From assembly GCA_008369845.1 (NCBI GenBank), contig MRSU01000988.1, forward strand, positions 1-51,329: a stretch of DNA of 51,329 nt, in the 5' to 3' direction. A model generated the notes under the pieces. It had not been told where the DNA came from and did not search any database. It saw nothing but the letters and a program-made list of their open reading frames with translations. The translations under genes were made by a program, and so were the position numbers. This document shows positions 1 through 51,329 of this stretch, piece by piece (the first letter of the stretch is position 1; each line of letters opens with the position of its first letter). This DNA comes from Trichomonas gallinae. Lineage: Eukaryota.

Positions 1-788
1 AGTGATTCATATATTGGTCACAAGAATGCGGCCTTAAAGCATTTCTGTGCTCCAAAAAGACTTCAGTTCTATGACCGTTAAGATTTTAACGTCATTTCTA
101 TCGTCATTGGTACACCTCTGTTACAGACATGAAAAAATGGCATTTCAAAATTTCATTCTGAAAAATTAATATAAACGCATAAGAATCTCGCACATAAAAA
201 GTAAAGGCTATTTTTAACACAGCATTAATATTATCTTTTGAATTTTACCGAAAATTAATTTTAAGAATTTTATCTGGTCCTATACTGGAATACTTAATGT
301 TTTTGACATATACAAAACCAGCTTAAATCATCTATGCTATACTGAACCCGATTTAAAGCCAGCCTAATAGCGAATAAAAAAAAGAACTTCGGTTAACAAC
401 AAATTATTGCATGTATTTGCTTATATTAACAATGATGGGCGAATATATCTATAAGAAAGGGGTTGAGTTAATAATCGTTTTGACAAAAACAAAACAAAAA
501 TCACAAATCAAAATTGAGAGTTGCGATCGTGAATCAGTTCTGTGGATATTTTTTTTGACCAACTTTGTATTTATATCTTTTAACTCATATATAATGGTTT
601 AGAACTAAATTGCTTAATTGAGATGATTTTGAAATATTTGTGAACACATTTGTTCCTACTTTGTGAGCGAACTTGAAATCACATTAATCTACTACAGATA
701 TGGAATAGTTTTAAAGAGATTTGGAAAAGAAAAATTATTTGTTTAGAAATTTTTGAAGTGAAATGAATTAATCGTAAAAATTTTTGGT

Positions 789-794
789 TCATTT
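789..794 (+). promoter_or_regulatory. Inr-like element TCATTT upstream of LDH
   Basis: TCATTT ends 7 nt before ATG 802, matching the trichomonad initiator consensus and position. Confidence 0.65.
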
Positions 795-801
795 ATTAAT
801 T

Positions 802-1803
802 ATGACGGAACCAGCACACGTTCTCATCACAGGAGCAGCAGGACAGATAGGCTACATCCTTTCCCATTGGATCGCAGGTGGCGAATTGTTTGGCAAGAGG
901 CCAGTTATCCTTCATTTGCTCGACTTACCTGCCGCCGAAAGCAGACTCACAGCTCTTACAATGGAATTGCAGGACTGCGCGTTTGACACACTTGTAGGCA
1001 TCGTCGCTACAACAGAGCCAGAACCAGCATACAAGGATATCGATGTCGCTTTCTTGGTTGCTTCAAAGCCATTGCTTAAGGGCCAGGTGAGAGCTGATCT
1101 TATCAAAGGAAACTCAACAATCTTCAAGGCAACTGGCGAATACTTGTCGATGTATTCCAAGCCAACAGTCAAAGTTCTAGTTATTGGCAACCCAGACAAC
1201 ACAAACGCTGAGATCGCTTTGTCATTCGCAAAGAACATTCCAAAGGAGAACTTCGCTTCTCTTAGCCTCTTAGATCAGAACAGAGCCTACTTCGAGATTT
1301 CTCGCAAACTCGGCGTCCAGATCTCAGATGTCCACGATATCAACGTTTGGGGCAACCACGGGGAGTCTATGGTTGCTGACTTGACAAACGCAACATTCGT
1401 TAAGAACGGAAAAACACAGAAGATCACAGACGTACTCGATAAAGAGTATTGCGAAAACACATTCTTCAAATACATCAGCCACAGAGGCTGGGATATCGTC
1501 GAATACCGTGGATTCAGTAGCGCTGCGTCTCCATCCAAGGCTTCCTTGCAGCACATGAAGGCTTGGCTCTTCGGAACAAAACCAGGTGAAACCTTGAGCT
1601 TTGGCATCCCAGTTCCAGAGGAGAACCCATACGGTATCAAACCAGGAATTGTTTTTTCATTCCCATGCACAGTAGATAAGGATGGTAAGGTCCATATCGT
1701 CGAAAATTATAAGATTAACGATTGGCTTCGTGAAAAATTGAATTTCACAGAAGCAGATCTCTTCAATGAGAAGAAGATCGCTATGGAAATCCTTAACCAG
1801 TAG
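802..1803 (+). CDS. LDH: Trichomonad lactate dehydrogenase (cytosolic-MDH-derived), 333 aa
   Basis: GAAGQIG nucleotide-binding motif, GNPDNTN, LDQNRA and WGNHG are present. The substrate loop ASKPLLKGQVR has Leu at position 91 instead of the MDH Arg. The first ATG is at 802 (the track start 784 is TTG). Confidence 0.92.
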   Translation: MTEPAHVLITGAAGQIGYILSHWIAGGELFGKRPVILHLLDLPAAESRLTALTMELQDCAFDTLVGIVATTEPEPAYKDIDVAFLVASKPLLKGQVRADLIKGNSTIFKATGEYLSMYSKPTVKVLVIGNPDNTNAEIALSFAKNIPKENFASLSLLDQNRAYFEISRKLGVQISDVHDINVWGNHGESMVADLTNATFVKNGKTQKITDVLDKEYCENTFFKYISHRGWDIVEYRGFSSAASPSKASLQHMKAWLFGTKPGETLSFGIPVPEENPYGIKPGIVFSFPCTVDKDGKVHIVENYKINDWLREKLNFTEADLFNEKKIAMEILNQ

Positions 1804-3222
1804 TTTATTTTTATTTATTATTTCTATCCCCCAAAATTCGAATTAAAAATCGAGTTTAATTAAGATCATTTTGCTTATAGCAACCATTAAATAATGAATA
1901 GCTACTAAAAATTGCATTTCATGATTCATAAAATTTTTCGAAAATATATTAGGATTTTTCTCATTGAATATAATAAAATATGGAATATAACTTTGCATAG
2001 AGACTAATTTTCGTAAACTTTTGAGCTAGTTCCGAAATATTTCATTACCAAAATATTAATATGGAAATTAGATACTAACAAAGTAACTTTCACTTCTAAC
2101 ACGAGACAACTGACATACCTGAAGAATCAATAAAGAGATAATCACTCGATATAATAATAATTAATATGCATTGTTATTTCTTCATAATACGCGACGAATA
2201 TAGTGAAATATAGACTGAAAACAAGTCTATGTTATCGATGCAATGTTTTAGGTAGCCTTATCCCTTAAAAAGGCGATCGACTAATTAGAAACATTCAAAA
2301 CTAAAACTTTGCAATCAAAAGTATAAAACAGTTACGTGTAAGACAGAAAATAGTGAAAAATATTTGGTTTTTCATATTTTTCCATTTGACATTCACATGC
2401 TATTTAAACTCACTGCTAGACCTTCAATTCAAAAAAAGTTCCGCACAAGACAATGGATAAAATACTAATGTCTAGGGGTCATATATCAAAATATTTCAGG
2501 AATAAAAAATTAATTGCATTGAAAAAACATATTCAGTAAAAAACATGTTTTATTTTTGAAATGAACTCTTGAGATATAAAGAATTATGTACCCGTTATTA
2601 TATTATTACGCTACAGATATGCATGGAGTAAGTTGATAGCTGTATTTTTATAAACATACATTTGAAAGCAATTACTGAAAGTGAAAATCCAGATCTATTC
2701 ATAACATATATTATATTAAATCCTGATAAACCAATTATTTTTTGAAAGAATAACTATCGTACATTCTGAAAATTGTCCTTTTGTAAATTGAATGTGATGT
2801 AAAGAATTTTATTTACGCATAGTTCACTTATAAATATGTTATAAGATGTTTTAAAGCAATTTATATTTTGAATATGTTGAATAAAATATCAGTTAATGAT
2901 ATAGTACATGATTTATATTAAAATATTCATTAATAATTTTTCAATCACTATCAATTTTCAGATAAATAATTTTTACGTTTATCTTTGTTATTCTATGATT
3001 TCATGCAAAACCAAGTCCTAAATTCAAAAAGAGTTTTCTTTCAAAAAATATCTAATAAATATTTATGATTAATATGACAAAGATAGCAGAATAATTTTTA
3101 CAAAAGAACACATTGAATTTTTCTTTTATTCATTAATCACCTGTATTTTTAAATAGAAGTATAATAAAGCAAAATTCGATTCTAAAAATGTTTCTTTGAA
3201 TCTTCAATCAAATATATTTTCA

Positions 3223-4338
3223 ATGGAAGAACTTCCAACTTTTGTCTTGAGTAGCTATAATCAGGTTTTTATGCTGACCGAGGACAATATGGAGGAGCTT
3301 GGTGATAGTGTTGTCATTCCAAGATTGCCTTTGAACGAATTGCTTCAATTAAATGCAGAAACTATTCACATACTTTCGAAAAAACGAGCAGTGGAGTACA
3401 TAACTGGCCCAGTAACAATAGTAGGTGATATACATGGAAATATCAGGGAACTTGTTCGCGCATTTATAATTAATGGGAAACCGCCGCAAACTAAGTATGT
3501 TTTTCTCGGCGATTATGTCGATCGTAATGAGTTTTCAGTAGAAGTTTTAACTTTGCTATTCTCATTCTTTTGCCTTTATCCAGATGATATCATTTTACTG
3601 CGTGGAAACCACGAATGCAGATCTACAAACGCAAATTACGGATTCAAACAGCAAGTAATGAATTTCTACAACAACGAAGATCTCTGGGAGTCATTCAACC
3701 AAGTTTTTGATTACTTACCTGTTGCAGCAATCGTCAATAACTCGTATTTTTGCGTCCACGGTGGCATATCACCATCAATAACCTCAGTTAAAAAGCTGGA
3801 ATTGGTCCAGTTGCCGCTCGATTTAGACTCAAATCCAAATAATAATCACATAAAAGAGATGCTGTGGGCAGATCCCTCGCAAAACGTTACATGCTTTGGC
3901 AAGGGTTTCAGAGGACAATCGATAACATATGGAAATTTCGCCGTTTTTGACTTCCTTCAGAATAATAATCTCCAAACTCTAATTAGAGGTCACGAGAAAG
4001 TAGATGGATTCAAAGAAGAGTTTCAGGGCCACTGTGTGACTGTATATAGCACATCAGTACCTACTCAAGGCCCTGACGTTGTTGGATATTTCTATATTGA
4101 CGGGAATCAGACAATACATAGACGCCATCGCCAGGCATTACCATTCCTCAAATATGAAGATGCAAACTTCTATCTAGCACAAAAGCCAAGAAAAATATCG
4201 CATTTGCCCCTAAATTCGCTTGTCTCGAAGAAAATCATCAAACCAAACATTCTAACCGCAAAGAGAGATATACTACAGATGGGTAGAATGAAGCGTGGTG
4301 GAAGCTTAATGAGTATTCAACCAGTTTCATTATTATGA
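3223..4338 (+). CDS. PPP-family Ser/Thr protein phosphatase
   Basis: Motifs GDIHG, GDYVDRN (usually GDYVDRG), LRGNHE, HGG, LWADP and RGHE. The first ATG is at 3223. Confidence 0.93.
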   Translation: MEELPTFVLSSYNQVFMLTEDNMEELGDSVVIPRLPLNELLQLNAETIHILSKKRAVEYITGPVTIVGDIHGNIRELVRAFIINGKPPQTKYVFLGDYVDRNEFSVEVLTLLFSFFCLYPDDIILLRGNHECRSTNANYGFKQQVMNFYNNEDLWESFNQVFDYLPVAAIVNNSYFCVHGGISPSITSVKKLELVQLPLDLDSNPNNNHIKEMLWADPSQNVTCFGKGFRGQSITYGNFAVFDFLQNNNLQTLIRGHEKVDGFKEEFQGHCVTVYSTSVPTQGPDVVGYFYIDGNQTIHRRHRQALPFLKYEDANFYLAQKPRKISHLPLNSLVSKKIIKPNILTAKRDILQMGRMKRGGSLMSIQPVSLL

Positions 4339-4570
4339 TCTGCCAATGGGTAGATCCGCCTAATATAGCTATTGACCAGACACTCTATAGTTGAAATCAC
4401 TACGTCTCAGCTGTTAATATATTGTATGTTATTTTTGTTTTTATAAAACATCATAGATTTTGATTCTATCCTTTATATTCATATTCTAATCATGTATTTA
4501 ATGCCAAATCCATGACGAAATCACTATGTTTTACCTGTGAAAAGACAACAAAACTTGATAAAATTCCTCT

Positions 4571-4642
4571 TTTGACATTTTACATGACAAAATAATTGAA
4601 TTGAAAACTTTACATATCATATTAATTTTGTAAAATGTCAAA
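4571..4642. repeat. 14-bp perfect inverted repeat TTTGACATTTTACA / TGTAAAATGTCAAA overlapping TTACATGACA
   Basis: Arms at 4571-4584 and 4629-4642, read directly from the sequence. Confidence 0.8.
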
Positions 4643-4777
4643 TAAAATTATTCGTTAAAGAAAAAATCGATTATTGCGGGATTTGAACCATTGACTTTTA
4701 AAATTCATTATATGTAAATTTTTTTATAAGTTGTTTTTGCTTATTCGCTGTTGGTTTGGAGATGAATCAAAGCATCG

Positions 4778-4784
4778 TCACTTT
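4778..4784 (+). promoter_or_regulatory. Inr-like TCACTTT upstream of ankyrin gene
   Basis: Ends 9 nt before ATG 4794. Confidence 0.65.
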
Positions 4785-4793
4785 TCAAATTAA

Positions 4794-6569
4794 ATGGATA
4801 ATTCTCTTTTCAATGTCGAAAATTTGGAATTTACAAGTATTGTAGATATTGAAATTCCAGAGTCATTGCAGACAATAGTAGGCCTAGGAGAAATGATCTG
4901 GTCAGTTAAATCAGAAGAAGAAGCTAAATCAATTATTGAATATGTTATTTCTAATGATATAACGATTGGATATGTTCTAAGAATGATTGAATACATCTCA
5001 TTACACAGAAAACGATACATAAAGTACTTACTCTTAGTTTTTGAAGAATTATATAAAAATCCGAAGCATAAACAAGAAACAATGAAAGTAAATGCCGACT
5101 TTGGAGTACTGCTGAGCTCCCACGACATAAAAATGGACTATTATGGATCTACAAAAAGTCCTGAAAAAGTTTTATCAATTTATGAAGAAAACACGCCATT
5201 TTACTTCTGTGTGTTCGATTTAATCGAAGAGTTGAAGAATGCTGCAGCACGTGCAGATTTTTATGTAGATTTGTCAACAAGAGAATATCAATTCGATGAT
5301 TATTCATTAAGTTTGCTTGATATATCTTGCAAATACGGTTCTATAGAATGCTTTAAGTATTTGATCATGAATGGAGCCAAAATTAGCCAATTTTCAGCAA
5401 AAATGGCAGTTGAAGGTGGAAATCTTGAGATAATTAGAATTCTTCAACGCGAAGGCATCAAGTTTGATAAGCTTTATTCATGGGGATGCGAATATCACCA
5501 TAATCACATCTGTGACTGGTTATTAGAAAATTATCAAAGCGATTTGTTGACATTGTGCGATTCTTTGCTGTACTATAACATAAAATCATTCCTTTTCTTG
5601 GTTGCCAATGGTTTTGATGTAAACAAAATAACAATTGTAATTCATCATAAAATTAAAATTACAAATTCGAAGAAACGCCGCTTACTGTAGTTTGTCAGCA
5701 TGGAAATGCTGAGCTTTGCAAGTATCTTATTTCTTGTGGAGCTGACGTTAATGTTACTGTTAGAAACAAAAGAAGTAACAAAATTCATCATTAATTTATT
5801 ATTTTACTCCTTTAGCTTTAGCAGTTGAGCGTAACTTCGTTGATATTTGCAAGATTCTCATTGATGCTGGCGCAGATAAAAATATTCATTTGAAATATGA
5901 AATTAATCATAATTTTATACAAAAATAGTTCATTTTTGGCTCATGATGTTCATTGTTTTATCATTTAGTTCATTATTTAGTAATGATTGCGTTAATTATT
6001 AATTTTTATGATTTATCATTCTAATATTCAGTTCATTTATATTGTTATGAATTTCATTTGCGTATTTATGAAAGAATTCATTGCTAAATTATATAATTCA
6101 TCATTTTTTAATGAAATAATTCTTTAATTTGTTATAATTCTCTATTAACGCTTGCTTGCAAACTTCACGCATTCGAAACATGCAAGTTCTTGATAGAATC
6201 AGGCCTGGATGTTAATTTCGTATACTCATACGAAGTAATTCCCTTTTATAATGATTATGTTCATCTTAAGTTTTCGATGTGGTTCATTATTTTTCTTATT
6301 TGAACGTTCATCATTCTTTTGCGATGTTCATCATTGTCTTTTGACACTCGACTCAGCGAAATCCATTATTTAAATATGAAACTTCTTTGACAATCGCAAT
6401 CGAGAACCAGGACGAAGACATTGTTGAGTTGCTGCTGAATAATGGCGCCGATGTTAAGTTGTTTGACGCTGTGCAGCTGGCTGAGAAATACAATAATGAA
6501 AAGATCAAAGCTATGCTGCAAAAATACGTTGTAGTCAAACCAAAATCTAGACATTGTTTAATCATATGA
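4794..6569 (+). CDS. DUF3447-type ankyrin-repeat protein, coding sequence split into five blocks, with C-terminal CaaX (CLII)
   Basis: The 4794-5636 block contains LLDISCKYGSIECFKYL, AVEGGNLEIIRIL and YHHNHICDWL. Further ankyrin repeats follow: EETPLTVVCQHGNAELCKYLISCGADVN (~5666-5773), FTPLALAVERNFVDICKILIDAGADKN (~5803-5900), NSLLTLACKLHAFETCKFLIESGLDVN (~6133-6234) and ETSLTIAIENQDEDIVELLLNNGADV..CLII* (~6369-6569). Confidence 0.8.
5885..6335 (+). repeat. Degenerate ~20-24-nt periodic TTCAT arrays inside the ankyrin gene's intervening sequences
   Basis: TTCAT at 5885, 5929, 5949, 5969, 6032, 6053, 6077, 6097 and 6260, 6283, 6307, 6327, with single copies at 5641 and 5784. Confidence 0.75.
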
Positions 6570-7071
6570 ATAAAAATCTGTTATTTTGTAAATATTTCTT
6601 CCTAAAAATCCACGGCCAAAACTTTTTAATTATATCATTTTCATCATAATATGAACCACTCATCAAAGCATATTGCAATATATTTTAAGGACGAAACTTT
6701 TCTTTGGCGACAATTTATAAAAAATCCATCAAATTTTACGACTTTCATTTTTTTTTAACATTTGCATGTTATATTGTCTTTTTCTCATCATAATAAAAAT
6801 TTACCAAAAATTGATGACTATAATCATTTGCCTGTGGTTTTTTAATTGATTTTGCATATTAGTAATGAATAATGCTTATCTATCCTGCACAATGGATATA
6901 TTATTGATCAATATCAAAACAGAAAAAAATATCATATACACATCTTAGTCACAGTAAATTAAAGTATTTTTATCATATTTATATGTTTTACTTGATTCAC
7001 CGCCTTCAATTAGACCTACTAGAAATAGTGGCACATATATCAATGTATAAGAAAAAAGACTTTTTATATGA

Positions 7072-8868
7072 CTAAGCATGAAGAACTGCATCGTGATTCT
7101 TGCTCTTTTTCTTCTTGCAGATTAGGCAAACAGCTAAAACGATCACGAAAATAACCAAAGCTACACCGAGAATTGTTAAGACAACAATCAAGATGACAAT
7201 AGGAGCTGTTGAAATTCCGCCAGTTGGTGTTGCGAATGTCTGGCTTAATGGCTTGAGTTGGATGTCAGTATTCATTTCAAATGGATCTGATGCGTAGTTC
7301 ATCTCTTGGAGTGTGACTGATCTGCAGAATCTCTCCGGGTCAACACAGTTAACAACAATATTATTAATACTCCAAGCTTGGTAAACTGTGTATTTAAACT
7401 CAACATTGAGGTTATTCTTAGTGCAAGTGATATGCTTCTGTTTGTTATAGTTGTCTTTGTTAACAGTGACAATTGTAAAATCAGAGAAATTATTGCAGGA
7501 ATAATTTCCGCATTCAATCATGCCAGGCAAAATAGCTTGGCCAGGTGGACACACCATATTGGGGAATTTGAACGGAATGTAATCATACGGCCAATCAGAT
7601 CCAATATTTTGGTCATTTAAGACATTGAAGAAATCTTTGCCATAGCAATATGGCGAAGTTTCTGGGTCGCTGTTTGGACAGCTAAATGTTTTTGTCTGAT
7701 CATTTTCTCCTGAGAATTTGAAATCAAATCCAACGTTATCATTATAAGTCTTGTTGTAAAGGTAATATTGAGGGAAGGATAGTTGTGCTGGATCAGTAGC
7801 AAAGCCTGATATTGGATTTCCATCAACTGAATATTTAGATCCCCAAACCATCGGCTTCAGCCATTGATAGTTGATCTTGTAGTTTCCTGAATCTACCAAA
7901 AATGACATAGAAACATCGGTTAATCGGTTGAATGGTCCGTTATTTGTTTGAATATTGACGCCAACCATCATTTCGCCGACATATACACGACTTTCTGGAT
8001 GAGCCATTGCTGTTCCTTGGCCTCCACCGTCTTCAAGTTCAATTCCTGACCAGCAAACTTGGCCATTATCTCCGTAAAAGTATTCCTGACCAAAATGCTT
8101 GACAGCGTATTTATGGGCCTGTGGAGAGTTCAAAAATGTGAAATTCTTGCCTCCTTTTGAAAGTTGGCAAGTGATATTTTGATGAGGGGTTTGTGAGTCG
8201 ACAGGGTGATACAAACCGTAAAGGGACGGGTTGATACCGAAAGCATGACACATTTCATGGACCAAAACGTAAAAATATTCGTTATCCCAATCATCATAAT
8301 TCGATGCCACTTCGCCAATGTAAACGGGATTGATAAATATCACACCTTGAATCGGTCTGAAGAATGTTCCATCGAGTTGGACGGCCGCACCGCAAGCAAT
8401 GACTTCTGAGCCTTGTGAAAAAGGCCTAAGGAATGCAGTGAAGTGCATATCGACGTTTTGCACTCTGGTGTTTGCAGGGATATCAGTGTAATCCGAAAAA
8501 TTGGTGAGATCAAAACCTTCTTTTAATGTTTGAACGTAAAGCACGTTTTGCATGTAAGCCTTTACATTCTCTAGTGTTTTTACAATAATTTCAGTCTGCT
8601 TATCAGTCGCAACGTCTTGTTTTGTGCATGTGTATGTATTATCCCATTTAACAACATCACCTGCATTGTAGCATCGCTTAGGATCCTTTATTGTACCATT
8701 AATATAGCTATAATCAATCTCTAATCTGATTGGATTAAATCCTTCTTCTTTGTATTCTTCATTTGTCCAGGAGTAATTCCTTGGATTGTGCTTGCCATGA
8801 ACATGGACATGCCCACATCGACGCTTTTTGCTCCTGGATAATCCTAAGGCTGCAAACAAAGTGAACAT
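7072..8868 (-). CDS. GP63/leishmanolysin-like M8 zinc metalloprotease, type I membrane protein
   Basis: HEMCH zinc motif, ELEDGGGQGTAMAHPESR (third His), EMM Met-turn, N-terminal hydrophobic leader, RCGH propeptide, and a C-terminal TM followed by KKKK. Confidence 0.93.
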   Translation of the reverse strand: MFTLFAALGLSRSKKRRCGHVHVHGKHNPRNYSWTNEEYKEEGFNPIRLEIDYSYINGTIKDPKRCYNAGDVVKWDNTYTCTKQDVATDKQTEIIVKTLENVKAYMQNVLYVQTLKEGFDLTNFSDYTDIPANTRVQNVDMHFTAFLRPFSQGSEVIACGAAVQLDGTFFRPIQGVIFINPVYIGEVASNYDDWDNEYFYVLVHEMCHAFGINPSLYGLYHPVDSQTPHQNITCQLSKGGKNFTFLNSPQAHKYAVKHFGQEYFYGDNGQVCWSGIELEDGGGQGTAMAHPESRVYVGEMMVGVNIQTNNGPFNRLTDVSMSFLVDSGNYKINYQWLKPMVWGSKYSVDGNPISGFATDPAQLSFPQYYLYNKTYNDNVGFDFKFSGENDQTKTFSCPNSDPETSPYCYGKDFFNVLNDQNIGSDWPYDYIPFKFPNMVCPPGQAILPGMIECGNYSCNNFSDFTIVTVNKDNYNKQKHITCTKNNLNVEFKYTVYQAWSINNIVVNCVDPERFCRSVTLQEMNYASDPFEMNTDIQLKPLSQTFATPTGGISTAPIVILIVVLTILGVALVIFVIVLAVCLICKKKKSKNHDAVLHA

Positions 8869-10524
8869 TTTGATTTTTTGATTTATCGTATTTATCTCAA
8901 TTTTAATTATACGATTGTTTGAAAAACAGCATTAGCTCTGCTTTCCTATATTCTTCGTTTGTTATTTCAATTTTTCAATTATCAAAGAAATTTATTAACA
9001 TTAATTTATTTAAATGCAAATTTTTATTTTTTATATTTTTTGAAAGTACTCAAAAATTTTCTGAGATTTATTCATCGAACAACATTTCATAAATCACTAA
9101 TTTATGTCCAATATTAAAAAAAGCAACAAAATTCAGAAAAAATTAGGGGCCCAAAATAAATATCAACTAGCTCCCTAGGATTTGGAATTTAAATTATTTC
9201 TTTTTTATAAAACTTTTGAATACTTCATTTCAAATACATTCAAACAAAAATAATCATGGTTTCACACACATTTAGGTATATCGATGATAGAAACAAAATT
9301 TGAACAATTTGAATAGTAAAGAAAATTTTTAGTTCTTTCAAAAAATGATCATTATAAAATATGATATATGCATTAAAATAATCAATATTTTCAAATAAAA
9401 AATTTATTCAAAATTAATAAAATTTATGACAAAAGTTTAACTCTTAAAATTGCTATTGCTACACTTCTTCCTTTCCGTTTGCAATCTCTACAATCCGAGT
9501 ATCAGCATCACAAGTGTTTCGATCCTTGATTTAGAAGAATTACTCGAGATTTAAAGATAAGGTTAATTTTCATAACAAGGTTAATATTCATCAAACAATA
9601 AACATAACAAAAACATCATGAAATAAGACATTCATCATCAGTTGCCTCAATTGACTCTATTGTATATATAACAATTTTCTTCCATTAATTGTATATTTTA
9701 GATATTCGACTTGTAATTTTCAATGGAAGAATGATACAACTATTCATCTTCTATTAGAACTTGTAGTTTTCAATGACTAACAGCATCAGAATTCAGTTAA
9801 ATCATGTTTCAATTCTTGTTTTGGCCACAAAAGTTATAAAGTATGATGTACATCCGATTTGTATATGTTAGCTTGATCTGGAGAATTTAGTTCGAAATCG
9901 AGTTGAATCATTTCTATATTTCTTTCTTTTTATTGACTCAGGAGGCGAAGCATATTCAACATTAATCTTTATGCAAAAAAATTGATTTGGTTTTATTATA
10001 AAATTAAGATATGTCTTGTTTGTTGACGCAATTATTGTTCTTCAATATTGATATTCTGTTAAAAATTATTCATATCAATAATAATTTCATAATTGGCTGT
10101 AAATTGATTGATATAATCGATACATATCAGTATTAGTCTGAATTTATAAATCAATTCATGTTGTTTCTGCATGAAATTTCAAATCAAATTTTATAATGAT
10201 AAATATTCCAAAAATATATTAACAAAACTTTATTTCCTCTTGATTATAAGAGAATTATTGTGATCAAACAAGATTTCAGTCTGGCCATATCAAAACTCAA
10301 TAATCCATTTTGAAATACATATCTATCATTGCAGATGTTACATAGATATAAAACATATATTATAATTGAAGGCATAAAAGATATAAAAATGGAAATAAAA
10401 ATTCCTAATTTCAAATTTAAAGATTTGTGAGCTAATTTTGAATATTTACCGAGAAATACTATATCAAAAGACTATTTTTATAACCAAAATCTCAAATAAA
10501 AAATTGGCGCCAAAAAAACTATAA

Positions 10525-13500
10525 ATGGACGTTAATCAATCACCTCGAAAAAGGATGAGCGAAAGTCCATCAAACAGGTCGGCGACGGAGCTAAATATTG
10601 AGAACTTAAGCAGTGGACTCCTTGATTCCAGTGATTCATTGAACAGTTCTAAAATATCGAGTGAAGATTCAACAGACAATGAAGTTTTTCTTCATAAACT
10701 GCTCGCTTATTTATCATATGAGTTTCAAATTACTAACACGAAAACTTATAACAGCGTAACTAAAGGAATTCGCCGATTTATGAGAAATATTAAAAATAAC
10801 AACATCGAAATCGAACAGCTTCGTAGTGAAAACACTAAACTACAAGACTTATTAGCAGATATTAAGGAGAAATCAACTACAACGAACTCTTCAATTGATT
10901 ATACAACAATTTCATCTGAAAATTCGTATTTATCTACTCAAGTTCAACAATACACAAACGAAATCGCTGAATTAAAAGCTCATATGGCCGAAATTTTAAC
11001 AGAAAACAAGGAACTTCAAGATAAACTTTCTAAAATCGAAAATATCAATGCTGAAGCAGCTGAAGCTAAATTGTTTGTTACTCAGACCGATTTAGAGACA
11101 CTTAAAGTTAAATATTCAGAATTATTAACTTCTCACAAGAAAACCAAGGCAAAGAACAAAGAATTACAACATAAACTTGCAGATTCTTCAAATACAATCA
11201 ATAAATTAATCAAAGACAACGAATTGGCAAAAATGCAGATTGAAAAACAACAACTGCAGCTTGATGACCTTCAAAACAAGAAGGAAACATCTACTGATGT
11301 CATATCAAAAGCCCAAATTGAGTCAAAAGACCAACAAATCCAAAGCTTAACAACTGCTTTGCAAGAATTAACTCTACAGTTTAATGAATTGAACAAAGAC
11401 CTGTCGACAGAGAGCCAGATAAAGAATCAGATGCTTGTACTCGTGGCTAAACAGTCATCTGCCCTTTCTTCAATGGAAGATTATTATTTAAAGATTTCTA
11501 AGGAAAATTCGTCCCTTAAGACAAAAATAGAGTCACTACAAGAAAAGACTGAAGAAAAACCTGTTATAAATCAAAAATCATGCAATCATTCAGAAATTCC
11601 AGAGAAATTAAGAGAATTCATCAAAGAAAACTTCAATTCCAACGAGAAAGTCGAGCAAATCAAAGATTTACTGTCAAGCAATGATAATCCACTAAACAGA
11701 GTCAAAAATGTTGTTTCTTTCTTGTTGCAAGATCAAAATTCGACAAATACCGAAGAAAAAACTGATTTTAACGAACTAAAACAGAGAAATATTAGGCTAT
11801 CAACATATATAATCAATCTAACAAGGTTTATAGATCAAATATCCAACAGCGCGGAAATCCAGGACTGGCTCGTTTCAGACAATAAATCAGGAAACTTTGT
11901 CAACGATCTTAAAAAAGAAACAGCAAAGATTCAGTCATTTTTAGAGGACAACAAAATTGTCGACAACTCAGAGTTGCTTGAATCATTCTCCAAGTTCCCA
12001 TCTTTCGCTGAGAAATACTTAAATGACGAAAACTTTTCTAGTCAAGAAAATGCGGAGTTAATTTCTTTGCTTCACCAATTTGTTCTTTCTAATTCTGTTC
12101 TTTGTAAATACAGCGAAGAACTCCAGAACCGAGGCAGAATAATCATGAACGAGCTCAAGCAGCTAAAGAGCGAACTCGCAAGATCGAATGATGATAAAAA
12201 TGAAGAAATAGACAACATCAAAGCTGACTATTTAACTAAAATCGACTTTTTGAAGCACGACAAAGAACTTTTATTATCGAAATTATCTAAGTTACAAGAT
12301 GTATTAAGGAAACAGCCAGGAAACAATGACTTGGCTGAAATCTGTTTAGCTATGATTGCTAATGATGAAAATAGCAACGAGGAAGAAGAAGATTTCGATG
12401 AAAAGAAATATGTCGAAAATTTGGAATTAAAAATCGCAAATCTCAATAACCAGAAGAACAGAGAAATCTCAGAAAAAGATTCGCTGATTATAGACTTGCA
12501 AAACAAAATTGCTGAAAACGAAGAAACAATCGAAGCAATGAGAAATGATTTCGAAATCGAAAAATCAGATTTAGTTGGTGAACTAGAAAGTCTTAAGATA
12601 GAAATAGAAGAAATTAAAAATGATCTACAAACCACAACAGAAAATCTCGAAAAATCGAAACAAGAAAATGAAGAACTGACTAAAATCAATCAGCTACAAC
12701 AAGAACACATAGAGAAAATCGACCAAATCAAAGACAAAGAAATAAATGAACAAATGAAGAAATTCATTGACTCTAAAATGGACGATTTCGAACAAATAGC
12801 CGCAAATAATCAAGAACTAACGAAACAACTAGAAAATATAGAAGTCGAACGCAGAAATGAAATCAAAGAAATCAAGAAATCATATAAACAGGAAATCAAC
12901 AGATTAAACAGCGAAGTAGAAATTCAAACAACAAGGGCCAACGAATTAAGGACACATTATGATTCTCTTTTAGCTGAGCTAAGATCGAAACTAAACGAAT
13001 CAAGGAAATCAGAAAGCGAAATGAAATGTTCATACGAAAAAATGACATCAGAAATAACAGAACTTAAATCAAAATTGTCGAATTACGCTGTCGAACAGAA
13101 GATGATGCAAGTAAGGGCGCAAACAATTGACGAGAAAATGAGAAGAGAGAAAGTTTTGATGGAGTCAAAGGCACAGATGGAGATGATGTCATTGGAGAGC
13201 TCTTACATAGCTAAAGTTAATCAAGCGAAAGCTGATTTTCAAGCAGATTTTGACAAATTCTTGTTTGAGATTTGCCAAATATTCGCTGAATACAAAGAAA
13301 CAGAAATTTCGAGAGAAAATGTTTTAGAATTACTTCATTTCATTCAAGATCTTCTTAAACAAAAAGACAATCAAATGAAAGAAGTCGTTAACCATGCTTT
13401 TGTTTTAGATAAGATAAAGAAGATGATAGGCTTAGACAAGACTTACACAGCTGAAAATGTTTTCGAAGAATTTGCTAAAATTTACAAAGAAAAGAAAGAA

Positions 13501-13992
13501 ATCGAAAATTCTAAAACAGAAATAATCAAGAACAGAGATGAATCGCGTGAATTGTTGATGAAGAGCCGCATCAAATTAGAGAATGCTGATGCATTGAACA
13601 AATGGGAAGAATGGGCGAAAAGAATTCACGTTTTGATCTCAGACAATTTCTCTATCATTAAAACTTCTACTGAATTGAGAAGCTGCCTTGAAGATGCAAT
13701 TCTTTCATCGATTGGACATAGACAAGCTTTCAGGAAGCTCCAGATCCTCAAGTTTGAAAAAGAGCTTTATCAGTCAGGTTTAATCAGAGCAGGAAGTTCT
13801 TCTAAGCCATCTCAACTTAATATGATGAGTCTTGTCAAAGCATTTTCTGCCATTCAAAGAATCCAGAAACTCTCAGGCCACCTTGTTGTTAGCAACTTAT
13901 CAGCACCGAAGATTAACAACCCGGAATCAAAGAAGTATAATAGTCCAAAGAAAACACCGAGTCCAAAGAAACAATGGCCTCTATTTCAATAA
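10525..13992 (+). CDS. Large coiled-coil protein (1155 aa) with conserved W-x-x-W-x-x-R C-terminal domain
   Basis: Long E/K/L/N/Q heptad-rich ORF with an S-rich N-terminus. Its C-terminus resembles that of the neighbour at 14277-17327. Confidence 0.85.
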   Translation: MDVNQSPRKRMSESPSNRSATELNIENLSSGLLDSSDSLNSSKISSEDSTDNEVFLHKLLAYLSYEFQITNTKTYNSVTKGIRRFMRNIKNNNIEIEQLRSENTKLQDLLADIKEKSTTTNSSIDYTTISSENSYLSTQVQQYTNEIAELKAHMAEILTENKELQDKLSKIENINAEAAEAKLFVTQTDLETLKVKYSELLTSHKKTKAKNKELQHKLADSSNTINKLIKDNELAKMQIEKQQLQLDDLQNKKETSTDVISKAQIESKDQQIQSLTTALQELTLQFNELNKDLSTESQIKNQMLVLVAKQSSALSSMEDYYLKISKENSSLKTKIESLQEKTEEKPVINQKSCNHSEIPEKLREFIKENFNSNEKVEQIKDLLSSNDNPLNRVKNVVSFLLQDQNSTNTEEKTDFNELKQRNIRLSTYIINLTRFIDQISNSAEIQDWLVSDNKSGNFVNDLKKETAKIQSFLEDNKIVDNSELLESFSKFPSFAEKYLNDENFSSQENAELISLLHQFVLSNSVLCKYSEELQNRGRIIMNELKQLKSELARSNDDKNEEIDNIKADYLTKIDFLKHDKELLLSKLSKLQDVLRKQPGNNDLAEICLAMIANDENSNEEEEDFDEKKYVENLELKIANLNNQKNREISEKDSLIIDLQNKIAENEETIEAMRNDFEIEKSDLVGELESLKIEIEEIKNDLQTTTENLEKSKQENEELTKINQLQQEHIEKIDQIKDKEINEQMKKFIDSKMDDFEQIAANNQELTKQLENIEVERRNEIKEIKKSYKQEINRLNSEVEIQTTRANELRTHYDSLLAELRSKLNESRKSESEMKCSYEKMTSEITELKSKLSNYAVEQKMMQVRAQTIDEKMRREKVLMESKAQMEMMSLESSYIAKVNQAKADFQADFDKFLFEICQIFAEYKETEISRENVLELLHFIQDLLKQKDNQMKEVVNHAFVLDKIKKMIGLDKTYTAENVFEEFAKIYKEKKEIENSKTEIIKNRDESRELLMKSRIKLENADALNKWEEWAKRIHVLISDNFSIIKTSTELRSCLEDAILSSIGHRQAFRKLQILKFEKELYQSGLIRAGSSSKPSQLNMMSLVKAFSAIQRIQKLSGHLVVSNLSAPKINNPESKKYNSPKKTPSPKKQWPLFQ

Positions 13993-14276
13993 ATGTTTGT
14001 AAATATTTATCATTTTTATTTTTTTTTTTCTAGCTGTATTTTATATTGAGTTCTTTCGTGTATTGATTAAACTCATTCAGTTAGGATTTATTTACTTCAG
14101 TGGTTTAATGATGAATTTCATGACAACCATAATCATACTTTTCTTTTTGATCTCATCAATTTGAACAAAGGTTGTATTTAGTGTCAACCTAGTGAAAACT
14201 TTGCAATTGTTAAAATAGCATTATCATTTGCAAAATTAATCAAAAAACATTAATTTTATTCACAAATATAAAAATA

Positions 14277-17200
14277 CTAATTTTTGAGGCCAACATAACC
14301 AGATGAACGCATCATGCGAATGCATGACATAACAATAGGAAGAACAGATGTCCATCTAGCGCGAGGGACAGACTTTTGTCTAAGAAGGTCTCTCGTGTGG
14401 TTTATCATGATGACTTTTTCTGCGCGAAGAGTGTTTAGTCTGTCTGTAACTCTTCTGTTATGTGATGCAGACAAAATAATTTCCTCAAGACATTGTCTAA
14501 CTTTGTCTGTGTCCTTGGCTTGTGGGATTCCTTCGCAAACAGATGAAAGGACTCTGCGTGACCAAGAATCCCATTTACGGGCAGAAGAAGCCATTGATTC
14601 AACACAAGGATCAACTTTATAAACAATTTTCTCGACTTCAACTTCTTTCTGTTTCTCTTCAATTAAGTTCTTAACAGCAATTGAAAGAGACTTGAAACAG
14701 CCATGGCAGTTAAGCATGCACTGGATGTCCTCCATGGACTTGATCTGACTGTTATATTTGGCGTAGAAATCAAGCAGATTTCTTATCTTCATGTGAAGCT
14801 CATCTTCATCAGAAAACTCGATTATATTCTTTAGGTTGTTGACGAATGATGTATGAATATACTCTGCGTTTGCCTTTTCTGATGAATATTTGGCTTCCAA
14901 AGCATTCTGTTTAGCTTCGAACTGTGTCGACATTGTCTTCTTTTCTGTTTCATACCTTTCTTCTAATGTTTTAACTTTGAGCTCATTTGCACGTTTTATG
15001 ACGTCAATTGATTTATTCTGTTGTTCCATGACTTTGATTTGTGTCTTAAACTCTTCGATCTTTGAGATTAAGAACTCTTTCTCTTGTTTAGCATCCTTTA
15101 AGTTGATCAAAACTGCCTCGTATTGTTGACGGAGCATATTTGTTGTTTCGCGCATTTTGTCGATGCTTTCTTGGTTCTTTCTGTTGATTTGCTCGATCTC
15201 TGAAAGCAGTGACTCCTTTTCATCACTGACAATCTTGTTTTGTCTGTCTTTGGCTTCAATTTCTTGTTTCATGAAAATGATTTTTTCTTCGTATTCATTC
15301 TTCAAACTCTCGAGTTTGTCTTTCATTGATGCTTCGATTGAATCTCCGAGTTTCTTGAACTCTTCTATTTGATTGGAATGGTTCTGCTTCATGTTGTCGA
15401 TTTCCTTCTTTTGGTTTGCTGTTAATTGGTTTAACTCTGCAAGTTTCTTTGTATTTTCTTCATTAGTTTTGTTTTGCTTTTGCATTGCTTGTCCCATTAT
15501 CTTGATTTGCCTCGATTTCCTTGTGACTCTTTCCTGGGTGACTTCGAGTTCTTGTCTGAGCTTCGATTCTTCTTGTATCAAGAGCTTGATTGATGACTTT
15601 AACTGCTTGTTGTGTTTGATTGCAGTGTTTAACATTTCTGTGACATTTTGGCATTTTTCTTTTTGAGGGAGAAGTTTTTTGATTGCCTTGATGAGTTTTT
15701 CTTGTAATTCTTCGAGTTCTTCTATTTTGAGAGTTTTTTCATGGTTTTCTGCTTCTTGTTTCTCTATTTTAATCATGTCTTCCTGTGAGATCTGCGGAAC
15801 TTTTGCCATTTCTTTATTCATGTAAGAAATGTGGGATTTCATCTCTTTGCACAAGTTGCACAAAGCATCGTTAATGAAAACTTGGCAAACAACGACATCA
15901 AACAACTCTCTGTTGCATGGTGTGTTTGTGTTGAGCATCTCGTTGAGGTTGGCAATGCGCTCTGACATGTTTGATGATTTCTGGAGCTCGAAAATCAAGT
16001 TCGAGTCCACATTTGATAATTTCTTTAGACAACATTTAACTTTTTCTTCAGAGAAAATTCCTACTTCATCTTCGATGTATTTGCTGAGTTCTGCGCACTT
16101 CTTGGCAAGTTCCTCTTGTGTGCATTTGTCTAAATGCATCGGAGTTGGATTGAACTTCCTGAATATCAAAGCGTCCTGAAGTTCATTGTTTCGTGAAATT
16201 TTCTGCAAAAATCTTATTTGTTCTTCGAAAAGCATCAAAGTGTTAATTGCGTGAGTTTCTACCGATTCAAAGCGTTTTTCTATTTCATCTTTAGCGATAT
16301 TTGCTTTTTCTCGGCCTTGTTCGAGACAGTTGATCTGTTTCACGAGGTTATTTGTAATGTTGTTGATTTTCTCGCATTCTGAGTATCTTACATCTGTATA
16401 TAAGTCTTCAACTTCTCTCTTGATGAATTCTGGAACTTTGGAGTTGCTTATTATGTTGAAAATCATGTTTAATTCGAGATCATCTGGTTTTGTGTTTTCT
16501 TGTTTAATAACAACAGGAGCTGGCTTCTCAACAGATGGCTTGTAGCTAGCTGCTGCTTTTGTAGCGTCAAAATGAGTCTTTAATAATCTGATTAATTTTT
16601 CGCGATGAATTGTAAGGTTTGCGATTTCTTTCTGTTGAGATTCAATTAAATTGCCAAAATCAGCTAAAGCGTGTTCAGTTAAACTCTTAGAAACTTCCAA
16701 AGAGTCAACTTGTTTCTGTAGAGATTGAATTTTCGATTGTGCAATAGATAATTGATGATCGCTGTCAGATTGAAGCTCGTCGCTTGCAATTGATGACATT
16801 CTGTAAGAATTTAATTGATTTTCTAAATCGTTAATTACGCTTTTTAGCTTAGAGATCTGTTGGTTCGCTCTGTTGAGTTCTTCTCTATCTTTTGCTAGGT
16901 TGTCTTTTGGTTTATCTTGAATCGTTGGCTTTGTTTGATCATGAAAGATCTTTAAATAAGCTTCTGCATCCTTCAAATTAGTAGCATATACACCGAAATA
17001 CGAGTTAAATTCCTTTAAGAATGAAGCTTGAGCTTCAAAATCGATTTCGACATTTTTATACGATAAATTCTTGAAATTTTTCATTTCGTTCAGTAATTGA
17101 TTGTTAGAATTAACTGGTTTTCCGAGTATTTTTGTTGCTTGATTGAATAATTCATCATTTTCGATCGAATTCTCGATATCATTTAATAATTCCGAAGTAT

Positions 17201-17327
17201 CCGGCGTCGATTGCGAAGGAAGAAGCGATGATTCTAATTCCGGCAAGCTACTGATCTTTGGGATCGGTTCCGAAGAAGTGTCCGAAAGATCTGTAGAACA
17301 TGTACAAGAAATCGAATCAGAATCCAT
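14277..17327 (-). CDS. Large coiled-coil protein (1016 aa), probable paralog of 10525-13992
   Basis: Heptad-rich ORF with C-terminal KWDSWSRRV..VRQCLEEIILS..L..EK..R.SG. Confidence 0.85.
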   Translation of the reverse strand: MDSDSISCTCSTDLSDTSSEPIPKISSLPELESSLLPSQSTPDTSELLNDIENSIENDELFNQATKILGKPVNSNNQLLNEMKNFKNLSYKNVEIDFEAQASFLKEFNSYFGVYATNLKDAEAYLKIFHDQTKPTIQDKPKDNLAKDREELNRANQQISKLKSVINDLENQLNSYRMSSIASDELQSDSDHQLSIAQSKIQSLQKQVDSLEVSKSLTEHALADFGNLIESQQKEIANLTIHREKLIRLLKTHFDATKAAASYKPSVEKPAPVVIKQENTKPDDLELNMIFNIISNSKVPEFIKREVEDLYTDVRYSECEKINNITNNLVKQINCLEQGREKANIAKDEIEKRFESVETHAINTLMLFEEQIRFLQKISRNNELQDALIFRKFNPTPMHLDKCTQEELAKKCAELSKYIEDEVGIFSEEKVKCCLKKLSNVDSNLIFELQKSSNMSERIANLNEMLNTNTPCNRELFDVVVCQVFINDALCNLCKEMKSHISYMNKEMAKVPQISQEDMIKIEKQEAENHEKTLKIEELEELQEKLIKAIKKLLPQKEKCQNVTEMLNTAIKHNKQLKSSIKLLIQEESKLRQELEVTQERVTRKSRQIKIMGQAMQKQNKTNEENTKKLAELNQLTANQKKEIDNMKQNHSNQIEEFKKLGDSIEASMKDKLESLKNEYEEKIIFMKQEIEAKDRQNKIVSDEKESLLSEIEQINRKNQESIDKMRETTNMLRQQYEAVLINLKDAKQEKEFLISKIEEFKTQIKVMEQQNKSIDVIKRANELKVKTLEERYETEKKTMSTQFEAKQNALEAKYSSEKANAEYIHTSFVNNLKNIIEFSDEDELHMKIRNLLDFYAKYNSQIKSMEDIQCMLNCHGCFKSLSIAVKNLIEEKQKEVEVEKIVYKVDPCVESMASSARKWDSWSRRVLSSVCEGIPQAKDTDKVRQCLEEIILSASHNRRVTDRLNTLRAEKVIMINHTRDLLRQKSVPRARWTSVLPIVMSCIRMMRSSGYVGLKN

Positions 17328-17352
17328 TAAAATTCACTAAACGTACAGCTTT

Positions 17353-17360
17353 GTCACTTT
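17353..17360 (-). promoter_or_regulatory. AAAGTGAC (trichomonad M2-like core promoter motif)
   Basis: GTCACTTT on + is AAAGTGAC on the gene's strand, about 25 nt upstream of ATG 17327. The same motif occurs at 28440-28447 and 41059-41066 upstream of other minus-strand genes. Confidence 0.55.
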
Positions 17361-17806
17361 TATTTCATGTTGACAATTTACATGACAAATGTCAATATTT
17401 TCTCATTACTTGACAAGTTTGGTAAATATATTCTAACAATTCTCCATGGTAATGTTTCGTAATTACTTAGGCAGTCGATTAGAATTGAACTAATGTAATA
17501 AGGAAATATCATACTATACTCACTAATGTATCAAGAGAAATCGAATCTTATTTATCCGATTTTCATGTTTAATATTGGAAATTAAAATTAACTTGTTTGA
17601 TTCATACTCAAAATCAAGTATTATCTCTTTCATATTAATCAAAAACGTTTTCTGGAAAGGTCAAACTATCAAATTTTATATTTCAAATTATCATTTTTCT
17701 ACAAAACCATTCATCGCATTATTGAAAACATATCAAGAATCACGTAGTTAAAGTATCATAAAACAATAGATATTTAAGTTCTTCGCATGAATAAAATAGA
17801 AATAAA

Positions 17807-20278
17807 TTAGTCGGATGATGAAGATGAGTATTCCTCAGAACTATCATCATCTCCTCTGTTGCGGAAGTTCGGGAATGTGCTTGGCTTGATGTCGTCGTAG
17901 ATTGGCAAGTCGAGAACTTCTGCTGCGACGTTTGCTGGGACTGGTTCTCTCTTTGTTCTGTCGCCAACGAATGTTGAGTTGTATGTAGAGATGAGAACAG
18001 CATCGTTGTCTGCCTCTCTGACGATGCCAGACAACTCAGGTGTCTTGTAAGCATCAGCACCATCGTTCATCATCGGATGCTCTTCGACATCAGCTTCCTC
18101 GTTGTCTTCAAGATGTGGGAATGGCATCTTGAACGCCTTGTTGATGGCAGAGTGCTCGTAAGGCAACTGGCTGCCGAGCTTCTCTCTGATGACATCAATG
18201 ATATGCTGCACCAAATCATTCAACTCAGGGTTGTACTCGAGCTCAGTCAGCTCCGTCTTGATGCCGACAGCTGTCTGGTTCCTCATGATAGCTGCCTGCG
18301 CGTCCAGTTGTTTGACAGTGAGCATCTGGTACAACTGCTTGGACTTGGACTTAGAGACAGCCTTCATGATATTATAGACGTCGTCGTAAGGGAAAGGAAG
18401 GACTCTGATGGAGTTCGACTTCTTGATGTTGTCGAGTAATTTGACAATAGCAATGGCGTCGCTTGTTCCTGAGCCGTCGACGTGGAGTGTCTGGAGGTGG
18501 ACACTGTTCTCTATGAGGTCACCAATGGCGTCGATGCCTTCCTCGCCGTAGTAGTTGAAGGAAGGATTGAATGTCTCGATTTCCGTGTTTGCAACCATCC
18601 TGATATAAGGAGCGAGCATTGGACCGAGCGCGTTCTTTCCTCCTTGGATGGACAAGTACTTCAAGCCCTTGAACTGGATCAAGCTTGGCAAAACTTCGTC
18701 GAGATTCTTCATCTTGTAATTAAGGTTGTTGTTGAGAGAAATTCCTTCAACAGCTGTGCACTTCTTGAGTGCCTTAACGAGATTCATGACATCTTCGCTG
18801 CCCATCTTGTTGTTGTCGAATGATAATCTGCCCCATGAATATGTGCAGTACTTCTTGAAGGCTTCAATGACCGGAGCAAGCTTCTTACCGTTCAACTTAA
18901 GTCCGGAAAGGTTGAGGTTGAATCCAAGAATCGATTTGAATGCGATAATCTTGATAATCTCTGCAATTATCTCTGGTTTGATATCAGTATTAGACAAATT
19001 GATTTCATGTAAGGACTCGGCGTGTGAGACGAATGTCATGACTTCAGCGCCGTCTTTCTTGTTGATTTTTGTTCCAGTGAGGGAAACACTTCTGACTTGA
19101 CTTTGGTACTTAAGAAGAAGCTGGAGTAACTCGGATACGCTGCCTTTGATGATACCAGGACTGAAGAACTTTAACATGACTTTTTGATGTTTCGTTAATG
19201 TTCTGAAAACTTCTTTGTAAGCGTCGATAACTGATGATGTGCACTTTGCACCACCCATATTCAAGTATTTGATGTGCCACAAGTGTGTATTTGATTTGTA
19301 AGATTCGAGAAACGCTAAATAAGCCTTTTCTGATAGGTTTGTATTAGAGAAATCGAGATAAAACAAGTCAGCCTTGAGGTGTGAAACCGCCTGGCAAATT
19401 GGTAACATATCGCGGATTGGATTATCTGAGATATCGAGGTATTGGAGTGGTAAATCTCTGTTATTTACGATTGCTTGTGCGAGAAATTCGATGCCATCGA
19501 CGATGTTGTTGCTTTCTGCGACGTATATTCTGCAAGTCTTTGATTTTTCAAGAATTTGACTTGTAAGTTCAAAGAAATCTGATCTCCCGACATTTCTGAT
19601 GACGATTCCGTATAGAGTTGGGAAGAATGATAAAGCATCCATGCAATTTTGTAAATTAAGCGAACTTGCGAAAGAGTTTTCGATTTCGTGATATGGTAAT
19701 TTGCCGAAGTCGAAAACACCTGACATTGTGATTGATGTGAAATTGACCCACTGTGTGATGCAGTGGTTATATCGTTGATTATCTTGCGTGCAGTACGCGT
19801 AGAAGAGAAATTGGAATTGCTGGCCCGGAGACAACCTTGGATTGAACTGAGGGAAGTCTTCGGGATGTTTTGGATCGAATTTAGCGCGATAATCTGGTGG
19901 TAAATAAGATGTAATTAAATAATAGTTTCTAAACAAGCATAGACTGAATCTACGCATTGGCTTCTCTTCGCTTTTGATTTTGATTTCTCTTTCGCTTTCT
20001 CTTCCATCCAGTTTCAGTGTTACTGAATGTCTGCTTGGAACTCCGATACAGTTCAAATCTAAGATATGAATGTTTTCTAGTGGTGATATACCACCCATAA
20101 ATGAGCGCTTGAACAGGCAAATGTAGTGCTCGCTCAATGCAATAACGGCTTCTTTAAATTCTTTGTTATCAATTACCAAAGAAACATTGAACGCCATGAA
20201 TACCTGTCTCTGCGATATGGGCACCATCTTTTCGACCTTTGCGCTGTCCTTGCTGCTCAGATGATAGTCGCTGGACAT
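17807..20278 (-). CDS. CARMIL-like leucine-rich-repeat protein (PH-like N-terminus plus RI-type LRRs)
   Basis: LRR units LQYLDISDN, LFYLDFSNTNL, LHEINLSNTDI and LNLSGLKL, a beta-rich N-terminal region (IALSEHYICLFK), and an acidic tail. The first ATG is at 20278 (the track start is GTG). Confidence 0.75.
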   Translation of the reverse strand: MSSDYHLSSKDSAKVEKMVPISQRQVFMAFNVSLVIDNKEFKEAVIALSEHYICLFKRSFMGGISPLENIHILDLNCIGVPSRHSVTLKLDGRESEREIKIKSEEKPMRRFSLCLFRNYYLITSYLPPDYRAKFDPKHPEDFPQFNPRLSPGQQFQFLFYAYCTQDNQRYNHCITQWVNFTSITMSGVFDFGKLPYHEIENSFASSLNLQNCMDALSFFPTLYGIVIRNVGRSDFFELTSQILEKSKTCRIYVAESNNIVDGIEFLAQAIVNNRDLPLQYLDISDNPIRDMLPICQAVSHLKADLFYLDFSNTNLSEKAYLAFLESYKSNTHLWHIKYLNMGGAKCTSSVIDAYKEVFRTLTKHQKVMLKFFSPGIIKGSVSELLQLLLKYQSQVRSVSLTGTKINKKDGAEVMTFVSHAESLHEINLSNTDIKPEIIAEIIKIIAFKSILGFNLNLSGLKLNGKKLAPVIEAFKKYCTYSWGRLSFDNNKMGSEDVMNLVKALKKCTAVEGISLNNNLNYKMKNLDEVLPSLIQFKGLKYLSIQGGKNALGPMLAPYIRMVANTEIETFNPSFNYYGEEGIDAIGDLIENSVHLQTLHVDGSGTSDAIAIVKLLDNIKKSNSIRVLPFPYDDVYNIMKAVSKSKSKQLYQMLTVKQLDAQAAIMRNQTAVGIKTELTELEYNPELNDLVQHIIDVIREKLGSQLPYEHSAINKAFKMPFPHLEDNEEADVEEHPMMNDGADAYKTPELSGIVREADNDAVLISTYNSTFVGDRTKREPVPANVAAEVLDLPIYDDIKPSTFPNFRNRGDDDSSEEYSSSSSD

Positions 20279-21435
20279 TTCTACTGATTTTATGTCAATT
20301 TTCCTCACAATTTTTATTTAAAAATAATATTATTTGAATATTCGGTCAATAGTGATATAATTTGGATTTTTTTTTTTGACAACCTCAGAAAATTTATTTC
20401 GGTGTTTTATTCTTCTTTAATAGTTTATCTAGATATTTCATTTTATTTTATTGAATGTACATTCAATTTATATTTCGCTTAACTTCGCTGTATTTGGCTT
20501 TATTGTGTCAATAAAAACATGATTGTTTAATTTCACAAAAAATTCAAATAATTACTATGACAGGCGTTGACGCTAAAACGCATAATCTAATCTGATTTCA
20601 TTTCTGATCGTAAAACTTAATTTAATTTTAAGAGTTTATATTTTATTCATATAATGGACAAAAAAGAAAATTCTGTCATTTTCATTTCTGACAATTTGCA
20701 GTTTACATGAATCTAACTTTATTATTTGATAAATAGACTGCATTATTTATTTAAATTGATTTTTTCTAATAGTTAGTCATTTATTATTTTTTGTCTTTTT
20801 GACAAGTAAATTTGATTAATTCCACAGTTTACAAAAGCAAAAATCGCTTATTTTATTATGATATTGGTAGTAACACATAATTTTAATAAGAAAAATTTTT
20901 GTCAAAACGCCGACTCCATTTTGCCTTTTTACAAATGTAAAATAATGATTTTTTTCGAAATGTTATGGGTCTTGTTATACGTCCTAATACATAATCCTTA
21001 TTGAGCAATCTATGTATTTAATATAGAAGAAATGTAAATAGTAAAGTCTTCATTGTTTTCCTTATTCATTTTCGATCACTTTCATAAGAAAATCAAAATA
21101 TCACAGTACAATAGTTACATATCAAATAAAAGCATCTGAATATGCGTATCGTACAACAATATCTCCTTTGATAATAGTTTTTTTATCAAAGAATTCTTAT
21201 TTGAAGTGATTTGATAATAAACATACAAGAATTGATGAAATAGATCATGTTTATAGTTCCAAGAAGTTAATTGTTATAGTTATATTGATATGAATAAATT
21301 TCTATCGATAACCCAACCAGTTGTAGATGAATGAGTTTACTTAATAACAATAATTTACAATAATCATGAGTAATATTTGTAATGCGAGAAAATATATTTT
21401 CGAGATTGAAAATTCTGAAAAATTTGGTATTAAAA

Positions 21436-21639
21436 TCATTTTTCATTTTGAGTCGCCATTTTTTGAGCGATTTCGACAATAATTTTGTACTCTTCTTCCG
21501 TAATTTTCCCACGTGCAACAACATTCCTTTTGATTTGGGAAAGCACATCATATGTCTCAATAGATCTGGGCTTTTCTGTTGGATTTACTTCACTTGATAT
21601 CATTTTGCAAAACTGCTGAACCTTTTGCGAATTATTCAT
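21436..21639 (-). CDS. Small 67-aa hypothetical protein
   Basis: ATG in AAAATG context with a protein-like helical composition (GKITEEEYKIIVEIAQKM). No homolog recognised. Confidence 0.5.
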   Translation of the reverse strand: MNNSQKVQQFCKMISSEVNPTEKPRSIETYDVLSQIKRNVVARGKITEEEYKIIVEIAQKMATQNEK

Positions 21640-21687
21640 TTTTAAAATTGTTACTTTTCGCTATCTGGCACTTTTTCAAAAAAGTAA

Positions 21688-22596
21688 ATGTTTATCATTA
21701 ATATCAATTCATGTGAGAATGTCAGTGGAACTGATGGCACTCCCTCGTGTTTCGTGAAGGTTTTTGCAGAGGCGAATGGTTTAAACATCTGTATCGGCAA
21801 GACAAGATCATCAAAGAAATCTACGACACCAAAATGGGACAGAAGTCTCGATAATACGTTAACCATTGCATTCGTATATGTGGACAAACTACGATTCGAG
21901 TTATTAACAAAGGATTTTTTAGGCGCAAATGATTTAGTTGCAATTGCTGCATGCCAACCCTCACAAATGAAATTAGGAGGAGTTAAACTCAAATCTTATT
22001 ACTCAAGGACACCAAATAAACCAGTCTATTTCAATATGAGAATCGAATTTTCTCAATACGACTTCCCGTTCATTAAAAACACGCTTTCGCAACAGTTCTA
22101 CTTTTACTATCTCACATTTGATCCGCCAGTCGAAGTCAATCCATACACAACTCAATGTTATTTCCATATGAACGCATTGGATCCAAATATTAAGAAACCA
22201 ACACTTTACAATGGATCTGATGCCAGAGATGGAATTTATTTCAACTATCAAGCCTGCTTCATTGGACCATCTGGATTAACTCAAGTTTGCATAATCGATC
22301 CGAGAGCCTTAAAACGCAAAATGACATACTTACCAGTATTAGTTAATCACGGATACAGAGGCAGAGTTTCTTTAAACGTTGCTTTCAGTCTTAGACCGAA
22401 TAGCTCAGCTCAGTGTTTGTCAATTGAATCAATTGAGCATACAAAAGTTTACTCCAAGAACGCTATTTCTCTTAACGTCGAGAATGATGGCGTATTACCA
22501 TTCGGTTGCGTTGTCAATGTCGAAAATGATGTTAGCTATGTAAGCTATGATCCAATTGACTTAAGTTTGGAAGGAATTTTATCACAAGGAAAATAG
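21688..22596 (+). CDS. C2-domain-like protein
   Basis: The N-terminal DGTPSCFVKV..IGKTRSSKKSTTPKWD..LRFELLTKDFLGANDLV resembles a C2 fold. Confidence 0.7.
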   Translation: MFIININSCENVSGTDGTPSCFVKVFAEANGLNICIGKTRSSKKSTTPKWDRSLDNTLTIAFVYVDKLRFELLTKDFLGANDLVAIAACQPSQMKLGGVKLKSYYSRTPNKPVYFNMRIEFSQYDFPFIKNTLSQQFYFYYLTFDPPVEVNPYTTQCYFHMNALDPNIKKPTLYNGSDARDGIYFNYQACFIGPSGLTQVCIIDPRALKRKMTYLPVLVNHGYRGRVSLNVAFSLRPNSSAQCLSIESIEHTKVYSKNAISLNVENDGVLPFGCVVNVENDVSYVSYDPIDLSLEGILSQGK

Positions 22597-23637
22597 TATC
22601 TATTTCCAAATTATATGTTTCTAAATGTTTTTTTTTCTATTTTTCGGAATATTTTTTTCGAAAATTCATTTTTTGATATGGTTTCAATAGATATATTCTA
22701 TGGCTATGGTAAATTTAATTCTTTTTTGAAATTTTGAAATTTCAATAAAAATATTGCCGTTCCGTAAATTTCTAAGAATATTCATGATATATTAGTAATG
22801 AACATTTCAAAAATAATATTTAAAACCCATATTTCCGATATATTTGTTATTGATATTTTAAAATGTGCGTAAATCGATGGGTAAACTTGTCGATATATTT
22901 ATATAAGTGATATGTTGGATAATTTGAAGAGAAAAGCTTGATTTTGTGAATTTTTGCATTTTTCAATAAGAATTGATCAGCAAATTAACTTTCATTTGAT
23001 TGAAATTTTAGTATAGTTTATTATTGCATGAGAATTTTATAGTTTACAAGAAGGTTGGTCAATGCTGCTGAACCAATTGTAAATCTGCTCAATTTCGGGA
23101 CATCAAATTTATTCATATTCGGCATACATAAAGTGTATGTATTATAACCATGCAATCAAATTTCGTTTTTCTTGACATTTGTCACCGAAACGATGATGAA
23201 ATCTGTTCATCTCAAATGATTTGGAAGATCCAACATCAATAACAATACTCATGCATGTTATTGTATTTATTAGCCTCGTCTTTCATTTTCAACAATAAAC
23301 ATCGGCAATTCGGAATTATTATGATCTATAACATAAGAAAAAGATAATGATGATAATTTTGGTTAAATAAAAATTGAATGGAGATTTTACGGTTTTGAAA
23401 AAAGAAAAAATTTGAACCGAAAATTACTGTAATTTTTGATGATTTGTGGAATACATCATTATTCTAAATCTTTAAAAGACAATTTCATTCAATTATCGAA
23501 TATTTTCAAATTTACTTTTATTTTAATTGTCTATATATGTACATTCAGATTTTTCTATTGTTTTATTAAAAAGTCATCGTTTTTTTAAAAAAGTTATTTG
23601 AATAGTTTACAAAATTAGTTCAGTTATTTTATTGGAA

Positions 23638-25056
23638 ATGACCGAACTTGAGGATATAACTCCGCAGGAAATGGAAGGTGATATTCCAGATATCGAATCA
23701 AAGCCAGAAATCAAATCAAACATAGATGTTGACGGCAATCCTATGGACTTACCTGATGATGGGACACCAGAACCTGAACATGAAGACGATGGAACACCAC
23801 ATTTAGAAGAAGAAGAACTTGATGAGAAGAAATCGCCAAAGTCCAAATTCGATGAACCAGGAAGAGTTCGAAGATTTACAACTGTTTTGAATCTGTTGAA
23901 TTCTTTGCTTGGCGCTGGTATCCTTGGTGTTCCTTATGCTATGAAATACATCGGATTGATTCCATCCATCATCCTTCTCGCTATTATTGCTGGTTTATCA
24001 CACATTGCAACTGTTTTGACAGTGAAATTGCAAGCAAGAACATCAGCATCTGGTTTGGATGACTTAGCTTACAAGACTTTTGGCAAAATTGGATCTATTA
24101 TCTTGTCTATTCTTTCAATGCTGTTTTTGTATTCCGCAGAGATCTCCTATCTGATCATTGGCTCCGATTCCATTATGTCATGGCTGAGACTCGCTGGTTT
24201 GGATATCAGAGATGGTTGGAAACGCGCAATAACATTATTAATTTTCTGGATCTGCATTCCAGGTGCTCTGACAATTCCAAAGGACATCAAGTTCATCAGT
24301 TACACATCATATGCGAACTTTATCTGCATTGGTTGGTTCCTTCTTGTCATGATTATCAAAGCATGCATGGTTTTCCCGAAGAAAGGAATTGCGAAGCTCA
24401 CTTATGCACAATTTGGTTTTGGTTTCTTCTCAGCAGTTGCAATGTATGGTTTAGCTTTCTCTCTTCCAGTCGTTGTCCTTCCAATTATCGGATCTTACAA
24501 CAAAGATCTGAAAAAGAGATCAATTGTCTCAGGAGCCGCTTCAATTGCTTGCTTTGTTATCGTTGCATTGCCAGCAATTATCGGATACTTAATGTTTGGC
24601 GATGAAATTCAAACAATCATTTTAAACTCGTTTGAGGACAAAGATGTATTGATCACAATAACACGTGCAGCATTCTTGATCGTCGTCTGCTGCTCTTATC
24701 CATGTGTTGGTCAATCAATTAAAGGATCTTGGGGTCAGTTGATTTTCAATCAAAATGACGCTTCCAAGATAGAAGGATGGCGTAGAGTAGTAATTTTCTT
24801 CGTTTTCAACTCGATTGCAGTAATTATTGCAATTTTCTTGCCAAATGCAGGTCCAGTTCTTGCAATTGGTGGTGCTTTAGGCGGAACTTTAGTCGACTTC
24901 GTGTATCCACCAACAATGTGGGTCAAATTATCGAAGAAGAAATGGTATCACTGGCAGAACTTGCTTTGCTTGCTTCTCACGCTATTCGGTTTAGTAGCTA
25001 CTGTTATTTCTACTTATTTGGCTGTTGTCGATGCTATCAATTTCTTGAAAAACTAA
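23638..25056 (+). CDS. Amino-acid transporter (Aa_trans/AAAP, SLC38-like)
   Basis: NLLNSLLGAGILGVPYA signature, about 11 hydrophobic segments, GYLMFG and an acidic N-tail. ATG at 23638 follows TCAGTT (23620-23625). Confidence 0.93.
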   Translation: MTELEDITPQEMEGDIPDIESKPEIKSNIDVDGNPMDLPDDGTPEPEHEDDGTPHLEEEELDEKKSPKSKFDEPGRVRRFTTVLNLLNSLLGAGILGVPYAMKYIGLIPSIILLAIIAGLSHIATVLTVKLQARTSASGLDDLAYKTFGKIGSIILSILSMLFLYSAEISYLIIGSDSIMSWLRLAGLDIRDGWKRAITLLIFWICIPGALTIPKDIKFISYTSYANFICIGWFLLVMIIKACMVFPKKGIAKLTYAQFGFGFFSAVAMYGLAFSLPVVVLPIIGSYNKDLKKRSIVSGAASIACFVIVALPAIIGYLMFGDEIQTIILNSFEDKDVLITITRAAFLIVVCCSYPCVGQSIKGSWGQLIFNQNDASKIEGWRRVVIFFVFNSIAVIIAIFLPNAGPVLAIGGALGGTLVDFVYPPTMWVKLSKKKWYHWQNLLCLLLTLFGLVATVISTYLAVVDAINFLKN

Positions 25057-25478
25057 ATAATATAGAATAAAAATGTTAATATTAATTTAAACATCTCCTA
25101 TCTCATATACAACTCATAATCTCTACATTTTCCATTTCCAAGCTTATTTTAAGCAATTATTTTATCGAAATTTTATATTTTAATATTTGAGTTTAGATAT
25201 TGGAACAAATTATTTAAATCATCTTTTATATGGATTTATAATAACAAAATAATAGATTGACCAATAAAAATCTAAAAATATAAAATTTTATCAAAATAAA
25301 TTCGATATTGTCTAAAATTAACAAGAAATATATTAAATATAGCAGCAATAAATTTAAAATTTTGATTATATAATATGATCTATTGAATGAATTTCAAAAT
25401 ATAAATTAAAATTTTGAAATTTCATATATAAATACTTTTTAAATAATAGAGAACATAATTTCATAGATAAATTTACGC

Positions 25479-28415
25479 CTAATTGCGGCGTGCGAACTTC
25501 CTGTATGCAAAGAAAGCCACTGCGCCAATGGCAGCAGCGACAGATAAGCCGATTGCAATAGGAACAAAGATAGAAGACTCCTTCTTCAGCTCTGTGACGT
25601 CTTCTGGTGTGATTGCCGGTACATCAGCAGCGTGATGCGGCTCTTCATCCAATGCCTGGTCCTTGGCTTCTGGAGTGATTGTTTCGACGATTTCGACGGA
25701 AGAAGGTGGGAAATCGGAGTCAGTGGATGGATTTTCAAGCTGTGGCATTTCTGTTGTTTTGACTGTTTCTTCTTCCTCTTCCTCGTTGAAGTCGAGTGCG
25801 CGTGCAACAAAATCTGCTGGGACGTCCATGTCTATCTGCCTGTCCGGATTTGGCGTGATGTCAAAGATTGAAGATGATGGAGATCTAAGTGGAGACTGGA
25901 TCTTGATTACGTGGTCAGCGGCTTCTGAGAGATCGATATCTGTCTGTCCGAAGTGTTTCGGCTTGATTCTTGATGGTTTGCTTGGTCCTTCCTTGAAATG
26001 CTTGCCGCGCTGCTTCGTTGGCTTGGTGAATTCCATGGAATCCATCCTTGAGTGCCTGGATCCGCTCAGTCCTTTGAGCATTTCTGGGAAATCGATCGAA
26101 TAAACAACTTTATCTCTTGGTGAAGTCAAAAGAACGACGTCGTTGCTCTTTGTCTGTATTGCGCCGTATCCTTGCAAGTTCTGGACGCAGTTGCCGAAGT
26201 TTTCGATGCTCAAAACTTCTCCATTTCCTGTATCTAATAATTGAATTTGTCCTGTAAGAGAAAGAAGGATGATATATGGACCAACTGTGAAGATGAAGTC
26301 ATTCTTAGATGCTGTGAGCTTGGATGGATATGATTCCCAAACGCGATTGTTCAAATCGAAATAATAAATGTCATTGAACGTTGTTGACTGATTGCTGCCA
26401 CCAATTACGAACATCTTGTCGCCAACAACGACAGATGCGTGATAAGCACGGGCAGATGGACCGTTTTGAACAGAAATTAATTCAGAAGAACCTGAATTAG
26501 GGTCAATCATGATCAAATCATGGTCGAACTTGTTCTGTCCTGACTCTCCACCAAAGACATAAAGGTATTTGCCGTGATAAACCAAGGATTGGCCGATTCT
26601 TGGAGTGTAAATGCCTGTTATTGGCCTTTCCTCGACATTGTGAGTGTGTGGATCGATAATATACAAAAATTTGTCAGAAATTATGCAAATTGAGTGGCCA
26701 ATTGTTACAGATCTTGGCTGTTTCAACGGGGGAAGCGGACATTCATTTGGATCAACCTGTTTGGCCGCGAAATCGTTCTTAATGCTCAAGAATTGGATGT
26801 TATTGAAGCCTTTTCCGCTGAATACATAAATTCTGCCAGAAACTCTAAGCGCAAAGTGTGGTCCAAGCTCCGGATAATCAGAGCTTGCCTTGTTGCAGAT
26901 CCACTTGAAGCCGTATTTCGCATTAGACTTGAGAATTAACATTGTTAATTGTTTTTCGTATTCAGCGAAGAATTTGTCGTAATTTTCTGGTGTTTCGAAC
27001 TCTATCTGATACTCGTGGTGGTCTCTGATCATTCTTTTCGCATATTCTTTGCCTGTTGAATCAACAGTTATGGATGTAGCGTTTGGTTTGCCAGGAATGA
27101 ATGGGAATTTTGTTACTGGTGCATCAAAGATGATTCTTTGTCCTTTTGATCCGTTTTTAATGAACATTAAAATATCATCGAAGAAAAATATTGTTCCTGT
27201 GACATTTGAGCGCTCAATGACTTTGATTGGGACTTCCATAAGTAACTGGCGCTGTCTGTCGAGGAATGTAAAGTCTTCTTTAATTTTTTGCTGCAATTCG
27301 AATAATCTTTGTTTTAATTTAGCGTTTGTTGATGATTGATCGATTTGCTTCGAGATGGCATCAATCTGTTCGCTAGCAATTTTGATGTAATTGTAATCAG
27401 GATGCGATGTAGGAGTGTATTTAACTAATTCTTTCAAAAACAGCGTGTATCTTGGCATTCTTTGAACAGGAGTAATGAGATATGATTGAAAATCTCTCTC
27501 ATCGCACTCATGCTGAAGCTGCTTGAAAATTTTCTGGTTTTTCGATTTTGATTCATAATTTGCAACGACATTTTGTATTTGCGGATAGTTGGAAATATAC
27601 ATCTGGCTAAATTTGAATAATGGAGCGAATTTTAAGAAAGTAGATGCGAAACAACTTGAATATTCTGTTCCACACTTTTTCAGATCTTCTAAAAATGTTG
27701 TATGGCAGTTTAAAATTGGTCCAATATTCTTAAATATCTGATCTAAGTCTGATTGTTCCATCTTTATCTTTGTAGCGCAGTTTGTTTGCCAAAAATTCGC
27801 GATTGTGTTCAAATCCTTTAAGTATGTTTGTTCTGTTTCTATAATTTCTCTAACGATATTGACGCGCTTCTTGCTTTTCGTAATAAATTCGGGCGTAGGT
27901 GTGAATTTTAATATTAGATCAAATTGTTGGGCTTTTTCGATAACTGTTGACGCAGACTGGTTCATATCAACAGGTATTCCATTAAACAATAGGCTTTGTT
28001 CGGAAATTGGGAGTCCAACTTCTTTCGTAATAATTTCCAAAAGCTCAAACGCGTTCATATCACCGATAAGTGATGTATCAATGGCTGCATAGAATGGAGG
28101 AACTTTGATTTGTTCCGTATCTGGCGTAACTTTTATTTTAATAAATTTTGCTTCCGATTTTTCAACGAACATGAGCATATACGGGGCATCCACGTATCCG
28201 TCCGGTCTCTCCGAAAGTAGTAATTCAGGAAACAGATTCAATGGTTCGCAGTTATAAGGTAATTCTTTAATAAATCTTGGTGTTTTTATGAAAAGTATCT
28301 TATTTTTGGAATCTGTTATTTCAGCAAGCAGTGTGCTGGTCTTTCCTTTGATAATATCGGCATCAAACACGCTGTTTGGCTGCCCTTGTACATAGAAACA
28401 AACATATTTACTCAT
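25479..28415 (-). CDS. RhoGEF (DH-PH) plus Kelch-repeat protein with C-terminal tail anchor
   Basis: DH motifs EIIETEQTYLKDL and YLITPVQRMPRYTLFLKEL..HPD. Kelch motifs PRIGQS..LYVFGG and SARAYHAS..MFVIGG. Ends in a TM followed by RKFARRN. Confidence 0.9.
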   Translation of the reverse strand: MSKYVCFYVQGQPNSVFDADIIKGKTSTLLAEITDSKNKILFIKTPRFIKELPYNCEPLNLFPELLLSERPDGYVDAPYMLMFVEKSEAKFIKIKVTPDTEQIKVPPFYAAIDTSLIGDMNAFELLEIITKEVGLPISEQSLLFNGIPVDMNQSASTVIEKAQQFDLILKFTPTPEFITKSKKRVNIVREIIETEQTYLKDLNTIANFWQTNCATKIKMEQSDLDQIFKNIGPILNCHTTFLEDLKKCGTEYSSCFASTFLKFAPLFKFSQMYISNYPQIQNVVANYESKSKNQKIFKQLQHECDERDFQSYLITPVQRMPRYTLFLKELVKYTPTSHPDYNYIKIASEQIDAISKQIDQSSTNAKLKQRLFELQQKIKEDFTFLDRQRQLLMEVPIKVIERSNVTGTIFFFDDILMFIKNGSKGQRIIFDAPVTKFPFIPGKPNATSITVDSTGKEYAKRMIRDHHEYQIEFETPENYDKFFAEYEKQLTMLILKSNAKYGFKWICNKASSDYPELGPHFALRVSGRIYVFSGKGFNNIQFLSIKNDFAAKQVDPNECPLPPLKQPRSVTIGHSICIISDKFLYIIDPHTHNVEERPITGIYTPRIGQSLVYHGKYLYVFGGESGQNKFDHDLIMIDPNSGSSELISVQNGPSARAYHASVVVGDKMFVIGGSNQSTTFNDIYYFDLNNRVWESYPSKLTASKNDFIFTVGPYIILLSLTGQIQLLDTGNGEVLSIENFGNCVQNLQGYGAIQTKSNDVVLLTSPRDKVVYSIDFPEMLKGLSGSRHSRMDSMEFTKPTKQRGKHFKEGPSKPSRIKPKHFGQTDIDLSEAADHVIKIQSPLRSPSSSIFDITPNPDRQIDMDVPADFVARALDFNEEEEEETVKTTEMPQLENPSTDSDFPPSSVEIVETITPEAKDQALDEEPHHAADVPAITPEDVTELKKESSIFVPIAIGLSVAAAIGAVAFFAYRKFARRN

Positions 28416-28439
28416 TTTCTGAATTTTTTAAAAAATAAC

Positions 28440-28447
28440 GTCACTTT
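28440..28447 (-). promoter_or_regulatory. AAAGTGAC M2-like motif
   Basis: About 25 nt upstream of ATG 28415 on the gene's strand. Confidence 0.55.
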
Positions 28448-29966
28448 TTGCGTCAAATTGTAATTTTTTGGTCCATTGTTTATGCTTGTTTTTCTTCTTT
28501 TATTTGAGCAACATTCCTATAATAAATCATTTTACAAAGATTTTAAACGACAAGAAAAAAGCACAAAATTTATGGTTTTTTGTTGTTAGCGATGACACTC
28601 CTTAACTCAGTGATAAACACACTATTTCGCTTGTTTTCAAGCGTTTTGCATCAAACAAATTAAATGATTCAATGAGTTGATCGAATATTATAATAATTTT
28701 GAGTCATTTATTCATTATTTGAGATTAGCTACGTCAGAAATTAAATTATCTCATCTTTCTTAGTTAATTCCATTTGTTCAAACATGTGACTGTCATTCAT
28801 CCAATGATTGAATAATAAGATTGCGTGAGTAAAATTGCTGTGAGACACAGCATGATTAGTGCGCTATCGTGTACAGTGGTTAATCACATGTGCAAATTGT
28901 CATTATCCCTTATTACCGATCCGAAACCTTAAAACTCTTCTAAAGTTGCTTTATCATAACACGAGGAATCAAATACATATAGGGTTCTAAATCTCTATTA
29001 TCCGTAAAACAAACAGTTGTTGAATTCATTTTCGAAATAAGATTTGAAAATATGCAAAATCATGGAAATATAAAGCGATTAACTAATGCTTTAGATACTA
29101 CTCGCTGATATTATTACATAAAATCTTTGCTTATCATCAATATTAATTGCATTTCAAGAACAAAATTACGTTTTTCTCACGTTTGTTTTCCAAATCAAAA
29201 GGAATAAATATTTCCCTTAATAACGAATTTTCCCATTGATTTATAGAAAAATAATATGCTATACTTGAAATGTAAAAATTTGACATTGTAAACTCATTTT
29301 TTAACATTTCCAATTTTGAAAAACACTATATCTTCATGAATACCCGATTTTTATCCAACAACTATAGGATATATGTCATTTTCTACTTAGTTTAAAAGCT
29401 ATACACTTGGACTGAACAACAAATAAAATGGAGAATTAAAAATCTGACAAATAAATCTGACAGTGTAAAGATAGAAATTTGACAATGTTGATCAAAAATC
29501 GGCGCACTTTTGAGAAGAATCAATTGAATGAAAAACGATTATTTCTTGAAGACTTCAAAAATATTTTGATAAAACAATTATATACAATAAATAGTGCTAT
29601 ATTTCGATTTTTGATAAAACCTCAAAAATTGAATCAAAAAAGAATTATCGGAAAAATTTTGCAAATTCGAATAAACTTCAATCCTTTTGAATATATCACA
29701 GTGATCTAACTATCAGCGCTAAAATAAATTTGAATTTGAATTTTGATACTGAAAATAGCAATTTATATATCTGGATTATGATTGTTTGTTGATTTCTGAG
29801 ATTTTCAAATTTGAATTGAGAATAATCGTTTGTAAATTTTATATTTTTATCTTAAATTGATAAATATTCATGGAAAACGCGTCAAAAACCAAATGCAGAA
29901 ACTTTCGATTTCAATAATTTTAACCTCGAAAATTTTGAATATTTGTTAGTTCTATTTTTGATCTCG

Positions 29967-31790
29967 ATGGCTAAAGAGCAAAACAATGAAACCGACGCAT
30001 TATTACTTGCAGATCATGAAGAAGTAAGGGAAATTATTGATGAAGTTGCTAAAAAGAAATCAAAATACTGCAAATTACCATTCATCCACAAAATGTATTG
30101 GTTTTTCTACAGAAATCCATTGAATTTCTTAGTTTTTATACCATCAATAATCGTTGGCTATACTTCAATTCAATCTAATCTCTACACAGGAAAAATTGTT
30201 GATGCATTAACAACAGATGATCCAATTCCAGCGATCAAACACTACGCGTTCATGATGTTCATTATGGCAATAATCAATGCCATTCTCAATTTCATTAATA
30301 ATACGTTTTGGAATCGAATTGGTTCATCAATTAACTGCAAAATCAAGAGTTTAATATTTAAAAAGTACATGATGAATGATGTGAGTTATTTTGATCGCAC
30401 AACAATTGGAGATTCATTAACATTATTAAATGAAGATTCAAATCAAGTCTCTTCGGTCTTTAATTTCTCAAAATATATTCAGATCAGAAACATAGGACAA
30501 CTTTTATCATCAATTGTTGTTGGCTTGACAGTAAATGCTCCAATCACAATAATTGCAGTAATTGCAACGATTATTCAAGATCTTGTGCTGGAAAGAATAA
30601 GAAGATATGGTATTGCCCACATGAGAGCTAATTTCAAGGTCAGATCTCAAGCAACAACTGTTTCTCTCGAACAAGTTTCGAATCCAAGAGTTATTTATTC
30701 TTATGTACAGGAAGAAGAAGAAATTAACAAGTTTTACAACATAGCAGACAAATCAAGTCAACTGGAAACAGTAGCACACGAAATATTCTCTGTTTCGTTT
30801 GGCACTGAACACACTTTGAGTCAAGGAATTTGGTCAGTCATCTTAGGAGCTGGCGGATATTTCATGCTAAAAGATCAGATAACTGCCGGAAGTTTAGTGT
30901 CAATGATGAGAATCATTGCAACGTTTTCTTTCTTAATTGGCATGCTATTGGGTACACTAAATCACGAGGTCAAAAGCATGGAGTCGGCAAATAGAATTTT
31001 CGATTTTCTTGAGGGAACAGAATCAGTTGATCTCAACAAAGGTTTTGTTCCAGAAAAATTCGGGGGAGAAATAGAATTCAGAAATGTTTGGTTTAAATAT
31101 CCAACACGAGAAAACTGGATATTAAAGAATGTTTCTTTCAAAATCAATGCAGGAGAAATAGTTGCTTTCGTTGGCCACAGTGGCTGCGGCAAATCAACAA
31201 TTGTCCAGTTATTACTGAGGTTCTACGATGTCAACGAAGGAAAGGTTTTGATTGACGGAAGAGATGTAAAAGACTACGCACCTTCTTTCATTCACAGATC
31301 TATTGGTGTTGTTCAGCAGGACTCAGCACTGTTCACATTGTCTGTCAAAGATAACATTAAATACGGAAATGTTGATGCAACAGACGCAGAAGTTGAAGAA
31401 GCAGCAAAAATTGCCTTCGCAGACAAATTCATACAAAAACTTCCAAAGAAATATGATTCTATGATTGGAGAGAAGGGAACAACACTGAGTGGTGGCCAGA
31501 GACAAAGAGTTGCAATAGCAAGGGCTGTCCTCAAGAATCCAAAACTAATGATAACAGACGAGGCAACTTCAGCTCTTGATGCTGTCAGCGAAAAGAAAGT
31601 CGAGAAAGCTCTCAGAGCAGTTATGGAACAAAGAACATCAGTTATCATTGCGCATAGATTAGGAACAATTCGTTGCGCATCGAAAATATACGTCCTTGAC
31701 AACGGAGAAATTGTTGAATCCGGAAATCATGAAGAATTGATTGCTCTCAAAGGACATTATTACGAATTAGTTAAGATTCAACTTGAATAA
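29967..31790 (+). CDS. ABC transporter, ABCB-type half transporter (TMD-NBD)
   Basis: Walker A GHSGCGKS, Q-loop VQQD, signature LSGGQ, Walker B ITDEATSALD, H-loop IAHRL and N-terminal TM helices. The first ATG is at 29967. Confidence 0.95.
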   Translation: MAKEQNNETDALLLADHEEVREIIDEVAKKKSKYCKLPFIHKMYWFFYRNPLNFLVFIPSIIVGYTSIQSNLYTGKIVDALTTDDPIPAIKHYAFMMFIMAIINAILNFINNTFWNRIGSSINCKIKSLIFKKYMMNDVSYFDRTTIGDSLTLLNEDSNQVSSVFNFSKYIQIRNIGQLLSSIVVGLTVNAPITIIAVIATIIQDLVLERIRRYGIAHMRANFKVRSQATTVSLEQVSNPRVIYSYVQEEEEINKFYNIADKSSQLETVAHEIFSVSFGTEHTLSQGIWSVILGAGGYFMLKDQITAGSLVSMMRIIATFSFLIGMLLGTLNHEVKSMESANRIFDFLEGTESVDLNKGFVPEKFGGEIEFRNVWFKYPTRENWILKNVSFKINAGEIVAFVGHSGCGKSTIVQLLLRFYDVNEGKVLIDGRDVKDYAPSFIHRSIGVVQQDSALFTLSVKDNIKYGNVDATDAEVEEAAKIAFADKFIQKLPKKYDSMIGEKGTTLSGGQRQRVAIARAVLKNPKLMITDEATSALDAVSEKKVEKALRAVMEQRTSVIIAHRLGTIRCASKIYVLDNGEIVESGNHEELIALKGHYYELVKIQLE

Positions 31791-31895
31791 TTTTTTTATT
31801 TTGTTTATAAATAAATATCTGTCAATTTATAAATAATTATCAGGTTTCTTTCAAGATAAAAAAATGTTTATGATAAAATAACAGACATAAAATAT

Positions 31896-33725
31896 TTAAA
31901 TATCATCATTATTAATAAATGCTTCATCATCAATATTGTCAATTGCCACATTATCCAGGTCATCTTGTTGATTAGGAATATCAGAAACATCTACACTAAC
32001 AACCCTATTAGGATCATAACCCTTTTCCACGATAGTGCCAATGTTTGATGATGATGAAAGCTCGAAAGAATCATCAGAACCATAGAAATTTTCGTCGTTC
32101 TTATGGACTTGTCTCCAGAGGAACAATCCCATACCTGCAATCAAGAAAAAGAGGAACAAGCCAGCTGCTGAGAAACCAATAAGGGCTGCTGCAGAAATTC
32201 CTGTCTCTTGTTTGTCAGCAACTGTATATACGATGACAATTGTCTCTTCATATGTATAAAAATTAGTGCTCACAAGAATATATGAAATTGCTCCTTTTGC
32301 ATCTCTAGTTTCCGATAATGTCTCATTTATAAGGACCAATATATCAGTTTTAGATTTGGATTCTGTTAAAGTTTTACCTTCTGGAACATAAATATTATTT
32401 GGTTTGGACTGAACTATTGGCACAGGCACAGTAATCATCGGTGTCCGCTTTGGTGAAAGAGTTGGTGGTGGTGGATCTTTCTTTGGAATTGTATTGATTT
32501 TAGTGAAAAAACTGTTTTCGTTGAAATGAATTTGTGTGTAATGTTTATGGTATGATTTTGTTGTTGGCCTCGGCAGCTTTGTCATTGGTGTCGCAGCATA
32601 AGTGTAAATTGTTGGAGCTGGAACACTTGTAGTAGAAGAGCTGGTGAGAAGTAAATTAGGATGTGCAAAAGTTATTGATTTCAAATAATTATATTGTGGA
32701 AAATCTATCATTTTAGCGCCGCATCTGATTGTACTAAATCCTCGATTAAATATTTTTACATGGTTTGTTTCAGTATGGTTATTTGTTTGATATAATACAT
32801 CATTGTATGGTGTCATGTCACCATTTGATGTCCATATAGTGTTTTTGTTAAGTAGCACATCATTGCCAAATCCCTGGATTTGGTTGCCATTGAAACAGCA
32901 GTCATTTGTTGTTAAATCACACTTTTTGTCAGATGTTGACTCAACAGTTGAGTAAATTGCTCCACCTCCTCTAACTCTAGAATATGATGTTGAATTCGAT
33001 TTAAGATATAATCTTGATGTCTTATTAAATAGATTCACATTTTCGAATTTTGGGCTCCAATTAACCCTATTGGATTCAAAATTTGATTTTACGATAAGCA
33101 CTTTTGTACACTCATCGAGTTCTAAGGCGCCAGCTTCATATTGAGCTTCATTATTTTTAAAATTGCATCTTTCAATGTAAGAATCAGGAACGGATAATAA
33201 AGATACAGCACCACCAGTATTGTCGCATTTATTTTCCTGGAAAGTACTGGAGAGTATATAAATGGAAAATGCAGAATCATCATGTTTATTACCATTGTAG
33301 TAGTAAGAGACAGCTCCGCCAAGTAAATGTGCCGTATTCGATTTGAATTCAGTATAACTAATGTAAATACTAGATGTGGTGAAAGTGATTGCTCCACCAA
33401 TTTGAGCTTTATTGGATTTAAATTCAACTTGATTTTTGCTTGTACCTTTGCATTGAAAATTGCAATAGTGAATTGAAATGGCTCCACCTGCTCCTGCATC
33501 TATTCCAGAGCCGAAACCATTACAGTTAAGAAACTTTGTCCCCTCATTTATTGTTACAAAAGATAATATTAAATCGAATTTGTTTGTAGCGATATAACTT
33601 CCGGATATTTCGGTTTCAATATTACTTTGGGTCAGTGATTCTCCATCTACTTGTTCATCATGAAATGTTGGCTCAGCATATGCCAATGAATGTTGGAGCA
33701 AAACATTCATAAGTAGCATTGTCAT
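31896..33725 (-). CDS. Polymorphic membrane protein (Pmp)-like surface protein
   Basis: Repeated FxxN and GGAI/GGAV motifs (FKSN..GGAI, FQEN..GGAV), a P/T-rich stalk, an S/T strand region, a TM and an acidic cytosolic tail. Confidence 0.85.
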   Translation of the reverse strand: MTMLLMNVLLQHSLAYAEPTFHDEQVDGESLTQSNIETEISGSYIATNKFDLILSFVTINEGTKFLNCNGFGSGIDAGAGGAISIHYCNFQCKGTSKNQVEFKSNKAQIGGAITFTTSSIYISYTEFKSNTAHLLGGAVSYYYNGNKHDDSAFSIYILSSTFQENKCDNTGGAVSLLSVPDSYIERCNFKNNEAQYEAGALELDECTKVLIVKSNFESNRVNWSPKFENVNLFNKTSRLYLKSNSTSYSRVRGGGAIYSTVESTSDKKCDLTTNDCCFNGNQIQGFGNDVLLNKNTIWTSNGDMTPYNDVLYQTNNHTETNHVKIFNRGFSTIRCGAKMIDFPQYNYLKSITFAHPNLLLTSSSTTSVPAPTIYTYAATPMTKLPRPTTKSYHKHYTQIHFNENSFFTKINTIPKKDPPPPTLSPKRTPMITVPVPIVQSKPNNIYVPEGKTLTESKSKTDILVLINETLSETRDAKGAISYILVSTNFYTYEETIVIVYTVADKQETGISAAALIGFSAAGLFLFFLIAGMGLFLWRQVHKNDENFYGSDDSFELSSSSNIGTIVEKGYDPNRVVSVDVSDIPNQQDDLDNVAIDNIDDEAFINNDDI

Positions 33726-34609
33726 TTTCTTAACTAGATTTTATTTGAAAACAGAAAAATTCAATTTTTGGTGCAAACAATGTTATACAGTAACATAAGA
33801 AGGAGCAAATAAAAAATATTCGGTTTATTTCAAAAAAATGATAGAGGTCTCAAAAAATTTGACTCATTTGTTATCAGTTGTCAATTAATGTCTAGCTATA
33901 CATAAATATAAACTCATCGCATCATGTTTTTGTCGTTTATGTCAGATTTTTTTTTTGAATTGATATAAATATCAAACGCCAGGTATCATAGAATACTATA
34001 ATGTTTTTATTTGTTTATTTCAAAAATTTATTTCAATGGTACATCATTTTTTGACTCAAACTAATAATATTTATATTTATGTTTAGTTTTTTTTTTTATT
34101 TTACATCTTGTGTCAAAAAATGGAGTGTTATATTATCATATGTATAATCATAATACATGTTTGAATAAATTTAATGAATGAAATAACGTGCTCCACTTTT
34201 TCTTCCCAATACATTATAATGTTAACTATATTAGATATTGAATATTATTTCAATTACGAAGTTTTTTTCGTTGTATTTTGATGATATTTCATCTGTATAG
34301 TTAAAAAAAATGCGCAAATACTAATTATATCGATACAGATTGTTATATTTTTTGCAATTTGATCTTTTCTCAGATGGAATTGTAATTGAAATTTCAAATC
34401 AATATTTTTCGGGTCAATAATAAATGTTTTCAAAAGTATATTCATAGCAATCATTAATCCTCGGTTTATCGCTGCTATTCATTTTATTTAAATAAAAAAT
34501 AAATTTTTGCTAAAGTATTACCATTAGATAGATTGTTTAATAGTATATTAATGCGTGGTTGTTTGTAATACATATCTGATTTGAACAATAATAAAAAAAC
34601 TAAAAATTG

Positions 34610-35040
34610 TAATAATTATTCATAAAACTATCATTTTCAACTTCAACATCGATTTCATTTTGATCAATTGGACAGCAGGAGAAGTTTCGCTCATCTGCCT
34701 TTGTAAGAAAAACAATGTTAACTTCAACGTTTATCTTTTCAACTTCTTGATATCGACATTCGTTGGTTTTTCTTTAATGGAAATAATGAAGATTTATAAA
34801 ATGCTAGAATCGTTGTTCTCAAGATCTGATATTTTATACAAGCCAGCAAGCAAGAAAAAGATGAACAAACCTGCTGTGGTAAAAGCAATCTTGCAGAACT
34901 AATCTGATAATAATGTTGATTGAAAGCAACAATATTGAAAATAAGAATTTTACTAAAGTTAGTCTTGACTACTATATATGTTATTGTGTTGTTATATGAT
35001 GTTTCTACTGTTTCAGCTGAAGCTGATTTAAGGGTTAATC
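34610..35040 (-). pseudogene. Frameshifted 3' relic of a Pmp-like paralog
   Basis: The minus-strand translation ETVETSYNNTITYIVVKTNF..ISSAR/IAFTTAGLFIFFLLAGL..EVENDSFMNN parallels ETRDAKGAISYILVSTNF..ISAAALIGFSAAGLFLFFLIAGM..IDDEAFINN of 31896-33725. Frameshift near 34890, with stops. Confidence 0.75.
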
Positions 35041-35058
35041 AAACTATTCTCGAATAAG

Positions 35059-35100
35059 ATGTCAAATTTGAAAAAATTACATGACAAATTTGACATGTAA
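35059..35100. repeat. Nested inverted repeats / near-palindrome TTACATGACAAATTTGACATGTAA
   Basis: ATGTCAAATTTG (35059-35070) pairs with CAAATTTGACAT (35085-35096). 35077-35100 is a 22/24 palindrome. Confidence 0.8.
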
Positions 35101-35115
35101 TCTATAAGTGACATA

Positions 35116-37575
35116 ATGCTATAGTCACCAATATCTGAGCCTATTGGTGGAAAATATTCCACCAATTATGAAATCCTCATTGACACAGAGTACAATATCA
35201 CCAATCTCATTATTAGAAGAGAGACAAAAACAATTTTTGGTTCAACAGCAACAGAATACGCGACAAAATCGTGTGCAGCCACATTATTAACATTTTCTTT
35301 CCAATCAGATCCTTTACTTGAAACTATTCAAAAATATGCATTTTATAATTGCTTTGTTTTAAAAACCATTGATTTACGAGAATGTAGAAATTTAAAGGCG
35401 ATATACAATAATGCGTTTGCATTTTGCACAAGTGTTACTAATATTTACCTCCCAGAAGGTTTAACTTCGATTTACGAAAATGTATTTCAACAAACAAAAA
35501 TTACTGAATTTTCTTTTCCAGAGTCCGTGAATATATTCCCTCCAAGCTGTTTCAATGATTGTCGTTCGTTAGAATCTATTAATATCCCAAACGGAAGCAA
35601 TATTTTATCATTCGGAAGATGGTGTATAGTTAGAACAAAAGTGAGTACTATTACAATACCTTCAAAAACTAATTCGATTTCAAGCAGTGCATTTGAAGCA
35701 TCATCACTATCATCAATAATTATCAGCCCTTTAAACGAAAATTACAAAATTATCAATAACGTCGTGATCATAGCAAAAACGAATGTTGCAGTTTTTTATC
35801 CACCGAAATTGACCGATGATACTTTAGATATTCCTGAAGGTGTTGTAGAAATTGGTGCAGCATCTTGTTCATATGGATCTTACAAACATATAAAAATACC
35901 ATCCACACTTAAAATAATTGGTGGCTGGTGCTTTTATAGCTCGAAAATTGTTGACGTCAACATCCCATCAAATGTTATTTCTATTTACGATAATGCTTTT
36001 TATGACTGCCAGTCTTTGAGAACTGTTAATATTGCTGAAGGCATAACTCAATTAAATACAAGCTTATTCCAATATTCTGGAGTAAGTTCCGTCAAAATTC
36101 CGTCAACTGTCAATGTAATATACGCGCAATGTTTTATTGCTTGCAGAAACTTATTAACATTAGAGTTGCCTGATGGAATACAGAGATTAACTGGTACAAT
36201 ATGCAGCCCATGGACTCAGTTGATTTTTAGCAATAAATCGAACCTGTATATATATGATCAAAAGCTTATTATTGATAAAGCCAACACAACAGTTATGCAG
36301 TACATTGGATCAAACTCCGCTATTGATATTGACATATTTTCGTCGATTAAAGTTCTGAATAATTATGTTTTCTCTGGGATGTCGAATCTCAGATCAATCA
36401 AGTTTGCTCTTAACTCATCTTTAACATCAATTCAAACTGGCTGTTTCAAGAATTGTCGCAATTTGCAGTTCATCAATTTTCCGACAAATATTTCGTTTAT
36501 TGGAAATGAAGCCTTTATGAATTGTAATATGTTGACAAGTTTTACGTCAGCAGTTCTTAATGATTTATCCGACAGTGCATTTCACAGGTGCAACTCATTA
36601 ACGACAGTTAAAATAGATGAAGCTCCAATTAAATCATTACCGACCCAAGCGTTTTTCAACTGCGTTTCTTTGACATCTATTTTGCTGCCTAATTCTCTCA
36701 CAAGTATTGGCCAGAGCTGCTTCGAAGGTTGCACAACTTTGTCGACAGTCATCTTTCCGCCAGCTTTGTCTTACTTAGGAAACAACTGTTTCATGAATTG
36801 TGCATTGACAGTTTTAGATATTTATTCATGCTCTAACCTGAAAAACATTCCTGATTTTGCATTCAGCCATAATCCTTTGTCCAATATAGTTTTCAACCCA
36901 GAGATTGTCAAAATAAGCTATGAATCATTTTCTTACACAAATATAGCAAACTTCACGACTCCTCCCTTTTTGCAAACAATTGGAAGCAGCGCGTTTAGAG
37001 ACTGCACGTCCTTGGTAAACATCACAATAACTAGTGACTCATCATTAGAATCATTTGGTTCTGGCTCTTTCAGAGGCTGTATTTCGATTGAGAAAATCGA
37101 GTGCTCGAGTTCATCATTTACGGTTTTGACTGGCGCTCTTTTCAACTCTGAGCGAAATTATCTCATTTTATATCCACCTGCCTCTGATGTCAAATATTTC
37201 TCGATGCCGGCATCAACAAATATCATCAATGACTATGCATTTTATGGATGTCTTAATTTAATTTCAGTTTTCATACCTACAAACAGCGTCACGCAAATTT
37301 CGAATAACGCGTTTGAAGGTTGCAAGAACTTGAAATGGGTAAACATACCTAAGAGTGTAACATTTATCGGTGTTAACGCTTTCTTGAACTGTAAAATGCT
37401 CAGCTGTGGACTAGAAATAGAAAACAGACAACCAACATATCTGTCTAAACTTGTCAAAGATGCAAAACTTAACAAAATATGCCTGAAAGATTGTGATGCA
37501 TGTGCCACTCCAATCTGCAGGAATGCATATACATTTAGCTGGATGTTATTCATTATGCCATTCATCATTCTTTAA
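35116..37575 (+). CDS. BspA-like (TpLRR/LRR_5) surface protein with in-frame TAG at codon 3 (pseudogene or readthrough)
   Basis: The frame is open from 35125 to 37575 with LRR_5 units (LETIQKYAFYNC, LTSIGQSCFEGCTTL). ATG CTA TAG lies at 35116-35124 in the same frame. The track's 35527 start is an internal GTG. Confidence 0.8.
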
Positions 37576-37922
37576 TTTCATTGAAACTAAAAATTTGGTT
37601 TAAATCTCTAAAATATTGATGGATCCGCATCAGCTAATTAATCTAACCAGTTTTCTGATAAAAAACATAAACACATTTAAATTGACAAAAAAAATGAGTC
37701 GTAAATTTCAAAATGTCGAGGCATAATTTTCACTAAAAAAAGACAGAGAAAATCAGCATTCAATAACAGCCAAATAACAACATGAAGTGATATGACCCAT
37801 ATTTTATAGTTCTTAATCTTCAAAAAAGCAAACTACAAAAAAATAGAAAAAATTTGAAATTATACCGATTATATTAAAATATTAAAACAAAACAAACACT
37901 TTATATAAACATTAAACAAAAA

Positions 37923-40900
37923 TCAATTAACTGGATCAGGTTCCGGTAAGCTTTCAGTTGGTTTCTTCCTGAATTTGAGAAAAAGCATTACACCCAGCAC
38001 GACAGCGACAGCAACGAGCGCAACACCCGTCACACTGGTTGCTACTATCAGTCCTTTTTCCAAACTTGTGTATTTACTTGAGTCTTCATGATGCTCAAGG
38101 AAAGCTTCAGGAATACCTTCCTCGCATGGCTGCAGCGTGACATCATTGTTGAACAGTCTTGGGTTTGCGTATTGGTTTGTCGCTTTGTAATCAGTCAGAA
38201 ATGGAAGATTGCTGATCGATCCACTAATGTAGTACTCGCCTTCATAGCAGACTGCGTAAAGATATGGGGAGTTGGCAAAGGACGCCGTGTTGACATACTT
38301 CACAGAAGAAGGAATCTTGATGACTGTCGTGCCCAAAGTTTTATCGTAAACTTTCTGATCATTAAAATAAGCGGAGTCGATGTAAGGATTTATCGCTCTC
38401 GGTCCCATAATAATAACAGAAGCTGGCGCTGTATAAGGGTTCGGCAGTGTTCCGAATGTAGTTATCATTGTGCCACTCTGCTTGTCAATCAATGCATTGT
38501 TTTCAACGGCAAATATTGGATGAGAGCCTCGAGAGAATTCGATGTTGATGTTCGGTGCACCGACGAATGCGTCACTGGAAACATCTAAAATGGAATCAGG
38601 AATCACAAGCGTTTCAATGGATGAATCCTTAAACCAGTTTACATTATTTCCGCTTTGGTCAATGCCTGGGATGTAAGTTAAACCATTACCAAGCGTCACT
38701 TTCTTCAGCGACTTGCACTTTTGGAATGCGCCATAACCAACGTTTATCGCTGTGTCTGGGACAACTATCTCTGTTATTGCAGTCAGTACGAAAGCGTAGT
38801 TGCCAATAGCCGTCAAAGTCGGCGACATCTTTATGTTACTCAATGACGTACAGCCCCAGAAGCACATGTCTGGGATGTGGCAGATTGACCCGAAGTCGAT
38901 AGTCTTCAACGAGACGCAATTCCTGAAAACATTCTGCCCGAAGTATGAGCAAATAGGAGGGAATGTGATAGAAGTCAAACCGTAGCAGTTCTCAAAGCAT
39001 GAATCGCCAATACCAAGCAATTCAGTTTCGATTGAAATGCTGCTTAAATTGAAGCAGTCGTAAAACATGTAACTAGGGAAACTCTTCTCAAAGTTGAAAG
39101 GGTCCATAAGAGCAGCATTATAAGCAGGTGCTGTCTTTATGCTGTACACGAATTCCGTGATGCTTTGGCACTCGCTGAACGCATAAGACGAGAAACTGGC
39201 GAAGTTGTTCACAACAATCTTCTTCAAACTCTGTGCGTTGGATGAAAAAGCGTAAGCGGCGACATATAAGACAGAGTCTGGTATTATATAAGTGCTTGCA
39301 GTGTTGCTTGCCAGATAATAATACATAATCGTCTTTTCTGTGTTGTAGACGACATTATCTGAAACAACAAGTTTCTTATTATCGATGAATTCGATTTCCT
39401 TGAGGGAAGTACAGTTGATGAATTCTTGAGGCAAAAACTCAGGCCACTCTGATCCAATGATTAGTTTTTGGAGCTCGTGCATATTTTGGAATGGAAAGTT
39501 TCTTACGTTAAGCTTTTTGTTGATTTGAAGGGTCTTAATCCTTGAATATGAAAAGGCTTGGTCTCTTACATAAGAAGCAGTGCCCAAATCCAAAAATTGT
39601 ATCGGACCAGTTGACATGAATGATGATGCTGAAATAGCATAAAGATTACTCGGTAACTCTACGTATTCCAGTGAGGTACAGTTGCAGAAGCATGAGCCTG
39701 GGATAGATGCTACTCCGCTTATGATTGCTCTCTTGAGGCCTGTGCAGCCTTGGAAAATGCCGGTGGCAAGAGCTGTGCTAACGTTAATCGATTCGATGGA
39801 CTTGCATCCGAGGAAATTGTAGTTGCTAACACTGTACTCTTTTGGTATATCAGTTATTTTGATTTTTAGGCAGTACATGAAGGAATAACTCAGAAGATAA
39901 AGCTTAGGATTCCATTGTGGAATTACTAAGTTCTCACAGAATGCAAAAGCATATGAGCTGATTTGTGTGACCTTTGATAAATCGAATGTTTCGAGTTTGC
40001 CGCACATATAGAAAGCGTAGCTGTCAATGGAAACAAGCTGCGGTGATGCAAAAGATCTAAGGTTGATGCATGACCTGCAGAAACTTTGAGGAACATTGGT
40101 AACGTTGACAATGAGTTTTTCTAAGTTCATGCACTCAGAGAACATGTATCTGTTGATGACGTAATTGTTTGGAACAGATACAAATCTTAGCTCTCTGCAC
40201 CTATAGAAGGCGTACTTTCCGATTGTGCACTGTGTGACATCTAAGCTAAACACGATTTTCGATATCATGCTTTGTGCGAAAGCGTAGTCGCCTATTGATG
40301 TGATTTTTTCTGTTAAAGTGAGTGTTATAAGTCCAGAGCCCTGAAACGCAGAATCTTGTATAGTTGTAATTGTGTCAAAGGGAAAACTGGCAAGTTTTAT
40401 GCAATATTCAAAGCTAGATTTGCCTAAAACTTGTACGCTTGACCCGATGACAATTTCAGTAAGTGCACTGCAGCGAGCGGCAAAGGACTGGCCTATTTGA
40501 AAGAGATTTTGGCCAATTTCAATTTTTTCAAGAGCTGAACCTTCAAAAACTGACTTTCCGAGTGTGGAAATCTTTGTAAGTTTGACGGATATTAAATTAT
40601 AGCACTCGTAAAACGCATTATCTTCGATTGATTCAACACTGTCGAGATTTATTGACTTTAAACTTGAGTCTTTAAAGCAATTGGCACCTATAGAATATAT
40701 ATTTGTGCTAAGAGCAACTGCTTTGATGTTTGATCCGCCTGCAAATAGCGAATCTGGGAGAGATCTTAAATTCGTTGCTTGAAATTGTACTGAATAAACA
40801 CGTTTAAAATAGTCGTATGCAGTTAAATTCGTAATTTCATTACCGGATATCGTAAGCGTGTTGATATTATTTGCAGCAATTAGATAACTGATTTTCTTTG

Positions 40901-41015
40901 TGTCCTTTAAATCATCAGGCTTCGATATAATCAGCTCCTTCCCATTGATGACGGGTTCAGACTCCATTAAAACGGGCCGATTCAATAAGGACGAAAAAAA
41001 CAGAAATCTATTCAT
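37923..41015 (-). CDS. BspA-like (TpLRR/LRR_5) type I membrane protein
   Basis: Many IxxxAFxxCxxL repeats, a C-terminal TM (GLIVATSVTGVALVAVAVVLGVMLFL) and KFRKK. The first ATG is at 41015 (MNRFLFF..). Confidence 0.93.
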   Translation of the reverse strand: MNRFLFFSSLLNRPVLMESEPVINGKELIISKPDDLKDTKKISYLIAANNINTLTISGNEITNLTAYDYFKRVYSVQFQATNLRSLPDSLFAGGSNIKAVALSTNIYSIGANCFKDSSLKSINLDSVESIEDNAFYECYNLISVKLTKISTLGKSVFEGSALEKIEIGQNLFQIGQSFAARCSALTEIVIGSSVQVLGKSSFEYCIKLASFPFDTITTIQDSAFQGSGLITLTLTEKITSIGDYAFAQSMISKIVFSLDVTQCTIGKYAFYRCRELRFVSVPNNYVINRYMFSECMNLEKLIVNVTNVPQSFCRSCINLRSFASPQLVSIDSYAFYMCGKLETFDLSKVTQISSYAFAFCENLVIPQWNPKLYLLSYSFMYCLKIKITDIPKEYSVSNYNFLGCKSIESINVSTALATGIFQGCTGLKRAIISGVASIPGSCFCNCTSLEYVELPSNLYAISASSFMSTGPIQFLDLGTASYVRDQAFSYSRIKTLQINKKLNVRNFPFQNMHELQKLIIGSEWPEFLPQEFINCTSLKEIEFIDNKKLVVSDNVVYNTEKTIMYYYLASNTASTYIIPDSVLYVAAYAFSSNAQSLKKIVVNNFASFSSYAFSECQSITEFVYSIKTAPAYNAALMDPFNFEKSFPSYMFYDCFNLSSISIETELLGIGDSCFENCYGLTSITFPPICSYFGQNVFRNCVSLKTIDFGSICHIPDMCFWGCTSLSNIKMSPTLTAIGNYAFVLTAITEIVVPDTAINVGYGAFQKCKSLKKVTLGNGLTYIPGIDQSGNNVNWFKDSSIETLVIPDSILDVSSDAFVGAPNINIEFSRGSHPIFAVENNALIDKQSGTMITTFGTLPNPYTAPASVIIMGPRAINPYIDSAYFNDQKVYDKTLGTTVIKIPSSVKYVNTASFANSPYLYAVCYEGEYYISGSISNLPFLTDYKATNQYANPRLFNNDVTLQPCEEGIPEAFLEHHEDSSKYTSLEKGLIVATSVTGVALVAVAVVLGVMLFLKFRKKPTESLPEPDPVN

Positions 41016-42189
41016 GCAAAAAAAAAAATTTCCTTGGCACGTAAACAATAATTTATCTGTCACTTTTTGTATGATTAAAATCTCAAATTATTGATGTATA
41101 ATGATAAAAATTGATATCGAGATTTAAATTTTTGAATGAAATGAACGTTAAACCGCTAGGCACGTTTATCTGTCATGTAATTTAAATTATATTGTCGTGT
41201 AAAGTGCAAAATTTGATGAATAAACAATGAGATCTTAATCTGTTAGAATTCAATAGTGTAATCCTTTGACATTATATATACCAATTCTCATCTTAATATT
41301 TTTAATAAATTCCTTGCTGATGTTTAATCGATATTCACCATCAATTTATAATATAATAGTAAAGAAAGATATTACATGATATTGAATCTGAATACGGATT
41401 CGCTTTCAAATGATATTTGATATATTTTTACTCTATAAATCAGACCCATGACAAATATAATCATTGAATAAGCATGCTATATTGTTTTAATAAACATATC
41501 ACGTATGCGGTGACGAACGGTAAGGTTTTTGAACATTCACAAATATTTACATGTTCTACACCATCAAGGTACTTGATTTTATTCATATTTTGGTAAACAG
41601 ATTGGAATCAAATGGTCTGTGAATGTTTTAATGGCTCATAAAAAAAAAATATGACAAAACATAGTTTATTGAGCTCTTACTTACATGGAGGGTTCGGAAT
41701 TTAGCAAAATATTGGTTTATCCTAAAGCATATTGAATTTTCATTGAATCAGATATTGTTCTTTTTATATTAATTGAGTAAATAGAAATGATATTTATGCA
41801 ATTGATGCTAAGTATTAAATATTATCATATTCATAATTCATCTGTTTAAGAGATATTCTATGAATGAAATTTAACATCAAGCTTGTAATGTTGATTTTAT
41901 CGGGCATAATGCTGATGTATCGAATTTATTTTATTACTCTACCTAAAAGAATCTTCATTGATATTTCATTCGCTGCAAATTATATCCCAATAGAAACAAA
42001 AATGAAGATAGAGCATAATTATTCTATATATCGACTAAATTTTCATAATAAAGCGGTTTCATTAATGCTCATAATGTATTATAGTTTCAATTATATAGTT
42101 GCATATTCAAAGCATGCGAAAATTCCAATCCTTAAGAATCTAATGTCATATAATAGTTTACATTATAGGTTTTCAACATATGAAATGAT

Positions 42190-42600
42190 AAAAAATAAGA
42201 TAATGGAACTCATATTGGCGTATTCAGTTAAAAATGAATTGAAGCAATAATCACTATTCAATATTAATTTGTTATTGATATTGCTTCTAAACAGTGGTGA
42301 ACCATGAGAATATTTGTTGTTTTCGATGAAAAAATTATGAAATTTGGGAAATAAAGGAGATTTTTGGATAATATTTCAGTATAATGCATTTATATGAAGG
42401 ATTATGTTAGATTCTGCATTTATTGACCATAAAATCACTGCTCAATATAATCTGGTTAATTTAGGATGAAATCATGAGGAAACTTAAGAAATCGACGATA
42501 TTCATGATAGAAATATATGTTTTCAGGTTGAAAATGATGGATATCTGTGATCGGTGTGATTGTATTTTTCCCATCGAAATTTTGTTATGGTTTTAAAGAG
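42190..42600 (+). pseudogene. Highly degraded DUF3447/ankyrin gene relic
   Basis: Collinear short matches to 4794-5690: tcagttaaa..gaagc..aatca.tatt.aatat (SVK..), ttcgat (VFD), ggatgaaatcatgag (~GGNLE) and atctgtga (ICD). Many stops. Confidence 0.35.
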
Positions 42601-43354
42601 ATGGATGAAATTACCCTATATCACGAAAATAAATCAATTGAATGTGGGTGATTATTCAATTGTGATACGAATATAAAACAAAAATCAATATTATTAGGCT
42701 CTATATAATAACTTTAGATATCGAATAACTATGGCATAAAATTTCAACATTCAAAATAAATTTTTTGAAGAATATTGGTAAGAATCATATATGGATCAAC
42801 ATTGTTATTTGTTTGAACAATTTTTTTGAATGAATCTCATGAAGCAAAAGATTTTCAAAAGCGAAAAAGTAAATGAACAATTCTTTATAAAATCAATCAT
42901 ATTAAAATGCACAATCAAAAGGCTTCATATGGAGAAAATTTGATCAATTAAAACAAAACTTTGATATTCAGCTCCATTTGTTTCAGATATTTGTATAACA
43001 TGACTTCCTTAGATTCAAAAGGAAAATTGAAAATCATTCAAATTATTGAATTTTCTATAATAGAAATCTGAACTTTCGTTATTTATCAATATATCTTCAA
43101 TAGTGTAATAATATTTTAAAATAATAATCTAAAAGCTAAAGAAATATCTCGGAATTAAATTTATATATGCTTCTAAGATTAAAATATATTCATTCTTGTG
43201 TATTTCCTAATCTTCTATACACGTTTCATCGGAATATATAGAAAAATTGAGATTGATTTTAGCCAAATTCAGTGATTTTAGCCTGTATGAATATAAATAT
43301 TTATTAATTTGAATAGAAAAAGCATTTACTTAAACAATTCATGATCATAATGAC

Positions 43355-43957
43355 TCAAATCTCGAAAATTTCCTCCCAATTTGGAACAGATAAAGATGAT
43401 GATAGTATATCGTCAAAGTTGAATATGTTGTCCTTTTCGTCGCTGGAAAACACATTATCTTGCATTAAACCTTTGGGGTTAAATATTTCCACTTTGTCAG
43501 TTTGTTTTTCGATTTTATCATTGTAAATTGTAATTGGAGGCGATAATATTGCAGTTTTCTTTTGCGGTGAAGTCTTTCTATTGTAAGTTTTCAGAGATGG
43601 CGCTTTGCCTTTTGAAACAAGAAGTGCATAGCGATTCTTTATATTCACCTCCGATCTTTTTGGGAAGAAAACGACAATCTTGGACCATCTTTGACCGATT
43701 TCCTTGACTTTCTCAATCAGCAATTTATCCTCTACAAAGTTCCACGGTCCATTAGTAAGATTCGGTGATAAATAGTTCAAATATCTTTCCCTGCATTGTC
43801 TTGTTTTCTTTGTTGCCATCAAATTTGCAACTTTTTTCCAATTGTGAGTTCCATAGATAGATACCAGTTCAATAAGCTTGGCATCTTCCTCCCTCGTGAA
43901 TTTCTGCTTCTTAGGATGATCAGCTTCAACTATCTCGTCTACGTTGCTAACAATCAT
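43355..43957 (-). CDS. R2R3 Myb-like transcription factor
   Basis: KFTREEDAKL..YGTHNW..RQCRERYLNYLSP..PWNFVEDKLL..GQRWSKI..RSEVNIKNRY. The first ATG is at 43957. Confidence 0.95.
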   Translation of the reverse strand: MIVSNVDEIVEADHPKKQKFTREEDAKLIELVSIYGTHNWKKVANLMATKKTRQCRERYLNYLSPNLTNGPWNFVEDKLLIEKVKEIGQRWSKIVVFFPKRSEVNIKNRYALLVSKGKAPSLKTYNRKTSPQKKTAILSPPITIYNDKIEKQTDKVEIFNPKGLMQDNVFSSDEKDNIFNFDDILSSSLSVPNWEEIFEI

Positions 43958-45665
43958 CAAAAATAAAAAACTTTTGATTTCTGCTCTCAATTTTTTTCTT
44001 TTGCAACGAAACAAAACGCATATCTATATGTAATTAGCCCATTTTCATCAATTAAATGATAGAGAATTTTCTGTGTGGTTTATTTCAAAAATAGTTGAAT
44101 ATTTCGAATTCCCATACGATAAACTATGGCTTTTTTCGATGAAATCTTTTCAAAAGCTTTTTGTCAATTTTTATTTAATTTCCGATCAAAAAATAAAAAA
44201 CTTTGAGGTCCTCAGAAAAATTATTTTATCACCATTCTTTATAATAATCTTACAGTATCAAAAAAAGAAAATATAATTTGAGTGGAAAATTATCGTCGTT
44301 ATTTTTGATTCTTTCTCAAAAGTAATATAATTATATGATCTAAATTATTTTATTGTGCTATGGAAATTATATCGAAATATTTAATTATAATTATTTATTG
44401 TTGTGATTTTCAGATATCAAGTACAAATAAAAGTATTCCATGGACATATCCGGGGCTGTCAATAGCGATAAGAAATAAATGTAGCAATTATTTCAATTTC
44501 AGACCTGTGGTTCAAGCAGAATAAATGTGTAAGGGCGTAGGGAATTGGAACATTCACAACAGTCTGTCAATATAAGTAAAAGAACAAAGATGTGAACGTA
44601 TTGTAAAAATTGAATTACAATTAATATTTTTCTTAGATATTATTGAGAATAAAAAGCCGAAATTATGTGAATATCACTGATAATATCATAAATTGCGATT
44701 TGATGTAACATGAATTGGTTTTTTTCTAATAATTTTCAAATATTGAAATGAAAATATTAAATTAAAATCAGAAATTGAATAATAGCGCTTTATAAAATAA
44801 TTCCATTCATTAAATGGAATTATTATACATCTTTTTGTATAATTATTTTTGCTTTTTTTTTAATTATGAATAATTTCTTTAAAACTATTGCTGCACTCGG
44901 TTGATTATATGGATGATGCGAGCGAATGTGTTATGTATTGACCTGATTATTGCGAATCAAGGTTTTGCGGGCTTAATACAGAAAAATATAAATGCGAAAT
45001 TTTATTTCGTTAGAATTGATAATTTTCTCAAATTTTCTGATGACCTCTTTAATTTGACAAAATTTTGGTTTCTTCAAATTGTTAGATCGAAAATAAACTG
45101 GGAATTCCGATGTTATTTTTGATCGTTCAGAAAAATTGAGAGATCTCAAATTTCTCACAATTAAAATCTAGACTGGTGATGATATCCCTCATTCCAACAT
45201 GACTATTCCGGTATATAGTTTGTAAATATCTAAAAATTAGAATCAAATATGAAAAAATTTAAATCTGAACACAAAAATATAAGAATTTAATCTTAATTAC
45301 GTCTTATAATAAATATGTATACTGTGTTGTTGTTAAATCGAAATCAATTTTTATAAAATATGCTAAAATAGATAAAATACAATTTCACCAAGAAATGATG
45401 AACCCATAAACATATATTTGAAACTTCGCATAATATTATCAAATATTGCAGCAATTTTGAACTTTTTTATTAAAAATATAAAAATTAACCACAATTCGTC
45501 CCAATATATAAACATGCATTATTACATCAGTTCATTATGTCAATAAACAACTAGAATTTATTCAAATAAAATATTTGATTTCATCAAAAAAAAAAAATAA
45601 TATACTGTAAACCAGCATTACTTCATTGATATAAATGAAGATCTAAATTAACGATTACTGCAATC

Positions 45666-47054
45666 TTATGAATCTAAATTAGCTCTAGATATAATCACAT
45701 TGATTATTTGTGTTGTTTCATCATCAGTATCCATCATTTTATCCTCTAAAACTGCATATCCATCAATTCTCATCATTGTATCTATGAAAATATCTTTTCT
45801 GGATAAAAATAAAAGTATTTCTATACATAATTGCTGAATTTTTGGAGATGATTCGACGATTAATAACAATGTTTCCAGAAACTGTTCGTCAATAAAGTTG
45901 TCAACATTAACAAATCCGGATTCAAACATTAATTTGATGAATCTTAATGTTTGTTCTTTCACCTTTGTATGTTCATTTATGAATTGATACATTATTGCAT
46001 GAACAATGTCAGATTGAACTATATGCTGGAATGAAGGCTTATTAAAATTATAAATTTCCATTAGATAATTAACTATTGATGCCTTATTAGGAAAATGCTG
46101 CGATTCAAGACACCTTATAATAGTATCCGGTCCAATATCCTGAAAAACATTATCAAATTGATCAAATTTGAATGATATTAAAATTAGCATTTCTATTGCA
46201 TAATTCATGATTTCCGGGTTATTATTGTTGATATGACGCTTCATTAAATTAGTAAAGAAATCTATGTCATCAATTTGATCTGAATTTCTCGAATTTAATA
46301 TATTATAGCAGGAAATTGTGATATTTAAATCCAAATCGCTCATATTGACTTCAACGAGCTCTTTGAGAATGAATACGAGTCTATTTTGTTGCTTTTTCGA
46401 TAAAAGTGGAGAAACCTTAGAAAGGTGACAAAGTAATTCAGCAGAATTTTTCTTCAAAATTGGATCATTAGAGAAAAGTAGGGAATCTACGCACGATATT
46501 AAGTTATTTAGTGAGTTTTCGCTGATTTCATTGAGTTTCGTAGTATTTTGGATGACGTAAAGCAATAAATTGAAAAACGGTGATTTGAATTTCTGAGGGA
46601 ATGTATCTATAATACTGCTGAATAGGTCTACTATGCCTAAATCTATGTATCTATCGATGAATATGTTGTTCATTATTAGTATTTTGTATAAGATAATGAT
46701 AAGTTTTTCTGTGATGTGTATATTAAGTGTTGGAGAAGGATCACCTTCTTCCCTATAGTAGTTAATGTATAATATCTTGAAAACAACTTCGAGAAAGTGA
46801 GAATTCATAACGATATCTATGATTTCTTCTGAATCAAATGTACAATGTTGTAAAATGCTTAGAATTAGAATCACCATCCTACTGTTGCTCACTTGATCAG
46901 CATTGTAGCCATCATCTATTTCTTCTACAATCATTCGAATTCGATCATCTCCGTAAATTTGCTCTTGAATCACTTGACGTTGAAAGACAACTTCCGTGTA
47001 TGGTCTTGTGTTCATGAAACTCTTTAGAAAGCTCTGCTCTTTGTAATCCTGCAT
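45666..47054 (-). CDS. Hypothetical alpha-solenoid (ARM/HEAT-like) protein
   Basis: 462-aa ORF with amphipathic helical repeats. No diagnostic motif. Confidence 0.65.
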   Translation of the reverse strand: MQDYKEQSFLKSFMNTRPYTEVVFQRQVIQEQIYGDDRIRMIVEEIDDGYNADQVSNSRMVILILSILQHCTFDSEEIIDIVMNSHFLEVVFKILYINYYREEGDPSPTLNIHITEKLIIILYKILIMNNIFIDRYIDLGIVDLFSSIIDTFPQKFKSPFFNLLLYVIQNTTKLNEISENSLNNLISCVDSLLFSNDPILKKNSAELLCHLSKVSPLLSKKQQNRLVFILKELVEVNMSDLDLNITISCYNILNSRNSDQIDDIDFFTNLMKRHINNNNPEIMNYAIEMLILISFKFDQFDNVFQDIGPDTIIRCLESQHFPNKASIVNYLMEIYNFNKPSFQHIVQSDIVHAIMYQFINEHTKVKEQTLRFIKLMFESGFVNVDNFIDEQFLETLLLIVESSPKIQQLCIEILLFLSRKDIFIDTMMRIDGYAVLEDKMMDTDDETTQIINVIISRANLDS

Positions 47055-47687
47055 TTGTAAAATAAATAAATTAAATTTACGATAAAAGTTGAAAGGTGAT
47101 GCAAATGGGCATAATTATAGTGACCAAAAATCAAAACAATCGATGTCAGAAAATTTGAGAAAAAGATAAAACGATAGATTTTCATTCTTTTATTTCTATT
47201 GATTTGTATATGTTGACGTGTATATAAACAAATTGCATCAAATTCTTCAGAAAATGTTTAAATTTTTAAAAGAGTTAATCACTTCTCATAAAGTGGCCAA
47301 TAAATCTTATTCCAAGCAACAACATTTCATACAAACATAAATAACATGATTAGATACAGTTGCTTTTCGTGAAATATCTATGTGATTTTGCGAAAAGTTG
47401 AGCAGAATAAGAGCGAAATAAATTTCATAATATTATTGGCAAAAATAATGCTGTGAACGATTTGAGCGCACACTAATATTACCAACATCTTCTTTATCAA
47501 GAAATAGATGGTTTGTGTGGGTTAATATTGATTAATTATCGAATTTTTCGATTGATATTTTCAATAAAATCTTTTGTTTATTGGAAATCAATAATGGACT
47601 GCAGATGAGACAAATAAAGCAAAATTGTGCTGTGAAAACTGCGAATTATGCATTCAATTTGTGAAATTTTGGATTTTGCTGAAACTG

Positions 47688-47694
47688 TCACTTT
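47688..47694 (+). promoter_or_regulatory. Inr-like TCACTTT
   Basis: Ends 5 nt before ATG 47700. Confidence 0.65.
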
Positions 47695-47699
47695 TTAAA

Positions 47700-48608
47700 A
47701 TGGAAAACACAGAAACAATTCATGTAAATTTCAAAATATTGGGTAATTCAGCCATTGAGTCACTTGATTTGCCGGTAGACTGCGGGCTTGAGACATTGAA
47801 AGTATTAGTTTCCGATTTTTGTCATATTCCGATTGAAAATATGCGAATTTTGTTCAAAGGACGCGCATTTAAAGCATCAGATACACTACAATCATTAGGG
47901 GTGAAAAATGAGGATACTATTATAGTTGTTCCTCAAAGGAAAAATAATCCACCTCCAGTAGCTGATCCTCCTGCTCCACAAGTTACAGAAGTACCAGCTC
48001 CAGCACCAAATCAGCCTGGAAATGCTGCATCTCCAGCTCCACAAACACAAAATCAGGAAAACCAAGACTCACCTGAAAAGAAAGAGCTTAGAAAGAAGCT
48101 TGCTCAACTACAAAAAGCTATTACAACACTTAATTCTCAAATTGTTGAACTTCAAGCTAAATTATCAGATCAAAATACACAAATTCCCCAAGAAATAGAA
48201 ACACTCAAACAAAAAGTCGATGAATCTACAAGATCTTTACAAGAATTATCACAAAACTTGAATTATGAAAGTTCACCAGCAAATACAACTGAAACTCCAG
48301 CTCCAGAGCCAGAACTAGTTGATCCTGATAGTGAAAGAATTGCTGAGCGTCCACCTCCAACTCAAAATCCAGGAAGGCCAAATCTACCAATAAATGATTT
48401 AATTAGCAGCATTTTTGGTGGTGGACAAAACGCTGGTAATAACCAAAATGCTCAGGTTCAAAATCCTCAGCCAACTGGAGTTTACTTCACACCACAACAG
48501 ATGGAGATTATAAATGCAGACATTGCAAGAATGAATGCAGAAGGTTATATTAAACCTCTCAATGATACATATAGGGCCACTGAAATTTATGGGCATACTA
48601 AGGTTTAA
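47700..48608 (+). CDS. Ubiquitin-like-domain protein, BAG6-like
   Basis: N-terminal UBL (LKVLV..IPIENMRILFKGRAFKASDTLQSLGVKNEDTIIVV), P/Q/N-rich linkers, a coiled coil, and C-terminal IINADI..KPLNDTY. Confidence 0.8.
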   Translation: MENTETIHVNFKILGNSAIESLDLPVDCGLETLKVLVSDFCHIPIENMRILFKGRAFKASDTLQSLGVKNEDTIIVVPQRKNNPPPVADPPAPQVTEVPAPAPNQPGNAASPAPQTQNQENQDSPEKKELRKKLAQLQKAITTLNSQIVELQAKLSDQNTQIPQEIETLKQKVDESTRSLQELSQNLNYESSPANTTETPAPEPELVDPDSERIAERPPPTQNPGRPNLPINDLISSIFGGGQNAGNNQNAQVQNPQPTGVYFTPQQMEIINADIARMNAEGYIKPLNDTYRATEIYGHTKV

Positions 48609-49011
48609 TTTTTTATATAGATTTATATCTTAATAAAGTTTATTTGAATATAGCTTACAACAATCATATGATATTTGTCTCAAAAAATATTTAATAGCTT
48701 TGCATTCAATGGCAAAAATTACTTTAAATTCGAGTCTAATTTGATAATTTGATTGGTAATACTGCACAAAATTTATTCATTTAATTAAAATATGCTAGAT
48801 TATTTCTTGATACTAGCTTTAAATCATCTACATAAGTATATTTTAATTTGATTAAAATTAAAATTGTATTATTAATATTCTAAAGCATGAGTTTTATATG
48901 AGGTTGATGTGATATTGCAATAAAGAGTGGAATATATCTATTATTAAAGTAGAAAATTAAATCAAAAATTATTTAAAAATACAAACAAGAAAAAACAAAA
49001 CAGAAATCAAT

Positions 49012-50154
49012 TCAGCACTTAACGAGCTTAATAATAGATTTTCTGAAGTTTTGTGTTTTGTTATCATGGACTAATCGATTAAGTGAAAGATTCGAACGAG
49101 ATAATGGAGCATTGATTTTTCTCTGACATAATGGGATATATTGATACATTTCTATCTTCTTATATTCGCAATTTGCTTTTGTATATTGCTCGATAGGTTC
49201 GAAAAGATGAGAATGCATCTCACCGTCAGCCATTACTTGAAGTAAACCAGCAGAATTTGATGGGCTTTGAGAATAAAGGCTAGATGAGAAAACAGTAATG
49301 ACTTGGTGATTCAAATGGCGTCTTATTCCATTGACGCATTCATGTCCTCTTATAATGCATCGTAAATTGTTCAAATTCAAGAAATATTTTACGGCTGATG
49401 AACCGTAAAAATCACCTTTGCCTCGTAAGTTATCTTTGAACCATTGAGTATCTTCGCATGGGTCACTCCACATCATTCCTTCGATTAAAGTTGGTTCTCT
49501 GCTATCTAAAACCGGGGGTGGATTTTCATTCTCAAGTAGAACAACAAGATCGTTATCAAATCGAGTAATTGGTCGTTGAAGCTCATCTATTTGTGAGACT
49601 TTCTTCAGTGCTGGACATATTCCACCGTGGACTAAAAATATATTATCATTTAATATTCCTGCTAAAGGCATCCAAGAGAATGCTTCATTAAATAGATTAT
49701 AGATATCTTCATCGTACTCCGCGATCACTTGCGCTTTAAACCCATACATTGTATTTACAGATTCAAACTCGTGATTTCCTCTGAGTACATAAACCTTTGA
49801 CGGATACAAAAGCTTCAATGCGAACACTAGAATGCAAATCTCTATCGAAAAATCACCTCGATCAACGTAATCGCCCAAAAAAATATATCCGAAGTTCATT
49901 GCTGAGCCGGTGAAGGAAAAAATGCGCAACAGGTCCCTTATATTGCCGTGCAGGTCTCCAACTATGTTGTAGTTGCCTGAAATGCGCAGTAAAGTGTGCT
50001 CATTTTGAAATATTTGAATAACATTATACAACATAGTTTCTAGGTCTTCTTTTTCGAGCTTTGGCATCTTGATCTTTTCTTTCGTGTAGTCCTTCTCCTT
50101 CTTGACATCCTCCATCATTGCAAGAAATGCATCGAAAGTATTTCTCGCTTGCAT
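49012..50154 (-). CDS. PPP-family Ser/Thr protein phosphatase
   Basis: Motifs GDLHG, GDYVDRG, LRGNHE, HGG, MWSDP, RGHE and TVFSS. Confidence 0.95.
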   Translation of the reverse strand: MQARNTFDAFLAMMEDVKKEKDYTKEKIKMPKLEKEDLETMLYNVIQIFQNEHTLLRISGNYNIVGDLHGNIRDLLRIFSFTGSAMNFGYIFLGDYVDRGDFSIEICILVFALKLLYPSKVYVLRGNHEFESVNTMYGFKAQVIAEYDEDIYNLFNEAFSWMPLAGILNDNIFLVHGGICPALKKVSQIDELQRPITRFDNDLVVLLENENPPPVLDSREPTLIEGMMWSDPCEDTQWFKDNLRGKGDFYGSSAVKYFLNLNNLRCIIRGHECVNGIRRHLNHQVITVFSSSLYSQSPSNSAGLLQVMADGEMHSHLFEPIEQYTKANCEYKKIEMYQYIPLCQRKINAPLSRSNLSLNRLVHDNKTQNFRKSIIKLVKC

Positions 50155-51252
50155 TTTAGTTTTCTGAAAAAAAAAAAAAAAAAGAATTGATTCAAAAGTG
50201 GAAATTCAAAAATAATAATCTAAATACAATGTTGTAGTACCCTTATTTGCAAATGTAAAAAGATTCTATGAAGAATGATCGTGCACATTGAATGTGAAAA
50301 TTCTTTGCGAGTTCAGTATAATGTTTAAAATGATATTACGATTTTTTGATTTTTTTTTTTTTTTAAATGGTATTGAATTTTTTGAAGACAATTTTTAAAA
50401 ATTAATTATGATGATAAATTAAAAGAATTTATCGATAAATAATTGAATTGAATACAATTTCTGTAAATTTTGTAAATGTCAAATTCGACTATATAATATA
50501 GTTCATATTATTCATAGTTTTTTTTCAATTTTTTGTTTTCATTCAAAATTCTTCGGCAGCATAAAACATCCACTATATCCTTATCTGAAAAAGAATTTTA
50601 AGTTTCCATTTGAAAACAAAATTGAAAGAAATTTGAAAACGAGCTGACCAATTATGAGAATGACTCAAATTCTTCGTAGATTCTGATATGTTGTTGTCTG
50701 ACGGTAATAATTTTAAAGTTTTGTCCATTATTTTGGACACTCAATTTTTTTCACTTTTTATGACATAATGTTTGATTTTGTCATGATATTATAATCTGTG
50801 CCATTTAAACATCATATATAATTAACAATTTTCAATTTTTTGCAAAATGTGAATAAAAGGAACGAATATCATATTCATGAGCAACTCAAGAAAGCAATAG
50901 TATCAAAAGATTGCGAACGAATTCATTATTTGCAACAAACTTTTTTGAAGTTGATTACTTAGCTATGACACTGGATCAATTTGTTTCATACAAATATAGA
51001 AAGAGATGTACGAAATTTCAAGACATTTAAAATAAAAATTATTTTATGCAATTTAAATTCTGCAATTGTTAGCCACTTCAATTCATCGAATAGATTTAAT
51101 GAGTACTATAAATATATATCAAAGAATACCAGCTTTGAAACTCATATGCATTGAAGGAAATCATATTTAATATCTATTGATAGAATTAAATGGTACATAC
51201 GAACTATAAACATGTAAAGCATCTGAAAGCGCTTGATTTTCAGACTCTAAAA

Positions 51253-51329
51253 TACAGTCACCCTAAAAACCCGTCGAACGCTGTGCAAACCCGTCTAACG
51301 TCGTTTTTTTAGCGTAAAAATAGCATTTT
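51253..51329 (+). mobile_element. Possible terminus of a DNA transposon (TA + CAGT start, subterminal direct repeats)
   Basis: TA-CAGTCACCC at 51253 marks a switch to GC-richer sequence. AAACCCGTC(G/T)AACG is repeated at 51267 and 51287. Truncated by the window end. Confidence 0.35.

What the first reader, a model, noticed from the sequence alone, without database searches (positions are those of the whole stretch)
5637..6569. Ankyrin gene interrupted at the same position of four consecutive repeats by non-canonical intervening sequences: candidate undescribed splicing or recoding system
Seen: after ..NGFDVNKITI the reading frame runs into a stop. Four intact ankyrin repeats follow (EETPL..GADVN; FTPL..GADKN; NSLL..GLDVN; ETSL..GADV..CLII*), with codon starts at position mod 3 = 0, 2, 1, 1, 0. 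Every break lies in the hairpin loop between DVN/DKN and TPL/TSL, while the coding blocks have no internal stops and the gene ends in a CaaX box. Random pseudogene decay would not respect repeat boundaries this way. The inserts are about 26-29 nt (from 5637), 26-29 nt (from 5775), ~230 nt (~5900-6130) and ~120-135 nt (from 6235). Three start with GTAA (GTAATT 5637, GTAAC 5775, GTAATT 6235), but the third has no GT at its expected boundary. None has the trichomonad branch/acceptor consensus (ACTAAC..CAG). Insert 1 has no AG that restores frame while keeping the repeat. A GT-AG reading of insert 2 (5775-5815) deletes the TPL motif. Only insert 4 (6235-6356) gives a clean in-frame GT-AG. Inference: an unusual intron class, ribosomal bypass/frameshifting, or DNA-level excision assembles the full protein.
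Basis: partly seen in the sequence, partly recalled or inferred. Interest (0 to 1): 0.92.

Follow-up and report, generated by a model that had tools for sequence, protein, structure and literature searches.

The report
Seventeen-base rule-breaking introns in a trichomonad
An ankyrin-repeat gene of a Trichomonas-like parasite is broken by a predicted 19 tiny 17-18-base pieces that lack normal splice signals; assembled reads, probably RNA, of a close relative lack seven of them and read in frame, so they are likely an undescribed class of ultra-short introns.

Summary
The frame breaks are real, but the four 'inserts' are not single introns. They are stacks of 17-nt (sometimes 18-nt) elements that start RTYCAT and often end AT. 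Two contigs of one probable RNA run from a ~95%-identical relative lack seven elements and restore the ankyrin frame; one junction was predicted before the call (22 of 24 letters matched). An eighth is partly shown; eleven more in loop 3 are inferred from motif tiling. All eight supported elements fall between codons; none has a GT-AG register or a branch motif. A protein sharing all five amino-acid differences of that run keeps element 1, which argues for removal from RNA rather than a strain deletion. Downstream blocks are under purifying selection (10 of 11 changes silent). Homologues, including T. vaginalis genes, often end in the same kind of junk at the same loop. Best reading: an undescribed class of ultra-short non-canonical introns, likely cut by the spliceosome from a type-B-like 5' site plus a length ruler; the machinery is untested. 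Limits: one run, contigs only, RNA status guessed, no same-isolate DNA. Not found in ten literature searches.

The parts
4794..5639 (+). First coding block: N-terminal domain, ankyrin-like repeat and DUF3447, up to loop 1
   Evidence: ORF, Pfam DUF3447 and Ank; 43% identical to T. vaginalis TVAG_004680
5640..5656 (+). Element 1, 17 nt, phase 0 (three equivalent registers, none GT-AG)
   Evidence: 17 letters left out in X1 contig; registers; retained in P0001
5657..5782 (+). Coding block: ankyrin repeat
   Evidence: Pfam Ank E 9.9e-07 for 5669-5782; covered by X1 contig
5783..5799 (+). Element 2, 17 nt, AT..AT, single register, phase 0
   Evidence: Predicted in note; loose end of the contig matches 5800-5823 at 22 of 24 letters
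5800..5883 (+). Coding block: ankyrin repeat
   Evidence: Pfam Ank E 2.4e-05; first 24 nt in X1 contig
5884..6118 (+). Stack of 11 inferred elements (starts near 5884, 5902, 5928, 5948, 5968, 5991, 6011, 6031, 6052, 6076, 6096) with 0-9-nt kept pieces
   Evidence: Inferred only: motif tiling; a stop-free, all-phase-0 parse exists; no contig covers it
6119..6135 (+). Element, 17 nt, last of loop 3; 3' end partly supported
   Evidence: X1 contig alignment begins at 6136 with 5 unaligned letters before it; matrix score 11.0
6136..6258 (+). Coding block: ankyrin repeat and first part of loop 4
   Evidence: Weak Pfam Ank; covered by X1 contig
6259..6377 (+). Five elements (6259-6275, 6282-6299 of 18 nt, 6306-6322, 6326-6342, 6361-6377) with kept pieces of 6, 6, 3 and 18 nt; all phase 0
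   Evidence: X1 joint 6259-6378 with 32 letters between; kept window letters match 31 of 32
6378..6569 (+). Last coding block: ankyrin repeat, capping helices, CLII-stop (CaaX-like, prenylation inferred)
   Evidence: Pfam Ank E 1.1e-04; covered to 6521 by X1 contig; six listed differences all silent; end

Best explanation
The gene is interrupted by 17-18-nt elements that are absent from assembled reads of a close relative and are likely removed from the pre-mRNA as a class of ultra-short non-canonical introns, giving a predicted protein of about 482 residues with a DUF3447 domain, four further ankyrin repeats and a CaaX-like end. Shown: seven elements are missing precisely, in frame, from two contigs; they begin RTYCAT, lie between codons and have no GT-AG register or branch motif. 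Inferred: the contigs are RNA; loop 3 holds 12 elements; the 5' end is read by sequence and the 3' end mostly by distance (17, sometimes 18 nt, weak preference for AT). Committed guess for the machine (about 0.45 on its own): the cell's major spliceosome, using the type-B-like 5' site. Stacks would grow by duplication of one element plus whole codons, which lengthens the protein and is tolerated only in the ankyrin hairpin loop; this would explain both the loop position and the shared phase.
For: Deletion of 17 at 5639, joint 6259-6378 whose 32 letters match the predicted kept pieces 31 of 32, and loose end matching 5800-5823 at 22 of 24 (the last predicted beforehand). X1 looks like RNA: its two long contigs lie wholly on the neighbouring genes and end near their borders, at depth 75 and 61 against 3.7-10 on this gene. 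All 5 listed X1 differences that change a residue in the first frame equal P0001, which keeps element 1 on a 7.7-kb contig. Silent changes: 23 of 27 listed upstream, 10 of 11 visible downstream (P 2e-6 to 3e-5 under neutrality). Three elements have one possible register, so no microhomology. The T. vaginalis orthologue lacks junk at loop 1, carries junk from the same position in loop 2 and stops in loop 3. 15 of 37 full-length homologues end within 36 residues of loop 1; element-type signatures are enriched in terminal loops (phase-0 type 8 of 59 against 9 of 370 internal loops, P 7e-4; FI-type 5 of 59 against 1 of 370, P 2e-4). A newer NCBI model of TVAG_019730 jumps frame at loop 1, implying about 20 nt missing with non-GT-AG ends (my back-translation). 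For the spliceosome: 4 of 4 GT-starting elements fit the type B donor GTWYWD and 7 of 8 fit its positions 2-6 (motif from PMC13548475); T at +2 in 8 of 8 and A at -2 in 5 of 8.
Against: One run, two contigs, depth 4.6 and 10.3; the tool marks X1 as RNA only by guess; no raw reads and no DNA of the same isolate; the kind of contig behind P0001 is not known. Eleven of 19 elements have no read support and their parse is not unique. 42 of 59 terminal loops of homologues show no strict signature, some being natural ends, the third signature is not enriched (4 of 59 against 27 of 370), and in the 37 full-length homologues alone the phase-0 excess is not significant (6 of 23 against 3 of 40, P 0.06). 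No processed full-length homologue was found in three protein searches. Against the spliceosome: no terminal AG, no CTAA branch motif, half start AT, three end without A at -2, and kept pieces are as short as 3 nt. The RTTCAT core is common in ordinary coding sequence of the window and not depleted in phase 0 (7 seen, 5.8 expected), so the motif alone is not sufficient. The newer TVAG_019730 model may reflect an assembly difference.
Confidence: 0.75

Rival explanations
1. Same RNA-level removal, but by a non-spliceosomal cut-and-ligate system: a protein binds RUUCAU, an endonuclease cuts at its 5' edge and 17 nt further on, and an RNA ligase joins the ends. A version coupled to the translating ribosome would explain why every element lies between codons.
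For: No AG, no branch motif, near-fixed length, 3-nt kept pieces, 8 of 8 supported elements in phase 0 including three with a single register; an all-phase-0 stop-free parse of all 19 exists.
Against: No shared fold around the elements (folding energies -1.7 to -7.4 kcal/mol, different pairings), unlike IRE1 or tRNA-type substrates (recalled). Phase 0 can be inherited by duplication, so the eight cases are not independent. No depletion of the phase-0 core in other genes of the window (underpowered for the full 9-mer: 0 seen, 0.5 expected). No enzyme identified.
Confidence: 0.3
2. DNA-level difference: the elements are insertions that killed the gene in the window's lineage, and X1 comes from a lineage or paralogue that never had them or lost them.
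For: X1 is a different lineage (about 95% identity) and its RNA status is a guess. Many homologues look truncated, and trichomonads are known for split genes (bioRxiv 10.64898/2026.08.31.748405).
Against: X1 matches P0001 at 5 of 5 listed residue-changing sites while P0001 and the more distant window both keep element 1; 10 of 11 downstream differences between window and X1 are silent; T. vaginalis has junk at the same point of loop 2. Seven exact independent DNA losses would be needed.
Confidence: 0.1
3. The polymerase skips the pieces during transcription: the core resembles the trichomonad initiator (TCA-Y-T/A, recalled), and a bound factor could make RNA polymerase II jump about 17 nt.
For: The sequence just upstream of the start codon of the gene at 802 scores like an element (11.6 at 787).
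Against: No known precedent (recalled); only 3 of 17 genes checked had a strict initiator match within 40 nt of the ATG; retained forms occur in Logan contigs of unknown kind.
Confidence: 0.05
4. Reverse-transcription or assembly artefact in X1.
For: Low depth, one contig per junction, AT-rich sequence; five of eight elements have 1-2 nt of microhomology.
Against: Three elements have none; all junctions restore the frame, sit between codons and share one motif and length; the loop-1 junction brings the loop to about the length seen in T. vaginalis.
Confidence: 0.04

Closest known systems
Trichomonas type B spliceosomal introns (23-26 nt; GTWYWD, 7 nt, TCTAAC..AG; PMC13548475 section 21, PMC12316389 passages)
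   Same: Same organisms, very short, T-rich, 5' hexamer fits GTWYWD in all four GT-starting elements.
   Different: 17-18 nt; half start AT; no branch motif; no AG; stacked with 3-18-nt kept pieces; all supported cases in phase 0.
Tiny spliceosomal introns of Stentor (15 nt) and the Bigelowiella 18-nt introns (lengths as cited in PMC12316389; GT-AG ends recalled)
   Same: Length range.
   Different: Those keep GT-AG ends; these do not.
U12-type introns with RT..AN ends, and non-canonical spliceosomal introns of Fritillaria (both recalled, no call)
   Same: T at +2 invariant, A at -2 favoured, first and last base relaxed.
   Different: No U12 5' motif or branch motif; far shorter; three of eight lack A at -2.
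IRE1-cut HAC1/XBP1 introns and archaeal or tRNA-type bulge-helix-bulge introns (26-nt XBP1 intron seen in a search listing; the rest recalled)
   Same: Short, no GT-AG, removal shifts the frame.
   Different: Those need defined hairpins or a helix at the cuts; no shared structure here; many elements per gene.
T. vaginalis 'split' and 'readthrough' genes (bioRxiv 10.64898/2026.08.31.748405, parts 1-3 of 4 read)
   Same: One transcript across frame-broken gene pieces, ankyrin genes among them; 1,465 split genes, 923 by frameshift.
   Different: That work explains them by stop-codon readthrough; a term search of its main text found no 'deletion', 'indel' or 'editing'. Here the breaks vanish from the assembled reads.

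Membership tests
Trichomonad type A/B spliceosomal intron | GT..AG ends | tested here: not met
   No register of any of 8 supported elements ends in AG
Trichomonad type A/B spliceosomal intron | Branch motif (R/T)CTAAC at fixed distance from the 3' end | tested here: not met
   No CTAA or TAAC in 8 of 8; full motifs absent from the window
Trichomonad type A/B spliceosomal intron | Type B 5' site GTWYWD | tested here: inconclusive
   4 of 8 match fully, 7 of 8 match positions 2-6
Trichomonad type A/B spliceosomal intron | Length 23 nt or more | tested here: not met
   17 nt in 7 and 18 nt in 1 of 8; 23 nt is the shortest reported
Spliceosomal intron in general | Lariat intermediate and dependence on snRNPs | not testable with these tools
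   Needs lariat sequencing or depletion
U12-type intron | RTATCCT 5' motif and TCCTTAAC-type branch site (recalled) | tested here: not met
   Position counts give RTYCATYWT; no TAAC inside
IRE1-type unconventional intron | Two hairpins with conserved loops at the cuts (recalled) | tested here: not met
   Folding of 8 elements with 15-nt flanks gives no common structure at the cuts; only genomic flanks were folded
tRNA-type or bulge-helix-bulge intron | Helix joining the two ends with bulges at the cuts (recalled) | tested here: not met
   Same folding
Mobile DNA insertion or ciliate-type eliminated sequence | Target-site duplication or TA direct repeat at the ends (recalled) | tested here: not met
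   Three elements have zero microhomology, the rest 1-2 nt of varying letters
Programmed frameshift or bypass | The mRNA keeps the interrupting sequence | tested here: not met
   Contigs of the probable RNA run lack it; RNA status is a guess
Parabasalid DUF3447-ankyrin protein family (the host gene) | DUF3447 followed by ankyrin repeats | tested here: met
   Pfam; T. vaginalis homologues

The most novel reading that the evidence does not exclude
Trichomonads run a second, non-spliceosomal mRNA-processing pathway, possibly on the translating ribosome, that cuts out 17-18-nt RUUCAU elements between codons one after another; it acts across a large ankyrin gene family and turns many apparent pseudogenes and split genes of T. 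vaginalis into live genes.
Probability: 0.3. Interest if true: 0.98.

Novelty: new variant of a known kind. Interest (0 to 1): 0.9.

Why it matters
T. vaginalis is held to have about 50-60 introns, all GT-AG and at least 23 nt, and it has 1,465 unexplained split genes, open since 2007. Both recent intron surveys kept only known motifs, and the aligner's default treats gaps under 21 nt as deletions (recalled), so 17-nt elements would have been invisible. If real, this is a hidden intron class at the size floor of splicing with no 3' AG or branch motif and 3-nt exons. It would change gene counts and protein models in human, bird and cattle parasites, and existing long-read RNA data can test it at once.

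Tried and rejected
No whole genome was held, so no genome-wide scan. No RNA holder on record was listed; X2-X5 gave nothing on this gene, and no contig covers 5824-6135, which says nothing either way. GT/GC-AG readings: 6 for insert 1, 6 for insert 2, 0 for insert 3, 4 for insert 4 keep a frame; all conflict with the contigs. A search with the last block found 3 unrelated ankyrin proteins; the profile search found 6 proteins, no processed form. Two alignments were too diverged to search loci. No depletion of the phase-0 core in 18 window ORFs. A loose signature count also matched normal ankyrin helices, so it was replaced by the stricter one. Literature: ten searches found no report of such elements; the library lacks most subscription papers and I read no supplements, where junction tables might list them. 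Five look-ups of earlier scan findings gave nothing relevant.

Full report
Setting. The window is gene-dense and AT-rich, with DUF3447-ankyrin, BspA, Pmp-repeat, leishmanolysin and Myb genes. The best named homologue of the gene is T. vaginalis TVAG_004680 at 43% identity, so the source is a trichomonad other than T. vaginalis (inference). No whole genome was available.

Observation. The ORF from 4794 runs 298 codons into a stop, and four ankyrin blocks follow in frames 2, 1, 1, 0. The gene ends CLII-stop. The stretch 5901-6100 is the richest in TCAT of the whole window, 10 copies in 200 nt, which pointed to a repeated unit.

Reads. One run, X1, holds 12% of the sampled words and is marked RNA by guess. 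Its two long contigs lie wholly on the neighbouring genes and end near their borders, at depth 75 and 61, which is the pattern of transcripts. Three short contigs lie on the ankyrin gene (depth 3.7, 4.6, 10.3). One lacks exactly 17 nt at 5639. Another joins 6259 to 6378 through 32 other letters. Those letters are the window's own pieces of 6, 6, 3 and 18 nt, left after five gaps of 17, 18, 17, 17 and 17 nt; they match at 31 of 32. I then wrote down the prediction that loop 2 holds one element at 5783-5799. The second call returned a loose end that matches 5800-5823 at 22 of 24. The same contig set begins at 6136 with five unaligned letters, which fits an element ending at 6135.

The element. 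Eight supported elements give the consensus RTYCATYWT followed by an AT-rich tail; T at +2, C at +4, T at +6 and T at +15 are present in 8 of 8. Ends in the aligned register are AT..AA, AT..AT three times, GT..AT, GT..TC, GT..GC and GT..TT. No equivalent register ends in AG, none holds CTAA or TAAC, three have no microhomology, and all eight lie between codons of the processed frame. A matrix from the seven fully shown elements tiles loop 3 far better than any of 1000 shuffles or 804 other tiles. Twelve elements there, 19 in all, give a stop-free frame of 483 residues or, with three 18-nt elements, 482 residues with all 19 in phase 0. The eleven uncovered elements remain inferred and the parse is not unique.

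RNA or DNA. P0001 is a 298-residue protein on a 7.7-kb Logan contig, 96% identical to the window's ORF, and it keeps element 1. It differs from the window at 14 residues. Five lie where X1 differences are listed, and X1 has the P0001 residue at all five; the other nine are uncovered, at contig ends or inside the element. So one lineage shows both the retained and the removed form, and the more distant window shows the retained form. That is what removal from RNA predicts. It is not a same-isolate comparison, and the kind of contig behind P0001 is unknown.

Selection. Of 27 listed differences upstream of element 1, 23 are silent. Of 11 visible downstream, 10 are silent in the ankyrin frame, against an expected silent share of 0.21-0.29 (P 2e-6 to 3e-5). 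Differences within about 30 nt of contig ends were not listed by the tool, apart from those I read from the joint and the loose end.

Family. A full HMMER search gave 150 best hits; 139 of the 153 proteins then held could be anchored at loop 1, 37 over their full length. Fifteen of the 37 end within 36 residues of loop 1, and 23 end within 45 residues of some loop, a few of them natural ends. The tails are rich in the three readings of the element: the motif I/V-H-H/Y occurs 9 times in 2,365 tail residues against 16 in 37,551 body residues, F-I-I/F 12 against 20, while the serine reading is not enriched. Terminal loops carry the phase-0 signature in 8 of 59 and the FI signature in 5 of 59, against 9 and 1 of 370 internal loops; 42 of 59 carry none. 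Four clusters include named T. vaginalis genes. TVAG_004680 has no junk at loop 1, junk from the tenth residue of loop 2 as in the window, and a stop in loop 3. For TVAG_019730 the old model and a Logan protein run into junk, while a newer NCBI model continues into an ankyrin helix in another frame; comparing the two tails implies 20 nt missing from a Val codon onward with non-GT-AG ends (inference, may be an assembly difference). In one unnamed cluster a six-codon element-like piece is read through in frame in one member and frameshifts in the other. All of this is protein-level; no DNA of a homologue was obtained.

Mechanism. Shown: precise loss of seven elements in assembled reads, with frame restored. 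Inferred: loss happens on RNA; the 5' end is set by sequence and the 3' end by distance. I favour the resident spliceosome because the 5' hexamer resembles the type B donor (PMC13548475 section 21), T at +2 is invariant and A at -2 is favoured, which is the pattern spliceosomes tolerate at relaxed ends (recalled). The lack of AG and branch motif, the AT starts and the 3-nt kept pieces weigh against it, so a dedicated cut-and-ligate system, perhaps tied to translation, is a close rival. Phase 0 is striking but could be inherited, since a unit of one element plus whole codons keeps phase when duplicated; such growth adds residues, which the hairpin loop tolerates. The core motif is common in normal coding sequence of the window, so further signals must exist.

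Known work. PMC12316389 (abstract, passages, sections 6 and 15 read) reports 63 introns, shortest 23 nt, after default STAR mapping and discarding junctions without known motifs. PMC13548475 (abstract, passages, section 21) is motif-guided too. The preprint 10.64898/2026.08.31.748405 (parts 1-3 of 4 and a term search) describes long transcripts across split genes and reads them as stop-codon readthrough. Other papers were seen only as search listings. No supplements were read. Ten searches found no description of these elements.

Verdict. It fails the sequence tests of every intron class I considered, yet works like an intron. Confidence in RNA-level removal is about 0.8, in the spliceosome as the machine about 0.45. 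Interest 0.9.

Noticed in passing
window 35116-37575 (+): A BspA-type gene has ATG at 35116 and an in-frame TAG at its third codon, followed by 816 open codons; the next in-frame ATG listed is at 36295. Pseudogene, readthrough or sequence error.
   Followed up: partly
window 787-801 (+): The sequence just upstream of the lactate/malate dehydrogenase start codon scores like an element (11.6), that is, the element resembles an initiator plus short 5' leader.
   Followed up: partly
window 2899-3150 (+): Second-best cluster of element-like motifs in the window (5 hits, score 42), in the spacer upstream of the phosphoesterase gene.
   Followed up: no
P0023, P0161, P0162 (T. vaginalis TVAG_019730): Old and new NCBI models diverge exactly at the ankyrin loop by an inferred 20 nt; a ready first target for read alignment.
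   Followed up: partly
P0019 and P0163: Two members of one cluster differ by an in-frame versus frameshifting element-like piece at one loop, and the longer one stops in the next loop.
   Followed up: partly
window 9776-9790 (+): An ACTAAC..CAG motif resembling a type A intron 3' end in a spacer; the strict motif was not matched.
   Followed up: no

What the first reader, a model, noticed from the sequence alone, without database searches (positions are those of the whole stretch)
5641..6335. The intervening sequences are arrays of a ~20-24-nt TTCAT-centred, often hairpin-forming unit
Seen: sense-strand TTCAT recurs once in each short insert (TTCATCAT at 5641 and 5784). It is periodic in the long ones: 5885, (TCAT 5907), 5929, 5949, 5969, (GTTAAT 5991, TCAT 6016), 6032, 6053, 6077, 6097 and 6260, 6283, 6307, 6327. 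Many units are mini inverted repeats (ATGATGTTCAT, ATGAATTTCAT, ATGAAAGAATTCAT, ATGATTATGTTCAT, and the palindrome TGAACGTTCA) separated by variable T-rich spacers. Insert length thus scales as roughly 1, 1, ~10 and ~5 units. Inference: the unit is a cis signal (a protein-binding or RNA-structure mark for excision or skipping) or the footprint of an expansion process targeted to ankyrin loops. TCATT also matches the Inr, so the arrays could be internal start-site clusters.
Basis: partly seen in the sequence, partly recalled or inferred. Interest (0 to 1): 0.8.

Follow-up and report, generated by a model that had tools for sequence, protein, structure and literature searches.

The report
Tiny non-canonical introns in ankyrin loops
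An ankyrin-repeat gene of a trichomonad-type protist is broken by chains of 17-18-base pieces that are present in DNA but missing, base-exactly, from likely-RNA contigs of a related strain, so they are likely a new kind of tiny intron cut out without the usual splice signals, and 17-base breaks also sit in the ankyrin genes of another parabasalid.

Summary
The TTCAT arrays are real, but the unit starts one base before TTCAT and is 17-18 nt long; the 'spacers' include coding micro-exons of 0-18 nt. A DNA-type run keeps every insert. Contigs of a likely-RNA run from a strain about 5% diverged lack all 7 units they bridge, and this restores the frame. All 7 sit between codons and none ends in AG. 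A predicted 12-unit parse completes a 482-aa DUF3447-ankyrin protein. The T. vaginalis homologue aligns without a gap across junction 1 and has its own insert at the site of unit 2. In metagenome loci of another parabasalid, 144 of 163 out-of-frame ankyrin spacings are exactly +17 nt and 7 are +34, in 25 of 35 locus groups, and the repeats are intact. Best reading: a class of 17-nt non-GT-AG introns that nine literature searches did not find, removed by a length-measuring cut-and-join step guided by ankyrin-loop context. The enzyme is unknown. Hairpin and Inr readings are not supported. Main gap: one RNA source, contigs only, no DNA from that strain.

The parts
4794..5639 (+). Exon 1: N-terminal domain plus DUF3447/ankyrin region (282 codons)
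   Evidence: ORF; Pfam DUF3447 and Ank; 43% identical to T. vaginalis TVAG_004680
5640..5656 (+). Unit 1, 17 nt, phase 0, ends AT..AA
   Evidence: 17 letters left out in X2 record 11, kept in X1; registers 5639-5641 are equivalent; junction aligns gap-free to TVAG_004680
5657..5782 (+). Exon 2: ankyrin repeat
   Evidence: Pfam Ank E 1.3e-6
5783..5799 (+). Unit 2, 17 nt, phase 0, ends AT..AT
   Evidence: X2 loose end behind 5782 (24 letters) continues at 5800; single register against the window; T. vaginalis homologue has a 49-residue insert at the same codon boundary
5800..5883 (+). Exon 3: ankyrin repeat
   Evidence: Pfam Ank E 4.6e-5
5884..6135 (+). Array 1: 12 predicted units (5884-5901, 5902-5918, 5928-5944, 5948-5964, 5968-5984, 5991-6007, 6011-6027, 6031-6048, 6052-6069, 6076-6092, 6096-6112, 6119-6135) with micro-exons of 0, 9, 3, 3, 6, 3, 3, 3, 6, 3, 6 nt
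   Evidence: Predicted from the motif and the frame; other stop-free parses exist (7 for an earlier set of starts). Not bridged by X2; X2 record 12 begins to align at 6136 after 5 unaligned letters. X1 has one extra T behind 6088
6136..6258 (+). Exon: divergent ankyrin repeat and start of loop
   Evidence: Open frame; covered by X2 record 12; no Pfam hit at E 0.01, weak hit to my own ankyrin profile
6259..6275 (+). Unit, 17 nt, phase 0, GT..TC; followed by 6-nt micro-exon 6276-6281
   Evidence: X2 joint 6259-6378 with 32 letters between, which map to four window pieces
6282..6299 (+). Unit, 18 nt, phase 0, GT..AT; followed by 6-nt micro-exon 6300-6305
   Evidence: single register against the window
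6306..6322 (+). Unit, 17 nt, phase 0, GT..GC; followed by 3-nt micro-exon 6323-6325
6326..6342 (+). Unit, 17 nt, phase 0, GT..TT; followed by 18-nt micro-exon 6343-6360
6361..6377 (+).
   Evidence: single register against the window
6378..6569 (+). Last exon: ankyrin repeat, capping helix, CaaX-like end, stop
   Evidence: Pfam Ank E 9e-5; X2 record 12 covers 6378-6521; CaaX reading is recalled knowledge

Best explanation
The inserts are chains of 17-18-nt pieces that lie between codons in the loops of an ankyrin-repeat gene and are likely tiny non-canonical introns, cut out of the mRNA, probably by a length-measuring cut-and-ligate step rather than by ordinary GT-AG splicing. Shown: DNA carries the units; likely-RNA contigs of a sister strain lack all 7 units they bridge; exact removal restores the protein frame; no end is AG; the same +17-nt step interrupts intact ankyrin chains in a second parabasalid. 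Inferred: removal happens on RNA in the window's own organism (about 0.8); the cut starts at a weak R-T-T-N-A-K-T signal and ends 17 nt on, shifting to 18 nt when a TTAT end lies there; the site is chosen by ankyrin-loop context, because the motif alone is too poor. For the machinery I commit to a non-spliceosomal endonuclease plus RtcB-type ligase, possibly acting on the translating ribosome (about 0.45 overall, untested), ahead of a divergent spliceosome (about 0.3). The arrays would grow by duplication of a unit plus whole codons, which lengthens the ankyrin binding loops.
For:: X1 (DNA-type, one 7.7-kb contig over 4401-6587) keeps all inserts; X2 lacks 17 nt at 5639, jumps 5782 to 5800, and joins 6259 to 6378 through four micro-pieces (skips of 17, 18, 17, 17, 17 = 86 nt, which the frame requires). 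X2 behaves like RNA: 7 of the 8 pieces listed lie inside ORFs, contigs 1-4 end near gene ends or inside genes with no loose tail, and contig depth runs from 3.7 to 75, against about 25-29 for X1's long contigs. 7 of 7 observed and 12 of 12 predicted units are phase 0. No equivalent register of the 7 ends in AG or AC. T. vaginalis TVAG_004680 aligns gap-free across junction 1 and has an insert at the site of unit 2. Second parabasalid (a neighbouring adaptin's best named hits are Tritrichomonas at 75% and T. vaginalis at 71%): of 280 distinct spacings up to 140 nt, 144 are 116 nt (99+17), 93 are 99 and 7 are 133; 25 of 35 locus groups carry them. Cutting 17 nt two codons before TPL leaves 0 stops in 144 linkers; EM puts 80% of the mass there and 87% on phase 0; 1 of 193 flanking repeat cores has a stop, and 10 of 13 chains become stop-free through their last detected repeat. 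Only 7 of 144 linkers hold any 17-nt G[TC]..AG.
Against: The RNA evidence is one run, labelled 'RNA?' by guess, as low-depth contigs (4.6 and 10.3), from a strain 3-8% diverged whose DNA I could not see; unit 2 rests on a 24-letter loose end. One X2 piece (28815-29056) is intergenic. Array 1 is not bridged. There is no RNA for the second parabasalid, where the cut positions are inferred and offsets 14 and 15 both give 0 stops. No spliced form of TVAG_004680 turned up (3 hits), and the Logan members of four T. vaginalis clusters keep the read-through tails (whether they are DNA or RNA is unknown). Against a ribosome link: phase-0 look-alikes are not depleted in 18 intact ORFs (6 seen vs 4.9-6.3 expected at 8 bits; low power), phase 0 can be inherited by duplication, and unit position varies from 0 to 24 codons after the loop Asn in the window gene. 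No enzyme was identified.
Confidence: 0.75

Rival explanations
1. Same introns, but removed by a divergent trichomonad spliceosome that uses a type-B-like donor and measures 17 nt without a branch-point motif or AG.
For: 8 of 19 window units start GTTCAT, which fits the type B donor GTWYWD followed by a T-rich run (PMC13548475 passages). The commonest start in the second species is GTTGAGT (19 of 144), close to a U1-type donor. A sits at -2 in 15 of 19 window units, in a T-N-A-Y context. Strict tiny lengths are typical of ciliate and nucleomorph introns (PMC12316389 passage).
Against: No AG and no TCTAAC/ACTAAC branch motif. Only 45 of 144 second-species units start GT and 53 of 144 have A at -2. 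Exons of 0-3 nt. PMC12316389 reports GT/AG and a fused branch site in all its confirmed trichomonad introns and no U12 introns. It does not explain the restriction to ankyrin loops.
Confidence: 0.3
2. The units stay in the mRNA and ribosomes hop over them (translational bypassing); the X2 strain has simply lost them from its DNA.
For: Phase 0, fixed length, weak motif. X2's DNA was not seen, and there is no RNA for the second species.
Against: No matched take-off and landing codons: 0 of 7 observed units and 6 of 144. X2 would need 7 of 7 exact losses around 3-18-nt exons while being about as diverged from the window as X1, which keeps them all; such loss is most easily made from a spliced RNA.
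Confidence: 0.08
3. Selfish DNA micro-insertions that have wrecked ankyrin pseudogenes.
For: Unspliced, the gene stops at 5688-5690. T. vaginalis has many split genes (bioRxiv 10.64898/2026.08.31.748405 passage). Earlier scan notes describe micro-insertions in giant-virus ankyrin genes (unchecked).
Against: Units are divergent (48% identity within a locus, 45% between), with no target duplication or hairpin. The coding parts are intact (1 stop in 193 cores) and chains end in capping helices. X1's predicted protein is 96% identical and stops at the same place. X2 covers the gene without the units.
Confidence: 0.04
4. Reverse-transcriptase or assembly artefact in X2.
For: Contigs only, low depth, one run.
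Against: Junction homology is only 0-2 nt. Seven skips of 17-18 nt restore the frame exactly. No such skip appears in 13 records laid on 20 kb of other genes.
Confidence: 0.03
5. Clusters of internal Inr start sites.
For: TCATT resembles the trichomonad Inr (recalled). A unit-like 17-mer lies at 787-803, just before the LDH/MDH start.
Against: X2 contigs run through with the units removed. TTCAT is not the consensus in the second species.
Confidence: 0.02

Closest known systems
Trichomonas type B spliceosomal introns (23-28 nt; GTWYWD N7 TCTAACH1-2AACAG; PMC12316389 and PMC13548475, passages read)
   Same: Same lineage; very short; similar 5' hexamer followed by a T-rich run.
   Different: 17-18 nt; half start with A; no branch motif, no AG; up to 19 per gene instead of 1-2; all phase 0; confined to ankyrin loops.
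Tiny spliceosomal introns of Stentor (15 nt) and Bigelowiella (18 nt) (lengths as cited in PMC12316389); very short introns of Mikrocytos (PMC11069148 passage)
   Same: Near-fixed tiny length.
   Different: Those are GT-AG and genome-wide (recalled); these lack AG and are family-restricted.
IRE1/XBP1-HAC1-bZIP60 and tRNA splicing (PMC13149111, passages read)
   Same: Short, non-GU-AG, target-restricted, frame-switching removal by nuclease plus ligase.
   Different: No conserved stem-loops seen here; many introns per mRNA across a large gene family.
Euglenid nonconventional introns (recalled; one search gave no usable paper)
   Same: No GT-AG; removal mechanism unknown.
   Different: Those have end-pairing structure and variable length; here the length is fixed and folding does not beat shuffles.
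Translational bypassing elements (T4 gene 60; Magnusiomyces byps) (recalled)
   Same: In-gene inserts at codon boundaries.
   Different: No matched codons or hairpin; the units are missing from likely-RNA contigs.
Schistosome micro-exon genes (recalled)
   Same: Strings of 3n micro-exons in variable protein regions.
   Different: Those use ordinary long GT-AG introns; exon skipping was not seen here.

Membership tests
Trichomonad type A/B spliceosomal intron | 5' GT donor (GTWYWD or GYAYGY) | tested here: inconclusive
   8 of 19 window units fit GTWYWD, 9 start with A, 1 with T, 1 is GTTAAT; 45 of 144 start GT in the second species
Trichomonad type A/B spliceosomal intron | Branch site fused to 3' AG (TCTAAC..ACAG / ACTAACACAYAG) | tested here: not met
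   No register of the 7 observed units ends in AG; motif absent from the units; 1 of 144 ends AG at the inferred cut
Trichomonad type A/B spliceosomal intron | Length of 23 nt or more | tested here: not met
   17-18 nt
U12-type intron | RTATCCTT donor, branch motif, AT-AC or GT-AG ends (recalled) | tested here: not met
   Consensus is RTTCATYWTT; no AC end among the registers
Any spliceosomal intron | Lariat intermediate and snRNP dependence | not testable with these tools
   Needs lariat sequencing or knockdown
IRE1-type / tRNA-type intron | Stem-loops or bulge-helix-bulge at both cuts | tested here: not met
   Five stretches fold no better than shuffles; BHB was not searched for separately; the only Rfam match is far below its gathering score
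IRE1-type / tRNA-type intron | Endonuclease plus RtcB/Trl1 ligase dependence | not testable with these tools
   No genome held; needs experiment
Translational bypass element | Matched take-off and landing codons | tested here: not met
   0 of 7; 6 of 144
Translational bypass element | Insert retained in mRNA | tested here: not met
   Absent from X2 contigs at 7 of 7 bridged sites; X2 is likely RNA and another strain
Tandem repeat / mobile micro-insertion | Near-identical copies | tested here: not met
   No TRF array; 48% identity within loci

The most novel reading that the evidence does not exclude
Parabasalids carry a third mRNA-splicing system: a translation-coupled nuclease-ligase that removes a ribosome-measured 17-nt piece at a codon boundary in ankyrin loops. 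Many 'truncated' or pseudogene ankyrin models in Trichomonas and relatives would then be intact genes, and 3n micro-exon arrays could diversify or regulate their binding loops.
Probability: 0.3. Interest if true: 0.98.

Novelty: categorically new. Interest (0 to 1): 0.92.

Why it matters
Trichomonads are described as having about 60 strictly GT-AG introns (PMC12316389). A family-restricted class of 17-nt non-AG introns, up to 19 per gene with exons as short as one codon, would be a new kind of mRNA processing whichever enzyme does it. It would also change gene counts: many short DUF3447/ankyrin models, including T. vaginalis ones, would be first exons, which bears on the open question of 'split genes' raised in 2007 (as recounted in bioRxiv 10.64898/2026.08.31.748405). 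It is cheap to test, because T. vaginalis has public short- and long-read RNA. Published pipelines discarded junctions lacking canonical motifs, and STAR's default scores gaps under 21 nt as deletions (recalled), which would hide these introns.

Tried and rejected
No holder on record as RNA was listed. Array 1 and the ABC and Pmp genes had no X2 cover. Hairpin signal rejected. Matched-codon bypass rejected. The [IV]H[YFH] tail signature in homologues did not beat scrambled controls clearly (14 of 150 vs 6-12), so it is not used as evidence. My script's 'stops in loop' flag (22 of 35) mis-sorts several proteins; by eye about 23 of 35 full-length-matching homologues end in AT-rich read-through tails, which is suggestive only. 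Depletion of phase-0 look-alikes in intact ORFs: none found. Synonymous codon differences between loops with and without units: no clear signal. Alignment A1 was too divergent for a locus scan; A2 worked. About 9 of the 41 loci have few or no ankyrin hits or uninterrupted chains (e.g. L001, L002, L007, L009, L012, L030, L032/L033, L036, L038, L040); they were kept in the denominators. Rfam: nothing credible. Earlier scan findings: none for this genome or these words; two searches gave unrelated ones. Nine paper searches found no description; subscription journals and supplements were not seen. The full-length product was not folded.

Full report
Setting. The window is eukaryotic and parabasalid-like: long intron-free ORFs for BspA, Pmp-like, leishmanolysin-like, Myb and RhoGEF proteins. 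The finding lies in a gene that starts at 4794 with a DUF3447/ankyrin region; its later ankyrin repeats sit in three different frames. The closest named homologue is T. vaginalis TVAG_004680 at 43% identity. The species was not determined.

Observation. All listed TTCAT sites are present. Density is 32 per kb against 4.1 in intergenic DNA; 25 and 249 of 5000 shuffles reach the counts in the two long inserts. Folding is no better than shuffles in 5 of 5 stretches, so the hairpins look incidental.

What the units are. Two runs hold part of the region. X1, DNA-type, gives one contig over 4401-6587 with 134 differences; it keeps every insert and adds one T inside a unit. X2, guessed to be RNA, differs in three places. 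It leaves out 17 nt at 5639. Its contig leaves the window after 5782 and resumes at 5800. It joins 6259 to 6378 through 32 letters that map, with one substitution, to four short window pieces. The last joint therefore holds five skips of 17, 18, 17, 17 and 17 nt; the 86-nt total is what the frame needs, and five times 17 would not do. Taking each unit from the purine before TTCAT, all 7 lie between codons, and the pieces between them are 6, 6, 3 and 18 nt. Three have a single possible register against the window, and no register of any ends in AG or AC. Applying the same rule to 5884-6135 gives 12 more units with 3n micro-exons and a stop-free 482-residue protein ending in a CaaX-like motif. 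That parse is predicted and not unique; X2 supports only its right end.

Is X2 RNA? In a 20-kb control, 7 of the 8 listed pieces (13 records laid) fall inside ORFs, the contigs themselves end near gene ends, and depths vary about twenty-fold across, while X1's long contigs sit at 25-29. One 242-nt piece is intergenic. No 17-nt skip appears in those genes, although a strong sense-strand look-alike at 24291 (phase 2) and two moderate phase-0 ones at 26270 and 26369 are bridged (X2's alleles there were not visible). X2 is 3-8% diverged from the window, so its DNA might lack the units. That would take seven exact losses in a strain about as close as X1, and I put it near 0.1.

Generality. (a) T. 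vaginalis: the homologue aligns with no gap across junction 1, where it has no insert, and carries a 49-residue AT-rich read-through at exactly the codon boundary of unit 2. Two NCBI models of TVAG_019730 differ at a loop, the newer one skipping a stretch that the older reads through; by my reading of the two frames the skip is 20 nt, and the DNA and the basis of that model were not seen. (b) A scan of metagenome contigs gave 41 loci in 35 groups. A neighbouring adaptin at L027 has Tritrichomonas and Trichomonas as best named hits. Most loci come from three assemblies that share identical loci, so they may be one organism. Among 280 distinct repeat spacings up to 140 nt, 163 are out of frame; 144 are +17, 7 are +34, 5 are +19 and 2 are +16. 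Removing 17 nt two codons before the TPL motif leaves no stop in 144 linkers, and an unconstrained EM fit chooses that phase-0 offset (80%). Repeat cores are intact (1 stop in 193), and 10 of 13 chains become open through the last detected repeat; the other 3 contain missed repeats or 16/23-nt variants by my reading. Some ankyrin genes in the same loci have no units.

How sites are chosen. The window's units carry about 11.6 bits, the second species' only 4.4-5.1 bits: R-T-T-K-A-K-T-T-T ... T-W-T. There the true unit ranks first among the 116 positions of its repeat in 55 of 144 cases, and control coding DNA has 9 sites per kb above the median unit score. The motif alone cannot define the cut; length and ankyrin-loop context must contribute (inference). 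The TPLH codons downstream are strongly biased (CTT for Leu in 106 of 128 against 23% background), but equally so in loops without units, so this may be shared descent.

Mechanism. Removal from RNA is the best-supported step (about 0.8). The machinery is open. For a divergent spliceosome: the 5' half resembles the type B donor. Against: no branch motif or AG, most second-species units lack GT, exons are as short as 0-3 nt, and the units are family-restricted. For a nuclease-ligase with a ruler, perhaps on the ribosome: fixed length, non-canonical ends, phase 0, context dependence, and 17 nt is close to the 80S toeprint distance (recalled). Against: phase 0 can be inherited through duplication, and phase-0 look-alikes are not avoided elsewhere. 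I commit to nuclease-ligase at about 0.45 and spliceosome at about 0.3.

Literature. Passages were read from PMC12316389, PMC13548475, PMC13149111, PMC8529796, PMC10711314 and PMC11069148, and the abstract and passages of bioRxiv 10.64898/2026.08.31.748405. None of these passages describes such units. The first states that junctions without canonical motifs were discarded (99.7% of the questionable ones). The Giardia paper lists rare non-canonical junctions in ankyrin genes, but these are 93-279 nt long. Nine searches found no report; supplements and subscription journals were not seen and could hold one.

Verdict. A real and conserved feature that fails the defining tests of each intron or bypass class I could test. 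It is most likely a new class of tiny intron. It needs matched DNA and RNA, which public T. vaginalis data can partly supply at once.

Noticed in passing
window 28815-29056: A 242-nt X2 contig (depth 5.4) lies in a stretch with no ORF of 80 aa or more: a possible non-coding RNA, small gene or DNA carry-over.
   Followed up: no
window 787-804: A unit-like 17-mer (score 9.6) runs from an Inr-like TCATT to the AT of an in-frame ATG near the start of the LDH/MDH ORF; the units resemble a short trichomonad 5' leader, a possible origin.
   Followed up: no
P0021 vs P0160 (T. vaginalis TVAG_019730): The newer NCBI model skips a loop stretch that the older one reads through and continues into an ankyrin repeat; it may be an annotated instance of this removal.
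   Followed up: partly
P0015 vs P0159: Two near-identical proteins differ at a loop: one stops, the other reads through six residues into the next repeat, as expected for 17- versus 18-nt variants.
   Followed up: partly
L003-L041, TPLH codons after each loop: Strong synonymous bias (ACT CCT CTT CAT) far above background codon use, in loops with and without units.
   Followed up: partly
L003, L004/L005, L034: Seven +34-nt loops, consistent with two adjacent 17-nt units; L004 has almost only these.
   Followed up: partly
window 35125-41087: Two convergent BspA genes; an X2 contig leaves the window at 37110 with 87 unlike letters, probably strain or paralogue variation.
   Followed up: partly
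window 7072-8931, 31896-33740: Leishmanolysin (GP63)-like and Pmp-like surface-protein genes, typical of trichomonads.
   Followed up: no
window 6555-6569: The last exon ends in a CaaX-like motif, so the full protein may be prenylated (motif recalled).
   Followed up: no
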